A stretch of 64,000 nucleotides of DNA, from assembly GCA_035559535.1 (NCBI GenBank), contig DATMBG010000010.1, positions 25,832 to 89,831 on the forward strand. Reading direction: 5' to 3'. Below, in pieces: positions 1 to 64,000 of the stretch. The notes below the pieces were generated by a model. It saw nothing but the letters and a program-made list of their open reading frames with translations. It had not been told where the DNA came from and did not search any database. The stretch is from Candidatus Limnocylindrales bacterium (lineage in GTDB: Bacteria > Moduliflexota > Moduliflexia > Moduliflexales > JAUQPW01). Numbering within the stretch: the first letter of the stretch is position 1; each line of letters starts with the position of its first letter. A program made the position numbers and the translations under genes.

Positions 1-1022
1 CTCACCAGACGTTCAATTTCTACTTTGAGATCTGAGTATTCGGGAATCTCTACACGGCTGGGTACCACTATCTGGACCAGTGTAACCTTCCGATGCAAAT
101 CTGGAAAACGGATAAGGGCATTCCTGAAGGCTTTCAACCTTTCGGGAATCCCCTTGGTATAATCCAGACGATCCACACCCAGGATGATACGGCAATTCAG
201 GAGAGCCTCACGGAGACATCGGGCTCTCTCACAAACCTCCTGGGAGGCAGCCTGTTTGGCGAATGCACGATAGTCGATACTAATGGGGAAACTACCTATC
301 CTGACTTCTCGGTTCTTAATACGACCCGTGAGGATTTGCCCCTTGCCATATAGGGTAATGTCCCGGATCAGGATACGAAGACACTGCACAAAGTTGTGCC
401 GATCCCTTAAGGTCTGAAATCCGAGGGTATCATACTCCAAAAGGGCATGCAAAACTTGAAATCGCCATGGAAGCTTGATGAAGATATCCAATGGAGGGAA
501 GGGAATATGGAGAAAAAATCCTATCTTGGAGGTAACTCCCATGGCACGCAATTCCTTCGCTACGTTCATCAGGTGATAGTCATGAACCCAGATAAAATCA
601 TTTTCCTTGATATTCTCAGCAATCACACGGGCGAATTTGTGATTAACTGATTGATAAACAAGCCAATAGGTCGGATCAAAATTGCAGCGAGATTGAAGGT
701 CGTGAAAGAGAGGCCAGATAATTTCATTGGAAAATCCATGATAGAATTTGCTTTTTTCCTCAGCTGTCAGGGAGACCGGTCTAAGGGTATATCCTGATTT
801 TTTAGTTGCATCGGCCAGAAGCTCTCCCAAATCTACATTTTCTTCTTCCACCATTCCAGACCAACCGATCCATACTCCTCCACGATTTCGTAATATTGGA
901 ACCAGGGCAGTAACCAATCCACCAGAGCCAGGCTTGATACTCCATTGCCCATTTTCTCCTTGAGTCAAGACAATGGGCAATCGGTTTGATACAATGATAA
1001 GGCGACTCCCTTGTGTTTTCAT
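1..1022 (-). CDS. otsA: alpha,alpha-trehalose-phosphate synthase (GT20), 3' part truncated by window edge
   Basis: My translation of the minus strand from the ATG at 1022 gives MKTQGSRLIIVSNRLPIVLTQGENGQWSIKPGSGGLVTALVPILRNRGGVWIGW..., a typical OtsA N-terminus with no stop down to position 1. The ORF track does not list it because it has no stop inside the window. Its start is 1 nt after the otsB stop. Confidence 0.8.
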   Translation of the reverse strand, partial: MKTQGSRLIIVSNRLPIVLTQGENGQWSIKPGSGGLVTALVPILRNRGGVWIGWSGMVEEENVDLGELLADATKKSGYTLRPVSLTAEEKSKFYHGFSNEIIWPLFHDLQSRCNFDPTYWLVYQSVNHKFARVIAENIKENDFIWVHDYHLMNVAKELRAMGVTSKIGFFLHIPFPPLDIFIKLPWRFQVLHALLEYDTLGFQTLRDRHNFVQCLRILIRDITLYGKGQILTGRIKNREVRIGSFPISIDYRAFAKQAASQEVCERARCLREALLNCRIILGVDRLDYTKGIPERLKAFRNALIRFPDLHRKVTLVQIVVPSRVEIPEYSDLKVEIERLV

Positions 1023-1023
1023 G

Positions 1024-1872
1024 TCACTTTCCTTTTTTACAAGCCTGCTCCCAATTTGAGAAAAATTCCAACAATTCTTCAGGGGGTTTTAGCCAGATAT
1101 CTGCACGGGTGGGGCGGAACTTTTCACGAACCAGGATACCAAGTCCTTTTCCTTTGACAGCTTTAAAGGCATCTTCGTCGGTTTGATCATCTCCCAAATA
1201 GGCCACGACAGTATCTTCCCCCATTTCCGAAAGAATTGTCTCCACTGCAAAACCCTTGCTTCTTCCGGGAACTCTAAGTTCAATCCCACCATCAAATTCG
1301 TGCAAGGTGAGTCCTGTCTCCCAAGAAAGCAGTGACCAGCTCTTCAGGATTTTCTCCCGCATTTGTTTAACGACCCTCAGTTCTAATCCTCTCCAATGAA
1401 GAGCAAGACTGGCGGGTTTTTGTTCGCAACGGTCTCTGAGGCCTTCTGCTTCGATCCATGCGTTTGCTTTGGTAAGGCCTTGTAGAGCCCGTTCATCCAA
1501 TTTAGCTATTTCATAAGTACCGTCCGGCATCAGACGTTCCCAGCCATGAGAACCCCAAATCTCCACAGGAGATTTAAGTCCAAGAAGCGGAATCAGATCC
1601 TTTATCCACCGTCCGGTAATTAAGACAATACGAGTATGACGAGCCTCGAAGAGGGTCTCTAAGGCCTCACGTACACCAGGATATGGAGTCGCTTGATCCC
1701 GTTGGATACGAAATGGTGCCAGGGTTCCATCGTAATCAAGAAGTAGTGCCCGTTGATGGGTACTTGACAGCATGATAAAGAATAACTCCAGTAATTGGTC
1801 TTGTCGCAGATTGTTTTGGAACAATCTCATTCTTTCGTACCTCCAAAAACGGTTCTCCTTTTCATCAACCAC
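1024..1872 (-). CDS. otsB: trehalose-6-phosphate phosphatase (HAD superfamily)
   Basis: The 282-aa product contains the HAD motif LLLDYDGTLAPF and sits directly upstream of otsA; its stop TGA overlaps or abuts the otsA ATG. Confidence 0.8.
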   Translation of the reverse strand: MVDEKENRFWRYERMRLFQNNLRQDQLLELFFIMLSSTHQRALLLDYDGTLAPFRIQRDQATPYPGVREALETLFEARHTRIVLITGRWIKDLIPLLGLKSPVEIWGSHGWERLMPDGTYEIAKLDERALQGLTKANAWIEAEGLRDRCEQKPASLALHWRGLELRVVKQMREKILKSWSLLSWETGLTLHEFDGGIELRVPGRSKGFAVETILSEMGEDTVVAYLGDDQTDEDAFKAVKGKGLGILVREKFRPTRADIWLKPPEELLEFFSNWEQACKKGK

Positions 1873-2004
1873 TTCAACAATACCCGAATGTTGATGGGGT
1901 TATGGCTTTTATCCCGATAAACAAATTTCTCTACCGGTAAAGTCCCACAAAACACAAATGGGTAGGATCCTAACCCTTTCACAGGGAAGTAGAATTACAG
2001 ATTC

Positions 2005-2907
2005 TTACCTTCTTTGTCTTTTTCTTTCATTTTCTAAAGTCAGGCACAACTCGTAAGCTTCTTCCGGTTTCATGTCTTCATGGACCACTTTTCTCACAGC
2101 CTGAATCATGGCTACGGGATCTTCAGACTGGAATATGTTTCGCCCCATGTCAACCCCTGCGGCGCCTTGCTGAACAGCCTGGTAAGCCATTCTCAGGGCT
2201 TCGAGTTTCGGAATTTTTTTTCCGCCGGCAATAACGATGGGAACCGGACAGGAAGCCGTTATGGTCTCAAATCCTTCGGAAACATAATAGGTCTTAATAT
2301 AAGAGGCACCCAATTCTGCACATATTCGGGTTGCCAGGCGCAGGTATTTTGCATCCCGAACCATCTCTTTACCTACGGCGGTAACGCCCAAAACTGGAAT
2401 CCCATACCGATGGCCCAGATCTACCAGTCGGGTCATGTTGTGAATCGATTTGGTCTCGTATTCACCTCCAACAAAGACCTGGACGGCAAGAGCTGCAATA
2501 TTCAAACGAATGGCGTCTTCAATGTCAACGGCAATTTCTTCATTGGAGAGCTCTTTAAGGATGCTGGGACCTCCACTGGCCCGGAGGACAATCCCCTTTG
2601 TAAAGGTTGGAGGAATGGTAGAGCGCAGAATTCCTCGGGTACACATAAGGGTATCGGCGTAGGGAAGCAGGGGCAGGATCGTCACATCAACCCGTTCCAA
2701 TCCTGTGGTGGGTCCTAAAAAATATCCATGATCAATGGCCAGCATCACCGTACGGCCGGTTTCCGGACAAAATATTTTTGATAATCGATTTTTCATCCCC
2801 CAATCCAGCGAATTGGAACCTCGTAATCTGAACAGTTCATTTTCCATGGGAATATCCAAATAAAAATTGTGTGTTTCTTGTAAGCTGTCTTTATCTGCCA
2901 TTTTCAA
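2005..2907 (-). CDS. class I aldolase of the DhnA/LsrF/AroA-prime family (fructose-bisphosphate aldolase-like)
   Basis: The 300-aa product has a TIM-barrel aldolase signature ([12 protein letters not shown] ... GASYIKTYY ... PVPIVIAGG). It is on the same strand, immediately upstream of otsB. Confidence 0.6.
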
Positions 2908-2956
2908 CCTCCTTTTGTTAAGATGAGCGGGTTAGGATCTTTAAATGTACTGCATA

Positions 2957-2998
2957 CCCTCACCCCCGGCCCCTCTCCCACAAGAGGAGAGAGGAGTG
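2957..2998. repeat. GC-rich REP-like palindromic element (CCCTCACCCCCGGCCCCTCTCCCAC...GGAGAGAGG)
   Basis: Seen in the intergenic region downstream of the aldolase gene. The same family recurs at 3027-3072, 3153-3198, 21396-21448 and elsewhere. Confidence 0.6.
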
Positions 2999-3026
2999 AA
3001 GTAAAGCATCGGACCGCTTCTCCACA

Positions 3027-3072
3027 CTTCCCCTCTCCAGAAGCCTCGGGAGAGGAGTCAGGGGGTAAGGGC
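3027..3072. repeat. GC-rich REP-like palindromic element (CCCCTCTCC-loop-GGGAGAGG)
   Basis: Inverted repeat cccctctccagaagcctcgggagaggag. Confidence 0.55.
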
Positions 3073-3152
3073 CTGCGTGGTTCCTTTAAACAAATTAATC
3101 CTTATCGGGAAATATAAAAATCATTTTACCTAAAATTTGAAAGGATCGTTTT

Positions 3153-3198
3153 GCCCTCACCTCCTTCTCCCAAGGCTTCGGGAGAGGGGGGTGAGGGC
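3153..3198. repeat. GC-rich REP-like palindromic element
   Basis: gccctcacctccttctcccaaggcttcgggagaggggggtgagggc is a near-perfect 18-bp-arm inverted repeat. Confidence 0.65.
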
Positions 3199-3318
3199 AG
3201 AATAGCTATTTAAATTTACCTTTACCAAAGTACTATTCGAATTAGCAAGAAATTTCTAAAAACTTTTTATCGACATCCCGAGGTTGACAAGGATGAAAAC
3301 TTACCGTAGGTTCTTAAC

Positions 3319-3741
3319 ATGTATTTAACCCAATCCTATCTCAACCGGCTTCGACGGAACAAGGCCTTATATTTTCTTTACACGTGGGCCCCTAGTTTTA
3401 TCTATATGGCAGTTATTTTTTATCTATCTTCTCTATCCCATCCGCCGATACCCCGGAAGGCCCCCGATTATCTCCTGCATACCATCGAGTATTCTTTTTT
3501 AGGTATGCTTCTTCTTCGGAGTTTCTCGATGTATACCATTCCTGCCCATCAAGGTACCCGGTATTTACTTACTCTATGGACCACGACCCTGTATGGAATC
3601 TCGGATGAGATTCATCAGTTGTTTGTACCGCATCGAGAATTTAGCGTTCGCGATATAGTCGCCGATTTTGCTGGGGCTGTTTTGGCCGTGGGTATCTTTT
3701 GTCTGATTAGTTTTTTAAAAACCCGGGTATTTAAAAAATAA
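3319..3741 (+). CDS. VanZ-like family membrane protein
   Basis: 140-aa multi-TM protein with the DExHQxFVPxR motif typical of the VanZ family. Confidence 0.5.
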   Translation: MYLTQSYLNRLRRNKALYFLYTWAPSFIYMAVIFYLSSLSHPPIPRKAPDYLLHTIEYSFLGMLLLRSFSMYTIPAHQGTRYLLTLWTTTLYGISDEIHQLFVPHREFSVRDIVADFAGAVLAVGIFCLISFLKTRVFKK

Positions 3742-3753
3742 AGTCCTCTCCCT

Positions 3754-4131
3754 ATGATTTACGGTATAGGTATCGATGTGGTTCGTATCTCCCGATTAGA
3801 AGAGGTTATAAATCGAAGGGGGAAGCGATTTCTTGAACGCGTCTTTACCCCTCGGGAAATTGAATACTGTTCCAGCAAAGCCTTAAAAATTCAACATTAT
3901 GCCGTGCGATTTGCGGTCAAGGAAGCTGTATTCAAGGCTTTTGGAACCGGCTGGAGTCGAGGGGTAACCTGGCATGATGTAGAGGTGTTCAACGATGAAG
4001 GAGGTCGACCCCAGGTCAAACTCTCCGGTAAATGCCAGGAGCTTGCCGGGGAGCTCCAGGTCAAGCAGGTACTGATCAGTTTATCCCACGATGGAGATTA
4101 TGCCATTGCCCAAGCCCTTATCGAATGTTAA
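3754..4131 (+). CDS. acpS: holo-[acyl-carrier-protein] synthase (4'-phosphopantetheinyl transferase)
   Basis: MIYGIGIDVVRISRLEEV ... VKEAVFKAFGTG are canonical AcpS motifs; 125 aa. Confidence 0.85.
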   Translation: MIYGIGIDVVRISRLEEVINRRGKRFLERVFTPREIEYCSSKALKIQHYAVRFAVKEAVFKAFGTGWSRGVTWHDVEVFNDEGGRPQVKLSGKCQELAGELQVKQVLISLSHDGDYAIAQALIEC

Positions 4132-4155
4132 GGATAAAAAGAGGGGGTTTAAAGT

Positions 4156-4184
4156 ACCTCACTATCGAGTGAGGATAGTTTTGG
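4156..4184. terminator. hairpin (acCTCACTatcgAGTGAGGat) plus T-run; probable bidirectional intrinsic terminator between acpS and the convergent holin-like gene
   Basis: 7-bp stem, 4-nt loop, followed by agttttgg. Confidence 0.45.
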
Positions 4185-4200
4185 AAACACGGCTATCTTT

Positions 4201-4542
4201 CTAGACCCGGAGTAGGAAGTAAAATAAATTATTCAACAGGCTCAAAAGAACTGCTCCGATCAGAGTGGTAAGAGCATTATCGATTTCAAATCCTTCCACC
4301 AGCACATCGGTCAGATAGAGAAGAAACGCATTGATCACAAATACAAAGAGTCCAAAGGTCAAGATAACTGGAATAAAGCTGATAATGACCAGAAGCTTGA
4401 ATAAAAGAAACTGGAGAATCCCGTAAACTGCGGCAGCAGCCAGAGCTCTTTGAAAATCCTTAAGCCGAAATCCCGGCAAGATCTTCGCCACAATGATAAA
4501 GGACACAGCCGACAATAACCAACGTAAAAGGATGTGCATCAT
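4201..4542 (-). CDS. small 4-TM membrane protein, phage-holin-4-like family
   Basis: 113 aa with pattern LLSAVSFIIVAKILPGF...; resembles the PF04020-type putative holins as far as I can tell. Confidence 0.4.
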   Translation of the reverse strand: MMHILLRWLLSAVSFIIVAKILPGFRLKDFQRALAAAAVYGILQFLLFKLLVIISFIPVILTFGLFVFVINAFLLYLTDVLVEGFEIDNALTTLIGAVLLSLLNNLFYFLLRV

Positions 4543-4651
4543 AAAATCATTGGATCCATTGTCCCTTGCCTGTTATCTACCGATTATCACCCCTTTTAAT
4601 CCTTCGTCGTTTACAAAGAACAATGATACAAAGAACAATGAACCGGTCGGG

Positions 4652-5917
4652 TTATTCTACTAAATAAGGGATTGTCATAGGCCCTTGAGGAAGCACTGCT
4701 ATTCGAGCTTGAGGTCCATATTCTTTCAGAAGCCGATCCACAGTTGTTTCGATATTTTGACAGGGGAGAAGCTGGCATTTTTGGATCACATCATCCGGTA
4801 AAAGAGAGTATACATAAACTCTGGCTTTAAGCTGGATCATGGCCTGGATCTGGACCTGCCATTGATCGAACAGGGAGAAGTCTGGAGCATTAATCATTTC
4901 CAGCAACTCGGCCGGTGTAGACCGCATTTGAAGTAGTTTGCCGTAATTACCATGGTCCGGGATTCCCTGGGAGCATTCAGAAGCAATGATAATACTTCCT
5001 CCTTCCTTGACAATTCGAGAGGCTGCAGACATTCCTTTAACGGCCTGGTAGAGATTAAGATCCAGGGGATATCCGCTGTTGGTGGTAATTACAATATCAA
5101 AAGGCTTCGACACCGGACGCATGGCCGTCTTCTTAACGAATTCGGTTCCCTTACGGTGGGCCTGAACCAAATCACCGGCAAAAATTCCGGTAATTTCCTT
5201 TTTACTGTTAATGGTGACATTGGCCAGAAAAGTAGGTCGGGTCAACAGGGCAACCTCTAGCATTTCCTCGAAGATGGGGTTTCCGCTGGTAATTCCCCAG
5301 GAAGCGTTGGGATGTCCAATCATTTTGGCGCTATGATTATGCATGATAGAGTCGTGGCCGCTCACGCTGGGTAGTACGGCTTTAGGCCCTCCCGAAAATC
5401 CTGCAAAAAAATGAGGCTCGATAAACCCGGTCAAGATCTTAGCCGATGCCTCTAAATACTCCGAATTGATCCAGATATCTCCTCCAAATCGTGTCTTTCC
5501 CAGATAAGTTAATAGCTCTTTTTTATGAGGCTCATGGTTGATAACCCGATAATTGTCCATAACTTCCCGGCCGATTAAATCCATCAGCTCCTCTCGGGTA
5601 TTAGGACGATGGAGGCCAATTCCATTGATAAGGACCACCTGATTTCGCGGAACGTGGGATATTTCTTCTAGTAACCAGGGAAGGATCTTCTTATTAGGAG
5701 TCGGTCGGGTAATATCCGAAAAGACAATGGCCACGGTATCCGAAGACTTTATCAAATCCTGTAGAGGTGGCGTCCCTATGGGATGTCTTAAGGCTTCTAC
5801 AAAAGCCGATTTTTCATCTGCCAGGCCGGGAATAAACTCAGGTTCCACCACAGTTACCCGGTCATCCGGCAAATTTACTTCTAACCCGGTCTTTCCATAA
5901 GCAAGCTTAACTTTCAT
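4652..5917 (-). CDS. LarA-like (DUF2088) nickel-pincer-dependent racemase/epimerase family protein
   Basis: 421 aa; the N-terminus MKVKLAYGKTGLEVNLPD, the length and overall pattern match the lactate racemase family. No larB/larC/larE neighbours in the window. Confidence 0.55.
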   Translation of the reverse strand: MKVKLAYGKTGLEVNLPDDRVTVVEPEFIPGLADEKSAFVEALRHPIGTPPLQDLIKSSDTVAIVFSDITRPTPNKKILPWLLEEISHVPRNQVVLINGIGLHRPNTREELMDLIGREVMDNYRVINHEPHKKELLTYLGKTRFGGDIWINSEYLEASAKILTGFIEPHFFAGFSGGPKAVLPSVSGHDSIMHNHSAKMIGHPNASWGITSGNPIFEEMLEVALLTRPTFLANVTINSKKEITGIFAGDLVQAHRKGTEFVKKTAMRPVSKPFDIVITTNSGYPLDLNLYQAVKGMSAASRIVKEGGSIIIASECSQGIPDHGNYGKLLQMRSTPAELLEMINAPDFSLFDQWQVQIQAMIQLKARVYVYSLLPDDVIQKCQLLPCQNIETTVDRLLKEYGPQARIAVLPQGPMTIPYLVE

Positions 5918-6112
5918 AAGAGCACACTCCGTATTTAAGATTGTAAAGGGAGAAATCCATTTTCTCCGGGAAAACAGATTTCTTATAGGTCATGTAGATA
6001 GCTTCTAAGGGGAAGGTACTACGCTATAAGGGGAGACGTCAAGCTAATTTGAATTTAAACCTGACAAATTTTAAGACCGGGATATCCAGAATCCGTTAGT
6101 GGATCTTTAGGG

Positions 6113-9100
6113 TCAACTGACATTTTCCAGGTTTTCGATAGCTCCCAAAGCCTTGAGGGTTGCCTTCTGGGCCTCGGACAGGCCTTTAGCTCCCGTGATA
6201 TTCATCCCTTCATAAAGCCTATCATTTCTCAGTGTTTTGAGACATTTACCTGTTTGTACGTCCCAAAATTTAATAGTTTCATCCTCGCTGCCACTAATTA
6301 AAACACCCCCTGTAGGATCAAAGACCAGGGACCAAACTCCGTGGCGGTGACCGTACAAGGTTTTAAGACATTGGCCGGTAGGAACGCCCCATAACTTTAT
6401 CGTTTGATCTTCACTTCCACTGGCCAGGATGGTTCCATCCGGGCTAAAGGCCACCGACCAGACGTGGCTCAGATGTCCCCGGAAGGTTTTAAGGCACCGA
6501 CCTGTGCTTACACTCCATAAGCCAACGGTTTGATCGTCACTTCCACCAGCAAAGGTAGTGCCGTCCGGGCTAAAGGCAACGGATCGGACATAGCTGGTTC
6601 GCCCCTGGAAAGTTTCCAGGCACTGGCCCGTTCGAACATCCCATACTCTTACAATTCGATCGGCACTTCGACTCGCCAGCGTTTGCCCATCTTGACTGAA
6701 GGTTACAGATCTCACCCGAGCAGTATGCCCCTTCAAAGTTTTGAGGCATTGACCGGTGTGGACATCCCAGAGTTTAATGGTTTGATCATCGCTACTACTG
6801 GCCAAAATACGGTTATCGGGACTGAAGGCAAGGGATCTCACACGTTTCGTATGGCCTTTCAAGATTCTAAAACACTGACCCGTTCGGGCATCCCATAACC
6901 GAACCAGTTGATCTTCACTCCCACTGGCTAAAACACTTCCATCTGGACTAAGCGCAATAGCCCATATTCCGTTGGTATATCCCTGGAGAGTTCTAAGGCA
7001 CTGGCCCGTACGAACTTCCGATAAGCGGATAGTTTGATCTTCACTCCCACTGGCCAGCAGATGCCCATCAGGACTAAAGGCAATTGTGTTTACCCAATCG
7101 GTATGCCCCTGGAGCGTTCTAAGACACTCACCCGTCTTCATATTCCATAACTTGATGCTTTGATCATCGGAACCACTGCCCAAAATATTTCCTTTAGGAC
7201 TGAACGCAACAGACTTTATCCGATCGGTATGGCCACTCAAAATTTTAAAACATTGACCGGTCTGGACATCCCATAATCTTATGGTTTGGTCGGCACTTCC
7301 AGAAGCCAGGAGGTTCCCATCCGGGCTAAAAGCCACAGAATCTACCCAACCGGTGTGTCCCTGTAACATTTTGAGACATTCCCCGGTCTGGCTATTCCAG
7401 AGTCGGATCGTCTGGTCATCACTCCCACTGGCCAGGATATTTCCATCCGGGCTGAAAGCCACAGACCATACCCAATTTGTGTGTCCCTGGAGTGTTCTCA
7501 GGCATTCCCCGGTACGAACATCCCATAACTTGATGGTTTCATCATCACCGCTACTGGCCAGAATTTTTCCACCGGGATTGAAAACCACAGATCTTACCCA
7601 GTTGGTATGTCCTCGCAGGGTTTGAAAACACCGACCGGTCTGAATATCCCATAATTTAATCGTCTGGTCATCACTGCTACTGGCCAGCATGCTGCTGTCC
7701 GGGCTAAAAGCAATGGAAATTACAGAACCTGTATGCCCCTTAAACGTGAAAAGTAGCCGGGTATCTTCCACCTGCCAAAGGCGAATTTCACCATCGGCCC
7801 CCCCTGCGGCCAAAAACTTTCCATCGGAACTGAATACAACCGAAGAAATACTCCCGAAGGTTTTCGTGAAAACAGATTTACTCAAATCTGCGTGGGTAAA
7901 GTTTACATTATGCAGGACGACTCCCGGAAGATAAGCCTGCCAGATTGTTAAGTTCGAGAAATCATAGCTTCTCACATCGCTTTCCATCTGGACTAAAAGA
8001 TTCAGGGCATTCCCTCCGGTATATCCGGGTATAAGGGGAGATTTTTCTCGCAGGGTTGATAGAATATTGTCTAATTTACTTTCGACAACTTCTCTACCTA
8101 AGGTCTCAAGAAGTCTATCGGCCGTAGGTTTAAGGATAACCCGAATCTGACTATTTCGTATGGAATCTTTTTCCTGAGCTTTAAGGAGGGCATGACTGTT
8201 GAGGAAGATGGGGGTTTCTGTGGAAATCTCTTCACAAATCCGCCCTATTAATCGATTAATTGCATAATCCATGAGGGTAGGCGGGAGTGTAAAACGTTCG
8301 TTTTCATCTTTTTCAGCCAGAAATCGTTTTTGTAAAGATTCCAAAGCCTCCTTTAATTTCACTTTGGATACAGGATGAATCATATCTTCCAATAATTCCT
8401 TTATCGAAACAGGCTCACGACCGATGGCCAGCCAATAGAGAATATCTTCTTCCAGATTGGACAGGCAATTAAATTGTCGATTTAAAAGATCCTGAATATC
8501 TTCAAAGTTAAAGTTTGAGGCCTCCTGCTTTAGAAATTCTGTTATGTCTCCTCCAAAGGAGTGTTGGATGGTTGCAGAAACAAGCTTCAAGGCCAACGGA
8601 TTCCCGGCATAACGGTTAACCAGGGTTATCCAGGCTTCCTGGGTTCCGGATAAATTCTGATCTTTCAAGATTTCTCGAATTTCGGCCGGTCTTAATCCGC
8701 TTAAGTGTAAAGATCGAACCGGGGAGGTCCTACCCTCCAGGTGAAAGATTTCTTTGGGTTTCCTTCGACTGGTTAAGATCAAACAGCTCGAATGAGAGAT
8801 TTCCCCTATTCGTTGAATGAGCCAGCCATAGGGTTCATATCCCTCTGAATAATGGCCTAGATCGTCATGTTGGGAAAGGACCGATTCTAAGTTATCCAGG
8901 ACAATCAGGCAACGATGTCTCTGGAGATACTCCATCAAGAGGGTTATTCTCCGTTCCACACTTTTTCGCCGCTCTGGTTTTTGCTGGCGGGATAGAAATT
9001 GGAGAAAGTCCCCCAGCAGATCTTCTAGGGGAGGGGCCTCCCGGAGGGAACGCCAGATGACAAAATCAAAGCGATCTTTAACTTGCTCTGCCAGTTTCCT

Positions 9101-9562
9101 GGAAAGAGCCGTTTTACCTATTCCTCCCATGCCCAATAGGGCGATTATACGGCAGTGGTCGGTTCTAATCCATCGGGTTAGCTTACTCAGTTCCTCTTCC
9201 CGTCCATAAAAGGGTTCTGTTGGGGTCGCCTCCCCCCAGTCTTCTGAATAAGGTAGATCTTTCTGGGGTTTGATCCTGCTTTCAATATTCTGAATATGTG
9301 CTGTCAGCAAACTATCCCTGGCAGGTCCTTCTATCTTCATGTCCACGACCATAGCCGGGGGGGATTTAGAGAAGCCCCTACGAGCTTGAAGAAAGCCGAG
9401 AATTATAAGGGTAATGACCAGCAGGTCTAAGACAACCCAGTACAACCAGAAATGAGGCTGGATCCAGGTGAGCAGATAACTTAAAAACAGGCAACTTAAA
9501 AAGCCTATAACAATAATTAGACGCGCAAGCCTCGAGTAAGGTAGAAGGCAAAGTAATTTCAT
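6113..9562 (-). CDS. STAND NTPase: N-terminal 2-TM segment + NB-ARC/NACHT-like P-loop ([16 protein letters not shown]) + 14 WD40 repeats
   Basis: 1149 aa. Walker A and B are present. There are fourteen [22 protein letters not shown] repeats. The C-terminal tail ...[26 protein letters not shown] is typical of cyanobacterial-type WD40 proteins. Confidence 0.85.
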
Positions 9563-9659
9563 TTTAAGCTCCTGGGTCAGGAGTCAGAAATTCAGAATAA
9601 AGCTGAAAAATCATCCGATTGCCAAGGAACGCATGAGACGTAACATTAAATTTTACATT

Positions 9660-11087
9660 CTAACTTCTGGATTCAGACTCCTGGGTCGTTGTAACCGGTC
9701 TAAACTTCCAAAAATAATTATGGTATCCTTCCCCTTCATGCAGCTTGCGGAAGGTCAGTTCTACTTCCATTCCTATATGAACCTGATCCGGTTCACAGTC
9801 TGTCATCTGGGCATAGAAGCGTCCTCCACCTTCCAAATCTACCGTGACCATAACTACAGGAGGATTGGGTGTTGGAACCAGATAATCTTTTGTGAAAGTA
9901 AAAATCTTTCCCCTCGGATTGAGTCGGACTTCCGTAAAAGCGTTTTGCGTATTACATTTCCAACAGATATACCGGGAGGGATACTGAATTGCTCCGCAAA
10001 TCCGGCACTTCTGACCATAAAGTCGAAGGTTTTGCTTTTCTTCGCGCCAAAGGACAGGTAAAGAACTAAAAGGATTTAATCGCTCAACTTCAACCAACTT
10101 TCTAAACCGGAGATATTTTCCATACTGATTCAAATTTTTCTTACGGTGCAACTGTTCTGCCAGGATTCTTGTTCCACTTTGGGACTTAATGTTCTCCGTC
10201 ACTTCGAATAAAATGGCATCACTTCCTGACCCATAACTCAGCAGGACAATTTTTTCTCCCGGATTCGCCAATTCCAGAGCTGCGATCAACAAGAGAAAAG
10301 GATAAGCCGTACCGGTACATCCTATGGTATTTAAGAGAGGGTCCGGGAGATAGGCTTCTTTTTTAAATCCCAGGTCTTGAGAGAGACTTCGGAAGGTTCT
10401 GATGTCTGGGGCAAAGAAGAGGACTCTTGAAATATCGGTTTTATTCAAGCCCACTTTATTCAAAAGTCCTTCTAAAGCTCTTCTTATAAAAGTCCGATAT
10501 CCATAGGTTTCAATAAATTTTTGATCTCCGGATTTCACATATCGTTGATCTTCCGTTCTCCAGACATCGAGAAAATCTTGAGAATAAGAATAAAACGCCT
10601 GGATTTCTGCAACGATGCCTTCTTTTCCTATAGCCAGTGCAGCACCGGCATCTCCCAGGGTTGCTTCAAACCCACTTCCCGGTTCTCCAAGCCGAATATC
10701 CGAAGCGGCTATGAGGATTTTATCTGCAGAGCCTGCCTTTACAGCATCATAAGCAGCTCGAAAAGCCTGGGTAGAGGCACGTAAGGAACCGCTAAAATCG
10801 GCCGTAAATAGATCGGTGCTTAAATCGCCAACGGTAGCCAGGAGGGTAGCATTTTGATGTTCCCGATAAGGCATCGAGGTCGAAGCATAATAAAGGCCTT
10901 GATAGGTTCTGGGGTCTTCATCCTTCAGACAGATTCGGATGGCTTCTGCGGCCAGAGTAAGGCTATCCTCATCGTAGTTAGCAACGGCCCGCTCTCCGGT
11001 AAAAGATTCCCCCCAGATCTGACTTAATGTCTGACCATCAAGCCGATAATAGGGTATATAGGCTCCCCATCTGGTAATTCCGATCAT
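9660..11087 (-). CDS. thiolase-fold (HMG-CoA synthase / KAS-III-like) domain fused to a DUF35-type OB-fold/zinc-ribbon domain
   Basis: 475 aa; the N-terminus MIGITRWGAYIPYYRL... resembles HMGCS-like condensing enzymes. The C-terminus has CRICG...CWKC, a zinc ribbon plus OB fold as in DUF35 / ChsH2-type proteins. Confidence 0.5.
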   Translation of the reverse strand: MIGITRWGAYIPYYRLDGQTLSQIWGESFTGERAVANYDEDSLTLAAEAIRICLKDEDPRTYQGLYYASTSMPYREHQNATLLATVGDLSTDLFTADFSGSLRASTQAFRAAYDAVKAGSADKILIAASDIRLGEPGSGFEATLGDAGAALAIGKEGIVAEIQAFYSYSQDFLDVWRTEDQRYVKSGDQKFIETYGYRTFIRRALEGLLNKVGLNKTDISRVLFFAPDIRTFRSLSQDLGFKKEAYLPDPLLNTIGCTGTAYPFLLLIAALELANPGEKIVLLSYGSGSDAILFEVTENIKSQSGTRILAEQLHRKKNLNQYGKYLRFRKLVEVERLNPFSSLPVLWREEKQNLRLYGQKCRICGAIQYPSRYICWKCNTQNAFTEVRLNPRGKIFTFTKDYLVPTPNPPVVMVTVDLEGGGRFYAQMTDCEPDQVHIGMEVELTFRKLHEGEGYHNYFWKFRPVTTTQESESRS

Positions 11088-11199
11088 CTTCTCTCCAAAG
11101 AAGGATCTCCATCCCCAAAGCTTTACTTTACTGGTACGACTAACCCCTCTATCACCATCCCTTACGGGACCTCGCTCAGGTTTTCACTCCATCTGATAC

Positions 11200-11409
11200 T
11201 TACTCTTCCAGGGTAAATCCGACCTTTATTGTAACCTGCCAATAACCCACTCGACCATCTTCAATGGTCCCTCGGGTTTCAACGACCTGAAACCAGCGCA
11301 AGTGACGAACGGTTCTTGCCGCCCGGGTAAGGGCATTCTGGATGGCATCTTCTATAGAAGTGGTAGAAGAACCGGTTAGTTCAATCAATTTGTAAATATG
11401 GTCACCCAT
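11200..11409 (-). CDS. dodecin family flavin-binding protein
   Basis: The 69-aa product matches the dodecin pattern ([20 protein letters not shown]...LRWF.VVETRG.IEDG.V..WQV.IKVGF.LE). Confidence 0.75.
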
Positions 11410-11456
11410 AAAAATTCCTCCTGGGTTGAAAGGGTTAATTTTTTAATAGAAAGCGA

Positions 11457-12329
11457 CTACCAGGGTACTTTTCTTCGGGTATATACCCGACCTATAGAGG
11501 CTACCTCGGCATTGGGAGCACTACAGACCATGACCCCTTCATCGATCATGGCCGTAATATCCTCTTTGCTGACCTGGTTTAAAAAGAAAATACGGTTAGC
11601 TTTACAAAGATTCTTGACCTTTTCTCGGATATCGATCATTTCCTGAGGATAAGGAGGATCGTGCTGTTCAGGATAACCTAAGGCCATTCCCATGTCCCCA
11701 GGTCCCCATTCTGCAAAGGCAATTCCCGGAACGGCCAGGGTTTTTTCTGCGTTTTCCAGGGCTCTAAGGTTTTCTATCTTTACCCCCAAGAGAATTTCTC
11801 CTTCTGGATTGAGGGGCCATACGTCTGCTTTCCGCAAATATTCACTCTCACTAACTCCCCAGATTTTCGCTGCAGAAGCCTGTCCCCCATTACCTCTACG
11901 GCCCTGTCCCAGCCGATCTCCGACGCCGATCTTCTGAAAGGAATATCGTGTAGACTCCACCAATACTCTGACCGCTCCGGGGGTTTCGGCATGACAAAGC
12001 AGAATCCCATGAACTCCCTGGGCCAGTACCTGCTTAACCATCCAGGCATTGGCCCGCATAACCATTTCGTCAGTTCCATCTGTGGGAAGCTCGACAATCA
12101 CCGCGGGTGTACGATGCCCACTTGGGGTTGGTCCCCCGGCAACCAGACCTCGCATGAATTCGCCCAACGCTAAAATATCAAAGGGACCATGTTCTAAATC
12201 CAGGCGAATGGCATCCCCCCAGGTCTGGGCCATACGAACCCCATTTTCATAAGTAAGTTCTCCGGTGTTAACCAGGTAAATCGGTTGCCCTTGTTCCAGT
12301 AACTCCACGGCTTTATTAATTCTCGGCAT
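11457..12329 (-). CDS. HpcH/HpaI family (class II, pyruvate-specific) aldolase
   Basis: VKQVLAQGVHGILLCHAETPGAVRVLVESTRY matches the HpaI-type motif. The probable start is MPRINKAVELL at 12329 rather than the track start at 12374. Confidence 0.65.
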   Translation of the reverse strand: MPRINKAVELLEQGQPIYLVNTGELTYENGVRMAQTWGDAIRLDLEHGPFDILALGEFMRGLVAGGPTPSGHRTPAVIVELPTDGTDEMVMRANAWMVKQVLAQGVHGILLCHAETPGAVRVLVESTRYSFQKIGVGDRLGQGRRGNGGQASAAKIWGVSESEYLRKADVWPLNPEGEILLGVKIENLRALENAEKTLAVPGIAFAEWGPGDMGMALGYPEQHDPPYPQEMIDIREKVKNLCKANRIFFLNQVSKEDITAMIDEGVMVCSAPNAEVASIGRVYTRRKVPW

Positions 12330-12536
12330 AGCTTTTCCTTTCGTTAAAAAATTGAATAAAAGTAGTTGAACCAAATAAAGATGCTAACTTCCATCGATCC
12401 TACAACGATGAGCGTAAAGGCAATGATAAGGGTAACATCCAGGATATTCCCCCTTCGTCCCGATATTCAGAGTTAGATGATACCTTCCATGGACCGGTAG
12501 GATGATCCACAAAGGTCCTGGGCTTCCCTTTGTCCC

Positions 12537-12944
12537 TTAGAGTTGGTCTCGGGACATGACAAAAGCATGGACCTTCCAAACGTCCTCAATCGAAAATAAG
12601 TTACTCCAGGCAGGCATATTTGTGCCTTTACGCCCGTTCATCACAGTTTCCAGGAACTGTTTATCGGTGAGCTTGGTTTTAAAAAGGTTGGGACCGGAGC
12701 CACCTCGGCTCTTATGGCATCCCACACAACGGCTGCGGTAGATCCGTTCCCCCTCTTCGATTGCTTCCTTTTGTCCTAAATAAGGGTTCTTTAGCTCTTT
12801 ACCTGTATTGACCTGGGTTTGTTCGTCTCCGGCAGCGAAACCCTTTATCAGGGATAACCCCAGGAGGAGAAAGGTGACAAGCCCAATCCTGGATTGTGTT
12901 ATGCCAGACCGTTTCTTCACAAGATGTTTTTCCATTGGACTCAT
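12537..12944 (-). CDS. small mono-haem class I cytochrome c with signal peptide; candidate electron acceptor for the adjacent XoxF
   Basis: Single CVGCH haem motif, an N-terminal hydrophobic signal, and position immediately downstream of the PQQ dehydrogenase gene. Confidence 0.65.
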   Translation of the reverse strand: MSPMEKHLVKKRSGITQSRIGLVTFLLLGLSLIKGFAAGDEQTQVNTGKELKNPYLGQKEAIEEGERIYRSRCVGCHKSRGGSGPNLFKTKLTDKQFLETVMNGRKGTNMPAWSNLFSIEDVWKVHAFVMSRDQL

Positions 12945-13078
12945 GGGACTAACGCTAGGTTGTTGACTCAGGGATAGAATTTTAATATCCGGCCCTGACC
13001 GGGTAACCGATGCTTTCTCTGAACTTATCCGGGCTTAATTCCATTTTCAATTCCTGAGGGAGACAGGGCAGAGTTAAT

Positions 13079-14917
13079 TTACTCCTTTTTTATGGGTTCT
13101 GAGCCTTCTGTGGGTGGGAAGCCGTAACCGGGCAAGACCCTGCCCCCCAGGGTAGCGCCGGGTTCTCCAACCTTTGGCAGGGCGCCTGGAATGGTAACCA
13201 GATTTGACCCGGACGGAACCCGGGGAGGACCCCCTCCGTCAAGGGCAAACACCCAGATGTTACCGGCCTTCGGTTCCGTGTAATAGAAAATCATATCCCC
13301 GCCGATACCACCCGAAGGTACCACGACATACTGGATCCCGTCGAGTTCATAGGTAATAGGACTTCCTATGATACCTGAACCGGTCTGGAACTGCCAGAGT
13401 ACCGTGCCTGTGCGGGCATCGAGGGCCATAAAGTAGCCTCGCATATCCCCGGTAAAGACAAGGCCACTCTGGGTTGTCACAGCACCGGCCCAGAATGGAG
13501 CGGGGCCGGTTACCTTCCAGACGATCTTCCTATTGACTACATCAAACCCTACAAAGTTACCGGTATTTTCGCTTCTTAAGTACTGTTGATAATCGGCGCC
13601 CAGATACCACTCCCCCTTCGTAGGGGGTGCAAATTTGTTCTCCGCCCAAAACTTGAGACCCATCGCCCAATCGTTGGACAGGAAGAAAATGTAATTGAGG
13701 TCGGTATTGTAAGCCAGCGGCTGCCAGTCAATGGCTCCTTCTAAGCTGGGTACAACCGGCGCAACCTCCGGACCACCGGACTGGGCTACCATGTCTGGAT
13801 TTACCTTTGGCCGTCCGGTCTCAGGATCCAAACCCAAAGTCCAGTTAATCCCGGGAACTATGGGTTCACCGTAGATGAATTTACCATTTGTACGGTCGAG
13901 AACATAGAAGAAGCCGTTCTTATCATAATGCATTAAGGCCTTTACCTTCCTGCCTCCAAGGGTTACATCGGCAAGTACCGGGGTGCTGATGCTATCATAA
14001 TCCCAACAGTCATGGGGGGTATACTGGAAGCCCCATTTGATCTTGCCGGTATCGGCATCCATGGCGATGGTCGCCGCCGTCCATTTATTATCACCCTGGC
14101 GGATGTGGCAATTCCAGGGCCCGGCATTGCCTGTGTTCCAATAAACCAGATTGAGTTCTGGATCGAAGACCCCGGTTGTCCAGGTCGACCCTCCGCCGTT
14201 CTTCCAGGTATCTCCGGGCCAGGTTTCGTTCCCAGGCTCACCGGGTCCAGGAATGGTGTAGGTGGTCCACCGTAAATTACCGGTCTTCGCATCGTAAGCC
14301 TTAACGAAACCCCTTATGCCAAACTCACCCCCCGCCACACCGGTGAGTACCATATCCTTGACCACCAACGGTGCGCCGGTAATGCTATATCCTTGTTCCC
14401 AGTCGATCACTTTAGTTTCCCAGACAACTGCACCGGTATCTTTGTTGAGGGCTACCAGACGCGCATCCAGGGTACCGACATACACCATATCGCCAAGAAG
14501 TGCCACACCCCGGTTGTTAGATCCACAACAATATACACGCTCCACATCCTTCGAGAGTTTAGGGTCATAGCTCCACTTCTTCACGCCGGTACGGGCATCA
14601 ACTGCGAATACACGCGATTGATCGGCTGAAATATAAAGTACCCCATCATGAATCAACGGGGTTAGCTCCAGACCCCGATTCTCCCCACCCGTTGTAAATA
14701 CCCATGCAGGACGAAGCCGATGCACATTAGCAGGCGTAATTTGAGTGAGTGGAACATAGCGGTGACCCTCATAGGTCCGACTGTACATCAACCATTCTGA
14801 GGTGTTGGTATGTGCTTTAAGCAGGTTTTCATAGGTCACTTCACCTGCACCAGCCTTGGAATGGAAAAACCCGATAACTATTGCCATGATCATCACAAGG
14901 ACACTCAAGATCTCCAT
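13079..14917 (-). CDS. xoxF: PQQ-dependent methanol/ethanol dehydrogenase, XoxF-type (lanthanide-type DYD motif)
   Basis: Vicinal CC (VYCCGSNNRG), the catalytic region PHDCWDYD with Asp two residues after the catalytic Asp (a XoxF signature), and eight-bladed PQQ propeller repeats. The probable signal-peptide start is MEILSVLVMIMAIV at 14917; the track ORF runs to 15028. Confidence 0.8.
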   Translation of the reverse strand: MEILSVLVMIMAIVIGFFHSKAGAGEVTYENLLKAHTNTSEWLMYSRTYEGHRYVPLTQITPANVHRLRPAWVFTTGGENRGLELTPLIHDGVLYISADQSRVFAVDARTGVKKWSYDPKLSKDVERVYCCGSNNRGVALLGDMVYVGTLDARLVALNKDTGAVVWETKVIDWEQGYSITGAPLVVKDMVLTGVAGGEFGIRGFVKAYDAKTGNLRWTTYTIPGPGEPGNETWPGDTWKNGGGSTWTTGVFDPELNLVYWNTGNAGPWNCHIRQGDNKWTAATIAMDADTGKIKWGFQYTPHDCWDYDSISTPVLADVTLGGRKVKALMHYDKNGFFYVLDRTNGKFIYGEPIVPGINWTLGLDPETGRPKVNPDMVAQSGGPEVAPVVPSLEGAIDWQPLAYNTDLNYIFFLSNDWAMGLKFWAENKFAPPTKGEWYLGADYQQYLRSENTGNFVGFDVVNRKIVWKVTGPAPFWAGAVTTQSGLVFTGDMRGYFMALDARTGTVLWQFQTGSGIIGSPITYELDGIQYVVVPSGGIGGDMIFYYTEPKAGNIWVFALDGGGPPRVPSGSNLVTIPGALPKVGEPGATLGGRVLPGYGFPPTEGSEPIKKE

Positions 14918-15509
14918 GGCATACCCGGTAGCAGCTCCTTTACATCTCCCAACTACAGGGATTTCGGGCTTCAGTAAACCGGGTTTGTTACCCTCCCCCT
15001 TTTTCCAGAAATCTTTAAGCAGGGTCATCGTTACCTCCTTTCCTCTGACCAGGACACGGTCTGTTACCCGACAAAGTTTTAACTTTTATCAATTGTTTGT
15101 AACTCCATGTCTCTGAGGCTTTTAATGGCCAACACCTTACCCTATGATAAAATTTTGTGTTATTTATAGCCCCTTACTCTCCGGCCTTAATTAGGTAAAT
15201 CCACCTATTAGAATAGGATCCCACACCGCTCCTCCGAAGCCTGCCTTCCGGTGGGTTTTACTCCACAGGGGCTTATGTTTTTGTTATACTCCTCGAGGAA
15301 TATCCGACAAGTCTTATCCTAATTTTGACTTAGAAAATGTCAAGAAAAAACGCGGAAGAAGCCAAGGAAGCAATCGAATCCAGTCCTTTGGATCCTCTTA
15401 CCTCCTTGCCTTTAACAGGAGGGACAACAGGACAAATGCCCGTTGCACCGGCATGAAGAACTCTTCAAAGGATTGCTTATCTTGATCATTAAAGGGGACA
15501 ATCCCATAC

Positions 15510-15584
15510 GCATCAAGCTAAGAAGGGGAAAAGCCTTATTTTCGGCCTGAACACCCCCCTTCCCCCCTCCAGGGGGGAATTAGG
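15510..15584. repeat. dispersed ~75-bp repeat (agctaagaaggggaaaagccttattttcggcctga + GC-rich palindrome), copy 1
   Basis: Near-identical to 37611-37690; it ends in the palindrome cccccctccagggggg. Confidence 0.6.
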
Positions 15585-15652
15585 AATGTCCAGACCTTAG
15601 GTCTAATCCTTAACTTGAGGGGTATGGGAATAACCCCCGATTATACCCTTAT

Positions 15653-18073
15653 TTAGTTTACGGGTTGTAGAACACCTCTTCCTTCTTCCTGCAGGGTACC
15701 TTGCCCTTGAACAGACGTTTGAAAATTTACCGTAACACGTAATGCTCTTAACCCCTGGATGCCTTGAAGATCCTCCAACTCCAAATCTTCTACTTCACCG
15801 GTCAGGTAACCGGTATCCTGGAGATAGTCGATATATTGCCGATATTCTTGAGCTTCTTTAGGTTGAGAATAAACAATGGCGATCTTACCGGGTTGAGTTA
15901 ACCGCTCCTCCCCACCTTTAATCGTGGCTTTATCGATGCGTTTCTTCACAATTTCGTATCGGATGTTGTAGGCCCCATCCACATCGAATTGCTTTTCATC
16001 GATGCGGAACCGAATGGACATGGGCATATTCTGAACCAGGATCAAATGAGTTGTTTCTAAAGGAAGCTTCAAACTTCCTTTTAACTCTTCGGTTTTCCTG
16101 GCTATCCCACAGACCGTCATGAGCTGCCAGAGGCGAAGATTTTTCAAATAAAGTAAATCGAATTTTCCATCCTCAACCAGGGAGGCACCGATATAAATCC
16201 CGTGATCCACACCATCGGTTTTATGCTTTTCAAAATAGTGGGGAAACATAGCCTGGGCTTTTTCTTCTTCTTCATCGAGATAATCTGAGATGGTATCATT
16301 GATTCGGGCAACGCTTTCTTCAAAATCCTTCCGCTTACGATAGATAATTCCCAATTGTGGGTCCAGGGCAGATCGATAAGCCTGAATTTTATCCTGGATA
16401 CCCGGACCGAAATCCTTCAAGGTATCGAACAGAGGCTCAACTTCCCGACGTAAGAAATCAAGCAAAGTGATTTCATCTCCGGAGCCCAGACTCACTTCTA
16501 CTTTTGCTATTTTGTTATTGATCCGGTAAACAAGTTCATCGAGAATAGGAAGGGATTTATAACTCGCCGCCAGGAGAATAATTTCCCTGACCAGCGTCAG
16601 GTGCTCGATTAAATCAGCCTGAATCGCTGCATTACGCTGCGTAGAGGAGCCCCGGATATCTGTGGCCCCAAATAAGGGATAAACGTTATCGAATACAATC
16701 TGCTCTATTTCCTCGTGGATACCCCGATTACGTTTCTCAATATAGTTAAGAACGGCTTTTCGAAAACGCCAATCTACCGAAGGATGGATGGCGGTGTACT
16801 TTTTCTTGATGATGGCCTGAACACGATTATCCAGCTCTTCCATACTTCGATTAACGGCCACAGAGAACAAAGGAAGAACTTCCCCTAACTTCAGGGCATT
16901 TAAGGCATTCAGTCCGCCGGGGTTCGGGGATCCCAATTCCATGGTCCCGATCAGTTTATCCTGATAGTAGAGAGGCGCAACGATCATGCTTCGAATCCCT
17001 TGGGCGAGGATCTGATCTTCAACCGGCGAGCGATGGGGATAAGTTACAAGATCTTCAATGATTAGCAAATTCCCCTGTTTAACCGAACGTTCATAAATAG
17101 AACCGGCAAAGTCAGAAGTTTTAAAATGTTGAGAATCGGAGAAGATACAACATTTCTCGAGTTTACGTCCATAATTAATCAGAAATACCTGATCCCCCTG
17201 GATAGCTGCAAGTCCCAACACCAGATCCGGTAACCTGAGGAGTGTTCTTAGCTTTTCCTGCAAGCTGCGGAATTTTTTATTGGAGACAATAGATTCCCTG
17301 TCTATCAAATCTCGCTTTAAAGATGAAAGAACCTCTTGATCTGTGACATCGGTAGCCGTAATGACCGTAAAACCGTGAAACTCAAAATTCTCAGGGGGTA
17401 TGAGTTCCATCCAGGTCTTTAAGTTCGTCAGGTTATTGAAGAGGTATTTTTTTTCCTCATCGGTCAGGAGTTTGACTTCTCCGACTTTTTTTACCTCACA
17501 AAATCGTGGATCAAAGTTGAGCTTAAAGTGACGGTCTAATCCCGTTTCAGGATCTCGGGTTGTAAATATCAGAGGATATTCGAACTCAAATTTTACATCG
17601 TAAAACTTCTGGAGAATCTGGCTATAGGCTTTCAACAGGGTACCATAGGTCATGGCCCGCTCATCTAAATGCGTTCGGCCGATGAAGTTCTTATCTTCCA
17701 TCAGAAATCGCTTAAAAGATGGCGTGGCATAGAAAATCCGGAAGTGATAAGGAATAATAGCCGCCAGATAATCTCGATCCCAAAAAGCCGGTGGAAAAAC
17801 CAGAGTCATCAGCATATCTATGAGTTCTTTGTGCTTCTCGAGGATCGAGAGGTCTTCAATAGGACCTAATAACTCAGGTACCTTCTCTAATTCTTCTCGA
17901 ACTTTTTTAATAAGGGGAGCCTTAAAGGCCTGATCCCAGGATCCGGTCTGATTCCAGAAGTCTATAAAGGGTGAGAAACTGAGGACACATTTAAAAGGAA
18001 ACTTCCGGGTATTAGAGATCTGGATAAGGCTCTCGTCAAAAACCAGATTAAATTGTTTATTGATTGTAATCAT
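15653..18073 (-). CDS. large cytoplasmic protein with central GAF-like domain, function unknown
   Basis: 806 aa; the central segment ...LIIEDLVTYPHRS...LIGTMELGS... is GAF-like. The rest has no motif I recognise. Confidence 0.45.
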   Translation of the reverse strand: MITINKQFNLVFDESLIQISNTRKFPFKCVLSFSPFIDFWNQTGSWDQAFKAPLIKKVREELEKVPELLGPIEDLSILEKHKELIDMLMTLVFPPAFWDRDYLAAIIPYHFRIFYATPSFKRFLMEDKNFIGRTHLDERAMTYGTLLKAYSQILQKFYDVKFEFEYPLIFTTRDPETGLDRHFKLNFDPRFCEVKKVGEVKLLTDEEKKYLFNNLTNLKTWMELIPPENFEFHGFTVITATDVTDQEVLSSLKRDLIDRESIVSNKKFRSLQEKLRTLLRLPDLVLGLAAIQGDQVFLINYGRKLEKCCIFSDSQHFKTSDFAGSIYERSVKQGNLLIIEDLVTYPHRSPVEDQILAQGIRSMIVAPLYYQDKLIGTMELGSPNPGGLNALNALKLGEVLPLFSVAVNRSMEELDNRVQAIIKKKYTAIHPSVDWRFRKAVLNYIEKRNRGIHEEIEQIVFDNVYPLFGATDIRGSSTQRNAAIQADLIEHLTLVREIILLAASYKSLPILDELVYRINNKIAKVEVSLGSGDEITLLDFLRREVEPLFDTLKDFGPGIQDKIQAYRSALDPQLGIIYRKRKDFEESVARINDTISDYLDEEEEKAQAMFPHYFEKHKTDGVDHGIYIGASLVEDGKFDLLYLKNLRLWQLMTVCGIARKTEELKGSLKLPLETTHLILVQNMPMSIRFRIDEKQFDVDGAYNIRYEIVKKRIDKATIKGGEERLTQPGKIAIVYSQPKEAQEYRQYIDYLQDTGYLTGEVEDLELEDLQGIQGLRALRVTVNFQTSVQGQGTLQEEGRGVLQPVN

Positions 18074-18150
18074 ACTTCAACGATATGTTAAAATGGATAG
18101 AACGTCAAGGTAGATTTCAAGCCACTTTAATAGGTGGGATAGCCCGATTT

Positions 18151-19113
18151 TCAGGCTTTGGGAGCATTCAGTACCCTGACAGGCTTACCGGCCAGGAAAG
18201 CCTGAATATCTTCTACGGCATCCCTAAAGAATACCTCATAAGTTTCTTTAGTCACGTATCCAATATGGGGAGTGATGACGGTATTTTTTAATCTTCTGAA
18301 GGGGTGATCCAGGGGTAGAGGTTCTATATCGAAGACGTCCAGGGCTGCTCCGGCAATAGTTCCTTTTTCTAAAGCTTCGATAAGAGCTTTTTCATCCACA
18401 ATGGGACCTCGAGAAGTGTTTATAAGATACGCCGTTGGCTTCATGAGGGCCAGCTCCCGGGCCCCTATCAAACCACGGGTTCGATCACTCAGGACCAAAT
18501 GAATGGTAACGATATCCGAACGGGATAGCAATTCCTCTTTTCCTACCAGGGTGGCTCCACATTGAGCGGCCCGCTCCGGTGTAAGGTTCTGACTCCAGGC
18601 AAGTAAAGACATCCCAAAGGCCTTTCCAAAGGCTGCTACCTGGGAGCCGAGCTTTCCGAGGCCTAATATCCCCAGGACCTTACCGTGTAATCCTATCCCG
18701 ATTCGGAGTTGCCAGTGGCCTGAGCGTACTGCCTGGTCCTCATAGGGGATATTTCGGAGTAGGGCTAGAATAAGTCCCCAGGTCAATTCCGCGGTGGGCT
18801 GAATCAGCAGGCCGGTACCGGATACCACAATCCCCAGTTTCGCAGCCGCCTCCATATCAATGGAAGCATTTCGTGTTCCGGTCGTAACGAGTAATTTTAA
18901 CCTGGGAAGCCGTTCCAGCAACGTCTTTGGGAAAGGGGTTCGCTCCCGCATGGCTACAATAATCTCGAAGTCCTTGAGCCGTTCTGCTACGGCATTTTCA
19001 TCGGATAGATGGTCGGTGAACACCTGGATCTTGACATCGGTCGGCAAAACACTCCAATCGGCCATTTTCAGGGCTACTCCCTGGTAATCATCTAAGATGG
19101 CAACTCGCATCAT
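18151..19113 (-). CDS. D-isomer-specific 2-hydroxyacid dehydrogenase family (NAD-binding)
   Basis: GxGxxG (LGILGLGKLG), catalytic-domain motifs and length 320 aa fit the family. Confidence 0.75.
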   Translation of the reverse strand: MMRVAILDDYQGVALKMADWSVLPTDVKIQVFTDHLSDENAVAERLKDFEIIVAMRERTPFPKTLLERLPRLKLLVTTGTRNASIDMEAAAKLGIVVSGTGLLIQPTAELTWGLILALLRNIPYEDQAVRSGHWQLRIGIGLHGKVLGILGLGKLGSQVAAFGKAFGMSLLAWSQNLTPERAAQCGATLVGKEELLSRSDIVTIHLVLSDRTRGLIGARELALMKPTAYLINTSRGPIVDEKALIEALEKGTIAGAALDVFDIEPLPLDHPFRRLKNTVITPHIGYVTKETYEVFFRDAVEDIQAFLAGKPVRVLNAPKA

Positions 19114-19196
19114 AACCCTATCTCCTTTGCGTATGTTTCATAAGTTCGGAAATAACCTCGTTTTAACCAAATTTAACCTCATTCAAATCATTAAAT

Positions 19197-19652
19197 TTAA
19201 ACATACCATAACGTTATGGCTTCTGCCACACAAACCGGCTTTTCCTGTCCTTCCCGTTCAAAGGTCAATCTCATGAGGGTTCGAGCTCCTTCTTTGATCT
19301 CCTCCAGTTCAATGAGCAGTATCCGCATGCGAATCCGACTTCCGGCAGGTACAGGACCCGTAAAGCGAACTTTGTTTAACCCATAGTTGATGCGCAGCTT
19401 AATTCCTTCTACCTGGTAGATTTCGTTGATGAATTTCGGAGCCAGGGAAAGGGTCAGATAACCATGGGCGATGGGTACCCCATAGGGGGATTCCTTTTTT
19501 GCCCGCTCCACGTCCACATGGATCCACTGATGATCTCCGGTAACATCGGCAAAGGCCTTGATGCGATCTTGGGTTATCTCAAACCACTCCGAGACCCCAA
19601 TTTCTTTTCCAACGTAGTCCTTGAGTTCTTTAAGGCCGGATAGAATTTTCAT
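19197..19652 (-). CDS. MaoC-like (R)-specific enoyl-CoA hydratase / hotdog-fold dehydratase
   Basis: 151 aa with the FADVTGDHQWIHVDVERAK motif. It overlaps the upstream gene by 4 nt. Confidence 0.7.
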   Translation of the reverse strand: MKILSGLKELKDYVGKEIGVSEWFEITQDRIKAFADVTGDHQWIHVDVERAKKESPYGVPIAHGYLTLSLAPKFINEIYQVEGIKLRINYGLNKVRFTGPVPAGSRIRMRILLIELEEIKEGARTLMRLTFEREGQEKPVCVAEAITLWYV

Positions 19653-20509
19653 AGACTGTTTTCCTCCAAAAAATCTAAAACAATTTTAGAAAACTCCTGG
19701 GGGGCCTCTGCATGAACCCAATGTCCTACACCTTCCACAACCCGGATTTTAGCCCGGGGAAAAATTTTTTGGATGCTCCCCAGATCTTCATCCTGGATGT
19801 AGGGAGAATTTCCACCCTTGATGAACAGGGTTGGCTTCTCAAACTTTCGGTCTGTCTCTATCCCCTTGAGGAGTTCGTCATAGTTTTGATAAATAGCGTC
19901 CAGATTCATTCTCCATCGAAAACCACCGGATTCATCGGGTATTAAATTTTTAAGCAGGAATTGGCGGGTAGAAAAGTCCGGGATTTTCCCGGTCAAGGCC
20001 TCATCAACCTCCTTACGGGTCTTGAAGGATTTTAAATTTAAAGAATAAAGGGCGTTAAATATTTCCCCATGATGGGGCGGATAAGCCCTGGGAGCCATGT
20101 CCACCACCACGAGGGTATCTACCCTTTCGGGACAGGTAATCGCCAGTTGCATAGCTGTTTTAGCACCCATGGAGTGGCCCAGTACATGGGCGGAGGAAAG
20201 ATTTTGCTCCTGCATAAGCTGCAGGATATCCTCGGCCATTACGGTATAGTTAAGGGTTTCACTGTGGGGAGACCGGCCATGGTTACGTTGATCCACTGCG
20301 AAGACCTTAAAAAATTCCCCAAACACCTTACTTAGCCAGTGCCAGTTTTCCAGCGAGCCAAAAAGGCCGTGTAGAATGATCAGGGGATGGCCTTCTCCAT
20401 AAGTTTGATAATAGAGATGCATGATAAACCTCAAGCTCCCAGGAGCGGTTAAATAAGGATTCGACCCCGGTATTTCCGAAGCCCTTCTTATGTTACCGAC
20501 CGACGGCAA
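19649..20509 (-). CDS. alpha/beta-fold hydrolase
   Basis: HGLFGS oxyanion-hole region and the GHSMG nucleophile elbow; 286 aa. Confidence 0.7.
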   Translation of the reverse strand: MPSVGNIRRASEIPGSNPYLTAPGSLRFIMHLYYQTYGEGHPLIILHGLFGSLENWHWLSKVFGEFFKVFAVDQRNHGRSPHSETLNYTVMAEDILQLMQEQNLSSAHVLGHSMGAKTAMQLAITCPERVDTLVVVDMAPRAYPPHHGEIFNALYSLNLKSFKTRKEVDEALTGKIPDFSTRQFLLKNLIPDESGGFRWRMNLDAIYQNYDELLKGIETDRKFEKPTLFIKGGNSPYIQDEDLGSIQKIFPRAKIRVVEGVGHWVHAEAPQEFSKIVLDFLEENSL

Positions 20510-20614
20510 AAGTCCCCATATCTTTTCAGGGATAGGAAGTAAAGATCTGCTAAACCGGTTTTATCAGACCCTGTTCCCGCCACGGGTAGCATTTTACCTT
20601 ATTTCCTGCTTAGA

Positions 20615-21274
20615 TTAAAGGATAAATTTCAAAGAAGTTTTCTGTCCACCAGACACTTTTGCATAATGTTCATCAAAATTTAGCATATCCAAAAGGCTTT
20701 CGCCCTTATCCATCCGTTTATAAACCTCCTCTTCTTTACTCTGGATTTCTTGAGCGATGGGTAGGGCTTCGGATAATTCCTTGAGGCTTGCGACAAGAAT
20801 TCCATCCTCATCTCCGAAAACAATATCCCCGGGGTTCACCGTAACTCCCCCACAGGTTATGGGAATCTGGGTATCAAAAATTCGGGAGGTGGTACCGGAT
20901 AAGGGAGAGATAGATCTTGCATATACCGGGAGCTGTAAAGTTCGAATTCTCCAGGTATCTCGACAAGCCCCATCAACAATGATTCCGGCCAATCCTTTTC
21001 GTAGGGCTTCCCTGGTAAACAACTCACCGACCAAGGCCCGTGAACCCCCTTGACCATCAATCACCAGAACTTCTCCGGGTTGCGCATCTTTAAGGGCTTT
21101 GATGACCGTCAAAAAATCATTGTAGCAGGAAACCGTATGGGCAATACCTATAAGTTTTAAGCCCGATCGGATAGGACGTATTCCGGAGTCCAGGACTCTC
21201 AGGTTCTTGTTTGCATCGGAAAGGCAGGCCGTATCGAGTTTAGATAGAATTTCTTTACTTTGCTTGAAGTCCAT
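20615..21274 (-). CDS. RraA/MenG-like family protein (4-hydroxy-4-methyl-2-oxoglutarate aldolase / oxaloacetate decarboxylase family)
   Basis: GEVLVIDGQGG...GELFTREALRKGLAGIIVDGACRD matches the RraA-family signature. Confidence 0.65.
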   Translation of the reverse strand: MDFKQSKEILSKLDTACLSDANKNLRVLDSGIRPIRSGLKLIGIAHTVSCYNDFLTVIKALKDAQPGEVLVIDGQGGSRALVGELFTREALRKGLAGIIVDGACRDTWRIRTLQLPVYARSISPLSGTTSRIFDTQIPITCGGVTVNPGDIVFGDEDGILVASLKELSEALPIAQEIQSKEEEVYKRMDKGESLLDMLNFDEHYAKVSGGQKTSLKFIL

Positions 21275-21395
21275 GATGGACAGAGGCCAGGGGGTCAGAG
21301 ATCAGAATTCAAGGGTTTCCCTTCTGACTTCCAACTCTTGGCTTCTGGTTATACCATAACTTTGTTTACTTGGTTTTGCTTGACTTTTAAGTGGT

Positions 21396-21448
21396 CCCCA
21401 CCCCCGACCCCTCTCCCACGCTGCGGGAGAGGGGGATATTTGGGAAGG
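21396..21448. repeat. GC-rich REP-like element (CCCCACCCCCGACCCCTCTCCCAC...GGGAGAGGGGG)
   Basis: Same family as the element at 2957. Confidence 0.6.
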
Positions 21449-21508
21449 TGTAAAACGTAAAATACAATATCCGGCCACGAAGGTCAACAAGATATTGGAA
21501 TTCGTGGT

Positions 21509-21542
21509 ATCTGTAACAATTTTTTACAAAATTGTTACAGAT
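21509..21542. repeat. perfect 34-nt palindrome ATCTGTAACAATTTT-ttac-AAAATTGTTACAGAT
   Basis: 15-bp perfect arms and a 4-nt loop. It is AT-rich, has no following T-run, and sits in the intergenic region between two minus-strand genes. Confidence 0.6.
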
Positions 21543-21694
21543 ATCCGAGGACCTTCTCGAGTTGCCCGCCTTACGGAGGTAATATCCCGGAGGGGAATGA
21601 GGTTGTGCCGGGATGGAAGATACCGGTTAGAAACCCATTTTAGAATGGGTCCGAGACCTATCATTCTTCCTGCCTGGCAGGTTTTTATTCGAAT

Positions 21695-22891
21695 TCATTG
21701 GGAGAGGGGAATCTCGACGAAAAAAGAAGTTCCCTGATCTACCTGGCTGATTAAATCTACCTTACCTCCGTGGACCTGAATAATTCCGTAACTGACACTT
21801 AAACCAAGTCCCACTCCCTTACCCACCTCTTTGGAGGTGAAGAAAGGATCGAAAATCTTTTTTAAATGAGCTTCCGGAATACCGGCTCCATTATCGGATA
21901 GGGTAATTCGAATAAAGGGGAGCGGAAGATGGAGGAGGATTTCATCTGGAGGAAGTTTGGAAATTAATTCCGAGCTAATATATAAGTTTTTTTGTCTTTG
22001 GGACTTCAGCAAGGCTTCTTCGGCATTATCTATAATGTTTAAAAAAGCTTGCTGAAGCTGATAGAAATCACCCTGGATTTCAGGCAATCCAGGTGCTAAA
22101 TTCTTTGTAACCTGGATGTGATTTTGGGCCAGACTGGCGGCTCGTAACTCCAAAACACTTTCGAGAACTTCATTTATTTGAAGGGGTCGCTTGATGGGTT
22201 TAGATCCCCGCGTAAAGAGAAGAAGGTTTTGGATAATTTTATTAATACGATTGGCCTCTTTATTAATTTTTTCCAGGCTCTGGCGGACTTTTTCCTCCAG
22301 ACCGGGATCTTTAAGAAGCAACTGCGCATAACCCATTACTCCGGCCAGAGGATTATTAATCTCATGGGCGATTCCTGATAAAAGCTGACCTAAAGAAGCC
22401 ATCTTTTCGGCCTGAACCAATTGGTTTTGCGTGACTCTGAGCTGGTTTAAGGTCTCCTCCAATTTTTTATTGGTCTCCAGTATTTCCAGATTCTTCTGTT
22501 TCAGTTCTTGGGCAGCTTCTCTTTTTTCCAGGCCCCTTCGAATGGTAATCTTTAACTCTTCATCTGAACAGGGTTTGTTGAGATAATAGTAAGCTCCCTT
22601 GCTCATGGCCTCAATGGCACTGCTCATAGATCCATATCCTGTCAGGACCACCACAATAGTATCCGGGAAAACTTTCTTAACCTCTTCTAAAACTTCTAAC
22701 CCTGTTATATCCTGGAGTTTTAAGTCCGTTAAAACCAGATCGAATTCCGTTTGTCGAATTTTCTCTATGGCTCCCCGCCCATTTGCAACCGTTACGATAT
22801 GGTATCCTTCTTGTTCCAGCTTTTTTTCCAGAACCAGCCGTACCAACTCCTCATCCTCTACGATGAGGATACTCTTTTTTGAGTTTCCCAT
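21695..22891 (-). CDS. hybrid two-component protein: N-terminal receiver domain + HisKA + HATPase_c histidine kinase
   Basis: ILIVEDEELVR...DLVLTDLKL (REC), SGIAHEINNPL (H-box) and a C-terminal GxGxG ATPase. Confidence 0.8.
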   Translation of the reverse strand: MGNSKKSILIVEDEELVRLVLEKKLEQEGYHIVTVANGRGAIEKIRQTEFDLVLTDLKLQDITGLEVLEEVKKVFPDTIVVVLTGYGSMSSAIEAMSKGAYYYLNKPCSDEELKITIRRGLEKREAAQELKQKNLEILETNKKLEETLNQLRVTQNQLVQAEKMASLGQLLSGIAHEINNPLAGVMGYAQLLLKDPGLEEKVRQSLEKINKEANRINKIIQNLLLFTRGSKPIKRPLQINEVLESVLELRAASLAQNHIQVTKNLAPGLPEIQGDFYQLQQAFLNIIDNAEEALLKSQRQKNLYISSELISKLPPDEILLHLPLPFIRITLSDNGAGIPEAHLKKIFDPFFTSKEVGKGVGLGLSVSYGIIQVHGGKVDLISQVDQGTSFFVEIPLSQ

Positions 22892-23170
22892 GGATTTTAT
22901 CTCCTATACCAGATGAGAAAAGCTTTTACCGCCTTATTTCAAAATCTCTGTAACCGGAGAGGTTCAAAATGGCTATGATTTAGAAGTATGCCTCCAAGCA
23001 TAGGATTTCTTCTCGGACTTGTCAACGAAATTTTTATGTGCCTTTTTATTTGACAAGCTATAAAACCTCATGATATGTTTTTTTCGATTTTTCTACTTGT
23101 TTTAGCTTTCTCTTAATCCAGAGGTTAGGATCCATGATATCAGAATTTATCTTTTAGAACATGATGGAAT

Positions 23171-23932
23171 ATGGCTAAGATATTGTTAATAAGTTCGGAC
23201 CCGATTACAAACGGTTACTTGATTCCTGTTTTGGAGCTTGCCGATCATACGGTAATCCGGATAGATTCGTTAGAGGCAGCTTTACATCTCCTGCTTCATC
23301 AGGCTCGGGAAGAAAAAGAACCCCTTCCGGAGCTCGTAATGGTAGAGGGTCATATGTTGGGAGGTATTTCCCCTTTAGAGTTCCAGAATAAAGTAAAGAC
23401 TCTTTTGAGAGGAACCCAGCCAGAGACTCCCATCCTGTTTATTTTGGAAGAGGGGAGTTTAACCCAGGATGCTAAGGACACCCTCAAAGGGCAAATCACC
23501 TATCTTGTAAAACCTACCCATATCTCTGCCTTTTCGGATTTTTTCAGAGAGCTTCGGAGCTCTTTAGATCAGCTTTCTCGATCCGGTGGAGGGAGTTTGA
23601 GTAAACATACATCCCTGGTAGCCAATCTGGCCGAAGAACATCTGCCTTCCCTGCTTCATATGTTAAGTTTGGTAAGGGCCTCTGGATATGCGACTTTGAC
23701 AAATCCCAGAACGAAGCAAACAGGTACACTCCACCTGCGGTATGGAGATGTTACCAAAGCGATTCTGGTGGATACGACGAGTTCTCCTAAACGGAGGCTA
23801 GAAGGAACCGAAGCCCTTCAAGCCCTTGTAGATTGGGAAGAAGGAGTTTTTTCCTTCGGACGAGCAGACCCTGAAAAAATGCCAAAGGGGGAATCAGCCC
23901 GCTGGGTTGTGTTGAAATGTGGAATTCGTTAA
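23171..23932 (+). CDS. pseudo-receiver domain protein (Glu at the phospho-acceptor position) with C-terminal domain of unknown function
   Basis: The N-terminal 120 aa has the CheY-like pattern (ILLISSDP ... LVMVEGHM ... LVKPT) but the acceptor is E. The C-terminal ~110 aa may be a DUF4388-like module; I cannot verify this. Confidence 0.45.
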   Translation: MAKILLISSDPITNGYLIPVLELADHTVIRIDSLEAALHLLLHQAREEKEPLPELVMVEGHMLGGISPLEFQNKVKTLLRGTQPETPILFILEEGSLTQDAKDTLKGQITYLVKPTHISAFSDFFRELRSSLDQLSRSGGGSLSKHTSLVANLAEEHLPSLLHMLSLVRASGYATLTNPRTKQTGTLHLRYGDVTKAILVDTTSSPKRRLEGTEALQALVDWEEGVFSFGRADPEKMPKGESARWVVLKCGIR

Positions 23933-23956
23933 CCCACTTTTTCACTATCCAGGAGA

Positions 23957-25921
23957 ATGGCGGGAATGATGCTTAATCTTCAAGAACTGAGAAAGAGCGC
24001 ATTATTTACAGGGGTAGAGGTAGCAGAACTCCGGAGAGTTCTCCCTCAATTGGAGAAAAAATATTACTCCCGAGGGGCCATCATCTTTAAAGAAGGAGAT
24101 CCCAGTCAGGCTCTGTATCTTATCCTCTCGGGACAGGTCAAAATCATCGAACGAAATCAACAGGGACGACCGGAGGTACTCATGTACCTGCACGCCGGAG
24201 ATTTTTTTGGTGAAACTTCGGTTATCACCCATGAAATCAGATCCGTTACCGCAGAGGTGGTCATCGATGCAGAGATCCTCATCATCCCTAAAGCAGTTTT
24301 TGAAGAGATCTATCATCGAGAGCCTAAGATCTTACACAACGTCATTAGAACCCTGAGTCAAAGGCTCTCCTTAAAAACCAAAGGACTTGTCCAACGTAAC
24401 CCCAAAACCCATAGTATTATAGCCATTTACCATCCTAGGAAAGAAATCGAAGGCGCTTTCTTAACGAGTAACCTGGCCGCCAGCATTTTGAAACAAACCG
24501 AAACCTCGGTCGCCGTCTTAGATCTCTCCCTTAAGAATCCTAATCTGGTCAAGATTTTGAGGCTGGATTCAGACAAAGAAATTAAGGACGAAGAAATCAA
24601 TCAGGAACTCGTAGAAAAGATGTTGATTTCCCATCCCTCGGGTTTAGAGCTTTTAGCTTTATCTCCTGAATTTCTTAGAGAAGGGAAAATCGGTCGAGAG
24701 AAAATAGCCCGGATTTTATCTATTCTCAAGGAGAAGTTTAGCTATACGGTAATAAATACGAGTCCGGAAATTACAAAAGGTACTTTTGAAGCTTTAGACC
24801 TATCGGACAAAATTGTCCTTTTAATTCCCTTTGGGGAAGAACCTCCGGTCCATATGTTCGATCAGCAGGAGGTTATCACTGTATATTACCAGACCCCTCA
24901 ACACCCTGGTGCAGTGGAGGAGTTCTTGACAGGAGCGCCACCTTTGATAATAGATTGGGGGCCTGAATTCCTCGAGCCGTTTCATAAAGCCGGGGAATTG
25001 ATTGTTGAGAAAGCTTCAGATAATCCTACCAGTGAGGCCATTCATAGGTTGGCCAGGCACATTACCGGGCTAAAATTGGGTATTGCCCTGGGCGGGGTTG
25101 CGGCAAGGGGATTGGCCCATATAGGGGTTCTGGATGTCCTGGAACAGAATAAGATACCCATAGACCTCATAGCAGCCACCAACACCGGAGCGATCATTGG
25201 AGCAGCCTATGCTTCGGGAGTCAGAAGTAAAAATCTCATCGAGATCGCCTCCCAATTGGCCTATGAGTATGAATTGGGGACCTTGAGGGACTTCAGGATT
25301 TTTCAAGGGGGATTCCTATCAAACAAAAAAGTTCTTAAACTCATTGCAAGCTTTCTGGGACCCTTGAAGACGTTTGGCCGGTTAAAAATCCCCCTTCGGA
25401 TTATTACCATGGAATTAGAAACCGGAAAAGACGTTGCCTTTGAAAAGGGTTCTTTATGGGATGCCCTTCAAGCCTCCATGGCCGTACCAGGTCTGTTTCC
25501 ACCTGTAAAGATAGGAGGAAAAACTTTTGTAGATGGGTCCAACATAAATCCCATTCCGGTCAGCCATCTTATCGAAATGCGCGCCGATATTGTCGTAGGG
25601 GTTAATGCGTTGTCCCCTCTGAGACGGTATTTCTCCACCGGTTCCGGAGATATGGAAAAAAGTACTCGGGAAGAGGCTTTAACCGAAGATTGGAAGATGA
25701 TGGATATCATCATGAGATCATTCCAAAAATTGCAACATGAGATAGGCCTTTCCAAAGCCACTCTGGCAGATCTTACCATCACACCTGAGGTTACCGGATT
25801 CAGTTGGAAGGACTTTAAAAGAGCACCTGAAATTATCGACGCCGGTCGAAGGGCTGCCGAGCAAGCGTTACCTAAACTTTTAGAAATTCGGAGTAAGCGA
25901 AAACTCTACAGGCGAAGTTAG
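23957..25921 (+). CDS. cyclic-nucleotide-binding domain + patatin-like phospholipase domain protein (neuropathy-target-esterase-like architecture)
   Basis: Residues 10-120 form a CAP-type cNMP-binding domain (FGETS ... IRSVTAE). Residues 370-560 form a patatin domain (GIALGGVAARGLAHIGVL, DGSNINPIPV). The nucleophile motif reads ATNTG instead of GxSxG. Confidence 0.75.
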   Translation: MAGMMLNLQELRKSALFTGVEVAELRRVLPQLEKKYYSRGAIIFKEGDPSQALYLILSGQVKIIERNQQGRPEVLMYLHAGDFFGETSVITHEIRSVTAEVVIDAEILIIPKAVFEEIYHREPKILHNVIRTLSQRLSLKTKGLVQRNPKTHSIIAIYHPRKEIEGAFLTSNLAASILKQTETSVAVLDLSLKNPNLVKILRLDSDKEIKDEEINQELVEKMLISHPSGLELLALSPEFLREGKIGREKIARILSILKEKFSYTVINTSPEITKGTFEALDLSDKIVLLIPFGEEPPVHMFDQQEVITVYYQTPQHPGAVEEFLTGAPPLIIDWGPEFLEPFHKAGELIVEKASDNPTSEAIHRLARHITGLKLGIALGGVAARGLAHIGVLDVLEQNKIPIDLIAATNTGAIIGAAYASGVRSKNLIEIASQLAYEYELGTLRDFRIFQGGFLSNKKVLKLIASFLGPLKTFGRLKIPLRIITMELETGKDVAFEKGSLWDALQASMAVPGLFPPVKIGGKTFVDGSNINPIPVSHLIEMRADIVVGVNALSPLRRYFSTGSGDMEKSTREEALTEDWKMMDIIMRSFQKLQHEIGLSKATLADLTITPEVTGFSWKDFKRAPEIIDAGRRAAEQALPKLLEIRSKRKLYRRS

Positions 25922-26733
25922 GAAATGTTTTCCTTCCGTCTCTTAGCCAGTTCCAGCTCCCGGGTATATTGATTAAGTAAATATTGGGTGTAAGGTCTAT
26001 TTTTATTTGAAGCCTTAGTCAGGAGCTGCTCGCAGGTTTCTTTCGCTTTCTGTAAGTATTCAATGGCTTTATCTAAAGAGTTTACATTTTTATTAACCCC
26101 AAAATCAGCTTCGTACTCGGCTGCAATATTTCCATAACTGATGGCTTCCGCTTCCCGGGCATAGGCCACCATGTCACTATCCCTCTCAACTCCCGGCATA
26201 TCCCGTAAGGCTTTAAAAGTTGCGGCAGCTTCTTTGTAGAGATCGACCACATTCTGCTGGAATCGGCCTTTCTCCTTTTCATTCAACCTAGCAGCCTGGG
26301 CCGTCTGTAAGATTCCACTGAGGATATAGAAAAGTTCCCGCTCCCGGGGATTTGCGTTTAACATAATGCTGCTTCCTTGCTGGATGGTTTCTTCGGCCTC
26401 CTTAAACTCCCCCAGCTCAATATAAGCAAAGGCCTGCAAAGCATAAGCCTGGGCCAGAACCTGCAAATTTCCCAGGTGTTTTGGATCTTTGGTTTCTTCC
26501 TCAATGATTTTTTGAAAAGAGAGGATAGCGTCTCTATAAGCCTGATCAGCCTGAGGGTCCTCCCCATTTATACGATATACAGATGCCAGGTTAAATAACT
26601 CTCTGGCCCGCGTTAATTCTCTGGGGGTACATCCTGCAATGAGAATTATCACACAAATATAGACCAGCCGGAATTTATTAGGCAACCGGGAAGCTATCAT
26701 AGACCCTTCGTGTCCTTTACGCCTTCTCTGCAA
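25918..26733 (-). CDS. TPR-repeat lipoprotein
   Basis: Signal peptide plus lipobox (LIAGCT), and TPR-like helical repeats. Confidence 0.5.
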   Translation of the reverse strand: MQRRRKGHEGSMIASRLPNKFRLVYICVIILIAGCTPRELTRARELFNLASVYRINGEDPQADQAYRDAILSFQKIIEEETKDPKHLGNLQVLAQAYALQAFAYIELGEFKEAEETIQQGSSIMLNANPRERELFYILSGILQTAQAARLNEKEKGRFQQNVVDLYKEAAATFKALRDMPGVERDSDMVAYAREAEAISYGNIAAEYEADFGVNKNVNSLDKAIEYLQKAKETCEQLLTKASNKNRPYTQYLLNQYTRELELAKRRKENIS

Positions 26734-26842
26734 ACTTTGCGGTTAAAAATTAAACCGCAGAGAATGCCGGGAAAGAAGAAAACAGAATAGAAATCCTAAT
26801 GGATTTTTTTATCCAGTTCTCACGATTCTCAGAAAAGAGATT

Positions 26843-28129
26843 TTAAGCTCTCCCATAAATCTCCCGTAGTTCTGCTTCGGCCCATTCTAAAACCTTTTTA
26901 GGTGGTTCACCCTGAACGGCCTTTGCAAAGACATCTACAATGATATACTTTGAGATGGCTTCCGAGGCGGCACGAGAAGGGGGGCCGGCATAACCGAGGG
27001 AGCGACTGTATCGTCCTACATCTCGAAACCCGATCATTTTAGGATCTTTTTGCCAAAGGGGATGGTTTTCCTGATCAGGACCCGGTCCGATAAGATATCC
27101 TTGAGCCACATCCAGCCATTTATAGTAATTTTCCTTTGCCATGAGAAATTGCAAAAACTCCCGGGCGGCCCCTTGATTTTTAGAATACTTCATGATGGCG
27201 TGCTCAAAGGTTAAAATCCCGGTAAACCTTCCAGCCGGACCTCTTAAAGTCCTTCCATGGTTAATCTTCCTGGCCAGCTCCGGATAATCCTTCTTGGCAA
27301 CCAGATAAATACTGGCTCCGTTGAGGGTACAGGAAATCTGCTCAGCCAAAAAGGCCCGGTTGTTACTGGTATCGTCCCAGGAAAGACCCGTCTCATCCAT
27401 GGCATCCCGCCAGAGTTCTACCATAAATTCCACCGCCTGCAGGCTCTCCGGACTGTTGATGGCGACGGTTTTACCATCGGCTTCTACCTCTTTACCCCCA
27501 AAGGCCCATAAAAGATCCAGACAAAAGCCCGGGGCATCTCCAAAGGTATGTCCCAACGATTGTCCAAAGGGATGTCCTCGCCTCTTGAGCTCTTTTCCAA
27601 TTCGATAATATTCCTCCCAGGTATCCGGAAATTTCTCCACCCCCACTTCCTGGAACCAATCCTCTCGATACACGTGCAAGCCTGAAGCTGCATGATAGGG
27701 TACGGCTTTATAGTGACCGGAAATGTTGCAGTAGTCCTCAAAGGACTTATAAAGACCTCCATACCTTGCTTTGACTTCTTCCGCCAGATCATCTACATCG
27801 ATACATCCACTGGCGTATAAGTGGGGCCAGTTTCGGAGCATCTGGATAATATCTGGGCCTATTCCGTTCTCGACGGCTGCTGCAATTCGGGCCTGAAGAT
27901 CATTGGCATTGATCGTCTCAATGGTTACCTTCACCCCCATCTGTTTTCCCCATTCACTGGCCTGTCTTTGAAGCTCTACATCCGCCTGGGAAATAAAATT
28001 ACTCCATTGAAGCAGGTGGAGCTGGGTTCCTTTTAAAATAGCCGGAAAAGAAAGGGAAGATTGACCGGCTTCTAATACCATTCCTGCTGCAGTGGCAGCA
28101 GTGGCTTTCAGAAATTCCCTTCGATTCAT
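26843..28129 (-). CDS. ABC transporter solute-binding protein (family 1, sugar-type) with Tat signal
   Basis: MNRREFLKATAATAAGM twin-arginine signal; 428 aa extracellular solute-binding fold. No permease or ATPase genes adjacent. Confidence 0.65.
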   Translation of the reverse strand: MNRREFLKATAATAAGMVLEAGQSSLSFPAILKGTQLHLLQWSNFISQADVELQRQASEWGKQMGVKVTIETINANDLQARIAAAVENGIGPDIIQMLRNWPHLYASGCIDVDDLAEEVKARYGGLYKSFEDYCNISGHYKAVPYHAASGLHVYREDWFQEVGVEKFPDTWEEYYRIGKELKRRGHPFGQSLGHTFGDAPGFCLDLLWAFGGKEVEADGKTVAINSPESLQAVEFMVELWRDAMDETGLSWDDTSNNRAFLAEQISCTLNGASIYLVAKKDYPELARKINHGRTLRGPAGRFTGILTFEHAIMKYSKNQGAAREFLQFLMAKENYYKWLDVAQGYLIGPGPDQENHPLWQKDPKMIGFRDVGRYSRSLGYAGPPSRAASEAISKYIIVDVFAKAVQGEPPKKVLEWAEAELREIYGRA

Positions 28130-28133
28130 TTTC

Positions 28134-30059
28134 TTATCCTTTCATAGAATCGATCACAAACGCCCTGAAATCCTTCTTTCGGATAAGATCAGGCTCTTTG
28201 GAAACGGCCTCCAATACCAGGGTGAAAGTCCGTACCATATTTTCTCCTGTGAGGGAATCTTCTGACTTCTCAGATAGAATCGGTAAAGTGAGCGTTAAAG
28301 TCCGGGACAGCAGTTTATTATCTGAAAGGAAGGCCTTCGGACGTGTTGAAACAATTTTTAAGGCAGTTTGTACCAAATCCATCAAGAGATCTCCCCGGAT
28401 CAAGGTCGATTTATCCTCGGTGGCTACCTGAAATAGCGAATCGAGAACTCCGGGTAGCAGCAGTTTCTCTTGATCGTACAAACCTGGATTCCTGGCTACG
28501 GTAATCAGGGCTAACCGGACGGTATCTTCTAACAAAACTCCGGCCACTAAGCGGTTTGAACCTCGATAGATAGCTTCCAGAGTCGTCACCAGGGTATCGG
28601 CAAGTAAATTGGGATAGCGCTCAAAAATAGCGGAATTTCTGGTGACAATATTCATGGCCAGTTGGGTTATCTGGGTTTTTTGATCTTCGGTTATAAATTG
28701 AGCAACGGCTCCTGACAGGGCTTTTAAGATAGATTTCATCGTCTGGGACAAAAGATCGGGCTGAAAATCCGAAGAAGAAGCCGGTTCATGTTTCCGACCA
28801 CCCTTACCGGGCTTTCGGACAGGTTGGGAGCTGAGGATAAGCTGCAAATTTCGCAGGGTTTCGGTTAAAGAGGTTACAAAAAGCTGTTTAAACAACTCTC
28901 CACTAACCGCCGCGTCCGGATTCTCTCCCACAGCTTGCAAAACACCCTTCAAAACCTGGGAAACGACATCTTGATTTTGAAGAAATACGGCTGAATTCTT
29001 TCCGATAGTTTCAAGTGAAATTTTAAGAATATCCGAGAACAGGGCCTTATTAGGATTCAATAACCTGCTGAGATCTTGATTGGCAACCTGAAGGACCGAG
29101 CTCAGAACCATAGAAGCCAGGTTTTCTCCCCCCCCTATTAACGAAGCATTGCGGGATATGCTATCCAGCGCTATCTGTAAAATATCCGTCAGGGTTTGGG
29201 TTCGGAAGACACTATCTTGTCGAAGATTAACCGAAACGACATCCAAAACCGATGTAATCACATCCTGCAAGACTTCTTTATTTATCCACAATCCGGTGGT
29301 TTTAGAAACCCCATCGATGGTTGCCTGGAGGAGCTCTTTCAGATAATTTCCCTTGGTTGCTACGGTAATATGATCGGAAGCATGATTTAGAACTGCCCTT
29401 AGGACCGAGCCGAATTTATTATCGCCTAAAAACAAACTTGAATTATTGGCGGCGATTTTAAGGGTGGTATCTAAAAGCCCCTTGAAGATCTCATCTTTGC
29501 TGAGGGCCGTTACATCGGTTGGGAAAACCTGTAAAAAGGTGGTAATGGCTCTGGAGAGGGTAGGATTGCTTTCGGCGAAAAGCGGTGCATTTTCCCTTAC
29601 TACACTCAACGTGAGATCAAAAATTTTTGTAAATAGCTTGCTTTTCTTTTTCTCTTCTATTTTAAACAAAGCGGCAATTGCGGCATATTGCTCCTCTTCC
29701 TCCACATGGGCAAAGATAGTTTGAAACTCTGGAGCATTCTTAAAAACTTTGATAATACTTTTAGCTCCCAGGATTCCTTCGTAAGCCTCAATAAGGGATT
29801 GAATACTTGTTTCCGCTGTTTCCGGAACATCCTTATCCTGCCAGGGTTTATGATAAGGCCCTCCGGGCCGAACCAGATTTTTTCCTTCATTTTGAAAGTA
29901 ATCTTCAACTATTAACCACCCGGTTTCTTTCTTAGGCCTGGGCAATACAATCTTCTCCTGGACCACTTTCTGGGTAACCAAATTTTGAATTCCAAAACCA
30001 AACTTTAAGGCCGCTCTAACCCCTGCAAATATAAGATCAATCTCTCCTCCCCCAAACAT
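28134..30059 (-). CDS. 641-aa internally repetitive alpha-helical protein of unknown function
   Basis: At least 7 repeats of ~40 aa with pattern N.a.F......l...vL..vL.a. It is 4 nt upstream of the SBP gene, so probably co-transcribed. Confidence 0.5.
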   Translation of the reverse strand: MFGGGEIDLIFAGVRAALKFGFGIQNLVTQKVVQEKIVLPRPKKETGWLIVEDYFQNEGKNLVRPGGPYHKPWQDKDVPETAETSIQSLIEAYEGILGAKSIIKVFKNAPEFQTIFAHVEEEEQYAAIAALFKIEEKKKSKLFTKIFDLTLSVVRENAPLFAESNPTLSRAITTFLQVFPTDVTALSKDEIFKGLLDTTLKIAANNSSLFLGDNKFGSVLRAVLNHASDHITVATKGNYLKELLQATIDGVSKTTGLWINKEVLQDVITSVLDVVSVNLRQDSVFRTQTLTDILQIALDSISRNASLIGGGENLASMVLSSVLQVANQDLSRLLNPNKALFSDILKISLETIGKNSAVFLQNQDVVSQVLKGVLQAVGENPDAAVSGELFKQLFVTSLTETLRNLQLILSSQPVRKPGKGGRKHEPASSSDFQPDLLSQTMKSILKALSGAVAQFITEDQKTQITQLAMNIVTRNSAIFERYPNLLADTLVTTLEAIYRGSNRLVAGVLLEDTVRLALITVARNPGLYDQEKLLLPGVLDSLFQVATEDKSTLIRGDLLMDLVQTALKIVSTRPKAFLSDNKLLSRTLTLTLPILSEKSEDSLTGENMVRTFTLVLEAVSKEPDLIRKKDFRAFVIDSMKG

Positions 30060-30914
30060 GGTTATCTCCTTCTTTTAAAAACTAGATTCCATCCGGTGAC
30101 AGTTTTAAAATTAACCTTTGTTAATTATCATAAGTTCGCAACTTGTCAAGGGAAAAGTGTGCTTTGTACAAGATTCAAAGTGGTGACCTTTGCATCTTTT
30201 TCCTTTTGCTGTTTATACTACCCTGAGGTGTAACTTTAGATTCAACGTCCTGAAACCCATCGAATCTGAGGAAAAAGATCTGGCCAAAGCGTATCGAAAC
30301 TTGAAACAACAGGACCTGGCCTTCTTAAACTTCCCTGCAGAGAGCGATTTGATCGTTCTGGCAAATCTTTTCCTTTTCTAAAATAAGTAAACCCCCATCT
30401 TTTCTCTTAACCTGTAAATTTTAACTTTGAAACGGTCTCAATGTTAGGGGCACCGATTCGTGAACGCTCTCATCTGTGGGATGCCCACCCTGACTGTGAA
30501 TCTGGCTACGATAAGGTTCCCATATTTCGTACAGCGCCATGGGATATCAATCCGGGAAGCCATGACCATGGTTTGTGCAACATCCGGTACCTCATCCATA
30601 GTCGCCATTGCTCCAGGGGAGATTCCTCCCGACCTCAGCCAGGCGACATGGATGGGTCAGGTAACTCCTGGACCTTGAACAATTGGGACGAATTCAGATC
30701 CCAGAATGATCGAAGATATCTTTATCATACTGGCCTATACGATCTGGAGGACTGTTTAAGTTATTTGCGCAATGGCTTCAAAAAGATCCCTTGCATCGGA
30801 AGGAGGGTTAATACAAAAAGTTCGGTAATTTCCGCCCAGGGGAGCTTCCAAACTCAAGTCTTTATTTTATATTATTTAGCCCTACTTCATGTTACTATCT
30901 GAAAGGGGTTCCTA

Positions 30915-33086
30915 TCAGGGCTCTGCGGGTGTGGCGCTCCATCTCCAAAGATCAACGTCTTTGATATCACGAGGCCCAGGTCTCAAGGTTTTTTGAACTT
31001 TAGGTAAAATGGTTTCCATAGTTTCCAGATAAAGACGGAACTGATTAAGTTCAGGAGAAATCTGGTAAGCCTGATTCCTGAGAGTAAAGGCTTGTGCATC
31101 TCCCTGGGCTTTTAAGATTTTTTCCTCCTTGAAGGCCAGGCCGGATTGGATCGTTTTTGCAGCTTCCCCTTTAGCCTGATTCACTGATTCTTCTGCAAAG
31201 GTTAATGCTCGGTTAATGATATGGAGTTTATCCTCCTGGGCACTGGCCACATCCCGGAATGCAGAATGAACCTCCCGGGGAGCATCTACAGCCAACAGTT
31301 GAACAAAGAGAACTTCTATACCGGCTTCATAGGCATCTAGAGCCTCTTGCAGAAGATGCTGGACCTTCCTTTCTATATTTCCCCTTTCTATGGTAAGCAC
31401 GGCATCAATTTTCATCTGTCCAATGACTTCACGAAGTCCAGATAATGTGAAGCTCCGTACCAGACGGTCCGGTTCGTTCATCCGATACGCATATTGTACC
31501 GGATCCTTCACCTTATAGTGTACCGTTAGATTGATATCCACAATGTTCTCATCCCCGGTCAGGAAGAAAGATTCCTCCTCTATCTGTTTCTGTTCAGACC
31601 AAAGACTATTCGAAACCATGAACTGTGAGCCTAAGTTTGAACCCTCGGTCACTGTCTGGGCTTTGACCTGATTCTGGCTATCTAAGGAAAGATTATTCGT
31701 TCTAAATCCAAGCTCAACCCTTCGAATCAAATCCTTATGGACCTTTTCAATTTTTTCAATAGGCCATGGAACGTGGTAATGAAGGCCGGGAGCAAGGTTG
31801 GAGGCAATGATCTTACCAAACCGTAATTTTACTCCGATCTCTCCGGGTTGGATTGTAACGAAACCGCTATACAAATATATAACCGCAAGTGCAATGAGAG
31901 CACCCGCTTTGATCCGGATAGCCGTTAAATGGAAACCTGTTAGGGAGCTAAACTTATCCCGAAGATGGATCCATTCTTCTGGAACATTGGTTCGTCGGAA
32001 GCTGAGAATAAACAAACTGATTACTCCGAGAGCCGCAACGGTTTTGATGCTCTCAGGAATCAGATTGGAGGCGGCCCCAAAGGTCATTCGAGGATCCAGG
32101 CCAGAGCTCCAATATATCCAGTTGACTACATACCCAGCTAACAAACTTACCACAACAATGGTTCCCAGATAGAGGGCCACGACTCTGCGCCCCAGAAATT
32201 TTAGAAGGACGACTATGGTTCCAAGGTTTGTGGCGGGTCCAGATAAGAGAAAAATCAGTGCCGCTCCTGGATTTAACCCTTTTAGGATCAGGGTTGCAGC
32301 AATGGGAGTGGAAGCGGTGGCACAGGTATACATAGGAATACCAATAAGCAGCATAACCAACATGCTCATAAAACCACCCCTTAAATATTTTTCGATAACA
32401 GACGCCGGGAGAAGAACCGCGATAACCCCGGATAAGATTACTCCCACTGTTACCCAGTAAGAGGTATCATCAATCAATTGTTGAAACGTTCTATAAAACT
32501 TCTGGATCCAGCCGCCAGACACACCTACAGGTCCAAGCACGGTCTCAAAGTAAGATTCTTCTTTGAGAGCATGGGAATGATGATCTGGCAAAGAATGGGA
32601 GTTCCTAGCTACAGCAGGACCATGATCCTGGGGTGTAAAAGGTGGATCAGGCGTTTGAGTATTTTGTTTTTGATCCCCCCAGAAATTGGTAACGATCCCA
32701 GCTGTTACCGCTGTAACAAAAGCAGCTATGGGACGTATAGTTGCCATGATAGGATCCATTAAAGCATAACTGACGAAGATGGTATCTACATCCATCTCGG
32801 GAGTCGAAATCAGAAAAGAAACTGTTGCTCCATTATTAGCACCCTGTTTTTTTAAGGAGAGGGCAGTTGGCACAACGCCACAAGAACAGAGTGGCATGGG
32901 TACTCCAATTAGAGATGCCCAGAAAACCGATTTGATCTTTCCGGTTCCCAGGTACGTAAGGATGGCCCTCGCAGGGATCAACAAGATGATAAGAACGCCT
33001 ACCAGATAACCAAATAATAGGAAGACGGAGGCTTCTTTAAGGATGATCCAGGTCTCTTGAAGGATTTGGAATAAAAAATCTATCAT
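30915..33086 (-). CDS. fusion protein: COG0701/ArsP-like two-repeat permease (CxC motifs) + C-terminal SPFH/band-7 (HflK/stomatin-like) domain
   Basis: N-terminal 460 aa are multi-TM with MPLCSCGVVP and PMYTCATASTP, an ArsP-like duplicated Cys motif. C-terminal 260 aa are SPFH-like (QPGEIGVKLRFGKI...). Confidence 0.7.
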   Translation of the reverse strand: MIDFLFQILQETWIILKEASVFLLFGYLVGVLIILLIPARAILTYLGTGKIKSVFWASLIGVPMPLCSCGVVPTALSLKKQGANNGATVSFLISTPEMDVDTIFVSYALMDPIMATIRPIAAFVTAVTAGIVTNFWGDQKQNTQTPDPPFTPQDHGPAVARNSHSLPDHHSHALKEESYFETVLGPVGVSGGWIQKFYRTFQQLIDDTSYWVTVGVILSGVIAVLLPASVIEKYLRGGFMSMLVMLLIGIPMYTCATASTPIAATLILKGLNPGAALIFLLSGPATNLGTIVVLLKFLGRRVVALYLGTIVVVSLLAGYVVNWIYWSSGLDPRMTFGAASNLIPESIKTVAALGVISLFILSFRRTNVPEEWIHLRDKFSSLTGFHLTAIRIKAGALIALAVIYLYSGFVTIQPGEIGVKLRFGKIIASNLAPGLHYHVPWPIEKIEKVHKDLIRRVELGFRTNNLSLDSQNQVKAQTVTEGSNLGSQFMVSNSLWSEQKQIEEESFFLTGDENIVDINLTVHYKVKDPVQYAYRMNEPDRLVRSFTLSGLREVIGQMKIDAVLTIERGNIERKVQHLLQEALDAYEAGIEVLFVQLLAVDAPREVHSAFRDVASAQEDKLHIINRALTFAEESVNQAKGEAAKTIQSGLAFKEEKILKAQGDAQAFTLRNQAYQISPELNQFRLYLETMETILPKVQKTLRPGPRDIKDVDLWRWSATPAEP

Positions 33087-33347
33087 AACATAAAACTCTG
33101 ATGCAAGATCTTAGCACCTCGGTCAGGTATCTGATACCGGGTTTGAGATCATCACCAAATATCCCCTCTGACAGATAAATTTACACTTTGCAATTTAAGC
33201 TAAGGTTTTTTCCTCTGTTTATCCCGTAGACTTTGTTGCAGTGCCTTCTTTATGAAAATCTATAATCGCAACATTAAGAGATTTCGAAAAAGAGAGGAAC
33301 CCCCTATCTAGGGATTTAAAGGGCCTTTGGAAAAACAGGAAGTTATC

Positions 33348-33734
33348 TCAAACAAGATGTGATATAAAAGATTCGTCGGTATCTTCAGAGGATGGTATCT
33401 TTATTACTCCGATACCTTGGGCAACAACGGAGGAATAAAAATCACTTCGTAGGGTATGAGAAAAATTGCGAATGGTCAGGAGCGTCTTTGCAGCCTTTGT
33501 TTCCTGATAGGCTTTACTAGCTCGGAAGGCAGGATAATATTTTAGGTAGGAGGTAAAAGGTATTCGTTTTACCGTGAAGGAACGGGGAAAGAGGAAAACA
33601 ATCCCTGCCTTACTTAGATCTGACTTAATTTCCCCAACAGGAAGCAGCTCAAAATCTTCCGCGTACCACCCTAGTAGTTGACAATTCCCAGTATAGGGAA
33701 GTAAGATAAGTAAGCATATAATGATAGAACGCAA
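33348..33734 (-). CDS. hypothetical secreted protein
   Basis: 128 aa with an N-terminal signal peptide; no recognisable domain. Confidence 0.3.
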   Translation of the reverse strand: MRSIIICLLILLPYTGNCQLLGWYAEDFELLPVGEIKSDLSKAGIVFLFPRSFTVKRIPFTSYLKYYPAFRASKAYQETKAAKTLLTIRNFSHTLRSDFYSSVVAQGIGVIKIPSSEDTDESFISHLV

Positions 33735-34210
33735 AGTTTAGGCTCCCAGTCTAGAATTTTATTCCATCAGGGACTCAGGGGTTTTAACCTAGAGGAGAAA
33801 ACATTTACTAGCAAAAACATCCTATAGGATTGCAAAACACAAAGCTTTCCTCTTAACCCTTCCAATTAGGATTATTTAACAGCAACACTTCGTGTTCTGT
33901 CAAGATAAAAATTTCCAGATTCCATCACTTATGGTTTCAACTATTTGGCATACAAGAAAAAGTCTATAAGGGGTAACCTTCCAAAGAAGGAAAGCCCTCT
34001 AAGGACAAAAGTTTCTGGGCTTTTGGCTAACTGAGGGGATTCGTTTCTCTTTAAGAAGAGGTTTGGGGTCCGGCTAAGCCGGTTGCTGATACGTAACTCC
34101 GCAGGTACCCATAGTAATAACCAGGGTTCGGCATCTTGATTACTTCTTCGACGGGGATAAGGACCTTCGTAGCCCCGATAATACGTTGTATTTTGGGATA
34201 CGGAGAGAAA

Positions 34211-35080
34211 TCAATTCAAATAATCTCCCAGACTTCTGGCATTGGCCAGCTTCCTCAACCTGATCTTGGCCCGTTTTTCAAGCTGTCGGACCCTTTCCCG
34301 ACTCAGGTTTAAACGCTTCCCGATTTCTTCTAACGTCAAAGGACCTTCCCCATCGATGCCAAAACGTAATCGCAGGATCAGAGCCTCCCGAGGGTCCAGT
34401 TGGTTTAAAAGCTCCTGAAGCTCTTCAATAAGGGTTTGGTCGACGAGAGCTTTGTCCGGAGCCGGACTTTCCTTGCTGGCGATAAGGTTCATTAATGTGG
34501 CATTTTCATCCTCTGCCGTCGGCATATCCAGGGATACGGGCTTTTTGGAAAATTCCAAAATAACCCGAACCTGCTCCTCTGGAATCTCCATTCGTTCGGC
34601 AATTTCCTTAGGAGTGGGCTCTTCCCCTCCTTTCTCCTGGACTAAATCGTTGTATACCTTTCCAAGCCTGGTTAAAAGCCCGCCCTGCTTCAAGGGCAGC
34701 CGAATGGTACGACCCTGCTCGGATAAAGCCCGTAAAATGGACTGCCGGATCCACCACACCGCGTACGAGATGAACTTGACGTTCTTGGAAGGATCAAAGC
34801 GCTTGGCCGCCTCAATAAGCCCCAGATTGCCTTCGTTGATCAAATCCATCAGGGACAACCCACATCCCTGGTACCCCTGGGCTACTTTGACCACAAACTT
34901 CAGGTTTCCCTCTACCAGACGGTTCAGAGCTTCCTGATCCCCCTTCTGAATCCGCTCGGCCAGTTCCCGTTCTTCCTCTCGGGTTGTAGGAGGGATCTTC
35001 CCAATCTCCTGCAGGTAAAGGGCAAGGCCCTCATCGGTGGAGATTTCCCTTGCAGAGCCATGTTTTTTTGGATTCTTCAT
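34211..35080 (-). CDS. RNA polymerase sigma factor, sigma-70 family (group 2/3-like, regions 1.2-4)
   Basis: Region 2 (YAVWWIRQSILRAL) and a region 4 HTH (LEEIGKRLNLSRERVRQLE) are present; 289 aa. Confidence 0.8.
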   Translation of the reverse strand: MKNPKKHGSAREISTDEGLALYLQEIGKIPPTTREEERELAERIQKGDQEALNRLVEGNLKFVVKVAQGYQGCGLSLMDLINEGNLGLIEAAKRFDPSKNVKFISYAVWWIRQSILRALSEQGRTIRLPLKQGGLLTRLGKVYNDLVQEKGGEEPTPKEIAERMEIPEEQVRVILEFSKKPVSLDMPTAEDENATLMNLIASKESPAPDKALVDQTLIEELQELLNQLDPREALILRLRFGIDGEGPLTLEEIGKRLNLSRERVRQLEKRAKIRLRKLANARSLGDYLN

Positions 35081-35910
35081 AGAAGAAGATGACCTTTCAT
35101 TAATTCATACAATCGATTTTACCCTTTGTTTTTAGCTTAATACTGTCAAACTAGGTATACCCCTCTGAATATGCAAGGGTTATTCAAATAAAAAGTCATA
35201 GAGTTTTTTGAGTTTTTTCCCTCCAGGTCCGGTTGAACAGGATGAAAAAGGTAGAGGCTTCGTCGACCAGGGACTTATACTATTTTTTATATGGAAAGGC
35301 GCCATAAATGGTAAGAGCAGCTCTATAGGATCCTCCCTATAAATCAGATTATATTTCTATGGCGATTCTGTTTCACTCCCCCAGACTACGGTTCTGCCGC
35401 CCTCAACCTATAATCCTTTAAGGCTATTCAATTCCCTCACCGATGGGTCTATTGAAGGATTATCCATAGCCGATTACTTATCTGCCCGGTTACAGGAATT
35501 CTCAAGGTTGGATTCTCCTGCTTCTAATCCCGAATCGTGGTTCAGACCTTGCATAAGGTATAAAATAGGTGTCCGTTTAACCTCTTATGATCCTGTTAAG
35601 GGTATTATAACCACGACTCTCTTAACCAACGTGTAGGACTCAGAAGGGTTTTTCACCACTTGGGTCGGTTTAGAGTATTCCCTCTCTTATTGCGAAAGGC
35701 GCCTTGGATAGGGTTCAAAAAGAACTCCGCGAGGAAGTCCTTTGCTGGCTCCACCTTTTTCGGAAATGCAGATGGGAAAGTAACCCAGTAGGTTAAACGT
35801 CTTCGTTTGATAAAATAAAAAGGATTATGCAAACTGATTCATAAAAGTATTCAAGAATTTGTCTGATGATTTGAAAAGTACTTTTAAGGGTTTCATTTTA
35901 AGGATTTCAA

Positions 35911-37605
35911 ATGGAAAGATTTAATACTCTGTTTGGGTGGATATTTCTGGCTGTTAGTGTAGCAACCCCATTCCTCTGGTTCTATTCTTTTCCTTTAGAA
36001 TTCCCATGGGATTGGATGGACCTTTCTTTTGAGGGGGCTTCTCTGATTGTTTTCATTGTTGGTTACCTTTTTGTTAGAAAATGGCAGGTTCCTGCTTTGG
36101 AAATCGGTTGGGGCTTAGTCAGTTATAGTTTTCTTTTAGACTTTTTGTGTGGATTTGCAAAGGAATTAGAGAGATGGAACATAATAATCGAAGGACTTCT
36201 TCGAACCGGAGGTTTATTACTGATTGCAACGGGTCTATATTTTTTGCGAAAAAGACGGCAGACGGAGCTTGCCGAAGTCAAACAGGCCGCAGAAACAATA
36301 TGGCAGCAAGTGTATCACGACCCTCTGACCGGGCTACCGAATCGAATGCTCTTTGAGGATCGCCTTACCCTGGAGTTGGCCCATGCACGGCGGGATAAGC
36401 AGGGGTTGGCGGTGATGTTCCTGGACCTGGATCATTTTAAGCTTATCAACGATACTCTGGGCCATTCGGTAGGAGATCAATTGCTTCAAAACGTAGCCCA
36501 TCGGTTAAGAGATGCTTTGCGGGGAACCGATACGGTAGCTCGTATGGGAGGTGATGAATTCGCTTTATTACTTACCCGGGTGACCCATGCAGAGAATGTG
36601 GCCAGAGTGACTCAAAAAATTCTTCATGCCCTTAAACCTCCGTTCAATTTCGGGGGCTACGATTTTCATATCACCGCCAGTATCGGAATTACTCTATATC
36701 CCAGTGATGGAGAGGATACCCAGACCTTGCTGAAAAACGCCGATACTGCTTTATATCGTGCTAAAGAGCAGGGCCGGAATGTCTATCAATTTTATACGCC
36801 GGCCATGAATGCTAAGACCCTGGAGCGGCTGACCCTGGAAACTAACCTGCGTCGCGCACTGGAACGTAAGGAATTTGTAATTTACTACCAGCCCCGGGTG
36901 AAGATTAACACAAAACGGATTATCGGCATGGAGGCTTTGGTACGCTGGCAACACCCGGAACTGGGATTGATCTCGCCGGTAAAATTTATTCCCTTGGCCG
37001 AAGAAACCGGACTCATTATACCTCTTGGTGAGTGGGTCTTACGGACCGCCTGTGAACAAACCAAAGCCTGGCAGGAAGCAGGTTTTCCTCCCTTACGGGT
37101 CGGCGTAAACCTCTCGGCGCGGCAGTTCCAACAACCTAACCTGGTTGAAAGGGTCGCTCAGGTATTAAAAGAAACCGGCCTCCACCCCCATTACTTAGAG
37201 CTAGAAATTACCGAAAGTGCCGCCATGCAAAATGCCGAATATACCCTTCCGGTACTGTATCACCTCAAAGAAATGGGAATCCATATCTCCATCGATGACT
37301 TCGGTACCGGCTACTCTTCCCTCAGCTATCTAAAAAAATTTCCCTTCCATACTCTAAAACTGGATCAGTCCTTTATCCGGGACCTGACTACAGATCCCAA
37401 CGATGCCATGATTGCAAAGGTCGTTATCACCCTGGCCCACGGCTTAAAACTCGAAGTGGTGGCCGAAGGTGTGGAAACCCAAGAACAGCTTAACTTTCTT
37501 AAACAACTCCAGGGTGATGAAGTTCAGGGTTATCTGTTCAGTAAACCTTTACCGGCTGAAGAATTTGAGGAGTTACTCCGACAGGAGATGGAACGGAAGG
37601 AATAA
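35911..37605 (+). CDS. membrane-anchored diguanylate cyclase/phosphodiesterase (GGDEF + EAL)
   Basis: Four N-terminal TM helices, the RMGGDEFALL GGDEF motif and the EALVRW EAL motif. Confidence 0.85.
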   Translation: MERFNTLFGWIFLAVSVATPFLWFYSFPLEFPWDWMDLSFEGASLIVFIVGYLFVRKWQVPALEIGWGLVSYSFLLDFLCGFAKELERWNIIIEGLLRTGGLLLIATGLYFLRKRRQTELAEVKQAAETIWQQVYHDPLTGLPNRMLFEDRLTLELAHARRDKQGLAVMFLDLDHFKLINDTLGHSVGDQLLQNVAHRLRDALRGTDTVARMGGDEFALLLTRVTHAENVARVTQKILHALKPPFNFGGYDFHITASIGITLYPSDGEDTQTLLKNADTALYRAKEQGRNVYQFYTPAMNAKTLERLTLETNLRRALERKEFVIYYQPRVKINTKRIIGMEALVRWQHPELGLISPVKFIPLAEETGLIIPLGEWVLRTACEQTKAWQEAGFPPLRVGVNLSARQFQQPNLVERVAQVLKETGLHPHYLELEITESAAMQNAEYTLPVLYHLKEMGIHISIDDFGTGYSSLSYLKKFPFHTLKLDQSFIRDLTTDPNDAMIAKVVITLAHGLKLEVVAEGVETQEQLNFLKQLQGDEVQGYLFSKPLPAEEFEELLRQEMERKE

Positions 37606-37610
37606 TCTAT

Positions 37611-37690
37611 AAGCATCCAGCTAAGAAGGGGAAAGCCTTATTTTCGGCCTGAGTACCTCCCTTCCCCCCTTGAGGGGAGAACAGGAACAT
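37611..37690. repeat. dispersed ~75-bp repeat, copy 2 (see 15510-15584)
   Basis: agctaagaaggggaaagccttattttcggcctgagtacctcccttcccccct tgaggggag, located immediately after the GGDEF-EAL stop. Confidence 0.6.
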
Positions 37691-37954
37691 ATGTACCAGG
37701 ATAAGAAGGCTAGTCCCAGCCGGGTGACCTGGGGATAACCCTGGTGTAAGCCAGGGGAAACAGGATCCTATCCCCGACGAATAGCAAATGGCGAGCAGCA
37801 AATAGAGAACGGCGGAAAAAATCCATAAGAGAGTAAAAAATATTTCCTTGTCTTTTCTATCAGACAGACTTTAGTTATATCCAGCGGTTAATCTCTCAAA
37901 ACAGGTAACTAACTGGCTATTATACCCTTATTTTCTCTAGGACAAGGAGGTCTT

Positions 37955-38560
37955 ATGCACTACCGACATATCGTTTTTACTTTCTTAGGGATCTTAGGTT
38001 CCCTAACAATGGCCTTTGGTGCCGATAAGTATGAGTTTGATAAAGCACACACTTACATAGGTTTTACGGCCAAGCACTTTGTAATCACCAACGTTAAAGG
38101 CAATTTTACAGACTTCTCCGGAACTATTTTATATGACCCCCAGGATATTACCCGGTCCTCGGTAACCGCGGTCATTAAAACAGCCAGCATCAATACCAAT
38201 AATGAAAAGCGGGATGCAGATTTACGAAGTGGACGATTCCTGGAAGTAGAAAAGTACCCCGAAATCATCTTCAAAAGTAAGAAAATCGAGAAGCAGAATA
38301 GCCATTACCTGGTTACGGGGGATTTAACGATAAAAGACGTAACCAAAACAGTTTCTTTTCCCTTCACCCTGGCCGGTCCTGTGAAAGATCCTATGGGTAA
38401 TAACCGTATTGGAATTGAAGCAGGGCCTTTAACGATCAACCGGCAAGATTACCATGTTTCCTTTAACGATAAGTTAGATGGTGGAGGACTGGTTGTATCC
38501 GATGAGATAGTTATTAATCTGAGTGTAGAAGGAGTCCATGCCAAGGAGGAGAAAAAATAG
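37955..38560 (+). CDS. YceI-like periplasmic polyisoprenoid-binding protein
   Basis: Signal peptide plus the YEFDKAHTYIGFTAKHFVITNVKGNF YceI signature. Confidence 0.8.
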   Translation: MHYRHIVFTFLGILGSLTMAFGADKYEFDKAHTYIGFTAKHFVITNVKGNFTDFSGTILYDPQDITRSSVTAVIKTASINTNNEKRDADLRSGRFLEVEKYPEIIFKSKKIEKQNSHYLVTGDLTIKDVTKTVSFPFTLAGPVKDPMGNNRIGIEAGPLTINRQDYHVSFNDKLDGGGLVVSDEIVINLSVEGVHAKEEKK

Positions 38561-38739
38561 CACCTGGATAGGATGAGTCTTGAATGAAATGTGACAGGTT
38601 CTGGTAGCCAGCTAGAGATGCCGGGTAGAGGGTCTTTAAGAATTTACCCTTCATTTAATGCCCCCACCCTCAAATAGAAGGGACTAGAGATTGGTGAAAA
38701 GGAAGGAACCCGATGGGAAAGGGGTTATTCCCCCTATGC

Positions 38740-38990
38740 ATCCAGTTAAGGATCAGACTTGAAGCGAAGCCTCCCCCTATCCCATAGCACCAGGATAGGG
38801 CCTGGGAAGTTGGCCTGGAGATCTACCAATCTCCCTCCCCGCCTGCGGGGAGAGAGATCGGGGGCATACGCGCCAGGTTAAGGCACCCCCACCCGGTCCC
38901 TCCCCCGTTTCCCAGGGGAGGGGATTTCGCTTCAAAGTTCCTTCCCCTGCAAACTAAGGTAGGGGCGCAAGGCCTTGCGCCCGTATAACG
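38740..38990. repeat. composite GC-rich repeat region with nested inverted repeats
   Basis: The outer IR gacttgaagcgaagcctcccc pairs with ggggaggggatttcgcttcaaag. It also contains ctccccgcctgcggggagag and a perfect hairpin GGGCGCAAGG/CCTTGCGCCC. Confidence 0.55.
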
Positions 38991-39142
38991 TCTCGTTTGA
39001 CATTAAGGAGACCCTCCTCATGGACCTTACTCTTATCCTGGCGCCTATGGGGATCGAGGGTGAAGGAAAGAAGAACCTGTTAGCAGATCTGTCCTCCAGC
39101 CAGGCCGAGATTTTCCCTTTGTTAGAAGCTTTCCGATTCTTC

Positions 39143-39727
39143 TCAAGAACCTTCTTCGGCCAGGTAGTTGTCCAATTCTGATTTCAGAATACGCCATTCC
39201 CTTCCTACCTTTTGAGCATTGAGAGATCCTTCTTTGATCATTCTCCGGATAACCGCCGGGGTAACTTGTAGATAAGCACTGGCCTGTGCAACGGTCATAA
39301 CCTGAGGGACCTGGGATCGTGCATCTCCCAGCATTCTCGGCGTTTCATCCCCATCCTTCAAAGCCCCCTCCGCCCCATCGGTCTCCCCCTCTTCGAGCGC
39401 TTCGTAGTCTATAAAACCCATCTCGATATTCCGGGTAGAATAGGCTTCCAACTCCCTCTGGTAGGTCTCAATACTGGAACGGGTAATTCCGGAGGCATAA
39501 CGAGCCAGAGAAAAAATAAAAACCATCGCCAATAAAACTCCAAGCCCCGCGATAAGATAATAAATGGCCAGGACCCCGGATCGTCCCAGAGCCGGAATAG
39601 CTTCGACAATCGCTATCCCTAAAACGAGACAAATAAGGATAATCACAAAATAAAGCAGGAAAGAAAACGCGGTTTTAATGGAGGTCCCCGGATCGTTCCA
39701 GCGATTCATGCGATTTTTACGTTTCAT
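39143..39727 (-). CDS. membrane protein with C-terminal excisionase-family HTH DNA-binding domain
   Basis: Two TM helices, then MTVAQASAYLQVTPAVIRRMIKEGSLNAQKVGREWRI (HTH_17-like). Confidence 0.5.
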   Translation of the reverse strand: MKRKNRMNRWNDPGTSIKTAFSFLLYFVIILICLVLGIAIVEAIPALGRSGVLAIYYLIAGLGVLLAMVFIFSLARYASGITRSSIETYQRELEAYSTRNIEMGFIDYEALEEGETDGAEGALKDGDETPRMLGDARSQVPQVMTVAQASAYLQVTPAVIRRMIKEGSLNAQKVGREWRILKSELDNYLAEEGS

Positions 39728-39786
39728 ATCATCACCTCGCTGCCATGCTAGGAAAATAAAAGGCGAAAGTCAAGGAAAAAATAAGC

Positions 39787-40086
39787 CTACCTGAAAATTT
39801 TTGAAAAGAACGCCTGGATTCTCCGAAACAAGGTCCTTTCGACGGAACTCTGGAAGATACCCACTTGTTTCTCCAAACGCTCGATCCGTAAGGTAAGGAT
39901 TTTGACGAGTTCTTGTAAATCTTTCACCTCTTCTTCGAGGGGGATTTCGCCGCCAGTTACATCGGTCCAGGCATCCCCAGAGAGTTCAGTCACTTCAACC
40001 ACCACACAGCAAACAGGGCAGATTAAAGAATCTGACTCCCGATCATAGGCAGGATAGTTAAAGGTATGATTATTAGCGCATCTCAT
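39787..40086 (-). CDS. small Cys-rich (zinc-ribbon-like) + coiled-coil protein
   Basis: C...C.VCC arrangement; 99 aa; 4-nt overlap with the upstream gene. Confidence 0.3.
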   Translation of the reverse strand: MRCANNHTFNYPAYDRESDSLICPVCCVVVEVTELSGDAWTDVTGGEIPLEEEVKDLQELVKILTLRIERLEKQVGIFQSSVERTLFRRIQAFFSKIFR

Positions 40087-40721
40087 CGCTGGTAACGACC
40101 CATTAACTCGGCTTTAGCAAGAATATGGCCTTCCATAGCCTTGAGAAGTTCGGATTTGGTGGCTCCGGGCTTAAGATCCAGCATCTTGTCCAGGGCATAA
40201 AGCCTGAAGAAGTAGCGATGTGGGGCCCCTTTTGGTGGACATGGGCCTCCATATCCGATTTTACCAAAATCGTTGGTACCCTGTCTCTGGTTTCCTGCCA
40301 GGGTCTTCTGCTTTGGAATATTATCCGACAACTGTCGGACGTCTGGAGGTAAGTTAAAAATAATCCAATGAACCCATGTCTTGCCTGGAGCGTCAGGATC
40401 TTCAACGAGAAGGGCAAAACTCTTGGTTTGTTCTGGAGGATCTCCCCAACCTAAGGGAGGGGATATATTGGCTCCATCACAGGTATATTCCTTAGGAATA
40501 TTTCCACCCTCTTCAAAGGCAACGCTTCTAAGCTCAAAACTCATAACCACTTCTCCTTTCTCTTTCTGCTGGGCGCTTTTTGCACCCTCGGCCGGGTAGT
40601 TGAAGAAACAAAGAATGCCAATTACCCAAAGAATAACTTCCTTGCTTAACCATCTTTTCCTATCTTGATTGAGTAAACTTCTCGATTGGTGCGCCATCTT
40701 TGCTGAAGTCCAGGGTACCAC
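40083..40721 (-). CDS. YbhB/YbcL family PEBP (Raf-kinase-inhibitor-like) protein with signal peptide
   Basis: EYTCDGANISPPLGW ... LVEDPDAPGKTWVHWIIFNLP matches PEBP. Confidence 0.7.
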   Translation of the reverse strand: MVPWTSAKMAHQSRSLLNQDRKRWLSKEVILWVIGILCFFNYPAEGAKSAQQKEKGEVVMSFELRSVAFEEGGNIPKEYTCDGANISPPLGWGDPPEQTKSFALLVEDPDAPGKTWVHWIIFNLPPDVRQLSDNIPKQKTLAGNQRQGTNDFGKIGYGGPCPPKGAPHRYFFRLYALDKMLDLKPGATKSELLKAMEGHILAKAELMGRYQR

Positions 40722-40826
40722 CTCCCGGTATCGGCATGGGGGGCATTACTCTGGATTCATACCTTTTCCTCTCTGTAAAAAAGAATCCGATCCGAATTAC
40801 CCGATGGGGTAAAACTTTATTATTCC

Positions 40827-41624
40827 TCAGGTATTCAGTTTAGGCTTAATTCCATAAGCCAAAGCCCAATCGAGTCCCTCAGTTGTTTTACCCCTGGGAT
40901 GGTACTCACAACCTATCCATCCTTTATAGCCTATTCGATCTAGGAGGTCGAACAAATAAGGATAATTGATTTCACCGATGTTGGGTTCATGCCTTCCTGG
41001 CACCCCGGCAATCTGAATGTGGGCATACTGGCCCTGCATTTCTTGAAGATGGGCGGACAGATTTCCTTCCATAATCTGACAATGATACAGGTCTAGTTGG
41101 ATGGCCACATTGGGTTCGTTAATGCGTTTCAACAGCCGTTGGGCCTGGTCTTGTCGATTTAAAAAGTAGCCCGGTACATCGTAGGTGTTTATGGGCTCGA
41201 TGAGAATCATGACATTGTATCTGGCCGCTTTCCGGGCCGCAATTTTAATATTACGGATATATGTAGCCTCATAAACTTGAGGATCGGCATGTGGGGGGAT
41301 CAAGCCTGCCATTGCGTGGAGTCTTGGGCACTGTAAAACCCGGGCATAGGCCAAAGCGGTATCGACACCGGCTTCAAATTCGGCTTCACGACCCGGAATA
41401 CAGGCCAAACCTCGATCTCCTGCTTCTAGATTACCGGGTGGAAGATTAAATAAAACCTGCTGTAATCCGGCTCGATGAAGTCTTTGGGCGATTTCATGGG
41501 CCGGATAAGTGTAAGGAAACGGGAATTCGACAGCTTGAAATCCGGCATTGGCTGCCGCTTCAAAACGGTCCAAAAACTCAACTTCGGGAAACAAAAACCC
41601 CAAATTCGCTGCAAATTTTGGCAT
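40827..41624 (-). CDS. hydroxypyruvate isomerase family / 2-oxo-tetronate isomerase (OtnI-like)
   Basis: MPKFAANLGFLFPEVEFLDRFEAAANAGFQAVEF matches the Hyi-family N-terminus; TIM-barrel xylose-isomerase-like. Confidence 0.7.
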   Translation of the reverse strand: MPKFAANLGFLFPEVEFLDRFEAAANAGFQAVEFPFPYTYPAHEIAQRLHRAGLQQVLFNLPPGNLEAGDRGLACIPGREAEFEAGVDTALAYARVLQCPRLHAMAGLIPPHADPQVYEATYIRNIKIAARKAARYNVMILIEPINTYDVPGYFLNRQDQAQRLLKRINEPNVAIQLDLYHCQIMEGNLSAHLQEMQGQYAHIQIAGVPGRHEPNIGEINYPYLFDLLDRIGYKGWIGCEYHPRGKTTEGLDWALAYGIKPKLNT

Positions 41625-41747
41625 TTAAATACCCGCCCGCAAGGACACAAAACACCCAGGACCCACAAGGATCATCCCACGGGATAATACTTTTCATGTC
41701 CCTCAGGATTCTTTTTGTTTTTGTGCCCTGCTAACTAAACAATCTCT

Positions 41748-42383
41748 TTAAGATCTTGGAAAAATCCGGTTCAATTCTTCAACCTGATCTTCTGTTAAAC
41801 AACGTGGATGACGTCCATAGAGAAGCAGATAAAGTTTGGCTGTTTCTTCGAGTTCTTCGGTGGCATATACGGCTGCTTCCAGGGATGTTCCGGCGACGAC
41901 GGGGCCATGATTGGCCAGAAGTACGGCAGAATGTTTGCCGGCCAGAGCGCGTACGGCATCGCCGAGTTTTGGATCACCGGGACGATAATAGGGAATCAAC
42001 GGTAAGGTACCGACACGCATGATATAATAGGCTGTCAGAGGGGGAAGTACATTATCGGGATTCACATGGGGTAAACAGGACACGGCCACGGCAAAAGTGG
42101 AATGCAGATGAACGATTCCCCCACAGGTTTTTCGTTCCTGGTACATGGCCAGATGGAGAAAGGCTTCCTTGGAAGGGGGATCGCCACTGAGGAGCTTACC
42201 TTCCCAGTTCAATTTAGAGATGCGGGCAGGATCTAATCGTCCCAGACAGGAATTGGTAGGGGTTAACAACCAGCCATCGTCTACTTTTGCGCTGATATTT
42301 CCGGAACTTCCTGCCGTTAAACCCCGGTCAAAAAGAGATTGACCGAATAGACAGATCTGTTCTCTTAATCGGTTTTCATTCAT
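41748..42383 (-). CDS. class II aldolase/adducin family; 3-oxo-tetronate 4-phosphate decarboxylase (OtnC)-like
   Basis: Zn-binding His pattern (HLH ... H); 211 aa; 4-nt overlap with the upstream kinase gene. Confidence 0.65.
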   Translation of the reverse strand: MNENRLREQICLFGQSLFDRGLTAGSSGNISAKVDDGWLLTPTNSCLGRLDPARISKLNWEGKLLSGDPPSKEAFLHLAMYQERKTCGGIVHLHSTFAVAVSCLPHVNPDNVLPPLTAYYIMRVGTLPLIPYYRPGDPKLGDAVRALAGKHSAVLLANHGPVVAGTSLEAAVYATEELEETAKLYLLLYGRHPRCLTEDQVEELNRIFPRS

Positions 42384-43645
42384 GGCTGACTATCCAACGC
42401 TTCCTGGAAAAAGTTTTTCGACCCGAAGTTACCAGATTTAAGGGCTAAAGCAAAGGGTTTATCATTCAAACTCGTCGTCCAGGGTACTCCCGGTGCTATC
42501 TGAGGTCCAATCCGTAAAGCCGAAACGTTTAGCGCACGAACCACCGCACCGGAGGTTTCACCTCCGGCCACAATAAATTTTCGTACACCTACCTCGACCA
42601 GATGCCTGGCGATTTCGGCAAAGGCATTTTCAATAACCTGACTTGCCCTTTCGACTCCCAGTTTGTTCTGCACGGCTTTAACTTCCCCGGGTTTACTGGT
42701 TGCATAAATCAACACGGGCCCCTTTTCCAGCAGAGGAGTTGCCCATACCATGACTTCGTTGATCTGCTCGGGCCCCTCCGCAAGGCGTAGGGGATCGAGT
42801 TTAAAAGAAGGATACTTTTGTTGCATGATGGCAACCTGTTCCTGGGTAGCCGGGGAGCAGCTCCCGGATAGCACAACGGATTTACCTTCAATGGTGGGCA
42901 ATTTATCGGCCTGTATCTCGGCCTTCAACAAACCTTTACGGCGAAAGTTATCCGGCAATCCCATGGAGATTCCGGAACCTCCTGTAACCAGCGGCATGTC
43001 TGCACAGGCATGACCTATCGCCATAAGATGGGAATCCTCTAAAGCATCCACGATGGCATAGCGATACCCTTCTTCTGCCAGGGAGGTAAAGGCCTGTCGA
43101 ATTGCCTGCTCTCCCTGTTTAACAATATCGTAGGGGACCAAACCTACCCGATGTTTCGCCTGCCGACCCAGCACCCGGACCAGATTGGCATCGGTCATGG
43201 GCGTAAGGGGATGGTGTTGCATTCCACTTTCATTTAAGAGGACATCTCCTACAAACAGATGCCCTTTATAGAGGGTCCGCTTGTTTTTAGGAAAAGCCGG
43301 ACAGGCTATGGTAAAGTTCGAGCCCAGGGCGTCTAACAGCGCATCGGTCACCGGACCGATATTTCCCTGATCGGTAGAATCGAAGGTTGAGCAGTATTTG
43401 AAAAAATACTGTCGACAACCTGCTTCCTGAAGCCAGTGCAAAGCCGACAGAGATTGATTCACTGCGTCTTGAGCCGGAATCGTCCGAGACTTCAAAGCAA
43501 TGACAAGGGCATCGGTATCTATAGAGACGCCGGAAGTAGGTACCTCAATGGTCATAACCGTCCTCATCCCTGCTTCGACCAGCATCCCTGCCAAATCCGT
43601 TGCTCCGGTAAAATCGTCTGCAATACAACCAAGTAGAATACCCAT
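42380..43645 (-). CDS. four-carbon acid sugar kinase family protein (OtnK-like, DUF1537/DUF2877)
   Basis: MGILLGCIADDFTGATDLA matches the family N-terminal signature; 421 aa. Confidence 0.7.
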   Translation of the reverse strand: MGILLGCIADDFTGATDLAGMLVEAGMRTVMTIEVPTSGVSIDTDALVIALKSRTIPAQDAVNQSLSALHWLQEAGCRQYFFKYCSTFDSTDQGNIGPVTDALLDALGSNFTIACPAFPKNKRTLYKGHLFVGDVLLNESGMQHHPLTPMTDANLVRVLGRQAKHRVGLVPYDIVKQGEQAIRQAFTSLAEEGYRYAIVDALEDSHLMAIGHACADMPLVTGGSGISMGLPDNFRRKGLLKAEIQADKLPTIEGKSVVLSGSCSPATQEQVAIMQQKYPSFKLDPLRLAEGPEQINEVMVWATPLLEKGPVLIYATSKPGEVKAVQNKLGVERASQVIENAFAEIARHLVEVGVRKFIVAGGETSGAVVRALNVSALRIGPQIAPGVPWTTSLNDKPFALALKSGNFGSKNFFQEALDSQP

Positions 43646-43858
43646 AATCTATGACTCCTTCACCCAGAGTTCTTCTAACTTTATGGAAGAAGGTCCTTTA
43701 TAAAGACATTTAGTAAATCTGAAAAGCAAGGTATCCTGGAAAGATTGCTTCGTCAAGGGAAAAAGGAGGTGATATTTATAAATGGATCGATTTATCCCCA
43801 CTTCTGATCTTTTCAGGGTTCCTCTCTGTGAGAATCCTTAAAAAGGCTCCCTGGACCC

Positions 43859-45025
43859 TCACAGAATCCGATAACGCTGTACAAAATCTGGATTCAAGGT
43901 CACTCCAAGTCCGGGCTTATCGGGAATCCGGATAAATCCATCTTGGACAACGGGAGGATCCACAGCCAGTTCGTGGAGCATGGGATTAAAGCCCAGGGAA
44001 TATTCCAGAATGGTACAATGGGGGGTTGCTGCAGCCAGTTGCAAACCTGCCGCAAAGAGGAGTGCCGAACCCCATAAATGGGGAGCTATGGTAAGCTGAA
44101 AGGTACTGGCCAGTGCAGCGACCCGAACGGCTTCTGTAATTCCTCCCATGATGGCCAGATCCGGTTGTAAGATGTCTACTGCGCCGGACGTTATGAGATC
44201 CCGGAAGTCAAAACGGGTGGCTTCACTTTCACCGCTGGCAATGGGGATATCGGTACTGGCCCGTACCTCAGCCAGACCTGCCTTATTATCGGCATTCACC
44301 GGTTCCTCGAACCAGGTCAGATCGCAATTTTCGACCTTACGGGCGAAACGTTGGGCTTCCCGGACACTAAAGGTACCGTGGGCGTCCACCATGATTCCGA
44401 TATGCGGACCTAAAGCCTCCCGGGCCGCCTGAACCCGGGCTGCAGACGTCGCTACGTCTCCGTCCATGACCCCTACCCGCATTTTCACAGCACGAAAGCC
44501 ACCCCGATCGATGTAACCCTGTAACTGGGCTCCGATTCCTTTCACATCGGCCCAACCGCCACTGGCGTAGGCGGGTAAGCTATCCCGACATTTACCGCCC
44601 AATAATTGATAAACGGGCACACCCAGTGATTTTCCCAGAATATCCCACAAAGCCATATCAATCCCACTGATGGCGGAGATTCGAATCCCCCGGCGATCCA
44701 GCACCGGAAAGCCCCTTCCACGGGTAAGGGCATAGTGCCCTCGAACCCCATTATAGAGTTCTTCCCAAATTGCACTGATCTGGCGAGGATCACGTCCGAT
44801 CAGTATCGGTTTCAGTTCCTGGGTGATCATAGCCACGAGGGCATGATGGTCACTGCTACTTCCAACTTGAGCTTTGGCCTCCCCGTAACCGCTAATCCCG
44901 GTATCGGTTACGATTTCCACCAGGGTCATATCAAAAGTAGCAACACGACCGAAATCACTGACGTGTTGCCTGTCTTCAGGAATCGGATAACGCAGCCAGG
45001 TAGCTTTTACATCGGTAATTTTCAC
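43859..45025 (-). CDS. enolase-superfamily enzyme (mandelate racemase / muconate lactonizing enzyme subgroup; probable acid-sugar dehydratase)
   Basis: N-terminal capping domain plus barrel with metal ligands (D..E..D pattern, KxK region); 388 aa. Confidence 0.7.
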   Translation of the reverse strand: MKITDVKATWLRYPIPEDRQHVSDFGRVATFDMTLVEIVTDTGISGYGEAKAQVGSSSDHHALVAMITQELKPILIGRDPRQISAIWEELYNGVRGHYALTRGRGFPVLDRRGIRISAISGIDMALWDILGKSLGVPVYQLLGGKCRDSLPAYASGGWADVKGIGAQLQGYIDRGGFRAVKMRVGVMDGDVATSAARVQAAREALGPHIGIMVDAHGTFSVREAQRFARKVENCDLTWFEEPVNADNKAGLAEVRASTDIPIASGESEATRFDFRDLITSGAVDILQPDLAIMGGITEAVRVAALASTFQLTIAPHLWGSALLFAAGLQLAAATPHCTILEYSLGFNPMLHELAVDPPVVQDGFIRIPDKPGLGVTLNPDFVQRYRIL

Positions 45026-45071
45026 GATCCTCTCCTTTCAAACTATACGTTGCTACACTTCCCCAAGATTG

Positions 45072-46586
45072 TTAAGTAATTCCCCGGGTCTCATAACATT
45101 TGGCTACTTTCTCCAATGCACACACATGGGCGGCTGTCCTGAGATCCGGTAACTTTTTCTGATACATGTAGTCGGTGATTTGATAATGGACTTCTCGCAT
45201 CTTCCTTTCCAGGGCCGTCATGATAACGGTTCGTTCATCAATGACCTTGTCCATAACCTCTGAAATGATGGCCAGTTCGTTTATAAATCTCTCCACATCG
45301 TATCCCCTTTGTCGGGACATTTCTTGAACCCGGGGGTGTTGCAGGATACGTTTTCGGTGTTCCCTCAATACATGGGCCGTTAGTCCTTCCGCAGTATAAG
45401 AGCCCCCAAACCGGGTATTGTTAATGGCTTTATCGATTTCCAGGTAAGATACAAAGGCTCCCCCGATGTTGGTAATAATATCGGGTGAGATATAAATACC
45501 TTCTTTGATTAACCTTTCATCTGCTTCGGGGGTGATGGGTCCATTGGCTCCTTCAAAAATGGCCTTTGCCCGGATCATGTGGTAATTTTCCAGAGTGATC
45601 TGATTTTCCAGAGCGGCCGGAACAAGGATATCACACGGGACTCCCAGTACTGCTTGAGAATCTCCATAAAACTTCGCACCCGAGAATCCTACCACAGTTC
45701 CCGTTTCGGCCACATGCTTCCTCAACAGGGGAATATCTATTCCTTTTTCGTTCAGGATAGTTCCCCTTTCATCTCCTACGGCTATAATCCTGGCCCCTTC
45801 TCGATCTGCCATATCTGCAACCCAGGAGCCAACATTGCCAAATCCTTGAATGGCCAGGGTCAAACCGTCCAGGGTTCGACGTTGAATGGTTGGAATTCTC
45901 CTATCTTCCAAAGCTGCTTTAATCATCATGACCACGCCATACCCGGTCGCCTCGACCCGACCATCGATTCCTCCGTTCACCACAGACTTACTGGTTATAA
46001 TGGCCTTGTTCTCCCGGCTGGTTGGATTCAGCCGCATATCATACTCATCGAAGAAAATGTCTGCGTATTTTTGCTTGAATCCCACATCAGGAGCACAACT
46101 ATAAACTCCGGTTCCTATAAGGCCCGCCCGGTGCATCTCTCCGGCCAGCCTTCGAATCAGGTTTTCTTCAACGACATTTTTTTCCTTGGGTGACAGAGAC
46201 TTATACCAATCATCTTCCCAATCTACCACAACCCCTGTCTTGGCTCCGCCGTGGGGAATATCCGCGGCGGCCAGCTTCCAGGTCATATCGGAGGCCAGGC
46301 CTTTAACCACATCTAAGGTAACCCCTTTGTGCAATCGGATACCTCCCCGCATGGGTTTCTTGTGCTCACTATGGTGGACCACATAACCGGTTAAATTGAC
46401 CAGAACTCGATCTCCCAATTCCACAGGGATGGTTAACTCTCCCACCCTTACCGGGGTCTCTATTTTACTGAGAAGGACTTTGTCAATTCCTAATATCTCA
46501 CCGGCCTTACGAACTCTGTATCGAACGCTGTGATAGAAAGATTGTACCTCCCCCATGCCATTTTCCTCCTTAGCCTGTACAGGCAA
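45072..46586 (-). CDS. Glu/Leu/Phe/Val-family amino-acid dehydrogenase (glutamate dehydrogenase-like)
   Basis: RGGIRLHKGVT and GGAKTGV motifs, and a C-terminal Rossmann domain (GFGNVGS). Confidence 0.8.
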   Translation of the reverse strand: MPVQAKEENGMGEVQSFYHSVRYRVRKAGEILGIDKVLLSKIETPVRVGELTIPVELGDRVLVNLTGYVVHHSEHKKPMRGGIRLHKGVTLDVVKGLASDMTWKLAAADIPHGGAKTGVVVDWEDDWYKSLSPKEKNVVEENLIRRLAGEMHRAGLIGTGVYSCAPDVGFKQKYADIFFDEYDMRLNPTSRENKAIITSKSVVNGGIDGRVEATGYGVVMMIKAALEDRRIPTIQRRTLDGLTLAIQGFGNVGSWVADMADREGARIIAVGDERGTILNEKGIDIPLLRKHVAETGTVVGFSGAKFYGDSQAVLGVPCDILVPAALENQITLENYHMIRAKAIFEGANGPITPEADERLIKEGIYISPDIITNIGGAFVSYLEIDKAINNTRFGGSYTAEGLTAHVLREHRKRILQHPRVQEMSRQRGYDVERFINELAIISEVMDKVIDERTVIMTALERKMREVHYQITDYMYQKKLPDLRTAAHVCALEKVAKCYETRGIT

Positions 46587-46689
46587 TTTTAACTTTATGT
46601 TTCATTTAAAACCGGGAATAAAATTTGCAGAAAACTACTCGCAAATAAAAATAGAAAAACCATCCTTTATGGATTATAGATAGATTGAA

Positions 46690-46807
46690 GAAGGACCATG
46701 GAAGTGTGGGAGTATAGGAGTATGGAAGTATGGAAGTGTAGAGGAATATATCCCTACACTCCCATACCCCCACACTCTCCTACCCCCATACTTTCATGGT
46801 CCTTTGA
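46690..46807. repeat. ~118-nt imperfect hairpin built from 5 tandem octamers (GTGTGGGA GTATAGGA GTATGGAA GTATGGAA GTGTAGAG) and their inverted complement, flanked by GAAGGACCATGGAAG / CTTTCATGGTCCTT
   Basis: Read directly from the sequence upstream of the gdh start. Confidence 0.65.
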
Positions 46808-46825
46808 AAATCTATGTAACCCCTA

Positions 46826-46993
46826 TATAGGGGAGTCTAAATCCTTCGACTTTTCTAAATTTTCTTCTTTTTGTGTTTTAGGTAAACGTGGATAAGGTTT
46901 ATATTTAGTAAATTTAATAGCAAAAAAGTAACCATAAACGGCCAGGGCCAGCCCTAAGATAAAAGCTATCACCATGAAAATATTTCTCCACAT
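46826..46993 (-). CDS. unannotated small (~55 aa) membrane protein MWRNIFMVIAFILGLALAVYGYFFAIKF...
   Basis: ATG at 46993 preceded by GAGGAAAG. One TM helix then a charged tail. The TAG stop lies inside the CCCCTATATAGGGG palindrome. It is below the ORF-track length cutoff. Confidence 0.3.
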
Positions 46994-47042
46994 AACTTTC
47001 CTCTACCGTTGCGGGAGAGTCGATTCCACCGATTAATTAAAA

Positions 47043-48014
47043 ATGGTTCCTGAGAAGTTAAGACATCTTTCCTTACCATTCCTTTTAAATTTCCGGCTTT
47101 ACCTCCTGTTTTATTTAAGTATGAACTGGGCAGTTGGGTCTTGTCAAGTTTATTCCCGATTTCCCCAGTTTAATGAAACTAAAGCCTTTCAACACCTGGA
47201 GCAACAGGTTCGTTTTGGACCTCGAAATCCAGGCTCCCGAGGACATGAACTCACCAGGAATTATCTGATCACCCAGCTCAAGTCCTATACTCCCCGGGTC
47301 GAGTTCCAGGATTTTAGCTTTAAAGAAGGAGAAATCCACTACACCTTAACAAATATTATAGGTATTTTTGGCCCGGATAAGCCGTCCCCACAGAAATCCA
47401 GTTATATTCTGGCTGCGCACTGGGATACACGTCCCTGGGCCGATCAAGATCCGAATCCCGATAATCACAGGAAACCCATTCCCGGAGCTAATGATGGGGC
47501 TTCGGGTGTTGCCGTACTCCTTGAAATGGCCAGACTCTTTGCGCAACAGCAGCCGGACAGACGGGTCATTGTAGTTTTCTTCGATGGAGAAGATCTTGGG
47601 AAGACTTATAGACCGGGAGAAGAGATGAACAACAACTGGCTTTTGGGATCTAAATACTTTGCTCGTCATATCGGTTCTTATAAAACAGATTATGGAATTG
47701 TGTTGGACATGATCGGGGATCAGAACCTGGATATTTACAAAGAGAAATTGTCACTGGATCGGGCACCCGGTTTAGTAGATAAGATCTGGGGTATCGCAGA
47801 AAAGCTCGGATACAAGGAATTCCGCAAAGAACCGGGGACTTTCATTTTTGATGATCACTGGTCTTTAAATTTTCTGGCGGGAATTCCTTCCGTAGATTTG
47901 ATTGATCTGGATTATCCTTACTGGCATACCTTGGACGATACCCCGGACAAATGTAGTCCCCGAAGTTTAAAGGTTGTTGGAGATGTTCTGATTCATTTGA
48001 TATACGGAGAGTAA
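47043..48014 (+). CDS. M28-family zinc peptidase / glutaminyl-peptide cyclotransferase-like protein
   Basis: AAHWDTRPWADQD ... GANDGASGVAVLLEMARLF ... FFDGEDLG motifs. Confidence 0.6.
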   Translation: MVPEKLRHLSLPFLLNFRLYLLFYLSMNWAVGSCQVYSRFPQFNETKAFQHLEQQVRFGPRNPGSRGHELTRNYLITQLKSYTPRVEFQDFSFKEGEIHYTLTNIIGIFGPDKPSPQKSSYILAAHWDTRPWADQDPNPDNHRKPIPGANDGASGVAVLLEMARLFAQQQPDRRVIVVFFDGEDLGKTYRPGEEMNNNWLLGSKYFARHIGSYKTDYGIVLDMIGDQNLDIYKEKLSLDRAPGLVDKIWGIAEKLGYKEFRKEPGTFIFDDHWSLNFLAGIPSVDLIDLDYPYWHTLDDTPDKCSPRSLKVVGDVLIHLIYGE

Positions 48015-48036
48015 AGGGGAATCTCCGTGGTTTTTC
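48005..48036 (+). terminator. hairpin ACGGAGA-gtaaaggggaa-TCTCCGT + T-run after the peptidase gene
   Basis: 7-bp stem followed by ggtttttcc. Confidence 0.4.
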
Positions 48037-48037
48037 C

Positions 48038-48067
48038 TTGACGGTTAAACAAAAAGCCTGTTATATA
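48038..48067 (+). promoter_or_regulatory. sigma-70-like promoter TTGACG-N17/18-TATATA upstream of ftsH
   Basis: -35 at 48038-48043 and -10 around 48062-48067, about 40 nt before the ftsH start. Confidence 0.4.
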
Positions 48068-48107
48068 GCTTATCGGTTAATTGGGTTAATCTGGGGAGGA
48101 ATGGCGT

Positions 48108-49901
48108 ATGCGTAAACGAATTCATTTTTCTGTTTGGTATTTATTGGGAGTTTTTCTTCTTCTTGCCATCGTTCATGGTTTTGTTAACTCCCAAAGTGCC
48201 GAACAGATCCCTTACAGCAAATTTAAAGAGTATCTGAATAAAGGTCGGGTTAAGTCTGTTTATATTGGAGTCGATATCATTCACGGCGAGGTTATAAGCG
48301 AGGAAGGGGGTCGGAAGGGAAAACCTTTTGTGGTGGCCAAAGTAGACGATCCGGATCTTGTAAGGGAGTTGGAAAAGAATAAGGTAGAATATGCCGGACA
48401 GTTTGAGAACCCCTGGGTCAAGGAACTGGTCTCCTGGGTTCTTCCTATGTTGATTCTCTTTGCTGTATGGATCGTTGTTTTCAAAAAAGTCGGACCCGGG
48501 GGGAGTATAATGTCGTTTGCGAAAACGAAAGCGAAGCTTTATTCTAAAGATGAAACGAACGTAACCTTTGATGACGTGGCCGGTGTCGAAGAAGCCAAAG
48601 AAGAGCTCATAGAGCTAATTGACTTTTTAAAAAATCCGGAAAAGTTTCGAAATCTTGGAGGTAGAGTTCCCAAGGGGTTTCTTCTGATCGGCCCACCGGG
48701 AACTGGTAAGACTTTATTGGCCAGGGCGGTAGCCGGAGAGGCCAAAGTACCTTTTTTCAGTATGAGCGGATCCGAGTTTGTTGAGATGTTTGTAGGGGTA
48801 GGAGCCGCCAGGGTTCGGGATCTTTTTCATCAGGCCCAGCAAAAGGCTCCCTGTATTATTTTTATTGATGAACTGGATGCCCTGGGTAAGACCCGGGGTG
48901 GGAGCTCCATCGGTGGTCATGATGAACGGGAACAGACCTTGAACCAGCTTTTGGTAGAGATGGATGGATTTGATTCCCGAAAAGGGATCATTGTTATGGC
49001 TGCAACGAACCGTCCTGAGATTTTGGATCCGGCTCTGCTACGACCTGGGAGATTCGATCGTCAAATTTTAGTAGACCGTCCGGATATCAATGGTCGAGAA
49101 AAAATTCTTCAGGTCCATGCCCGGCAGGTAAAATTAGGAAAAGAGGTGGATCTCCGCGTTATAGCCTCTCGAACCCCTGGGTTTGTGGGGGCAGATCTGG
49201 CCAATGTAGTCAATGAAGCGGCTCTGTTGGGGGCTCGACGGAATAAATCTGAGGTCGGTATGCCGGAACTTGAAGAAGCCATAGATCGCGTGGTTGCAGG
49301 ATTGGAAAAGAAAAGCCGGATTATGAGTAAAAAGGAAAGGGAAATCGTGGCCTACCATGAATCTGGTCATGCTTTGGTGGCCGCCTTTCTTCCCCATACT
49401 GACCCGGTTCATAAAGTTTCGATTATTCCCCGGGGTATTGCCGCCCTGGGCTATACCCAGTACCTGCCCGGGGAAGATCGCTATTTAATGACAAAATCCG
49501 AACTCCTCGATCGGCTTTGTGTAGCTCTGGGAGGCCGGGTAGCCGAAGAGATCATCTTCGGTGAGGTTTCGACCGGGGCCCATGACGACCTCCAAAAGGC
49601 TACCCAGATTGCCCGAAGAATGGTCAAAGAATTTGGTATGAGTGAGCGGTTGGGGCTCGTAACCTTTGAACGGGAAAGAAAATCTCTATTTTTAGATAAT
49701 GGATTAGGAGTTGGAAAAGACTATAGCGAGCAAACGGCCTATGAAATAGACCTGGAGGTCAAGAGACTTATCGATGAAACCTATGATCGGGTCAAGGAGA
49801 TTCTGGAAACCCATCGAGATAAACTAGAGCACCTGGCTAAAGTTTTGTTGGAAAAGGAGGTTGTGGAAGGCGAGGAGTTTAAACGCATTATCGCTTTGTA
49901 A
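48108..49901 (+). CDS. ftsH: ATP-dependent zinc metalloprotease FtsH
   Basis: TM anchor, AAA+ ([23 protein letters not shown]-like Walker B) and the HESGHAL zinc site; 597 aa. Confidence 0.9.
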
Positions 49902-49905
49902 TTCG

Positions 49906-50041
49906 TCTGTTGCCCATTGTCTGTTGTCCATTGTTTTCTGAGGTAGGGTAAAAGGCTTGAGTTAATTTAACCGGGCAGAGAAAACCCAAAGGGGTTACCC
50001 TAAACCCGCAACGGACAACGGACAGCGGACAATGGACAACC
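49906..50041. repeat. long structured inverted repeat made of tandem TGTCCAT/TGTCCGT-like heptamers (GTTGCCCATTGTCTGTTGTCCATTG ... CAACGGACAACGGACAGCGGACAATGGACAAC) with inner stem TAGGGTAA/TTACCCTA
   Basis: Read directly from the sequence immediately after the ftsH stop. Confidence 0.6.
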
Positions 50042-50044
50042 CAG

Positions 50045-51031
50045 GTGATACCTAAGACCCTCTTCTTTTTATTGCTTGAAATTGTTTTAGTTGTCTGTCA
50101 GGCCTGTACGGCAAAAAAAGCCCCTCCTCCCTTTGTAATTCCAAATATTGTGGATGCAACCATTTCTTTAAAGGATGTTCCTTCAGATTTTGTTCTTAAC
50201 CCGAAAACAAATACCCTTTATGTGGCTTATAGTCAAATTCCGGAAATTGCTGTCGTGGACTTGACTAACCGGAATGTCCTTCGTACCATTTCTCTTCGCC
50301 AACCGGCCAGTGCTTTGGTCCTTAATTCTGAAGATAACCTTCTCTATCTTCTCAGCCTGAAGCCTCCTCTTTTTCAGGTCGTTCATTTAGAAAACGATAC
50401 GATTCTGCCGGCCCTTTTATTACCCCATAAACCTACCTCCATGGCGACCAATCCAACAACCCATAAAATCTACATAACCCATCAAAACGATGAAAAGGTT
50501 TCCGTGATCGATGGGCTTACCTATCAAGTTACAACCGAAATCAAAGTCGGCTCTAAACCGACCGGAATTGCCATAAACTCGCGAACCAATCAGATTTATG
50601 TGGCCAACACCGAAGACGATACCCTATCGGTTATCGATGGGGAAAGCGATAAAGTTATTGCAACGATTCCCGTAGAAAGTAGGCCTTCCCATTTGGTGGT
50701 TAATCCCCTAACTAAAAAGATTTATGTTACCAATTCCCGGAGTAACACGCTCTCTGTAATCAACGGGGATACTCATAAAGTGGATGGGATTCTGGCCGTT
50801 GAAGAAAGTCCTTATGGAATGGACCTTAACCTAAAAAATAACTTACTCTATGTGGCCAACCGGAAGAGCCAGACTATTTCGGTGATTAACAGTCTTTCCA
50901 ATCGGATTTTAACCGCCTTTCCCGCAGGGCGTGACCCTCTTAAACTGGTTATTAACCCGGAAACGAACGATCTTTACTTTACCAACAAAGGCCAATCTCT
51001 CATTTTGATGGTTCACATTCAGGTGAAATGA
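50045..51031 (+). CDS. YVTN-family beta-propeller repeat protein, probable lipoprotein/periplasmic
   Basis: Seven ~40-aa repeats with ..LYV.N..S.T.SVID... and a hydrophobic N-terminus ending VCQAC. Start uncertain (GTG at 50045). Confidence 0.6.
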   Translation: MIPKTLFFLLLEIVLVVCQACTAKKAPPPFVIPNIVDATISLKDVPSDFVLNPKTNTLYVAYSQIPEIAVVDLTNRNVLRTISLRQPASALVLNSEDNLLYLLSLKPPLFQVVHLENDTILPALLLPHKPTSMATNPTTHKIYITHQNDEKVSVIDGLTYQVTTEIKVGSKPTGIAINSRTNQIYVANTEDDTLSVIDGESDKVIATIPVESRPSHLVVNPLTKKIYVTNSRSNTLSVINGDTHKVDGILAVEESPYGMDLNLKNNLLYVANRKSQTISVINSLSNRILTAFPAGRDPLKLVINPETNDLYFTNKGQSLILMVHIQVK

Positions 51032-51050
51032 AGGTAAGAGAAAACAGAGA

Positions 51051-51113
51051 TCAGGAGTCCGGAGTTAGAAGGTAAAAAGATCTTCCGGTTTCTGACTCCT
51101 GACCTTTCGTTTT
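51051..51113 (+). terminator. two-tier hairpin (TCAGGAGTC...GACTCCTGA with inner CCGGA...TCCGG) followed by CCTTTCGTTTT, ending at the threonine dehydratase start codon
   Basis: Read directly from the sequence. Confidence 0.4.
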
Positions 51114-52091
51114 ATGAGACAGTCCTTATATCGACCAACCCTCCAGGATGTTCTGCAGGCAAAGAAAATTATAGCTCGATATCTGTTAAGAACGCCACTC
51201 CATTACTATGCTTCCCTCTCCCAGCTGTTGGGAGCCGAAGTCTATGTAAAACATGAAAATCATCAGCCTATTGGAGCTTTTAAGATTCGAGGGGGTATTT
51301 ATCTTCTCTCTCAGTTGAGCCCGGAAGAGCGAAGTCGGGGGGTTATCACAGCCTCTTCAGGAAATCACGGGCAATCCATCGCCTATGCCTCCAAACTTTT
51401 CGGGGTGAGAGCGATCATTGTGTGTCCTGAAAATGCCAACCCAGATAAAATGGAAGCCATAAAAAATATGGGAGCCGAACTCCTCTTCCATGGGAGAGAG
51501 TTCGATGATTCTCGGATTTATGCCGAACAAATCGCCCAAGAAAAGGGTTACCGATATATCCATGCCGGAGATGAGCCATTGTTGATTGCTGGCGTAGGAA
51601 CGATTCATCTGGAAATCCTGGAAGACCTGCCCAATGCCGAAGTGATCATTACCCCCATTGGAGGCGGAAGTGGGGCTGCGGGGGCCTGTACGGTGGTTAA
51701 AGCGATTAACCCGGCGATACGAGTTATCGGAGTTCAGGCTGAACAGGCCCCCGCGGTCTATCTCTCCTGGAAGGAGGGGCGTGAGGTGATTCGTCCTTCT
51801 ATGACTTCTTTTGAAGGTCTGGCAACTCGATCCCCGTTTAAACTTCCCCTGGGAATTTTGAGGGATTTTCTGGATGATTTTTTAGTGGTGAGTGAAGAGG
51901 AGATTGAACGGGCCATTTTAATCCTGTTAGAAAAAACCCACAATCTGGTAGAGGGAGCCGGAGCTTCTCCGCTGGCGGCGGCCTTAAAAATTCGAGAGTC
52001 CCTGGTCGGGAAAAAAGTGGTTCTCGTTATGAGTGGCGGAAATATAACCCTTTCCGGGCTACGGAACCTGTTAATAAAACATCTGAAGTAG
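51114..52091 (+). CDS. PLP-dependent threonine/serine dehydratase (fold-type II, IlvA/TdcB/serine-racemase-like)
   Basis: PLP-lysine motif AFKIRGG, SSGNHGQSIAYAS and a Gly-rich IGGGSGAAG loop; 325 aa. Confidence 0.75.
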   Translation: MRQSLYRPTLQDVLQAKKIIARYLLRTPLHYYASLSQLLGAEVYVKHENHQPIGAFKIRGGIYLLSQLSPEERSRGVITASSGNHGQSIAYASKLFGVRAIIVCPENANPDKMEAIKNMGAELLFHGREFDDSRIYAEQIAQEKGYRYIHAGDEPLLIAGVGTIHLEILEDLPNAEVIITPIGGGSGAAGACTVVKAINPAIRVIGVQAEQAPAVYLSWKEGREVIRPSMTSFEGLATRSPFKLPLGILRDFLDDFLVVSEEEIERAILILLEKTHNLVEGAGASPLAAALKIRESLVGKKVVLVMSGGNITLSGLRNLLIKHLK

Positions 52092-52351
52092 AAAATGTTT
52101 GACAAATTTTAAGGAAATCACTATGCTGTATTTTGTGTTTGTCCCTAACATTATATAGCTTCAGACAGATTACCCCGCCTTTTTTAGGTAAGGACCTGAT
52201 GAACTTCCTCCTGAGAAAACTGGTGGCTTTACTTCTGAAACTATATAATTCTTTCTTAACGTCTTTAAATGTATCAGCTCAGGGCATGAAAGATCCCTAC
52301 GGGTCAGTTCATTTCCATGGGCTGAAGATCGACTCTTTGAAGGAGATGTTC

Positions 52352-53359
52352 ATGCAAAGAATTATCCGTGCTGGCTTAGTCTTTGCCTTGGTTTTTACTC
52401 TGGGAGGGCTGATGATCTTAGCCCAGGAATCCCAAAAAACAACCGAACCTCAACAAAATCCTCCAGAAGCTCCAAAATCCGAAGCTGCCAAATCCGGAAT
52501 CGCTGCCAAGGTTAACGACCATGTCATTACTACCGAGGAGGTAGATTTCTTTTTGAATCGAGTTTTATCCAGGCTCAAAGCCAGGAATCAAGGCCAGGAG
52601 GTGCCTCCTGAACGGGTAGCCGAGGTCCGCAAGGATTTGATCAACCGGCTTATTACCCAGGAAGTCCTCCTCCAGGAAGCCCAAAAAGAAAACGTGACGG
52701 TTTCCGATGAAGAGGTCAACGAAGCCGTTACCGCCATTCAAAATCAAGGCACCGATGTGGAGTTGGATAAATTAAAACCTCTGGTGACCAAAAACCTCAT
52801 TGTGGATAAGCTGGTCCAACAAAATATCATCTCTAAAGTCGATATAAGTGATCAGCAGGCCGAAGAGTATTACAAGGACAAGGAAGAGCAATTTAAACAT
52901 CCAGAACAGGTTAAAGCCAGCCATATTTTAATTCGGGTTGATCCCAATGCCCCTCCAGAAAAGAAAGAAGAAGCCAAAAAGAAAATCAACCAGGTGTTAA
53001 ATGAAGCAAAGTCCGGTAAAGATTTTACGGAACTGGCCAAGAAGTACTCGGAAGAGCCTGGTGCTGCGGAAACCGGTGGAGATCTTGGATACTTTGGTCG
53101 CGGCGCGATGGTCCCTCCCTTTGAAGAAGCCGCCTTTAAATTGAAACCAGGAGAAATAAGCGATATCGTGGAAACCCAATTCGGCTACCATATCATCAAG
53201 CTTACAGATCGGCGAGAAGCCGGAGTGACTCCCTTCCCGGAAGTTAAAGAAGATATCAAATCCAATCTCAAACAAGAACGGATTCGCGAAGAGGTTACCA
53301 AATGGATTGAAGAGCTTAAATCCAAGGCCAAAATCGAGGTGGTAGAAAACCCGAAATAG
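52352..53359 (+). CDS. SurA/PrsA-like periplasmic parvulin-type peptidyl-prolyl isomerase
   Basis: Signal peptide MQRIIRAGLVFALVFTLG preceded by AGGAG; C-terminal parvulin domain (ASHILIRV ... GGDLGYFGRGAMVPPFEEAAF ... GYHIIKL). The track ORF starts earlier at 52133. Confidence 0.7.
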   Translation: MQRIIRAGLVFALVFTLGGLMILAQESQKTTEPQQNPPEAPKSEAAKSGIAAKVNDHVITTEEVDFFLNRVLSRLKARNQGQEVPPERVAEVRKDLINRLITQEVLLQEAQKENVTVSDEEVNEAVTAIQNQGTDVELDKLKPLVTKNLIVDKLVQQNIISKVDISDQQAEEYYKDKEEQFKHPEQVKASHILIRVDPNAPPEKKEEAKKKINQVLNEAKSGKDFTELAKKYSEEPGAAETGGDLGYFGRGAMVPPFEEAAFKLKPGEISDIVETQFGYHIIKLTDRREAGVTPFPEVKEDIKSNLKQERIREEVTKWIEELKSKAKIEVVENPK

Positions 53360-53505
53360 GACGGACTGCAAGCGCGGTTTTTTCTCTTGACAAACGAAGG
53401 CTTCCATTCTATCAATACCTTTGTACCCTGGTTCATAATCTCATTTTCACAATTTCCTTTTAGAGTTGTTAACAGAATGGAAACAACCAACCAAGGAGGT
53501 GCTTA

Positions 53506-54111
53506 ATGATGAGCCCAAAAGCCTTTGCGAAGCGTATTGTAACCTTGGGGATAGCCCTGGGGATGCTGGGAGTCTTCGGAACTTATGTAACCTATGCTGG
53601 TAATTTAGAACCCATTAAAACCAAGACCCACCTTAAAGTGGGAGATCCGGCCCCTGACTTTACCTTACCAGCTTCCATGCCTCTGGATGGAAAAGATAAA
53701 ATTACCCTGTCTGATTTTAAGGGAAAAAAGAACGTAGTTCTTTCGTTCCATGTTTTGGACTGGACCCCCACCTGAACCCAGCAGGTTTCTTCATTCCAGA
53801 AAGAATTATCTCGGTTTGAAGAAAAAAATGCCCAGGTACTGGGTATCAGTGCAGACAGCGTATTTGCACATAAGGTATGGGCGGAATCTTTGGGTCTAAA
53901 ATATCCTCTACTGAGTGATTATAACAATGAAGTAGCTAAGAAATACGGGATTTTCCGTAATGAGGATTTTGCAGGAACGGCCAGGATTCCCAACGAACGG
54001 GCCATTTTTGTCGTTGATAAAAATGGAATTATCCAGTACGTCAATGTAGGGCCGATTACAGAAGTACCCAATGTGGAAGAGGTATTAAAAGTGTTGGATA
54101 CCTTGAAATAA
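53506..54111 (+). CDS. selenocysteine-containing BCP/PrxQ-type peroxiredoxin (in-frame TGA at 53773-53775 at the peroxidatic Cys position), N-terminal signal/anchor
   Basis: Track ORFs 53506-53775 and 53890-54111 are in the same frame and separated only by the TGA. Read-through gives ...VVLSFHVLDWTPT-U-TQQVSSF...GISADSVFAHKVWAESLGLKYPLLSD, matching the BCP motif FYPKAxTPGCT. A hairpin sits 11 nt downstream. Confidence 0.65.
53786..53824 (+). promoter_or_regulatory. candidate bacterial SECIS hairpin (TTTCTTCA-23 nt-TGAAGAAA) starting 11 nt after the UGA
   Basis: Perfect 8-bp stem 53786-53793 / 53817-53824. The spacing matches the fdhF-type SECIS placement. Confidence 0.4.
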
Positions 54112-54161
54112 AAGATCTCCATTTCTGTAAGTTTCCCTTATTAAGATCTTTACTTATAAGA

Positions 54162-54191
54162 AGCCGATGTTTAAAAACATCGGCTTTTTTT
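54162..54191 (+). terminator. intrinsic terminator AGCCGATGTTT-aa-AAACATCGGCT + TTTTTT after the peroxiredoxin gene
   Basis: 11-bp stem followed by a 6-T run. Confidence 0.7.
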
Positions 54192-55243
54192 GTAAAAGAG
54201 GAAAGACCCTTCCTCTTTGCCCCCCGGTTTTGTTTTAGAATGGAACATCCTTCCCTGACTGGCTTAAAATGGAACTGGTTGACGAAAATTATCCTTTTAC
54301 CGGAAAAGGGCTTAGGGATGAAGTTGGAATGTGTCAATAACGAACTTGCAAGTGTCTTCAGAAGGATTCCCCTGACCCCTTTCCTATTTTCCCTCATTCC
54401 CTCAACGGTGGGATAAAAGGGCCAAAATCCTAAAATATCCTCCGATAGGTATAAAGTTTGCAGGATTTAAGGTGACAAATGATAATTTGGCTGCTGAGTT
54501 ACGTTTGTTCTTCTATGAGTGCGGCGGAAATGGTATTCAGCAGCCGCTTTATCATTAACTAGGAAGGACATCCTCCCAGAGGGATTTTTTATCAACTTCC
54601 TGAAGTGTTGGAGGAAAGCTATGAAATATTAAGCCAGAAACTGAATTATTCCTCTAACAAAGTGATAGAAGTAAAGGTGCAGAGTACGACAGCGAGTTCT
54701 ATCCGGTCAGCGAGTAAACCGGGTGGGCGGCCGTTACCTATAAGGTCTCCCCTATAGTTCTTCAACCCCTTAAGATGCTGCGAAAGAAAGGCATTTTACA
54801 TTTGACGCTCTTTCCTCAACTAACCCAGATACTTGTTCATAAAATTTCTCGAGGATGCGGTCCTTTCTGGCTTCATGGGGCTTTAACCCTCCACTTTTCT
54901 GGAGAAGGTCTGACCTTGCTGAGAAGGTATAAAAGTCGGCTCCTGGAAGGAAGGAATACCCCTGGCATAATACCTCTCCTGTCTATTGGCGTCCTTGAAG
55001 AGAATTTAAAAAATCGGAAGGAGCAAAAATCATCTGAATTGGCTTACTTACAAGCTTATGTATTATTCCGGTGCCTGCTTAAGCACAAGAAGGAAATAAA
55101 AAGACTTCTTGACAAATTAAATGAAATTGATACAAAAGGTACGGACTCTTCTCCAGATGGCTTTTTGAGAGGGGAAAGCCTTCTGGCTGGCTGTAAACTT
55201 GATTCATCCAATTCCGGAAGTTCATGAAATCACGTTGACTTTT

Positions 55244-55273
55244 CCAAGATTCAGTAGTAAGATATGATATCTT
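55244..55273 (+). promoter_or_regulatory. putative promoter (TTGACT-N17-TAAGAT) overlapped by a 15-bp palindrome AAGATATgATATCTT (55259-55273)
   Basis: Read directly from the sequence, about 45 nt upstream of the HTH-REC gene start. Confidence 0.35.
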
Positions 55274-55318
55274 GGTAAAGATGGTGAAAAATGAACTTTG
55301 CGTAAAAGGAGTGTAGCT

Positions 55319-55885
55319 ATGTTTTATAAATTAATGACTGTAAATGACTTGAAAGATTATTTACGTTTAGATAGAAGGACCTTATATAGACTGATTAAAG
55401 AAAACCGCATTCCGGCTATTAAAGTAAGTGGTCAATGGAGATTCCGTAAAGAGCAAATCGATGAATGGTTGGAAAACCAGCAAAATCTACCCAAACAGGA
55501 TCTCAGACCCAAAAAAAGAATTCTCGTAGTGGATGATGAAGAAGAAGTTCGAGATGTCATTCAGAAAGCCCTTTCCAAATCTGGTGAGTATCGAGTCGAT
55601 ACGGCCAGCAGTGGCAGTCAGGCTTTAGACCTCCTCCAAAAATCTACTTATCATTTGATGTTTGTCGATATTAAAATGCCCGGTATGGATGGTTTAGAGC
55701 TCATTAAAAAGGCAAAGGATCTCCATAAAGATATTAAAACGGTGGTTATAACCGGTTATCCTTCGAAAGAAAATGCCATTGAAGCCCTTAACCTGGGAGT
55801 GACCAGCTATCTGGAAAAGCCTCTGGACGACATCAATCAGGTTCTTCATGTAACCAACAGGATTTTTGAGCCGTCTCTTAATTAA
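55319..55885 (+). CDS. response regulator with N-terminal excisionase-family HTH and C-terminal receiver domain
   Basis: MTVNDLKDYLRLDRRTLYRLIKENRIPAIKVSGQWRF (HTH_17-like), then ILVVDDEEEVR...MFVDIKMPGMDG (REC). Start chosen at the ATG 8 nt after AAGGAG. Confidence 0.65.
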   Translation: MFYKLMTVNDLKDYLRLDRRTLYRLIKENRIPAIKVSGQWRFRKEQIDEWLENQQNLPKQDLRPKKRILVVDDEEEVRDVIQKALSKSGEYRVDTASSGSQALDLLQKSTYHLMFVDIKMPGMDGLELIKKAKDLHKDIKTVVITGYPSKENAIEALNLGVTSYLEKPLDDINQVLHVTNRIFEPSLN

Positions 55886-55923
55886 GCTGTTTCGATAAAA
55901 ACCCTTTACAGCTAAAAACAATT

Positions 55924-55980
55924 AAAGTCGCTGCTATGATACAGACCCTACAGGGTATAGTAGCGACTTTATTTGTTTTG
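55924..55980 (+). terminator. long hairpin AAAGTCGCTGCTAT...ATAGTAGCGACTTT + ATTTGTTTTG
   Basis: Read directly from the sequence after the HTH-REC stop. Confidence 0.55.
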
Positions 55981-56023
55981 GGCTGCTGCCAGTACACTGT
56001 TACCTTAATTTTGACCTCATAGG

Positions 56024-56135
56024 ACTGCTTTCACTCCCCAGCTCCCCTAGCCCCCAGTTCCCCCTCTGTAGGGGCGGGAGGCCTCCCGCCCCTACTGGGG
56101 GGACAGGGGGTGAGGGGAGAGGGGCCGGGGGTGAA
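56024..56135. repeat. GC-rich REP-like composite element with nested palindromes (CCCCTCTGTAGGGG, GGCGGGAGGCCTCCCGCC, GGGGTGAGGGGAGAGGGG)
   Basis: Read directly from the sequence; same family as 2957 and 21396. Confidence 0.6.
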
Positions 56136-56325
56136 GGACCACTTAAACGTTAAACAAAACTAAATAAACAATGTACTAGCCGGTAAATTATTTATAATAA
56201 AAATTTTCCCATCGGATCCCCTCCTTTCACCCGGCTAAATTAATTTTCTAAAGTACCCCTGAGGGGGAAGCATTTTTTGTTCCTTTCTAAAGAATTCATC
56301 CCTGGCTGTTTTAGTGTTTCCACCC

Positions 56326-56354
56326 TTGACAGAGCGAGGGTTTAACCCGATAAT
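56326..56354 (+). promoter_or_regulatory. consensus-like sigma-70 promoter TTGACA-N17-GATAAT upstream of clpP
   Basis: -35 at 56326-56331 and -10 at 56349-56354, about 90 nt upstream of the clpP ATG. Confidence 0.5.
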
Positions 56355-56442
56355 GAAATAGCATCTTACGACACTTTTCTTTTGGGATATCTCTTAATCT
56401 GGCAAAGTTTTCTTTGCCGGGTTGAGGAAAAGGAGATAGAAA

Positions 56443-57051
56443 ATGTCCACCATATATCCTGTTCAAAATCAGGTTGTTATTCCCTGGGTGGTTGAAGAAA
56501 CCGGACGAGGTGAGCGAACCTACGATATTTATTCACGATTATTAAAAGATCGAATCATTTTCTTAGGAACTCCCATAGACGATAATATTGCCAATGTTAT
56601 TATTGCCCAGATGCTTTTTTTAGAAGCCGAGGATCCGGATAAGGACATCCATCTTTACATTAACAGTCCTGGAGGGTGGGTTACTTCCGGTTTAGCCATT
56701 TATGATGCCATGCAATATATCAAACCGGATGTTTCCACCATCTGTGTAGGTCAGGCGGCAAGTATGGGGGCTGTCCTCCTGGCTGCCGGGACTAAAGGGA
56801 AACGATTTGCTCTTCCCCATGCGAGGATTATGCTCCATCAACCCTCTGGAGGGTTTGAGGGGCAGGCTTCGGATATTGCCATTCAAGCCCGGGAAATCCT
56901 TCGGATTCGGGAAGCCCTCAACGAGATTCTCTACCGCCACACTGGACAGTCTCTGGACAAAATCCGGGCTGACACCGAGCGAGATTACTTCATGTCCCCG
57001 GAGCAGGCTATCGAATATGGAATCATTGATAAAATGATCGAACGGAAGTAA
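56443..57051 (+). CDS. clpP: ATP-dependent Clp protease proteolytic subunit
   Basis: [27 protein letters not shown], the catalytic Ser in GQAASMGA and His in HQP; 202 aa; AAGGAG RBS. Confidence 0.9.
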
Positions 57052-57087
57052 AGATGTTCTGAGTCTGTAGTCCGTTGTTAAAAGCTG

Positions 57088-58548
57088 GTGGTAGCAAACA
57101 ACGGAAAACGGGCAAAAAAATTGAAGCTTAAAAAGGGAGACCTGCTAACCTTAACGATCACCGATCTGGCTTTTGGAGGAGAAAGTGTTGCCAGAACGGA
57201 AGATAATCTGGTTGTCTTTGTGAAAGGGGGCCTTCCCGGGGAAGAGGTTCGGGTACAGATTACCCGATGTAAAGGTCGTTTTGTAGAAGGGAAGGTCCTT
57301 GAGATACTTCACCCCTCTCCTTTTCGGGTCCAGGCGCGTTGTAAACACTTTGGGCCGTGTGGAGGATGTACCTGGCAGGATCTTTACTATCCGGAGCAGT
57401 TGAAATTTAAGCAAAAACAGGTTCAGGATGCCCTAGTTCGTATCGGGAAGTTAACCGATTTTTCTATAAACCCCATGGTCGGAATGTCTCCAGAGCCCTG
57501 GTATTATCGTAACAAAATGGAATATACCTTTGGCTATGATGAACAGGGTCAATTGATTTTGGGCCAGCATCGCTCCGGTTATTGGGATCAATTGGTGGAT
57601 ATCGAAACCTGCTGGCTCCAATCTCCAACCAGCAATAAGATCCTGAACCTTTGTAAAGAATTTGCCAGAAGGCATGGATTGACGGCCTATTCCAGTAAAA
57701 CCCACCAGGGTCTCCTGCGGCATTTAGTTATCCGGGAAGGAAAAAATACCGGAGAGATCATGGTAAACCTGGTTACTTCGGGCGAAAATTTCCCTCAGCT
57801 CCCTGAGCTGGTTCAAGTCCTCACCTCTCAAGTTCCTGAAATCACCTCCATGGTTTTAAATGTAAATCGGCGTATCGGTGAAACCAGCCAGGGCGAGGAG
57901 GAGAAAGTTCTATGGGGGCGACCCACTATACGTGAAATTGTTAACGGCCTTGAATTTGAAATCTCGGCCAACAGCTTTTTTCAAACCAATACCCGACAGG
58001 CCGAAAGGCTATACCGTTTCGTGCTGAATATGGCCGAGGTGCATGAGGGCTCTGTGGTTCTGGATCTATACTGCGGTACGGGAGCCATTGCGCTTCACCT
58101 GGCTCCTCGGGTCAAGGAAGTCCATGGGATAGAAATCAATCCCATGGCTGTTGAAAATGCGCGACTCAATGCCCAGAAAAACCGAATTGAGAACGTTTTT
58201 TTCTACTGTGGGGAAGTCAAGAAAGTCCTTCGTACCCTCCCCTTTTATCCGGATTTGATCGTGGTGGATCCCCCCCGGGATGGATTAAACAGAAAGGTTA
58301 TTCAGGCAATGATAACCAAAGGACCTTCCCAAATCATCTACGTTTCTTGTAATCCGACCACGCTGGCACGGGATTTAAAAGATATCTGTGAAGCTGGTTA
58401 TAAAATTTCTCAAATCCAGCCCATCGATATGTTTCCGCATACGTTTCATATTGAAACTATTGTATCCCTTGTCCGTTGTCTGTCGCCCGTTGCAAGCCGT
58501 TCCTTACAACCTTCAACGGATAACCCCCAACGGATAACGGATCCTTAA
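57088..58548 (+). CDS. rlmD: 23S rRNA (uracil-C5)-methyltransferase RlmD/RumA family (TRAM + Fe-S + SAM-MTase)
   Basis: TRAM domain, a Cys cluster CKHFGPCGGCTWQ, and a class I MTase (LDLYCGTG). The C-terminal ~25 aa read through the heptamer-repeat hairpin and may be an artefactual extension. Confidence 0.75.
   Translation: MVANNGKRAKKLKLKKGDLLTLTITDLAFGGESVARTEDNLVVFVKGGLPGEEVRVQITRCKGRFVEGKVLEILHPSPFRVQARCKHFGPCGGCTWQDLYYPEQLKFKQKQVQDALVRIGKLTDFSINPMVGMSPEPWYYRNKMEYTFGYDEQGQLILGQHRSGYWDQLVDIETCWLQSPTSNKILNLCKEFARRHGLTAYSSKTHQGLLRHLVIREGKNTGEIMVNLVTSGENFPQLPELVQVLTSQVPEITSMVLNVNRRIGETSQGEEEKVLWGRPTIREIVNGLEFEISANSFFQTNTRQAERLYRFVLNMAEVHEGSVVLDLYCGTGAIALHLAPRVKEVHGIEINPMAVENARLNAQKNRIENVFFYCGEVKKVLRTLPFYPDLIVVDPPRDGLNRKVIQAMITKGPSQIIYVSCNPTTLARDLKDICEAGYKISQIQPIDMFPHTFHIETIVSLVRCLSPVASRSLQPSTDNPQRITDP
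58468..58545. repeat. second copy of the heptamer-repeat hairpin family (GTCCGTTGTCTGTCGCCCGTTG ... CAACGGATAACCCCCAACGGATAACGGATCC)
   Basis: Read directly from the sequence; it overlaps the 3' end of the rlmD ORF. Confidence 0.55.
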
Positions 58549-58551
58549 AAA

Positions 58552-60180
58552 TTGATCTTCTTTTTCCTTCTCCTGATCCTTTTATCTTCTACAGGTTGTG
58601 GCCAATCTGGACAGTCTGGAACCGATAATCAGATTACGGTTGGAATTTCCCAGGAGCCGGACAGCCTGGATCCTCTGTTTGGAGAAATGGCCGCATCCAG
58701 TGAGATTTTAGGAGCCGTTTTTCGCGGGTTAACGACCCGGAATGATAAATGGGAACTCCTCCCCGAGATTGCCAGGGATATTCCTTCCCTAACCACGGGT
58801 TCCTGGGAGCGGCTGCCTGGAGATAAAATGAGAACCACCTGGCATCTCAAAGAAGGGGTCAAGTGGGAAGACGGACAGCCTGTAACGGCAGAGGATTTTA
58901 TCTTTGCCCATCAGGTTATTATGGATGATCGGGTTCCGGTCATTTCCAGAGATTTAGACCGCCGGATCGAGAAAATGGAAGCTCCAGACCCTTTAACCCT
59001 GGTTGTTACCTGGAAAGAGCTTTATGCCTATGCCAATGAGGGGCATGCCCTGCTTCCCAAACATATTCTGGAACCTGTTTACCAGAAGGATCCTACCAAG
59101 TACCATGAATCCTTTTTTAATACCAAGCCGATGGGGAACGGACCTTTTAAAGTAACCCAATGGGAACCCGGGAATTTCCTGATTCTGGAGAAAAATCCTA
59201 ACTTCTTTGGGGAGTCCTCGAAGTTTAACAAGATTATCTACCGAATCATTCCCGACACCAATACCCTCCTGGCCAATTTGGAATCTCGAACCATTGATGC
59301 TGTCTCTCCTACCGGCCTTTCCTTTGACCAGGCTTTAGATTTTCAGAAACGAAAAGGGAATGACTTTAAGGTCATCTTCGTTCAAGGGTTAGTCTGGGAG
59401 CACATCGACATGAACCATGACCATCCCATTTTCAAAGATAAGAGGGTTCGCCAGGCTTTGTTATATGCAGTGGATCGAGAGAAAATGGTCCAGACTCTTT
59501 TTGAAGGGAAGCAAGAAGTAGCCCATAGCTGGCTCCCCCCTCGGCATTACGGATATTACGCCGATGTGAAGAAATATCCCTATGATCTAGAGAAAGCCCG
59601 AAAATTACTTGAAGAGGCCGGATGGAAAGAGGGGCCGGATGGAATTCGTGTCAACGAAAAAGGAGAGAAGCTCAGCCTGATCATCATGACCACGGCAGGG
59701 AATAAGATCCGGGAACGGGTTGAGGAAATTCTTCAGGCCGACTGGAAAAAGGCCGGAATCGATCTGGAAATCAAGAATCAGCCGGCCAAAGTTTTCTTCG
59801 GTGATACGTTACGATATCGCAAATTCCCCCACCTGGCCATGTATGCCTGGATTATAGGCCCTACCTCGGATGGAGAATCCCTTTGGACGATTAAAAATAT
59901 TCCTTCTCCTGAAAATAACTGGCAGGGGCAAAACCAGGGTGGATTTCGTCATCCGGAAATAGATCGGATTGATAACCTGGTTCCTAAAACTTTGGATGAA
60001 AAGGAACGGAAGGCCCTTCTGGCTCAAGAACAGCAAATATGGGCCGAGGAATTACCTTCTCTTCCCCTTTATTTCCGTATGGACGTTTCTGCAACCCGAA
60101 AAGATCTCCATAACTGGCTCGTGACGGGTACCGATACCCCGGTCACCTGGAATGCCGAGCAATGGTATTTTGCTAAATAA
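58552..60180 (+). CDS. ABC transporter substrate-binding lipoprotein, family 5 (peptide/nickel, OppA/DppA-like)
   Basis: TTG start; lipoprotein signal ...LLSSTGC; 542-aa SBP_bac_5-like fold. Confidence 0.7.
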   Translation: MIFFFLLLILLSSTGCGQSGQSGTDNQITVGISQEPDSLDPLFGEMAASSEILGAVFRGLTTRNDKWELLPEIARDIPSLTTGSWERLPGDKMRTTWHLKEGVKWEDGQPVTAEDFIFAHQVIMDDRVPVISRDLDRRIEKMEAPDPLTLVVTWKELYAYANEGHALLPKHILEPVYQKDPTKYHESFFNTKPMGNGPFKVTQWEPGNFLILEKNPNFFGESSKFNKIIYRIIPDTNTLLANLESRTIDAVSPTGLSFDQALDFQKRKGNDFKVIFVQGLVWEHIDMNHDHPIFKDKRVRQALLYAVDREKMVQTLFEGKQEVAHSWLPPRHYGYYADVKKYPYDLEKARKLLEEAGWKEGPDGIRVNEKGEKLSLIIMTTAGNKIRERVEEILQADWKKAGIDLEIKNQPAKVFFGDTLRYRKFPHLAMYAWIIGPTSDGESLWTIKNIPSPENNWQGQNQGGFRHPEIDRIDNLVPKTLDEKERKALLAQEQQIWAEELPSLPLYFRMDVSATRKDLHNWLVTGTDTPVTWNAEQWYFAK

Positions 60181-60182
60181 CT

Positions 60183-61151
60183 GTGTTTACCTATCTTCTT
60201 CACCGTCTGATCCAGATGGTCATTGTCTTATTCCTCCTCTCGCTGGGAACCTATTACCTGCTCGGCCTGATGCCCGGGGATCCTGTGGAGTTACTTATTA
60301 CCTCCAATCCGAAGGTTAAACCGGAAGATATCCAGCGGTTGAAAAAAGTTTATGGGTTGGATCAGCCCATTTACATCCGCTACTTCAAATGGTTGAAACA
60401 GGTCACCCTGGAGGGAGACCTGGGGTTCTCCCGTACGTATAAAAAACCCACTTCGGAGATTTTGAAAATCCGTATCTGGAACACCCTCAAGCTCATGACT
60501 TTATCCTTCCTGTTGAGTTTAATAATTGCAATTCCCATCGGAGTTTATTCTGCCATCCAACAATACTCTACCTTTGATTATTTTGCAAATCTCATGGCTT
60601 TTCTCGGCATTTCGGTGCCGACTTTCTGGTCAGGAATCCTGGCGATCCTATTCTTTTCCGTTCAGCTTCAATGGTTTCCGGCCGGAGGCATGTTCACCAT
60701 CGGGATAGACTCCTGGCTGGATCAGCTTAAGTATCTGATTCTTCCTACTGTTGTTCTCAGCATCGAGAGTATCAGTGGTTGGAGCCGTTATATCCGATCC
60801 AGCATGTTAGAAGTGCTCCACGAGGACTATATACGAACAGCCCGGGCCAAGGGGGTTTCAGAGAAAAAAATAATTTTTTATCATGCCTTTAGAAATGCCC
60901 TGATTCCAACCGTTACCATTCTCGCCCTTTCCATCCCGGGTCTTTTTAGCGGAGCCCTTATCACAGAGACGATTTTTGCCTGGCCCGGAATGGGGCGACT
61001 TCTCTACGATTCCGTCATGGGAAGTGACTATTATGTAGCCATGCTCTGTTTTTTATCCTTGGGATTTCTGACCTTGATTTTTAACTTTCTGGCCGATATC
61101 CTGTATGCCATTGTTGATCCCCGAATTCGGGTTTTGAAGGAGAGTACATGA
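60183..61151 (+). CDS. ABC transporter permease (DppB/OppB-like)
   Basis: Six TM helices and an EAA-like loop; 322 aa. Confidence 0.8.
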   Translation: MFTYLLHRLIQMVIVLFLLSLGTYYLLGLMPGDPVELLITSNPKVKPEDIQRLKKVYGLDQPIYIRYFKWLKQVTLEGDLGFSRTYKKPTSEILKIRIWNTLKLMTLSFLLSLIIAIPIGVYSAIQQYSTFDYFANLMAFLGISVPTFWSGILAILFFSVQLQWFPAGGMFTIGIDSWLDQLKYLILPTVVLSIESISGWSRYIRSSMLEVLHEDYIRTARAKGVSEKKIIFYHAFRNALIPTVTILALSIPGLFSGALITETIFAWPGMGRLLYDSVMGSDYYVAMLCFLSLGFLTLIFNFLADILYAIVDPRIRVLKEST

Positions 61152-62125
61152 GAAATATCCGATACCATCTTTCCCAAAGAAAGCGACTTTCCGGGTTCAT
61201 CAAGGTAAGGAAGCAGACCAACCGGACCTGGGATCGATTTAAAACCCATCGGCTTGCCTTTGTAAGCTGGCTGATTCTTTTGATTCTTCTTACCCTCTCC
61301 TTTTCTGCACCCCTCTTCTCGAAATACGTGACCCATTACGAAATGAGTCAGGTAGATCTCTCGGCCAGTTTCAAGCCTATTTCTTTGAAGCATCCCTTTG
61401 GAACCGACGAGTTAGGTCGGGATGTGTTTACGCGTATTCTGTATGGCGGAAGGGTTTCTTTAATGGTGGGAATTACAGCAGCCCTGACGGCCACGATCAT
61501 TGGAACCCTGATCGGAGCCGTGGCCGGTTATTACGGAGGGTGGCTGGATACGTTACTTATGCGCTTTACCGATACCATGATCTCCCTCCCCACGCTTCCT
61601 TTGATGATTATCCTGGCGGCTGTAGACCTTCCCAAGCATTTAAATTTAAAAGCTCTCCCCCTGGGGATCGATGTCAGCGTGCTCAATATCATCTGCATTG
61701 TGGTGATTTTCAGTTGGATGGGGGTGGCCCGGCTCGTTCGTGGCTCTGTACTCTCCCTTAAAGAGCGGGACTTTGTAACGGCAGCTCAGGCCCTGGGAAT
61801 GTCCACCGGCCGAATTATCTTCGTTTATTTAATCCCCAACTGTATGGCCCCCATCATCGTCTCTGCAACTCTGGCCGTAGGAGGCAATATTCTCTATGAA
61901 TCTGCCCTCAGCTTCCTGGGGCTTGGAATTCAACCCCCTGTTCCCAGTTGGGGGAATATGCTGAACAATGCCCAAGATTATCTGCGGAAAGCCCCTATGC
62001 TGGCTCTTTTCCCGGGTTTATTTATCCTGCTTACCGTGGTAAGTATTAACTTTCTCGGGGATGGACTCCGGGATGCATTGGATCCCCACTTCGTCCAGGG
62101 GCGTAAAAAAATAAACTATAATTAA
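61148..62125 (+). CDS. ABC transporter permease (DppC/OppC-like)
   Basis: N-terminal OppC-type extension; 325 aa; 4-nt overlap with the previous gene. Confidence 0.8.
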   Translation: MRNIRYHLSQRKRLSGFIKVRKQTNRTWDRFKTHRLAFVSWLILLILLTLSFSAPLFSKYVTHYEMSQVDLSASFKPISLKHPFGTDELGRDVFTRILYGGRVSLMVGITAALTATIIGTLIGAVAGYYGGWLDTLLMRFTDTMISLPTLPLMIILAAVDLPKHLNLKALPLGIDVSVLNIICIVVIFSWMGVARLVRGSVLSLKERDFVTAAQALGMSTGRIIFVYLIPNCMAPIIVSATLAVGGNILYESALSFLGLGIQPPVPSWGNMLNNAQDYLRKAPMLALFPGLFILLTVVSINFLGDGLRDALDPHFVQGRKKINYN

Positions 62126-62218
62126 CTTGACAAGCTCGGGTTAACTCCAACATATTCTTCCTTAATGGAAATTACTTTATACCAAATCGGTATGGAAATG
62201 GGATGTAGAGTAGGAATC

Positions 62219-62300
62219 ACTCCACCCTAACCCCCTCTGCCTGTGGGGAGAGAAGGAAGCGACTGCTTACGTAAGGGCCACGCAGAGTCGCCCCTCCCCA
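62219..62300. repeat. GC-rich REP-like element (TCCACCCTAACCCCCTCTGCCTGTGGGGAGAG ... CGCCCCTCCCC)
   Basis: It shares the TCCACCCTAACCC head with the element at 63188. Confidence 0.55.
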
Positions 62301-62392
62301 AGATGTAACCCCTTCAGAGGGACTGAATAGGAGGCAACCTATTCCATCAGAATGGGTATTAGTCGGTCGTACCCTTTTTATAAGGAGAAATT

Positions 62393-63031
62393 ATGGAATT
62401 GATTAAACACTTCATCGATATTTTCTTGCATCTGGATGTACACTTAAATACCGTTATTCAAGAATATGGTATCTTAACTTATTTACTCCTTTACCTCATC
62501 GTTTTTTGTGAAACCGGTCTGGTTGTAACTCCCATCCTTCCCGGAGATTCCCTGCTTTTTGCTGCAGGAACCTTTGCAGCCAGCGGGTCCCTTCAACTTT
62601 CCTCCTTATTGATTCTCCTCAGCATTGCTGCAATAGCCGGTGATACGGTAAACTACTGGATAGGAAACTTTCTAGGCCCCAAGGTCTTCGGTCGTTTTTT
62701 AAATCAAGAGTATTTACATCGGACCGAGCGGTTTTATGAAAAGTACGGAGCGAAAACGATCATTTTAGCAAGATTCGTTCCAATTATCAGAACCTTTGCT
62801 CCCTTTGTGGCGGGGATTGGAAAGATGAATTACGGGCGATTTATCAGCTACAACGTGATAGGCGGAGTTGCCTGGGTTTTCATTTGTGTTTTTGCAGGCT
62901 ACTTCTTCGGTAATATTCCCATCGTCCAAAAGAACTTTACCCTGGTTATTCTGGCTATTATTTTCATCTCAATTCTGCCTGGTCTCATTGAGGTCTGGCG
63001 TCAGCGCCAGCAAGTAAGTAGCCACCAGTAG
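62393..63031 (+). CDS. DedA-family (TVP38/TMEM64-like) membrane protein
   Basis: VVTPILPGDSLLFAAGTFAASG signature; 212 aa. Confidence 0.75.
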   Translation: MELIKHFIDIFLHLDVHLNTVIQEYGILTYLLLYLIVFCETGLVVTPILPGDSLLFAAGTFAASGSLQLSSLLILLSIAAIAGDTVNYWIGNFLGPKVFGRFLNQEYLHRTERFYEKYGAKTIILARFVPIIRTFAPFVAGIGKMNYGRFISYNVIGGVAWVFICVFAGYFFGNIPIVQKNFTLVILAIIFISILPGLIEVWRQRQQVSSHQ

Positions 63032-63187
63032 TCGTTGAGGGAAATCCTGTCCGGTTAAATCTAAATAAGTGTTCTGCTTTCCCTTACCCCCGCACCCCAT
63101 ATGCGCCGGGTTAAGCTGCAAAGCTCCGTCAGGAGTGAACAATGGGGTAGCCCTCGACTTACGTCGAGGGATTCAGAAATGGAGCAG

Positions 63188-63240
63188 TCCACCCTAACCC
63201 TCTCCCCCTCTTCCCCCGCCAGCGAGGGGAAGGGAGGGTC
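63188..63240. repeat. GC-rich REP-like element
   Basis: tccaccctaaccctctccccctcttcccccgccagcgaggggaagggagggtc. Confidence 0.55.
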
Positions 63241-63274
63241 GGCCTGCTTGAAGGCCCGCAAGGTACTAAAGGTA

Positions 63275-64000
63275 CTATTTAAAGGGTTCAAAAGCTACGG
63301 CTCCGAAGCTTATGCCGGGAATTCCCAGGGCGGCTCCTTCTTCGTCATCATAAATATCAAATCTGTCAATATCTTGAGGGGTCGTGTGATCCCAGGTATT
63401 ATTCCTGGCTTGAATGGGGTTAGGGGTGGTATTCCGAAGATCAAAGGTAATGTTTCCCTGAAGAACATTACCTCCCGAGCTTCCTCCTGAACCTCCTCCC
63501 AGGTCGGCGTTGGCATTTCCCTCGATGCGTACCCCATCTTGGGTGTTATTGGTAATGGTATTTCCACTGAGGGTCGGCGAGGAATTATCCTGACATAAAA
63601 TTCCGGTATTTTTGCCGGTGATGGTATTCCCTGTAATCTTGGGTTTGGCACTCTGGCGGACTGTAATGCCGTTTCCTCCACTTCCTGTGATGGTATTGTT
63701 ACTGATGGTAGCCGTAGAATTGCCATCACAATCAATTCCGTTGGGTGTTTGGATATTGTTATCGGTGATGGTAACCGAAGAACCCAGGCAACTTACCCCG
63801 GTTGTGGCTCCCTGGATCGTAAATCCGGTGATGGTACTGTTGTTGGCTCCAGCCACAGCTAAAGGGACTCCTGCATCGAGAATCGTTGCATTTTTATCCT
63901 CACCCTGGAGAATAATGCCCGATTTTAAAAAAATAGAAGGGCGACTCACGACGTGATAGGTTCCCCTGGCTGCCAGAACCGTACTTCCATTCGGTGCCGC
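63275..64000 (-). CDS. right-handed parallel beta-helix repeat protein (N-terminal part lies beyond window end)
   Basis: Repeated NNTITG.N.GI motifs (TITDNNIQ, ISNNTITGSGGNGITV, ITGNTITGKNTGILC, LSGNTITNNTQDGVRI). The reading frame stays open upstream of the track start through position 64000. Confidence 0.55.
   Translation of the reverse strand, partial: AAPNGSTVLAARGTYHVVSRPSIFLKSGIILQGEDKNATILDAGVPLAVAGANNSTITGFTIQGATTGVSCLGSSVTITDNNIQTPNGIDCDGNSTATISNNTITGSGGNGITVRQSAKPKITGNTITGKNTGILCQDNSSPTLSGNTITNNTQDGVRIEGNANADLGGGSGGSSGGNVLQGNITFDLRNTTPNPIQARNNTWDHTTPQDIDRFDIYDDEEGAALGIPGISFGAVAFEPFK

Follow-up and report, generated by a model that had tools for sequence, protein, structure and literature searches.

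A Predicted Membrane-tethered NB-ARC/WD40 STAND Protein with a Two-helix Hairpin at the Position of Its Relatives' Output Domains

Introduction

Bacterial NLR-like STANDs are now recognized as pattern-recognition receptors. To our knowledge, their characterized outputs are almost all soluble enzymes (nucleases, proteases, SIR2 and TIR), and we know of no bacterial STAND with a WD40 sensor (Apaf-1-like) that has been characterized experimentally. Apaf-1 itself has 15 blades, and the GxP motif is associated with AP-ATPases. In the plant resistosome protein ZAR1, which senses through an LRR, the N-terminal helix stays soluble until activation; it then enters the membrane, where oligomerization builds a channel from the N-terminal helices whose pore contains an acidic residue. 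Bacterial "Apaf-1 orthologues" with β-propeller sensors are reported in PMC13581612, and transmembrane (TM) segments and effectors are listed on bacterial STANDs there and in bioRxiv 10.1101/2022.07.19.500537 and PMC13001434. The last of these also describes KAP/PifA and Tmn as membrane-bound P-loop defense NTPases. SLATT and other 2TM effectors are activated by oligomerization or ligand (PMC7159879; PMC12657230).

Here, we describe a STAND protein (the query) encoded within a 64-kb stretch of DNA that was analyzed as a whole (the window). Like the Apaf-1/AP-ATPase (NB-ARC) STANDs, the query has an NB-ARC-type NOD followed by tandem WD40 repeats, with P-loop, Walker B and GxP motifs, and ligand-induced oligomerization is expected in both. 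It differs from Apaf-1 in having a 2TM hairpin at the N terminus instead of a CARD or caspase domain, 13 blades, a pentapeptide-like connector and an MNITG...LGA tail, and sequence identity is only ~20%. By sequence, the query is a member of a cyanobacterial NB-ARC/WD40 family (Nostoc, Calothrix, Scytonema and others; propeller 2ymu) whose proteins are annotated as "NB-ARC domain-containing protein" or "WD-40 repeat protein"; these mostly have HTH N termini, however, and the query host is not a cyanobacterium. The query hairpin shares its extreme N-terminal position, length and two-helix topology with a family of 2TM modules, from which the query orthologues have drifted further. An NB-ARC NOD is also held in common with the plant CC-NLR resistosomes, but the N termini are analogous rather than homologous: the query hairpin is constitutively membrane-embedded, and the sensor is WD40.

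Other membrane-directed or defensive systems are more distant in organization. The Avs/AVAST and bNACHT proteins likewise join an effector, an NTPase and a repeat sensor in a single chain, but the Avs/AVAST sensor is TPR and the query lacks a defense-island context; assignment to Avs/AVAST was rejected, the matches being at the level of the P-loop alone (Avs4, E = 0.017 with PADLOC and 0.032 with NCBIfam, the latter at 11.4 bits against a cut-off of 1500). The SLATT, CBASS and Panoptes 2TM proteins resemble the module in placing a two-helix membrane part on the output side of a sensing system, whereas the query module is fused to a STAND and is not nucleotide-regulated. KAP/PifA and YobI-family Tmn are also membrane-anchored P-loop NTPases in which a single protein both senses and directs its output at the membrane, but they belong to other NTPase clades, carry their TM helices within or after the P-loop domain and have no WD40 sensor. 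Assignment to HaaT (NF041717) or FxsT (NF040586) was likewise rejected; FxSxx_TPR matched the P-loop region only (34.8 bits against a cut-off of 300), and HaaT was unmatched.

Results

The query is encoded by a single intact ORF of 1149 codons plus stop (6113..9562), as originally predicted; the strand, which that prediction did not give, is minus, as for all features below. An exact-sequence look-up in public collections identified the product as NCBI HWP46018.1, an "NB-ARC domain-containing protein." A ribosome-binding site, AGGAG (9569..9573), lies 7-11 nt upstream of the first ATG, which argues for use of that ATG and hence for translation of the TM hairpin; in-frame ATG triplets also occur at codons 71 and 75. 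From N to C terminus, the protein consists of a 2TM hairpin, a linker, an NB-ARC-type NTPase, a pentapeptide-like segment, 13 WD40 units and a tail, and outside the hairpin family-profile searches recognized no output domain in the 1149 residues. The neighboring genes are metabolic and on the same strand with no obvious defense island, as anticipated, and none of the 10 neighbors tested had a PADLOC match. The window contains neither a second STAND gene nor any TIR or adaptor gene, and no radical-SAM or RiPP gene lies beside the CDS.

The NOD module (aa 108-520; 8003..9241) was delimited by Pfam NB-ARC and NACHT matches, PDB sequence matches, Foldseek alignment to Apaf-1 and conserved columns. 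It contains a family-specific pre-NOD motif (DWGEA..FYGRE), an NB-ARC-type P-loop NTPase, and helical and winged-helix domains. The original prediction had recognized an NB-ARC-like ATPase from the motifs GMGGIGKT and LIVLDNLE, leaving the choice between NACHT and NB-ARC to a profile search. Both motifs are present, and both profiles score above cut-off: Pfam NB-ARC with 53.7 bits (cut-off 23.5; E = 2.4e-14) over aa 122-224, where the first 108 of its 248 positions are covered, and Pfam NACHT, on the same stretch, with the lower score of 41.5 bits (cut-off 26.7; E = 1.6e-10). The best PDB sequence matches are to the plant NB-ARC NLRs NRC4, MLA13, Sr35 and ZAR1 (6j5t); PH0952 and AfsR were also matched, and the matched structures are NB-ARC proteins and not NACHT.

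In an alignment of 53 sequences, residues Gly144, Gly146, Gly147, Gly149 and Lys150 of the Walker A motif GMGGIGKT (aa 144-151; 9110..9133) are invariant, as are Asp223 and Asn224 of the Walker B motif LIVLDNLE (aa 219-226; 8885..8908), in which Glu226 is at least 90% conserved. In the same alignment, the sensor-1 (LTSRR, aa 263-267) and GxP (AGNPLAL, aa 319-325) motifs show no variation or are conserved to at least 90%. All four motifs are kept in the orthologues with the single exception of R266Q, a replacement of the near-invariant sensor-1 arginine in the L003 orthologue. These comparisons show that the predicted catalytic motifs remain intact and that purifying selection acts on them. Structure prediction, which had been proposed as a check, gave an AF2 model (pLDDT 80) containing the hairpin helices and 12 WD40 blades, and a Foldseek search of the PDB with this model led to Apaf-1. 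The matches to 3sfz, 3shf, 3j2t and 5juy extend over 1160-1237 columns with E values of 1e-40 to 4e-45 (murine Apaf-1 3sfz, ~1200 columns, E = 3.7e-45); the body thus aligns with Apaf-1 from end to end, although the accompanying TM-scores are low (~0.25) owing to a different arrangement of the domains. On profile, motif and fold evidence alike, the query is a STAND NTPase of the AP-ATPase/NB-ARC (Apaf-1-like) clade.

Between the NTPase and the propellers lies a pentapeptide-repeat-like connector (aa 521-566; 7865..8002), a segment absent from the original prediction. Pfam Pentapeptide scores just below its cut-off over aa 535-566 (19.9 against 20.2 bits), the AF2 model has short strands here, and the segment is highly conserved in the family, with 89% identity among orthologues. 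The region that follows (aa 567-1112; 6227..7864) forms the predicted ligand-sensing tandem β-propellers. Fourteen WD40 repeats in two seven-bladed propellers had been proposed, but the count is 13, given that Pfam WD40 matches 13 stretches, that all 13 units are exactly 42 aa long, and that AF2 built 48 strands (12 blades) and left one unit unmodeled. Foldseek aligned this region with the Nostoc propeller 2ymu_A at 45% identity (E = 1e-50). The units are moderately alike (54% aa identity), and among orthologues the dN/dS at variable unit positions is 0.39 against 0.08 at scaffold positions, a ratio of ~5. The C-terminal tail (aa 1113-1149; 6116..6226), with a short AF2 helix at aa 1130-1138, carries the conserved motif MNITG..GLT..LGA, which is kept in the orthologues. 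Its proposed cyanobacterial type was borne out, in that [PL]YE[GR]MNITGxxGLTxAQ forms the C-terminal end in 24 of the 120 best homologues, the named ones being mostly cyanobacterial.

The 2TM hairpin module (aa 1-66; 9365..9562) contains TM helix 1 at approximately aa 13-33 (9464..9526) and TM helix 2 at approximately aa 38-59 (9386..9451), as called by Kyte-Doolittle hydropathy (19-aa window, threshold >1.6) and in agreement with AF2 helices at aa 9-33 and 38-61. The two helices expected from the original reading are therefore present, and hydrophobic peaks are confined to these segments, the Kyte-Doolittle maximum elsewhere in the protein being 0.99. Helix 1 carries a small/polar stripe (Gly20, Ser23/Cys24, Ser28 and Thr32) and has a mean Kyte-Doolittle value of 2.0-2.3 in all five orthologues. 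In helix 2, the mid-membrane Asp46 is invariant in the same five, although 47% of hairpin sites vary. The helices are joined by a loop of ~5 residues, positive charges flank the hairpin on both cytoplasmic sides (Lys2, Arg11 and Arg14; Arg61, Arg62 and Lys66), and neither a lipobox nor an A-x-A cleavage site is present. The analysis shows an N-in/C-in topology in which the whole NTPase-WD40 body is cytoplasmic. A flexible cytoplasmic linker follows (aa 67-107; 9242..9364); with 51% of its sites varying among orthologues it is the most variable region, AF2 pLDDT is <50 for aa 57-103, and the flexible or disordered tether between hairpin and NOD amounts to about 45 residues. A profile search of the N-terminal 110 residues had been suggested for finding an effector family. 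Pfam placed no catalogued effector family over aa 1-120, with no SLATT match at E ≤ 1 and only sub-threshold, chance-level matches to Wzy_C and 7TMR-DISM (E ~0.02), nor did it place SLATT or any other family over the module in 10 module-bearing proteins, and assignment to SLATT or another catalogued 2TM effector was rejected.

More than 2500 homologues of the query were found. The NTPase-WD40 family to which they belong is very large, overwhelmingly cyanobacterial and often plasmid-borne, with members on 83 cyanobacterial plasmids. The query has each of its defining features, namely the DWGEA..FYGRE motif, the connector, the 42-aa WD units and the MNITG..GLT..LGA tail, and is 45-58% identical to cyanobacterial NB-ARC/WD40 members over the whole NOD. 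Most family members begin near the equivalent of query residue 100 in the NOD alignment. Among the 120 closest homologues, the N-terminal slot holds HTH, TIR, DUF4062, BTAD or various unrelated TM modules. DNA-binding HTH domains account for ~70% of these homologues, and the commonest output of the family is probably transcriptional. This comparison supports the placement of the query hairpin where relatives carry output domains, so that the original idea of TM helices in place of the usual effector holds for the slot itself. It overstated the rarity of the arrangement, however, since TM N termini are found in roughly one in four of the closest homologues; a hairpin of the query's type occurs in only one of the 120 (P0027). 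No conserved partner gene lies beside the TM-type homologues.

An exhaustive profile search recovered 57 representatives of the 2TM module (P0171-P0227), almost all matched at the extreme N terminus, with a consensus that begins LLYLLLALLTVAIGIVTNIATSQLPEWLKPYLWLSWPLLGVL. Neither Pfam nor NCBIfam has a model dedicated to the module, which is weakly embedded in the N terminus of NCBIfam NF041717 (HaaT). Its partners are NACHT+FGE-sulfatase, NACHT+HEAT, NB-ARC/TPR, NOD-WD40, TIR and α/β-hydrolase, and it is also fused to TPR and PD40. Metagenomic loci with a module ORF sufficiently complete for judgment have it fused or adjacent to a STAND NTPase, and the survey as a whole shows that the module occurs almost only with STAND NTPases. 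No second module-bearing ORF was found in the window or beside any module-STAND gene examined.

Against a module HMM built from 55 proteins with the query left out, the query scores 27-30 bits with E values of 3.8e-7 to 8e-11 depending on the search space (27.1 bits; 3.8e-7 in the six-frame set and 1.7e-8 in the family set). The orthologues P0122 and L021 score 31.7 bits, and the L003 orthologue, at 7.7 bits, is barely a match. The module loop is highly conserved and accompanied by a polar stripe. Of the near-invariant module positions Asn24, Ala26, Pro31, Trp39 and Trp42, the query keeps only the two tryptophans, in register, within the W.QP..WL.W loop/TM2 signature common to both; the TN.AT..P motif formed by the other three is lost, and one TM2 position is Asp in the query and Gly in the module family. 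The query hairpin is therefore a diverged derivative of the module and not a typical member. The loss of Asn24, Ala26 and Pro31, a hairpin dN/dS of 0.50 (versus the L003 orthologue) and the 7.7-bit score of that orthologue suggest that only membrane insertion has been maintained in the query lineage.

Two loci bear on the position of the module within STAND systems. In the three-gene L023/L024 cassette, a ~50-aa adaptor motif recurs in all three products (z = 24-31; 0/500 shuffles): a 144-aa 2TM protein, a DUF4062-TIR protein and a STAND-TPR NTPase. Given that the 2TM and TIR proteins bear the same motif, the module can be placed at the output end of STAND systems; elsewhere in this STAND-TPR subfamily it is fused at the N terminus (P0184, P0176 and P0200). 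At L015, a 2TM-TIR gene adjoins a TIR-nSTAND1 gene.

Inspection of related genomes, another of the proposed checks, placed an orthologue of unchanged length at this locus in each of the related assemblies checked; five assemblies have an intact ORF of exactly 1149 aa at a dS of ~0.67, and the WD40 repeat number is fixed. The gene evolves 2-4-fold faster than its neighbors (80% identity against 88-95%; overall dN/dS 0.155 against 0.04-0.075), and dN/dS is well under 1 in every region of the CDS. Horizontal acquisition, which the original prediction had raised, is plausible from a cyanobacterial pool: the family is cyanobacterial and present on 83 plasmids, and the host FtsH is closest to those of Nitrospinota and Thermodesulfobacteriota. 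A recent transfer is not favored, and any transfer would be old, because the GC and GC3 of the gene equal those of the host and locus and length are conserved in all related assemblies checked.

Discussion

Our preferred, though tentative, reading, which we put somewhat short of even chances, is that the query is a single-polypeptide, membrane-tethered, Apaf-1-type NLR-like switch whose clustered hairpins disturb the membrane. Here, the 13 WD40 blades would recognize a ligand in the cytoplasm, most probably a protein, through the variable surface at their top, releasing the NOD for ATP-dependent oligomerization. Oligomerization would gather the N-terminal hairpins in the inner membrane, where the cluster of helices, bearing the small/polar stripe and Asp46, would perturb the membrane or conduct ions, leading to depolarization and to growth arrest or death. 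Such an assembly would correspond to the N-terminal helix funnel of the plant CC-NLR resistosome, but with its helices inserted beforehand. The setting would likely be a conflict or stress response, to phage or another invader, by a gene taken up long ago from the cyanobacterial pool and now a stable chromosomal one.

Observations in favor of this reading are the use of this slot for output in relatives, the near-exclusive association of the module with STANDs, its output-end position in the L023/L024 cassette, the invariance of Asp46 and the fast evolution of variable WD40 positions; pore-forming or TM effectors on bacterial STANDs and 2TM effectors in other defense systems are precedents. 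Observations against it are the lack of defense genes among the 10 neighbors tested and of further STAND, TIR or adaptor genes in the window; the fixed repeat number and only moderate identity between repeats; the HTH domains in this slot in ~70% of the closest homologues; the drift of the hairpin from the module consensus; the presence of the gene at one locus and one length in all related assemblies checked, unlike the usual patchy distribution of defense genes; the ~45-residue disordered tether, through which NOD and hairpin would be only loosely coupled; and the fusion of the module to TIR, hydrolase and sensor repeats, which fits a localization or assembly module equally. The original prediction had left open a membrane-disrupting effector or a membrane sensor; the effector gains comparative support, whereas, with a periplasmic loop of only ~5 residues, the protein is unlikely to sense signals from outside. 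Its suggested link to antiphage defense and cell death fared less well, given the lack of defense neighbors, the stable synteny and the fixed repeat number, and any defense role is putative.

A serious rival to membrane damage, if a somewhat less likely one in our estimate, is that the hairpin only localizes an Apaf-1-like scaffold to the inner membrane face, with recruitment or regulation, housekeeping or stress-related, as output and the membrane unharmed. Stable synteny, fixed length, the absence of defense neighbors, and a hairpin relaxed in sequence (dN/dS 0.50; 47% of sites variable) but constant in hydrophobicity and stripped of its TN.AT..P motif would all suit an anchor, as would the distribution of the module over TIR, α/β-hydrolase, TPR and PD40 in the manner of a localization tag and the prevalence of probable HTH-type regulators among close homologues. 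An anchor would nevertheless leave the query with no other recognizable output domain, and the TM-type homologues with no conserved partner gene; an invariant mid-membrane Asp is costly for a plain anchor, and the recruitment, in parallel with a TIR effector, of a protein made up solely of 2TM and adaptor motif, as in the split cassette, would be odd. The occurrence of one module on STAND NTPases and on small TIR or α/β-hydrolase proteins, with a conserved loop and polar stripe suggestive of specific packing, would also be explained by a membrane-embedded homotypic adaptor that pairs with the same hairpin on separate effectors (2TM-TIR or 2TM-hydrolase), like an effector-associated domain or amyloid motif. 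We consider this improbable: no second module ORF accompanies the query in the window or the module-STAND genes examined, the two systems with a visible context are linked by TIR-TIR similarity or the ~50-aa adaptor motif and not by the hairpin, and the query lacks most of the conserved module positions.

The same drift from the module consensus, together with evolution 2-4-fold faster than that of the neighbors and the Gln at sensor-1 Arg266 in the L003 orthologue, might instead mark decay in an NLR-like gene acquired horizontally long ago, with its effector module degenerating and its function in this lineage reduced or lost. Such a relic is a poor prospect, given that the ORF is intact at 1149 aa in five assemblies at a dS of ~0.67, that dN/dS is well under 1 in every region, and that Walker A and B, GxP, the tail and Asp46 are all conserved. 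Finally, translation from Met71 or Met75 would yield a soluble protein with the hairpin as untranslated leader; ATG is available in frame at both codons, and most family members begin near residue 100 of the query. This is highly improbable, since nothing comparable to the AGGAG element precedes codons 71 and 75, the frame stays open over an equal stretch of 70 codons upstream in each of the five orthologues, with dN/dS of 0.50 and conserved hydrophobicity, and the region matches an independent protein-module HMM.

A more specific form of the membrane-disturbing switch, which we regard as speculative and slightly more doubtful than an anchor, is that the hairpin represents an undescribed STAND-specific class of membrane effector, inserted constitutively and forming an ion-conducting ring only upon NOD oligomerization, which may be fused or adaptor-tagged beside TIR (as at L023/L024). 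The query would then be a horizontally acquired copy, long kept on the chromosome of this non-cyanobacterial lineage as a switch for suicide or dormancy, and Asp46 would line its pore as a lineage-specific feature.

The query gene belongs to a large, already annotated family, and its value is as a module-level lead and not as a locus. It encodes a compact single-chain STAND whose output slot is occupied by a membrane hairpin, and the 2TM module can be swapped with TIR on a common adaptor. If clustering does lead to membrane damage, the protein would offer a simple system for how NOD oligomerization is converted into a lesion of the membrane, as well as a case of evolution parallel to that of plant resistosomes. 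Should the hairpin serve as an anchor only, the protein would point to membrane-proximal NLR signaling in bacteria.

The gene product and its membrane hairpin

A single intact 1149-aa ORF with an ATG start occupies positions 6113-9562 of the minus strand, in agreement with the 1149-aa protein of the original prediction. The identical protein is present at NCBI as HWP46018.1 under the name "NB-ARC domain-containing protein", and its source MAG is labelled Candidatus Limnocylindrales. The two N-terminal transmembrane (TM) helices expected from the sequence were recovered as Kyte-Doolittle peaks at about residues 13-33 and 38-59, with the rest of the protein reaching a maximum hydropathy of 0.99 against a threshold of 1.6, and AlphaFold2 (AF2) placed helices at residues 9-33 and 38-61. 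Given that positive charges lie beside both cytoplasmic ends and that the connecting loop comprises ∼5 residues, the hairpin adopts an N-in/C-in topology, with all sequence beyond it in the cytoplasm, as an ATPase requires. A cleavable signal, part of the objection that had been anticipated to this reading of the helices, was not borne out. No lipobox is present (Leu precedes C5, and C5 is not conserved), nor is an A-x-A signal-peptidase site, and a signal peptide or lipoprotein was also excluded by the second TM helix that follows and by the cytoplasmic location needed for the ATPase. The hydrophobicity of both helices is kept among orthologues, in which the mid-membrane residue Asp46 is invariant.

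A 2TM module associated with STAND NTPases

Residues 1-70 of the query and the homologue P0027 were combined in a two-sequence profile, with which 1.84 billion representatives were searched exhaustively by HMMER. The profile matched 57 proteins, nearly all at the extreme N-terminus, and these share the signature ...LLTVAVGIVTNIATsQlPeWLqPYLWLSWPiLGVL.... Downstream, Pfam identified NACHT with FGE-sulfatase, NACHT with HEAT, NB-ARC-like with TPR, NOD-WD40 proteins from the family to which the query belongs (P0186 and P0188; NOD denotes the NTPase module), and TIR, alpha/beta-hydrolase, TPR and PD40 domains. No Pfam model covers the 2TM module; in the model libraries it leaves a trace only in NCBIfam NF041717 (HaaT), whose first ∼80 positions it matches weakly. 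When 55 module proteins, without the query, were used to build an HMM, the query still scored 27-30 bits; the relationship is thus real. The query retains only W39 and W42 of five near-invariant positions and has lost the TN.AT..P motif; its hairpin is best described, from the alignment, as a diverged copy of the module. Strict conservation of the W.QP..W loop as a functional motif in the query lineage was rejected, since the loop is lost in the most distant orthologue (locus L003) and partly lost in the homologue P0123.

A metagenome scan yielded 22 further module loci, and every module ORF there that was complete enough to judge is either fused to a STAND NTPase or lies directly beside one; these NTPases are of the NACHT, STAND-TPR or TIR-STAND type. 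A word-indexed profile search with the module alignment matched 13 short fragments. At the metagenomic locus L038 (2444-5578), a module ORF (2444-2635) lies in frame with a TIR-STAND-TPR ORF (2639-5578), with a single stop codon between them; possible explanations are read-through in a 2TM-TIR-STAND fusion, a pseudogene and a sequencing error. In two others, L028 and L034, the module and STAND-TPR occupy overlapping frames, which suggests frameshifts.

The module in multi-gene systems

Three-gene cassettes containing the module were found in two JGI metagenomes (L023, 8751-12917 in 3300024433; L024, 3724-7890 in 3300009529). Here, the gene row encodes a DUF4062-TIR protein (417 aa), a 2TM protein (144 aa) and a P-loop NTPase with TPRs (814 aa), and the packing is tight, the 2TM gene overlapping the DUF4062-TIR gene by 4 bp. 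The 144-aa protein consists of the 2TM module and a C-terminal helix. All three proteins carry a common motif of ∼50 residues (...K.RRL..LE.Q.A..G...P.H...EIEDLR.EI..L...), located at the C-terminus of the DUF4062-TIR and 2TM proteins and at the N-terminus of the NTPase. Pairwise local scores for this motif were 132-187 (z = 24-31), values reached by 0 of 500 shuffles, and no Pfam or NCBIfam model exists for it. The motif looks like a homotypic adaptor joining a STAND sensor to two outputs. No copy of the motif was found in the query or its 120 best homologues.

The cassette NTPase belongs to the AHPYP..ENFTGR...IGGMGKSAL subfamily, members of which are elsewhere fused N-terminally to the 2TM module (P0184, P0176 and P0200). 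Given that the same NTPase subfamily shows both arrangements, the module exists in an "all-in-one" and a "split via adaptor" form. In the latter, it appears to be recruited in parallel with a TIR effector, which would place the hairpin at the output end. Effector-associated domains and NLR/Bell pairs have been described as following the same logic (PMC7159879; bioRxiv 10.1101/2020.01.06.895854).

At a further metagenomic locus, L015, a 2TM-TIR gene adjoins a soluble TIR-nSTAND1 gene, and the two TIR domains are very similar. The run in which they lie (619-9525; JGI 3300027914) encodes a PocR-histidine kinase, a receiver, HATPase-TIR (585 aa), 2TM-TIR (245 aa), TIR-nSTAND1-HATPase (858 aa) and two more receivers, such that three consecutive TIR proteins are found amid two-component signalling genes.

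The N-terminal slot across close homologues

The 120 best homologues were cut before the NOD, and their N-termini were clustered. Some 80 of the 120 carry HTH domains (Cro/C1-XRE, LuxR/GerE or sigma-70 region 4-like), 12 an unrelated two-TM hairpin (P0008 type) and nine a single N-terminal glycine-zipper helix (P0001 type), while TIR (P0011), DUF4062 (P0032) and BTAD-type (P0113) domains occur once each. A hairpin resembling that of the query was found in P0027 only. Since such diverse types occupy the slot, its contents are freely exchanged, a typical feature of NLR-like proteins. TM N-termini account for about one-quarter of these close relatives, and the TM architecture is less unusual than the original prediction had implied. 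Given the predominance of HTH N-termini, the commonest output of the query's clade is probably transcriptional. This majority is compatible with a role in conflict, since Kibby et al. count DNA-binding domains among the "adaptor" outputs of NACHT proteins.

In the P0001-type proteins (P0001, P0031, P0059, P0062, P0063, P0074, P0076, P0077 and P0093), which belong to the closest NOD-WD40 homologues, the glycine-zipper helix, MDAIAFLTVVGGIIGIIAGSVQVLDYVEKRREK, is hydrophobic and starts at Met1, and a low-complexity linker connects it to the NOD. Its position resembles that of the first helix of HeLo, Bell and CC-NLR domains, which inserts into the membrane. The P0008-type hairpin (P0008, P0009, P0015, P0024, P0029, P0046, P0050, P0053, P0071, P0087, P0108 and P0109) is carried by the same NOD-WD40 family and is unrelated in sequence to the query's module. 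The existence of this second class indicates that membrane N-termini have probably been acquired repeatedly and independently in the family.

The cytoplasmic body

A Pfam scan, run without the WD40 region, matched residues 118-300 to NB-ARC (53.7 bits) and NACHT (41.5 bits), in accord with the predicted ATPase. Pentapeptide was nearly at threshold over residues 535-566. Residues 567-1112 comprise 13 WD40 units of exactly 42 residues, and Pfam likewise reported 13 stretches, rather than the 14 repeats claimed at the outset. The stereotyped C-terminal tail was also recovered, and intact homologues end in the same way (24 of the 120 best matches); apart from the repeat count, the original observation was thus confirmed.

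The AF2 model, built on a 53-sequence alignment, has a mean pLDDT of 80 and contains 48 strands (12 blades), with one WD40 unit left unmodelled. This unit (residues 643-685; positions 7508-7636) has a pLDDT of 26-37 despite a normal repeat sequence, which is probably an artefact of alignment depth, given that repeat number varies among homologues.

The NOD (residues ∼105-569) has >2500 homologues in the searched collection, typically 45-58% identical and, where named, nearly all cyanobacterial. They have in common the pre-NOD DWGEA..FYGRE, the P-loop, a DN.E Walker B, TSR and GNPLAL, together with a pentapeptide-like connector and 42-aa WD units. The nearest solved structures by sequence are the plant NB-ARC immune receptors NRC4, MLA13, Sr35 and ZAR1, archaeal PH0952 and AfsR. 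The AF2 model aligned with full-length Apaf-1 (3sfz) over ∼1200 columns (E = 3.7e-45), and the propellers are 45% identical to the Nostoc "highly repetitive propeller" 2ymu. On the basis of these NB-ARC neighbours and structural matches, the query is an Apaf-1-like AP-ATPase with tandem propellers. It falls in the same class as the bacterial "Apaf-1 orthologues" with WD40 sensors described in a 2026 STAND survey, which places the closest of these in cyanobacteria (PMC13581612). By contrast, no Avs model matched beyond the P-loop level, and the query is not an Avs by any model.

Genomic neighbourhood, host and origin

As predicted, the gene lies in a same-strand run of metabolic genes (LarA-like racemase, thiolase-like/OB-fold protein, dodecin, HpcH aldolase, cytochrome c and PQQ dehydrogenase), and the proposed lack of an obvious defence island was upheld, with no PADLOC match among 10 neighbours tested. 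The conserved syntenic block around the gene includes, upstream on the same strand, a methanol/ethanol-family PQQ dehydrogenase with adjacent cytochrome c (12537-15028, minus strand) and an 806-aa GAF-domain protein (15653-18073, minus strand). Two genes downstream, a 113-aa four-TM protein is encoded (4201-4542, minus strand; Phage_holin_4_2, PF04020), at a position kept in all orthologous loci. Promoter and terminator counts over 4100-11300 were at shuffle level and convey nothing on operon structure; an Rfam scan of the whole window detected no RNA family, hence no rRNA.

The NCBI label, Candidatus Limnocylindrales (Chloroflexota), conflicts with the relatives of the FtsH and PQQ dehydrogenase. 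Within the lineage, FtsH (48108-49901) shows 79% identity, and its nearest named relatives, at 64-66%, are in Nitrospinota, Thermodesulfobacteriota and "Deltaproteobacteria"; a PQQ dehydrogenase at least 90% identical to that in the window is labelled candidate division NC10. Both results point to a poorly classified, non-cyanobacterial host.

In every related assembly checked, a 1149-aa orthologue occupies the same position, between the OB-fold and LarA-like genes. These orthologues are 80-93% identical to the query; for the flanking genes, the most divergent pair shows 88-95% identity. In comparison with L003, the most distant orthologue, dN/dS was 0.155 for the whole gene and 0.04-0.075 for neighbouring genes; regional values were 0.50 for the hairpin, 0.17 for the NOD, 0.08 for WD scaffold positions and 0.39 for the variable WD unit positions (4, 5, 7, 16, 17, 31, 33 and 42). 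Fast-recombining repeats of the fungal HET-E kind were rejected, the mean identity between units being 54% (aa) and 60% (nt) and length being equal in all orthologues. In L003 (9527-12976), Gln replaces the sensor-1 residue Arg266 (CLLLISQRK versus CLILTSRRK), a position with at least 90% conservation across the family; the Walker A/B motifs of L003 are intact.

The proposal of horizontal acquisition was supported in part. The GC content of the gene (0.470; GC3, 0.456) matches that of the window (0.461), which together with the conserved synteny excludes recent transfer. Plasmids carrying the NOD-WD40 family numbered 83; all are from cyanobacteria, and 41 are conjugative or mobilizable. No phage-borne relatives were found. 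A contig scan with exact peptide patterns from residues 1-565 returned only seven loci, one orthologue plus cyanobacteria. Taken with the host-like GC and the fixed locus and length, the plasmid-borne cyanobacterial family supports a probable transfer between phyla long ago, with cyanobacteria as the source pool, after which the gene has long been kept as a stable part of the chromosome. An island gene that had arrived recently or was turning over rapidly would be at odds with these results.

Discussion

The best-supported model for the query, held tentatively, is a one-protein NLR-like switch. Here, the WD40 surface would bind a cytoplasmic ligand, the NOD would exchange nucleotide and then oligomerise, and the tethered hairpins would become concentrated in the membrane, perturbing it or conducting ions. 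For such clustering, the funnel of plant ZAR1, which carries an acidic ring, is the closest mechanistic analogy. The cassettes of L023/L024 and the L015 locus provide the main support for a membrane effector, short of proof; fusions of the module to TIR, hydrolase and repeat domains fit a role in localisation or assembly equally well. The main rival, somewhat less probable than the switch model, is that the hairpin merely localises a signalling scaffold; it is favoured by the relaxed hairpin sequence, the lost module motif, the stable synteny and the lack of defence neighbours. What most hints at a function beyond anchoring is the conserved Asp46 together with a small/polar stripe on TM1.

A homotypic membrane adaptor would call upon a partner, but no second module gene was found anywhere nearby, and this role is improbable. 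Decay of the gene to a relic is similarly doubtful; Walker A/B, GxP and the tail are invariant in orthologues. A mis-called start would be very surprising, and AGGAG is located 7-11 nt upstream of the ATG.

The query gene has been annotated before and belongs to a very large family, and bacterial STANDs are already recognised to carry TM effectors (bioRxiv 10.1101/2022.07.19.500537; PMC13001434; PMC13581612). The greater interest lies at the level of the module, a conserved STAND-associated 2TM hairpin lacking its own Pfam or NCBIfam model, and in the similarly uncatalogued ∼50-aa adaptor motif that links the hairpin, a TIR protein and a STAND-TPR sensor. Together, the hairpin and the adaptor motif make the idea of a "membrane effector of bacterial NLRs" directly testable.

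What the first reader, a model, noticed from the sequence alone, without database searches (positions are those of the whole stretch)
23171..25921. Gene pair: pseudo-receiver protein + cNMP-binding/patatin (NTE-like) protein whose nucleophile Ser is Asn
The second protein (23957-25921) joins a CAP-type cyclic-nucleotide-binding domain, with the phosphate-binding Arg intact, to a patatin phospholipase domain. In that domain the GxSxG nucleophile motif reads A-T-N-T-G (AAC Asn codon, one transition from AGC Ser), while the DGx Asp motif is present. It is either a cNMP-gated pseudo-lipase or scaffold, or a single-base error. The first protein (23171-23932), 25 nt upstream, has a receiver fold with Glu at the phospho-Asp position (a constitutive mimic?) plus an unknown C-terminal module. 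A cNMP-binding domain fused to a lipid-hydrolase effector resembles the effectors of cyclic-nucleotide antiphage systems (Pycsar/CBASS-like logic), but no cyclase is adjacent.
Basis: partly seen in the sequence, partly recalled or inferred. Interest (0 to 1): 0.6.

Follow-up and report, generated by a model that had tools for sequence, protein, structure and literature searches.

The report
Dead lipase sensor with PATAN partner
This is a conserved two-gene signalling module from uncultured KSB3-like bacteria in which a cyclic-nucleotide-binding protein carries a lipase domain and an ATPase domain that have both lost their catalytic residues, and it sits next to a response-regulator look-alike that cannot be phosphorylated; it is a new variant of known protein families, not a sequencing error and not a phage-defence system.

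Summary
Both ORFs and all quoted motifs are real. The Asn that replaces the patatin nucleophile Ser is not an error. All 41 homologues of at least 44% identity have Asn, encoded by AAC or AAT. They also carry two linked changes: GGG to GG[MIVL] and DGG to DGS. All 20 more distant relatives, and 144 of 146 representatives from a 1.84-billion-protein library, keep Ser. The dead patatin domain is under strong purifying selection (dN/dS 0.06).

Its Walker A and Walker B motifs are also destroyed. The cNMP phosphate-binding cassette is intact.

The upstream protein is a true pseudo-receiver fused to a PATAN (DUF4388) domain. It precedes the Asn-type gene in 8 of 8 loci examined and in 0 of 3 Ser-type loci. 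Its canonical paralogue sits in a CheA/CheW/CheY operon beside prepilin-peptidase genes.

Best reading: a cNMP-sensing, non-catalytic scaffold that controls a PATAN output protein, probably acting on type IV pilus gliding. The output step is inferred.

The Pycsar/CBASS-like reading is not supported. I rate this a new variant of a known kind, of moderate interest.

The parts
23171..23932 (+). P1: pseudo-receiver + PATAN protein (253 aa)
   Evidence: The ORF was found and hits PF14332 (DUF4388/PatA_N) at E 1.9e-7. Orthologues of 45-92% identity lie immediately upstream of Asn-type P2 in 8 of 8 loci.
23171..23581 (+). Pseudo-receiver domain (aa 1-137). The acidic pair is S8-S9, the phospho-Asp position is E59 (codon 23345-23347), the beta-4 Thr is Glu, and the beta-5 Lys is kept.
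   Evidence: Based on the alignment to canonical REC paralogues and to the neighbouring REC, the AF2 (beta-alpha)5 model and Foldseek top hits that are all receiver domains. dN/dS is 0.14 against L008.
23618..23929 (+). PATAN (DUF4388) domain, aa ~150-253
   Evidence: Pfam hit over aa 152-237. It is the most constrained part of the pair, with dN/dS 0.017. The model is of low confidence here.
23957..25921 (+). P2: cNMP-binding + dead MinD/ParA-like + dead patatin protein (654 aa; probable real start at 23966)
24014..24376 (+). CAP-type cyclic-nucleotide-binding domain (aa 20-140), with an intact phosphate-binding cassette (G85, E86, R95, S96; R95 codon 24239-24241)
   Evidence: PF00027 at E 5e-22. 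G85, E86 and R95 are conserved in 41 of 41 clade members. It aligns to T. thermophilus CRP, FGE...RS.
24404..25066 (+). MinD/ParA-fold domain (aa ~150-370) with a destroyed Walker A (H-P-R-K-E-I-E-G-A, nt 24431-24457) and Walker B Asp replaced by Asn (N267, nt 24755-24757)
25070..25918 (+). Patatin-fold domain (aa 372-654) lacking the nucleophile
25091..25111 (+). Degenerate oxyanion-hole motif G-G-V-A-A-R-G (canonical form G-G-G-x-R-G)
   Evidence: The third Gly is M, I, V, L or T in 41 of 41 Asn-clade sequences and Gly in 20 of 20 Ser-type relatives.
25175..25189 (+). A-T-N-T-G in place of G-x-S-x-G; N409 codon AAC at 25181-25183
   Evidence: Other clade members use AAC or AAT.
25532..25540 (+). 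D526-G-S (canonical form D-G-G/A); the Asp of the catalytic dyad is retained
   Evidence: D526 is invariant in all 61 sequences. Position 528 is S, T or A in the Asn clade and mostly G elsewhere.
21695..22891 (-). Divergently transcribed REC-HisKA-HATPase_c hybrid kinase. It is the receiver-bearing neighbour conserved in this sub-clade.
   Evidence: Pfam hits. It is conserved at 75% and 97% identity, in the same position, in L006 and L008. The other sub-clade has a stand-alone canonical REC gene there instead.
22997..23079 (.). Back-to-back sigma-70-like promoter matches in the 279-nt divergent intergenic region: + strand 23050-23079 and - strand 23025-22997, each 10 of 12 matches
   Evidence: These are consensus matches only, and their number does not exceed the shuffled control.

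Best explanation
P1 and P2 form a co-transcribed, non-enzymatic signalling adaptor pair specific to a KSB3/Moduliflexota-like lineage.

**What is shown.**
- P2 arose from an active cNMP/P-loop/patatin (NTE-type) protein.
- One clade of P2 lost the lipase nucleophile and the oxyanion-hole glycine. It also lost the Walker A and Walker B motifs of its MinD-like domain.
- The same clade kept an intact cyclic-nucleotide pocket and strongly conserved folds.
- P1 is a degenerate duplicate of a chemosensory REC-PATAN response regulator. It has lost its phospho-acceptor chemistry but keeps a very strongly constrained PATAN domain.

**What is inferred.**
- P2 senses cAMP or cGMP through its N-terminal domain.
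- It uses the dead MinD and patatin folds as dimerisation, membrane-binding or partner-binding surfaces.
- Through these it holds or releases P1.
- P1's PATAN domain is the output. By analogy with PatA-type regulators, it acts on the type IV pilus motor and so on gliding of the filaments.
- The adjacent canonical receiver (a stand-alone REC, or the REC-histidine kinase in this window) supplies a phosphorelay input to the same node.

The logic resembles the PixD-PixE pair of Synechocystis, where a sensor sequesters an orphan PATAN regulator. Here a cyclic nucleotide takes the place of light.
For: **Loss of catalysis across the clade**
- Asn occupies the nucleophile position in 41 of 41 homologues of at least 44% identity, and Ser in 20 of 20 more distant ones.
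- In a search of 1.84 billion representatives, 144 of 146 aligned hits have Ser.
- The GGG and DGG motifs are altered in the same clade.
- N409 aligns with the PlpD catalytic Ser.

**The domain is maintained, not decaying**
- Patatin-domain dN/dS is 0.064, the lowest value in P2.
- Both AAC and AAT codons encode the Asn.
- The patatin core is as conserved as the cNMP domain: mean pairwise identity 0.67 against 0.69.

**The MinD/ParA-like domain is also dead**
- The P-loop is destroyed, and N267 replaces the Walker B Asp throughout the clade.

**The cNMP pocket is kept**
- The phosphate-binding cassette is conserved in 41 of 41 members and aligns with CRP.

**Gene-pair linkage**
- P1 lies immediately upstream of P2, on the same strand, in 8 of 8 Asn-type loci.
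- A further 15 cluster pairs share a contig length.
- None of three Ser-type loci has a P1 gene: two by tblastn and called genes and one by Pfam labels of called genes only.
- A receiver-bearing gene is always adjacent.

**Origin and likely output of P1**
- P1 is 42-44% identical to REC-PATAN-X proteins that have canonical DD/D/T/K residues.
- Those paralogues sit in operons with CheY, CheA, CheW, prepilin peptidase and a pilin-like gene.
- The PATAN domain has dN/dS 0.017.

**Literature**
- PATAN is the output domain that binds PilB1 and PilC, and orphan PatA-type regulators are re-wired to phosphorylation-independent sensors (bioRxiv 10.1101/2021.06.11.447907).
- KSB3 filaments glide, carry a partial type IV pilus gene set and have a very large signalling repertoire (PMC4312070).
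- One MAG, GCA_030550175.1, carries both an Asn-type copy (L008) and a Ser-type paralogue (L005). This fits duplication followed by a change of function.
Against:
- No type IV pilus or motility gene lies next to any of the 8 loci. The link to pili rests on paralogy and on cyanobacterial literature.
- Ligand binding by the cNMP domain is inferred from motifs only, and some CAP-type domains bind other ligands.
- No cyclase was found in the window.
- The PATAN part of the P1 model has low confidence (pLDDT 50-77).
- The organism's taxonomy is uncertain. NCBI labels the identical protein as coming from a Ca. Limnocylindrales MAG, whereas relatives are labelled KSB3, Vecturithrix or Sedimentisphaerales.
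Confidence: 0.5

Rival explanations
1. The Asn codon is a sequencing or assembly error, or the gene is a decaying pseudogene.
For: AAC is one transition away from AGC.
Against: - Asn is present in 41 of 41 clade members from many samples and assemblers.
- Both Asn codons are used.
- Two other active-site motifs changed together with it.
- dN/dS is 0.06-0.11.
- The reading frame is intact, and a Logan assembly is identical over 19,239 nt.
Confidence: 0.01
2. P2 is a cyclic-nucleotide-activated membrane-lysing effector of an antiphage system (Pycsar/CBASS-like).
For: - The domain logic resembles PycTIR and CapV.
- PADLOC gives weak domain-level hits: PycTIR at 2e-10 on the cNMP domain and the phospholipase effector at 1e-8.
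- NCBIfam CBASS_lipase scores 29 bits against a cut-off of 200.
Against: - The effector nucleophile is absent throughout the clade.
- No cyclase is found in 64 kb.
- The neighbours are housekeeping or metabolic genes with conserved synteny at 62-97% identity.
- All scores fall far below the family cut-offs.
- The conserved partner is a PATAN pseudo-regulator, not a cyclase.
Confidence: 0.03
3. P2 is still a hydrolase or acyltransferase that uses non-canonical chemistry (another nucleophile, or Asn/Asp-assisted water) and is gated by cNMP.
For: - D526 and the overall active-site scaffold are invariant.
- Selection on the domain is strong.
- Position 408 is Ser or Thr in 40 of 41 members.
Against: - The acyl-enzyme mechanism of the patatin family requires the elbow Ser (established family knowledge).
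- The third oxyanion-hole Gly is replaced by a bulky M, I, V or L in every member.
- Ser or Thr at position 408 is just as common in active relatives (GTSxG, GSSxG).
- TgPL1, a patatin-like protein lacking the catalytic Ser, has no PLA2 activity (PMC10513453).
Confidence: 0.07
4. The pair is a non-catalytic signalling adaptor, but its output is not type IV pili. Alternatives include control of cell division or filament patterning, as for Anabaena PatA with the divisome, or lipid and membrane-state sensing, with the dead patatin fold acting as a lipid-binding sensor.
For: - No pilus gene lies near any locus.
- MinD/ParA folds typically position division or envelope machinery, as shown by hits to MinD, FleN, BcsQ, FlhG and TadZ.
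- The listed paper PMC7380572 reports by its title that Anabaena PatA interacts with the divisome during heterocyst differentiation (title and abstract start only).
- The patatin fold naturally binds acyl lipids.
Against: - The closest canonical paralogue of P1 is embedded in a Che/prepilin-peptidase operon.
- The only biochemically defined PATAN targets are PilB1 and PilC.
Confidence: 0.3

Closest known systems
Bacterial NTE-family / RssA-PlpD-type patatin-like phospholipases with N-terminal cNMP-binding and P-loop-like domains (Pfam PF00027 + PF24179/AAA_31 + PF01734)
   Different: The nucleophile Ser is Asn, the GGG oxyanion motif is GG[MIVL], and DGG is DGS. The Walker A and Walker B motifs of the middle domain are destroyed. 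The Asn clade alone is genetically coupled to a PATAN pseudo-regulator.
PatA-type (PATAN-REC) response regulators of cyanobacteria (PatA, PixG, PixE, LsiR) and the PixD-PixE sensor/regulator pair
   Same: It has a PATAN domain (PF14332) joined to a receiver-fold domain. A CheY-like stand-alone REC is encoded next to it in most genomes. Its paralogue sits in a Che-type operon near pilus genes. It looks like an orphan copy that is probably independent of phosphorylation.
   Different: The domain order is reversed (REC-PATAN rather than PATAN-REC). The receiver lacks the acidic pair, the Asp and the Thr. The putative sensor partner is a cNMP-binding dead enzyme rather than a BLUF photoreceptor. 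No interaction data exist.
TadZ/CpaE and MinD/FleN/FlhG positioning ATPases
   Different: Here the two folds lie on separate proteins. The P-loop lysines and glycines and the Walker B Asp are missing, so ATP-dependent dimerisation is unlikely. No pilus or flagellar genes are adjacent.
Toxoplasma TgPL1, a patatin-like protein that lacks the catalytic Ser
   Same: It has a patatin fold without the nucleophile, keeps other active-site residues, and is proposed to have a lipid-binding or co-factor role (PMC10513453).
   Different: TgPL1 is eukaryotic, unrelated in architecture and the substituting residue was not read here. It has no cNMP, MinD or PATAN context.
CBASS CapV/CapE and Pycsar PycTIR effectors
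   Different: There is no cyclase, no defence-island context and no catalytic Ser. The sequence scores are far below the family cut-offs.

Membership tests
Patatin-like phospholipase (PF01734; PlpD/RssA type) | Patatin alpha/beta fold | tested here: met
Patatin-like phospholipase (PF01734; PlpD/RssA type) | Nucleophile Ser in G-x-S-x-G | tested here: not met
   The motif is A-T-N-T-G. N409 aligns to the PlpD GTSMG Ser. Asn is present in 41 of 41 clade members.
Patatin-like phospholipase (PF01734; PlpD/RssA type) | Oxyanion-hole motif G-G-G-x-[RK]-G | tested here: not met
   The motif is G-G-V-A-A-R-G. The third Gly is M, I, V, L or T across the whole clade and Gly in 20 of 20 Ser-type relatives.
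Patatin-like phospholipase (PF01734; PlpD/RssA type) | Catalytic Asp in D-G-[GA] | tested here: met
   D526-G527 is invariant in 61 of 61 sequences. The third position is Ser instead of Gly.
Patatin-like phospholipase (PF01734; PlpD/RssA type) | Lipid acyl-hydrolase activity | not testable with these tools
   This needs an enzyme assay. Absence of activity is predicted from the missing nucleophile.
NTE-family architecture (cNMP + P-loop-like + patatin) | cNMP-binding domain(s) N-terminal to a P-loop-like domain and a patatin domain | tested here: met
   The order is cNMP (aa 35-121), a MinD/ParA-like P-loop fold (aa 150-370), then patatin. PF24179 NTE_Ploop itself hits only more distant homologues such as P0060.
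MinD/ParA (SIMIBI) ATPases | Fold of the family | tested here: met
MinD/ParA (SIMIBI) ATPases | Deviant Walker A motif K-G-G-x-G-K-[ST] | tested here: not met
   The window reads H-P-R-K-E-I-E-G-A opposite MinD's S-G-K-G-G-T-G-K-T, so both lysines and all glycines are lost.
MinD/ParA (SIMIBI) ATPases | Walker B Asp | tested here: not met
   The motif I-N-T-S (N267, invariant in the Asn clade) lies opposite I-D-c-P of MinD and I-D-T-S of Ser-type relatives.
Response-regulator receiver (PF00072) | (beta-alpha)5 CheY-like fold | tested here: met
   The AF2 secondary-structure order is b1a1...b5a5. All top Foldseek hits are receiver domains with TMt about 0.7. P1 is 42-44% identical to paralogues that hit PF00072 at 1e-20.
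Response-regulator receiver (PF00072) | Phospho-acceptor Asp, acidic Mg2+ pair, and conserved Thr/Ser and Lys | tested here: not met
   The Asp is E59, the DD pair is S8-S9, and the Thr is Glu; only the Lys (YLVKP) is kept. Pfam Response_reg gives no hit at E<0.1.
PatA-type PATAN regulators | PATAN domain (PF14332) | tested here: met
   31.6 bits against a cut-off of 25, over aa 152-237.
PatA-type PATAN regulators | PATAN N-terminal to a phosphorylatable REC; binds PilB/PilC | tested here: not met
   The order is REC-PATAN and the REC is degenerate. Binding to PilB or PilC cannot be tested with these tools.
Pycsar/CBASS effector | Adjacent nucleotide cyclase/CD-NTase and a catalytically competent effector | tested here: not met
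   No cyclase domain was found in any scanned ORF of the 64-kb window. The nucleophile is absent. CBASS_lipase scores 29 bits against a cut-off of 200.
CAP/CRP-type cyclic-nucleotide-binding domain (PF00027) | Beta-roll fold with the phosphate-binding cassette G-E...R-[ST] | tested here: met
   78 bits against a cut-off of 27.5. G85, E86 and R95 are conserved in 41 of 41 members. The alignment to T. thermophilus CRP covers FGE...RS.
CAP/CRP-type cyclic-nucleotide-binding domain (PF00027) | Actual cAMP/cGMP binding | not testable with these tools
   This needs ITC, DRaCALA or a similar binding assay.

The most novel reading that the evidence does not exclude
A second-messenger-gated sequestration switch built entirely from dead enzymes. 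In this reading, cAMP or cGMP binding to P2 reshapes a scaffold of pseudo-MinD and pseudo-patatin domains. That scaffold captures or releases the pseudo-receiver/PATAN protein, which in turn steers the type IV pilus motor and the gliding of multicellular KSB3 filaments. It would be a cyclic-nucleotide analogue of the light-driven PixD-PixE switch. It would also be, as far as I could find, the first functional bacterial pseudo-patatin.
Probability: 0.2. Interest if true: 0.65.

Novelty: new variant of a known kind. Interest (0 to 1): 0.45.

Why it matters
- It gives a clean, clade-wide example of a bacterial pseudo-phospholipase. The same protein is also a pseudo-ATPase and is paired with a pseudo-receiver, and all of these are under strong purifying selection. 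Three catalytic or signalling folds have therefore been repurposed as interaction modules in one operon.
- It links PATAN-domain regulators genetically to a cyclic-nucleotide sensor. Outside cyanobacteria the partners of PATAN regulators are largely unknown.
- It offers a testable entry point into how uncultured gliding KSB3/Moduliflexota filaments process signals. These organisms cause bulking in anaerobic wastewater reactors.
- For annotation, these genes are currently labelled 'patatin-like phospholipase' or 'NTE family protein' and should not be counted as lipases.

Tried and rejected
- **Sequencing error:** rejected on clade-wide conservation, use of both Asn codons and an identical separate assembly.
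- **Defence system:** the PADLOC scan gave only domain-level hits. Scans of the window's ORFs found no cyclase.
- **Upstream gene in a Ser-type locus:** I tested whether the 151-aa gene upstream of a Ser-type homologue (L005) is a hidden PATAN protein. It shows no similarity and no Pfam hit.
- **Other neighbours as part of the system:** the CHAT-TPR and M48 genes upstream in L002 and L004 are absent from L003 and from the window, so they are not core.
- **GTDB genome scan:** the scan with the Asn-clade profile returned only three full-length clade members.
- **Literature on bacterial pseudo-patatins or cNMP-patatin proteins:** nothing specific was found.
- **PATAN structural relatives:** Foldseek of the P1 model gave no PDB match for the PATAN half, and the model there has low confidence.


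Full report
**1. The observation**

The window contains the two ORFs at the stated coordinates: 23171-23932 (P1, 253 aa) and 23957-25921 (P2, 654 aa). Both are on the + strand and are separated by 24 nt. P2 reads A-T-N-T-G at aa 407-411. The codons are GCC ACC AAC ACC GGA at 25175-25189, and V-D-G-S lies at aa 525-528.

Pfam assigns a cNMP_binding domain (aa 35-121, E 5e-22) and a Patatin domain (aa 377-538, E 7e-27). A direct phmmer alignment to the solved structure of P. aeruginosa PlpD (5fqu, E 1e-37) places N409 opposite the Ser of PlpD's GTSMG motif. It places D526 opposite the Asp of PlpD's DGG. The quoted motifs are therefore the real catalytic positions.

An SD-like AGGAG at 23951-23955 and the public gene calls (651 aa) suggest that the true start is ATG 23966. 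This does not affect anything else.

**2. Asn is a fixed feature of a clade, not an error**

A search of 5.8 billion proteins found 161 homologues. In a 61-sequence full-length alignment, all 41 sequences of 44-100% identity to P2 carry Asn at the nucleophile position. All 20 more distant full-length relatives (25-37% identity) carry Ser.

Two further active-site motifs changed in the same 41 sequences:
- The third Gly of the oxyanion-hole GGG is M, I, V, L or T. It is Gly in 20 of 20 Ser-type relatives.
- DGG is DG[S/T/A].

The dyad Asp remains invariant. The Asn codon is AAC in five loci and AAT in three. A Logan assembly of SRR7882662 is identical to the window over 19,239 nt.

Against the 94%-identical orthologue (L008), dN/dS is 0.11 for P2 as a whole and 0.064 for the patatin domain. 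That is the lowest value of any P2 domain. Within the clade the patatin core is as conserved as the cNMP domain, with mean pairwise identity 0.67 against 0.69.

A search of 1.84 billion 50%-identity representatives returned 59,035 hits. Of the 146 best hits that could be aligned, 144 have Ser. Only the query's own cluster has Asn. One unrelated lineage (P0233) has Gly there, together with EVS in place of DGx, which marks an independent inactivation. The Asn clade is therefore narrow, collapsing to essentially one 50% cluster, and is clearly derived from active ancestors.

**3. A third domain, also dead**

The evidence:
- Pfam gives only a weak AAA_31 hit.
- A profile built from 16 family members hits P. 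furiosus MinD (1g3q) at E 1.3e-9 over the full length. ParA-family 3ea0, Soj, FleN and Wzc-type kinases follow.

The deviant Walker A (S-G-K-G-G-T-G-K-T in MinD) reads H-P-R-K-E-I-E-G-A in the window. The Walker B Asp is Asn (N267), invariant in the Asn clade, whereas Ser-type relatives keep I-D-T-S.

Pfam now recognises this general architecture: PF24179 'NTE_Ploop' hits more distant homologues. P2 is therefore a derived member of the bacterial NTE-type cNMP/P-loop/patatin family. The cNMP cassette is intact, with G85, E86 and R95 conserved in 41 of 41 members. It aligns with T. thermophilus CRP over FGE...RS.

**4. The upstream protein**

P1's C-terminal half is a PATAN domain (PF14332/DUF4388, 31.6 bits against a cut-off of 25). 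Its N-terminal half gives only a marginal sequence hit (NCBIfam CpdR, E 0.019). However, it is 42-44% identical over the whole of P1 to a roughly 420-aa paralogue family. That family has a canonical receiver (DD, D, T and K all present; PF00072 at E 1e-20), followed by PATAN and an extra C-terminal domain.

Against those paralogues and the neighbouring kinase's REC domain, P1 shows these changes:
- S8-S9 in place of the acidic pair;
- E59 in place of the phospho-Asp;
- Glu in place of the beta-4 Thr;
- the beta-5 Lys retained.

The AF2 model shows the b1a1...b5a5 order with E59 at the end of beta-3. All top Foldseek hits are receiver domains, including the CikA pseudo-receiver.

The Glu is not conserved. 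Orthologues have D (including the 92%-identical one), S, A or E at this position, and the roughly 50%-identity sub-clade also loses the Lys. 'Pseudo-receiver' is therefore correct, while 'constitutive phospho-mimic' is not supported. The PATAN domain is the constrained part: dN/dS is 0.017, against 0.14 for the pseudo-receiver.

**5. Genomic context**

P1 lies immediately upstream of Asn-type P2, on the same strand, in all eight loci examined. These are the window/L001, L002, L003, L004, L006, L008, L009 and L010. Fifteen further P1/P2 cluster pairs share the same longest-contig length.

A receiver-bearing gene is always adjacent:
- In the roughly 50%-identity sub-clade it is a stand-alone canonical REC, 90-95% identical between genomes.
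- In the window's sub-clade it is a divergent REC-HisKA-HATPase kinase at 21695-22891, 75-97% identical.

None of the three Ser-type loci has a PATAN gene. In L005 and L007 this rests on tblastn and the called genes, and both carry STAS and VWA genes downstream. The third locus, for P0050, had no DNA available and rests on the Pfam labels of its called genes. One MAG (GCA_030550175.1) carries both an Asn-type copy (L008, 94%) and a Ser-type paralogue (L005).

The rest of the window is housekeeping or metabolic: FtsH, ClpP, a sigma-70 factor, ABC transporters and dehydrogenases. It contains no nucleotide cyclase; the only related gene is a GGDEF-EAL protein at 35911-37605. PADLOC gives only weak, domain-level hits.

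**6. A clue to function**

The canonical REC-PATAN-X paralogue sits in a conserved operon in both a Vecturithrix-like 6.5-Mb contig and Ca. Vecturithrix granuli. The operon also encodes:
- a CheY-like REC;
- CheA (Hpt, H-kinase_dim, HATPase and CheW domains);
- CheW;
- a glycosyltransferase;
- a prepilin peptidase (A24);
- in one of the two genomes, an N_methyl pilin-like gene.

This mirrors the cyanobacterial Tax systems. There a PatA-type PATAN regulator and a CheY are encoded together, and the PATAN domain is the output that binds PilB1 and PilC. Orphan PatA-type copies in those organisms have been re-wired to phosphorylation-independent sensors (bioRxiv 10.1101/2021.06.11.447907). KSB3 filaments glide, have a partial type IV pilus gene set and have an exceptionally large signalling repertoire (PMC4312070).

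**7. Interpretation**

Shown:
- P2 is a derived, lineage-specific NTE-type protein. Its lipase and ATPase chemistries are abolished, while its folds and cNMP pocket are maintained by selection.
- P1 is a degenerate duplicate of a chemosensory PATAN regulator.
- The two genes are tightly linked, and only in the Asn clade.

Inferred:
- P2 acts as a cyclic-nucleotide-responsive scaffold that binds or releases P1.
- P1's PATAN domain acts on a downstream machine, most plausibly the type IV pilus motor.
- The adjacent receiver adds a phosphorelay input.

The main rival keeps the adaptor idea but changes the output to division or patterning, or to lipid sensing. Sequencing error, a defence effector and a cryptically active lipase are all poorly supported.

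**8. Novelty**

The domains and the three-domain architecture are known. New here are:
- the clade-wide, selection-maintained double inactivation;
- the exclusive pairing with a pseudo-receiver/PATAN protein.

A eukaryotic patatin-like protein that lacks the catalytic Ser is on record (TgPL1; PMC10513453). I found no description of a bacterial one. I rate the finding a new variant of a known kind, of moderate interest. The mechanism is speculative but testable.

**Taxonomic caveat**

NCBI labels the identical protein as coming from a Ca. Limnocylindrales MAG. Relatives are labelled KSB3, Ca. Vecturithrix (phylum Ca. Moduliflexota), Sedimentisphaerales or simply 'bacterium'. I did not place the window's own lineage independently.

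Noticed in passing
L088 10001-16807 and L089 10001-17246 (related loci): The canonical roughly 420-aa paralogue of P1 (true REC + PATAN + an unassigned C-terminal domain of about 130 aa) heads an operon with a CheY-like REC, CheA, CheW, a GT4 glycosyltransferase, a prepilin peptidase and, in L089, an N_methyl pilin-like gene. The C-terminal domain has no Pfam match.
   Followed up: partly
P0233 (from; 622 aa, 32% identical to P2): This is a second, independent dead patatin in the same cNMP/P-loop/patatin family. It has Gly at the nucleophile position, EVS in place of DGx, and Arg in place of the third oxyanion-hole Gly.
   Followed up: no
L005 and L007 (Ser-type homologue loci): Ser-type relatives of 35-37% identity are followed by a conserved convergent STAS (anti-sigma-antagonist-like) gene and a VWA-domain gene instead of being preceded by a PATAN gene. 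One of them lies in the same MAG (GCA_030550175.1) as an Asn-type copy.
   Followed up: partly
window 28134-30059 (-): A 641-aa protein has no Pfam family, but it is syntenic and 62-93% identical in L006 and L008, downstream of the pair beyond a TPR protein and a TAT-signal solute-binding protein.
   Followed up: no
window 6113-9562 (-): An 1149-aa protein has 13 or more WD40 repeats filling the C-terminal ~590 residues and an N-terminal ~560 residues that the listed WD40-type hits do not cover.
   Followed up: no
window 30915-33086 (-): A 723-aa protein fuses an ArsP_1-type predicted permease (aa 14-322) to an SPFH/Band 7 domain (aa 411-642).
   Followed up: no
window 15653-18073 (-): An 806-aa protein has only a short GAF match (aa ~323-390). 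The rest is unassigned.
   Followed up: no
window 35911-37605 (+); 55298-55885 (+); 39143-39727 (-): Other signalling genes in the window are a GGDEF-EAL protein, an HTH_17-REC response regulator, and a second protein with a C-terminal HTH_17 domain.
   Followed up: no
L002 2247-6587 and L004 2187-6525: In two of the Asn-clade loci a ~990-aa TPR-CHAT protein and a ~450-aa M48-peptidase/TPR protein precede the REC-PATAN-P2 triad. They are absent from L003 and from the window.
   Followed up: partly
L002 6714-7100 and equivalents in L003, L004, L009, L010: The stand-alone REC upstream of the pair is 90-95% identical between genomes whose P1 and P2 are each only 44-49% identical to the window's copies. 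It may therefore be under much tighter constraint than its neighbours; identity of P1 and P2 among those genomes themselves was not measured.
   Followed up: no

Follow-up and report, generated by a model that had tools for sequence, protein, structure and literature searches.

The locus described here raises the question of whether a TGA triplet inside a peroxiredoxin-like reading frame is the stop codon of a broken gene or the selenocysteine (Sec) codon of an intact one. The window, defined as the whole analysed stretch of 64,000 nucleotides, contains two open reading frames (ORFs) on the plus strand, 53506-53775 (89 amino acids) and 53890-54111 (73 amino acids, TTG start), whose starts differ by 384 nucleotides and which therefore lie in a common frame. 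Translation of 53506-54111 yields 201 codons before the TAA at 54109-54111, with the TGA at 53773-53775 as the sole internal stop, set in the sequence W-T-P-T-TGA-T. When Cys was substituted for the stop, the read-through protein matched the Pfam AhpC-TSA profile from end to end (PF00578, E = 3.3e-38, profile positions 1-124 of 124) and covered the Redoxin profile completely (1-148 of 148), and neither ORF half forms a domain by itself. A preliminary description of this DNA had proposed that the two ORFs are split by the TGA only and that read-through gives a complete peroxiredoxin; retranslation and the full-length AhpC/TSA match agree with both proposals. Overall, 53506-54111 is, with high confidence, a single intact gene for a functional Sec-peroxiredoxin. 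The features of the locus are collected in table 1.

Table 1. Features of the Sec-peroxiredoxin locus in window coordinates
Feature	Position	Strand	Basis
Terminator-like hairpin with T-run, 3' of the upstream SurA-like gene	53363..53380	+	consensus scan match only
Candidate promoter, TTGACA, 17-nt spacer, TATCAA	53387..53415	+	direct sequence reading
Shine-Dalgarno sequence GGAGG, 6 nt ahead of the ATG	53495..53499	+	direct sequence reading
Intact selenoprotein gene of 201 codons with Sec90, followed by TAA	53506..54111	+	
Putative signal peptide, residues 1-31, with basic K5, K9 and R10, hydrophobic core 11-30 and probable cleavage T-Y-A↓G after Ala31	53506..53598	+	sequence comparison
Mature enzyme before Sec, G32-T89, including the active-site stretch V83-x-x-x-T87-x-x	53599..53772	+	
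UGA codon for selenocysteine 90, peroxidatic position	53773..53775	+	
Mature enzyme after Sec, T91-K201, including catalytic Arg165 (53998-54000)	53776..54108	+	invariant Arg, purifying selection
SECIS-like hairpin	53786..53824	+	fold and comparative data
Intrinsic terminator, 14-bp hairpin and U7 tract, downstream of the gene's second half	54158..54191	+	RNAfold -19.3 kcal/mol and sequence

The signals that flank the reading frame treat it as one unit, in that a Shine-Dalgarno sequence precedes the gene and a strong terminator is found only past its second half. The terminator-like hairpin upstream suggests that the peroxiredoxin gene is transcribed separately from the SurA-like gene that precedes it. 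The consensus scan missed the candidate promoter owing to a base other than T at the end of its -10 hexamer; the downstream terminator is likewise absent from the output of the consensus promoter and terminator scan.

The identity of the interrupted codon was assessed among homologues. The TGA falls on the peroxidatic Cys in an alignment to PDB 2ywn, and the column aligned with the stop was read in the loci matched by tblastn. Among 80 genome loci (L037 was matched twice) the column is TGA in 57 cases, TGC in 17 and TGT in seven, and among 80 metagenome loci it is TGA in 69, TGC in ten and TGT in one, an agreement that lies well outside chance. The metagenome scan returned no close relatives (best identity 52%) and only further loci of the Acidobacteriota type. 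After pooling and filtering, 161 loci remained, of which 127 carry TGA in the column and 34 carry TGC/TGT, no other codon occurring, with the caveat that these counts are phylogenetically non-independent as most Sec forms belong to one Acidobacteriota clade. The placement of the TGA on the peroxidatic Cys column was thus borne out by the alignment of orthologues and homologues that the preliminary description had proposed, and such switching between TGA and Cys codons at a catalytic residue is what classically identifies Sec (PMC13188914). On this comparative basis the TGA is interpreted as a selenocysteine codon, not as damage.

As for the genes for Sec incorporation, none of selA, selB, selD and the tRNA-Sec gene (selC) was found in the 64 kb window (Pfam on 48 ORFs; ARAGORN) and no Sec machinery was found in the fetched flanks of relatives (ARAGORN on 7 relatives). 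That the machinery was not observed in the window could speak for insertion of a standard amino acid at the UGA, with no selenium involved, either under a reassigned code (Trp or Gly) or by near-cognate read-through (Cys or Trp), and low-level read-through of UGA does occur in bacteria. However, TGA is an ordinary stop here that terminates 17 of the 47 well-supported ORFs in the window, and a mechanical search of the window for other in-frame TGA candidates gave 15 matches, none of them plausible besides codon 90; a reassigned code is therefore excluded. A standard amino acid would furthermore leave the conserved and co-varying hairpin that follows the codon (described below) without a role, and the alternation with Cys codons among the homologues marks Sec (PMC13188914). 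Decoding as a standard amino acid is therefore considered very unlikely.

The TGA was followed through the nearest relatives of the window. A scan of a genome collection identified a locus in the metagenome-assembled genome JAUQPW01 (L001) whose DNA is ~93% identical to window positions 50492-57075 and which keeps the TGA. Four syntenic loci that were fetched via relatives of the window's FtsH also carry TGA at codon 90, two of them with an FtsH that is 93% identical (L169 and L170) and two with an FtsH that is 79% identical (L167 and L168). The gene order held in common is FtsH, a beta-propeller protein, a PLP enzyme, a SurA-like isomerase, the peroxiredoxin, a response regulator and ClpP. 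The SurA-like neighbour immediately upstream is a peptidyl-prolyl isomerase of the envelope chaperone type. A protein with 100% identity to the window's FtsH carries the NCBI label of a Candidatus Limnocylindrales metagenome-assembled genome (Chloroflexota), and FtsH relatives beyond these orthologues are only ~65% identical. A paralogue-like relative with other neighbours, represented in four assemblies (L081-L084), keeps the TGA at codon 90 as well, and a fragment identical to the N-terminal part was found in the run SRR7882662.

Since the TGA is present in independent NCBI, JGI, ENA and Logan assemblies (L001, L081-L085 and L167-L170), a sequencing or assembly error at a true TGC or TGT codon, which the preliminary description had named as one way in which its reading could fail, is excluded. 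The only point in favour of such an error is the general possibility of errors in metagenome assembly, and its probability is regarded as negligible.

The second way in which the reading could have failed is that the peroxiredoxin was inactivated by a nonsense mutation, and it would fit with the splitting of the locus into two ORFs by gene callers and with the Sec machinery not being seen within the window. The substitution pattern argues against such a pseudogene. Between the window and its most distant orthologue (L167) there are seven amino-acid and 41 synonymous codon changes in codons 91-201, downstream of the stop, and one amino-acid and 29 synonymous codon changes in codons 32-89. Between the window and L001 the region counts give one amino-acid and nine synonymous changes in codons 91-201, and a direct listing of the differences after the UGA contains one further synonymous Leu difference (TTG/CTG). 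These ratios indicate that strong purifying selection acts before as well as after the stop. In addition, the same TGA is kept in orthologues down to 79% FtsH identity, and in 127 loci it is precisely the catalytic column that the stop occupies.

Genuine decay can be seen next door. The downstream neighbour (54467-55227) contains a TAG in place of a Tyr codon and a frameshift in the window, its counterpart is intact in L167 (244 amino acids), L001 and L169 bear different lesions, and identity is only 46-60%. This neighbour is judged from its lesions to be a real pseudogene, and its pattern of decay, with lesions that differ between lineages, is unlike that of the peroxiredoxin, in which the one stop is shared by all orthologues. 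Inactivation of the peroxiredoxin by a nonsense mutation is consequently viewed as extremely improbable, leaving the Sec-peroxiredoxin gene as the preferred reading of the locus.

A gene of this kind would be expected to carry a Sec insertion element (SECIS) after the UGA, and a hairpin was identified at the corresponding position. Its lower stem begins at the 11th nucleotide past the UGA, with TTTCTTCA (53786-53793) pairing perfectly with TGAAGAAA (53817-53824) over 8 bp, in agreement with the stem and the coordinates given in the preliminary description. The lower stem is followed by a 2x2 U/U internal loop and an upper stem of five pairs with a one-base bulge (53796-53800 with 53809-53811 and 53813-53814), and in the minimum-free-energy fold the apical loop is the 8-nt sequence AAGAAUUA (53801-53808) with G at the third position. 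The stem is part of the minimum-free-energy fold of a 63-nt segment (-16.3 kcal/mol, z = -2.85, two of 200 shuffles as stable); the hairpin alone has -12.9 kcal/mol and an alternative with a GAAU tetraloop -8.4 kcal/mol.

Comparisons with relatives at several distances point to selection on this structure. The 57 nucleotides after the codon are more stably folded in Sec-form loci (mean z -1.84, n = 63) than in Cys-form loci (mean z -0.18, n = 23; Mann-Whitney p = 4e-7). Codons that encode the same residue in the window and in L082 are identical in 15 of 18 cases within codons 91-109 and in 36 of 97 cases elsewhere (Fisher p = 5e-4), and in the comparison with L167 the corresponding values are 16/19 for the hairpin and 47/85 and 28/57 for the remaining parts. 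Between the window and L001 there is not a single difference in 120 nucleotides (codons 84-123) compared with 27 in the rest of the gene (p ~0.004). At a larger distance, the window and a Dehalococcoidia locus (L030) encode the same peptide over both arms of the stem (V-S-S-F ... F-E-E-K) with different codons (GUU UCU UCA ... UUU GAA GAA in the window, GUC UCC UCG ... UUC GAG GAG in L030), which amounts to three compensatory synonymous pair changes, U-A or A-U to C-G or G-C, that keep all eight pairs. When the described structure was imposed on 13 sequences, 71.6% of the positions were paired compared with 62.9% in column shuffles (0 of 500 shuffles reached the observed value) and with 31-53% when the register of the structure was slid. 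With RNAalifold, no consensus structure across lineages emerged from 13 Sec-form sequences, probably because the register of the stem differs between lineages. The hairpin is regarded as a putative functional RNA element that is supported by four comparative lines.

The assignment as a bacterial SECIS is less straightforward. The published model describes a loop of 3-9 nucleotides, an upper stem of 4-16 bp, a UGA-to-loop distance of 16-37 nucleotides, a minimum free energy of -7.5 kcal/mol or lower and a G among the first two loop positions (PMC13188914). The hairpin lies within these limits with respect to its 8-nt loop, its 25-nt spacing between UGA and loop and its -12.9 kcal/mol. The stem falls within 4-16 bp if the 8-bp lower stem is counted and otherwise consists of five pairs interrupted by a bulge. 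The apical loop departs from the model in that the G is third in AAGAAUUA in the minimum-free-energy fold; the L081 relative has a GAAC tetraloop with the G in first place, and some SECIS elements are known to deviate from the published model (PMC13188914). Rfam returned no SECIS or other relevant family, neither for the whole window at gathering cut-offs nor for 53700-53900 at E <= 10. Of the SECIS proposed in the preliminary description, the stem, its position and its comparative support thus stand, and the position of the apical G does not conform.

The active site of the protein contains the T/S-x-x-U/C motif in the form T87-P-T-U90. Thr87 is present in all 127 Sec forms and Arg165 is invariant in all 161 loci. 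The canonical motif PxxxTxxC/U additionally requires a Pro, and the window protein has Val83 in its place. This substitution is not specific to the window, as the column is Val in 120, Ile in three and Pro in four of the Sec forms compared with Pro in 34 of 34 Cys forms, and Val occurs in at least three clades, with the sequences HVLDWTPTU in the window, HVFDFTxGU in Dehalococcoidia and YVLAFTGGU in Acidobacteriota. The active site is thus a variant of the canonical motif, and membership in the Sec-peroxiredoxin family stands despite Val83 because the family is defined by T/SxxU/C (PMC1794560).

The Sec and Cys forms also differ in their second redox residue. A second Cys at +6 is found in 30 of 34 Cys forms and in none of the Sec forms, and the domain is entirely free of Cys in 84 of the 127 Sec forms. 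In the alignment to 2ywn the second Cys of that chain, at +5, corresponds to Ser95 of the window protein, and the 201-residue protein has no Cys at any position. The absence of Cys implies a 1-Sec mechanism, as had been anticipated from the Ser at the resolving position, and such a mechanism needs an external reductant.

The N-terminal part of the protein points to export. The features expected for passage through the Sec translocon are present (a hydrophobic core preceded by a basic n-region, a cleavage site with small residues at -3 and -1, and divergence that is limited to the leader), and the leader has no twin-arginine motif and, lacking Cys, no lipobox. Compared with L167, 22 of the 31 leader residues differ and only one of the next 58 residues (from Gly32) does; such a fast-evolving leader in front of a conserved mature part is typical of a cleaved signal peptide. 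The window reads T-Y-A↓G-N-L-E-P across the probable cleavage site after Ala31, and at the corresponding position the L167 leader has the canonical A-H-A↓G. Among the homologues, an N-terminal hydrophobic leader is found in 51 of 63 Sec-form loci compared with three of 23 Cys-form loci, and many Sec forms of the Acidobacteriota have textbook A-x-A↓QQ sites. The signal peptide or anchor and the export that had been proposed earlier are in accord with the divergence of the leader and with the leaders of the homologues, and the enzyme probably works outside the cytoplasmic membrane.

The Sec-peroxiredoxin might alternatively not be released, with its leader left uncut as a membrane anchor or even with the domain on the cytoplasmic side. 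By the sequence features on which the export reading is based, an anchor and a cleaved signal look alike. Signal peptides tend to have a shorter hydrophobic core than the ~20 residues seen here, A-x-A would be a stronger cleavage motif than T-Y-A↓G, and the Sec-glutaredoxin encoded next to the gene in L081-L084, a possible reductant, has no leader. Such retention is nevertheless unlikely, given the basic residues ahead of the hydrophobic core (N-in topology), the A-H-A↓G of L167 at the same position with conservation that begins exactly at Gly32, and the textbook signals of the Acidobacteriota Sec forms. A released enzyme is accordingly preferred.

A possible course of events from mRNA to catalysis can be proposed from these comparisons. 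The UGA would be read as selenocysteine with the help of the mRNA hairpin, which would recruit SelB and Sec-tRNA(Sec), and this complex would compete with release factor 2 at the codon. The 31-residue leader would route the unfolded chain through the SecYEG translocon, and a probable cut after Ala31 would release a soluble enzyme of 170 residues outside the cytoplasmic membrane. There, the selenolate of U90, placed by Thr87 and Arg165, would attack the peroxide and be converted to a selenenic acid, in line with established peroxiredoxin chemistry, and the selenenic acid would be reduced by an external thiol partner.

An extracytoplasmic location would require this reductant to be one of the envelope. 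Cell-envelope peroxiredoxins fed by DsbD/ScsB-type transporters are known, and Pfam searches of the window ORFs identified no DsbD, CcdA or TlpA genes in the window. A Sec-glutaredoxin gene adjoins the paralogue-like copy in L081-L084, and several of the homologues are fusions of a peroxiredoxin with a glutaredoxin, which shows that glutaredoxin-type reductants are used somewhere in the family; the Sec-glutaredoxin of the L081-type loci is absent from the window. Clustering of conserved neighbours around the homologues yielded no partner in common with the window, and the SurA-like neighbour has no detectable counterpart beside the Acidobacteriota genes.

These observations have consequences at two levels. 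In annotation, the two fragments ought to be joined as a single selenoprotein gene; gene callers have made the same splitting error in considerably more than a hundred related loci from public genomes and metagenomes. The locus also indicates that its host probably uses selenium. For the evolution of the family, the Sec forms are mostly secreted, have no resolving Cys and carry Val for Pro, in contrast to the nearest Cys forms, which are cytoplasmic 2-Cys enzymes with Pro, and this contrast provides a natural test case for why Sec is selected in place of Cys. Tentatively, the Sec forms may constitute a distinct clade of exported 1-Sec peroxiredoxins in which the change from Cys to Sec was coupled to the loss of the resolving Cys, the change from Pro to Val (VxxxTxxU) and the gain of a signal peptide; such a clade would be common in soil Acidobacteriota, present in the Chloroflexota-labelled lineage of the window and engaged in the removal of peroxides outside the cytoplasmic membrane. 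No description of a clade of this kind was found in the literature searched. Sec might be favoured outside the membrane by its resistance to irreversible over-oxidation where repair is absent.

Sec-peroxiredoxins as such have long been known, the first reports dating from 2001-2005. A total of 43 genes were reported from the Sargasso Sea data (COG1225; PMC1088965), 12 from genomes in 2006 (PMC1794560) and 91 proteins from 78 organisms in 2016 (PMC5029168), and a review of 2026 lists the family as experimentally supported and gives its motif as PxxxTxxU (PMC13188914). The window protein resembles this family of Zhang and Gladyshev (TxxU, PF00578/COG1225) in its AhpC/TSA fold, its T-x-x-U motif, the existence of Cys homologues and the SECIS-like hairpin directly after the UGA, and differs from it by VxxxTxxU in place of PxxxTxxU and by the export signal. 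The words "secreted", "exported", "periplasm" and "signal peptide" are all absent from the review (PMC13188914), and nothing relevant came from searching the literature for Sec-peroxiredoxins described as exported or periplasmic, an absence that is no proof. Likewise, no description of the export signal, the strict 1-Sec design or the Val-for-Pro substitution was found in the literature searched.

Among the individual relatives, PrxU of Eubacterium acidaminophilum is a cytoplasmic enzyme of the Prx1/AhpC type that likewise has Sec in place of the peroxidatic Cys. With 80.8 bits against the model NF040737 for PrxU (cut-off 270), the window protein belongs to a different subfamily. No member other than PrxU (Sohling et al. 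2001) is cited in the review as characterised by experiment (PMC13188914). The Prx-SUH model (NF045827, motif CxxU) gives 53.1 bits (cut-off 298), and the T-P-T-U motif of the window protein is without the Cys of that group. The best relatives of solved structure are of the BCP/PrxQ type, from Sulfolobus tokodaii (2ywn/4g2e, E = 3e-25) and S. solfataricus (Bcp4, 3hjp, E = 7e-23). These chains have the Thr, the Arg and the domain as a whole in common with the window protein, which differs by its Ser for the resolving +5 Cys, its Sec for the peroxidatic Cys and its export leader, and which reaches 76.4 bits against the bcp model PRK09437 (cut-off 140). The earlier label of a BCP/PrxQ-type enzyme thus agrees with the archaeal BCP-type chains as best solved relatives and is only approximate as a class assignment, since Prx1-type and AhpE chains score almost as high, leaving the subfamily not firmly assigned, and this protein stays below the cut-off of every curated NCBIfam peroxiredoxin model. 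The 1-Cys enzyme AhpE of Mycobacterium tuberculosis (1xxu/1xvw, E ~1e-19) is alike in having a single redox residue and an external reductant, with Cys where the window protein has Sec. Overall, the window protein is a Sec-peroxiredoxin of a long-known family, in a subfamily without a curated model, and its export signal, strict 1-Sec design and Val-for-Pro substitution are modest variations on that family.

Three residues counted from the peroxidatic position differ between the selenocysteine (Sec) and cysteine (Cys) forms of the peroxiredoxin. Across the 161 homologous loci (L001-L166), in counts uncorrected for phylogeny, position -7 (codon 83, 53752-53754, in the window) is Val in 120, Ile in 3 and Pro in 4 Sec forms and the canonical Pro in 34 out of 34 Cys forms, position -3 is Thr in every Sec form versus mostly Ser in the Cys forms, and a Cys at position +6 occurs in no Sec form.

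The neighborhoods of the homologues contain potential redox partners (table below). In 11 loci (Nitrospiraceae-type; L008, L011, and others), a cytoplasmic Cys-form peroxiredoxin is followed immediately 3' by a gene for a protein with a thioredoxin fold and a CEPC motif (PF00085, E = 1e-9), which is likely to be a dedicated reductant; the Sec-form loci lack this neighbor. In L167, the most distant syntenic relative, a TlpA-like protein encoded ~10 kb upstream of the Sec-peroxiredoxin is a candidate envelope reductant, and no equivalent gene is present in the window. The glutaredoxin gene of L081, a relative with different neighbors, is convergent to the Sec-peroxiredoxin gene and probably encodes a second selenoprotein: its product of 77 residues (PF00462, E = 4e-14), cut to 58 amino acids by the gene caller, carries the in-frame TGA within the motif S-T-G-U-R-P-C (UxxC). 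A counterpart is absent from the window.

Features in the window and in homologous loci
Feature	Locus	Position	Strand	Remarks
WD40-repeat protein	window	6113-9562	-	1149 aa; ~13 WD40 repeats in C-terminal 600 residues
Long ORF	window	15653-18073	-	806 aa
Long ORF	window	28134-30059	-	641 aa
Fusion protein	window	30915-33086	-	723 aa; ArsP_1-type predicted permease (residues 14-322), then SPFH/Band 7 (residues 411-642)
Pseudogene	window	54467-55227	+	directly downstream of peroxiredoxin gene; homologous to intact L167 protein
Intact homologue of pseudogene	L167	13803-14537		244 aa, function unknown
TlpA-like thiol:disulfide oxidoreductase	L167	1532-2281	+	249 aa; Redoxin/AhpC-TSA/Thioredoxin_8
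Glutaredoxin gene with in-frame TGA	L081	6432-6662	-	same gene in L082-L084
Thioredoxin-fold gene (example)	L011	3414-3869		directly downstream of Cys-form peroxiredoxin
~500-aa exported protein (example)	L080	519-2498	-	3' of Sec-peroxiredoxin

The gene that follows the peroxiredoxin in the window is a pseudogene under decay, with a Tyr codon changed to TAG at 54560 and a frameshift near 54721-54724. Its counterparts in the syntenic relatives L001 and L169/L170 carry different lesions, and the intact L167 protein has no Pfam match. Elsewhere in the window, all Pfam matches listed for the WD40-repeat protein fall within its repeat-bearing C-terminal part, none of the 25 families among them covering the N-terminal half, and the two long ORFs match no Pfam family at E <= 1e-5.

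A gene for an exported protein of ~500 amino acids lies convergent to the Sec-peroxiredoxin in 11 Acidobacteriota loci (L016, L034, L036, L052, L054, L055, L068, L070, L075, L079, and L080), following it directly in seven and after ~0.2-1.5 kb in the rest. One region of the protein weakly resembles SurA_N, and its C-terminal part contains a motif similar to that of DsbA (FTDFQCPSC). Sequence similarity between this protein and the SurA-like isomerase of the window is undetectable, and the arrangements differ: the isomerase is encoded upstream of the peroxiredoxin in the window, whereas the ~500-aa protein is encoded downstream in these Acidobacteriota loci.
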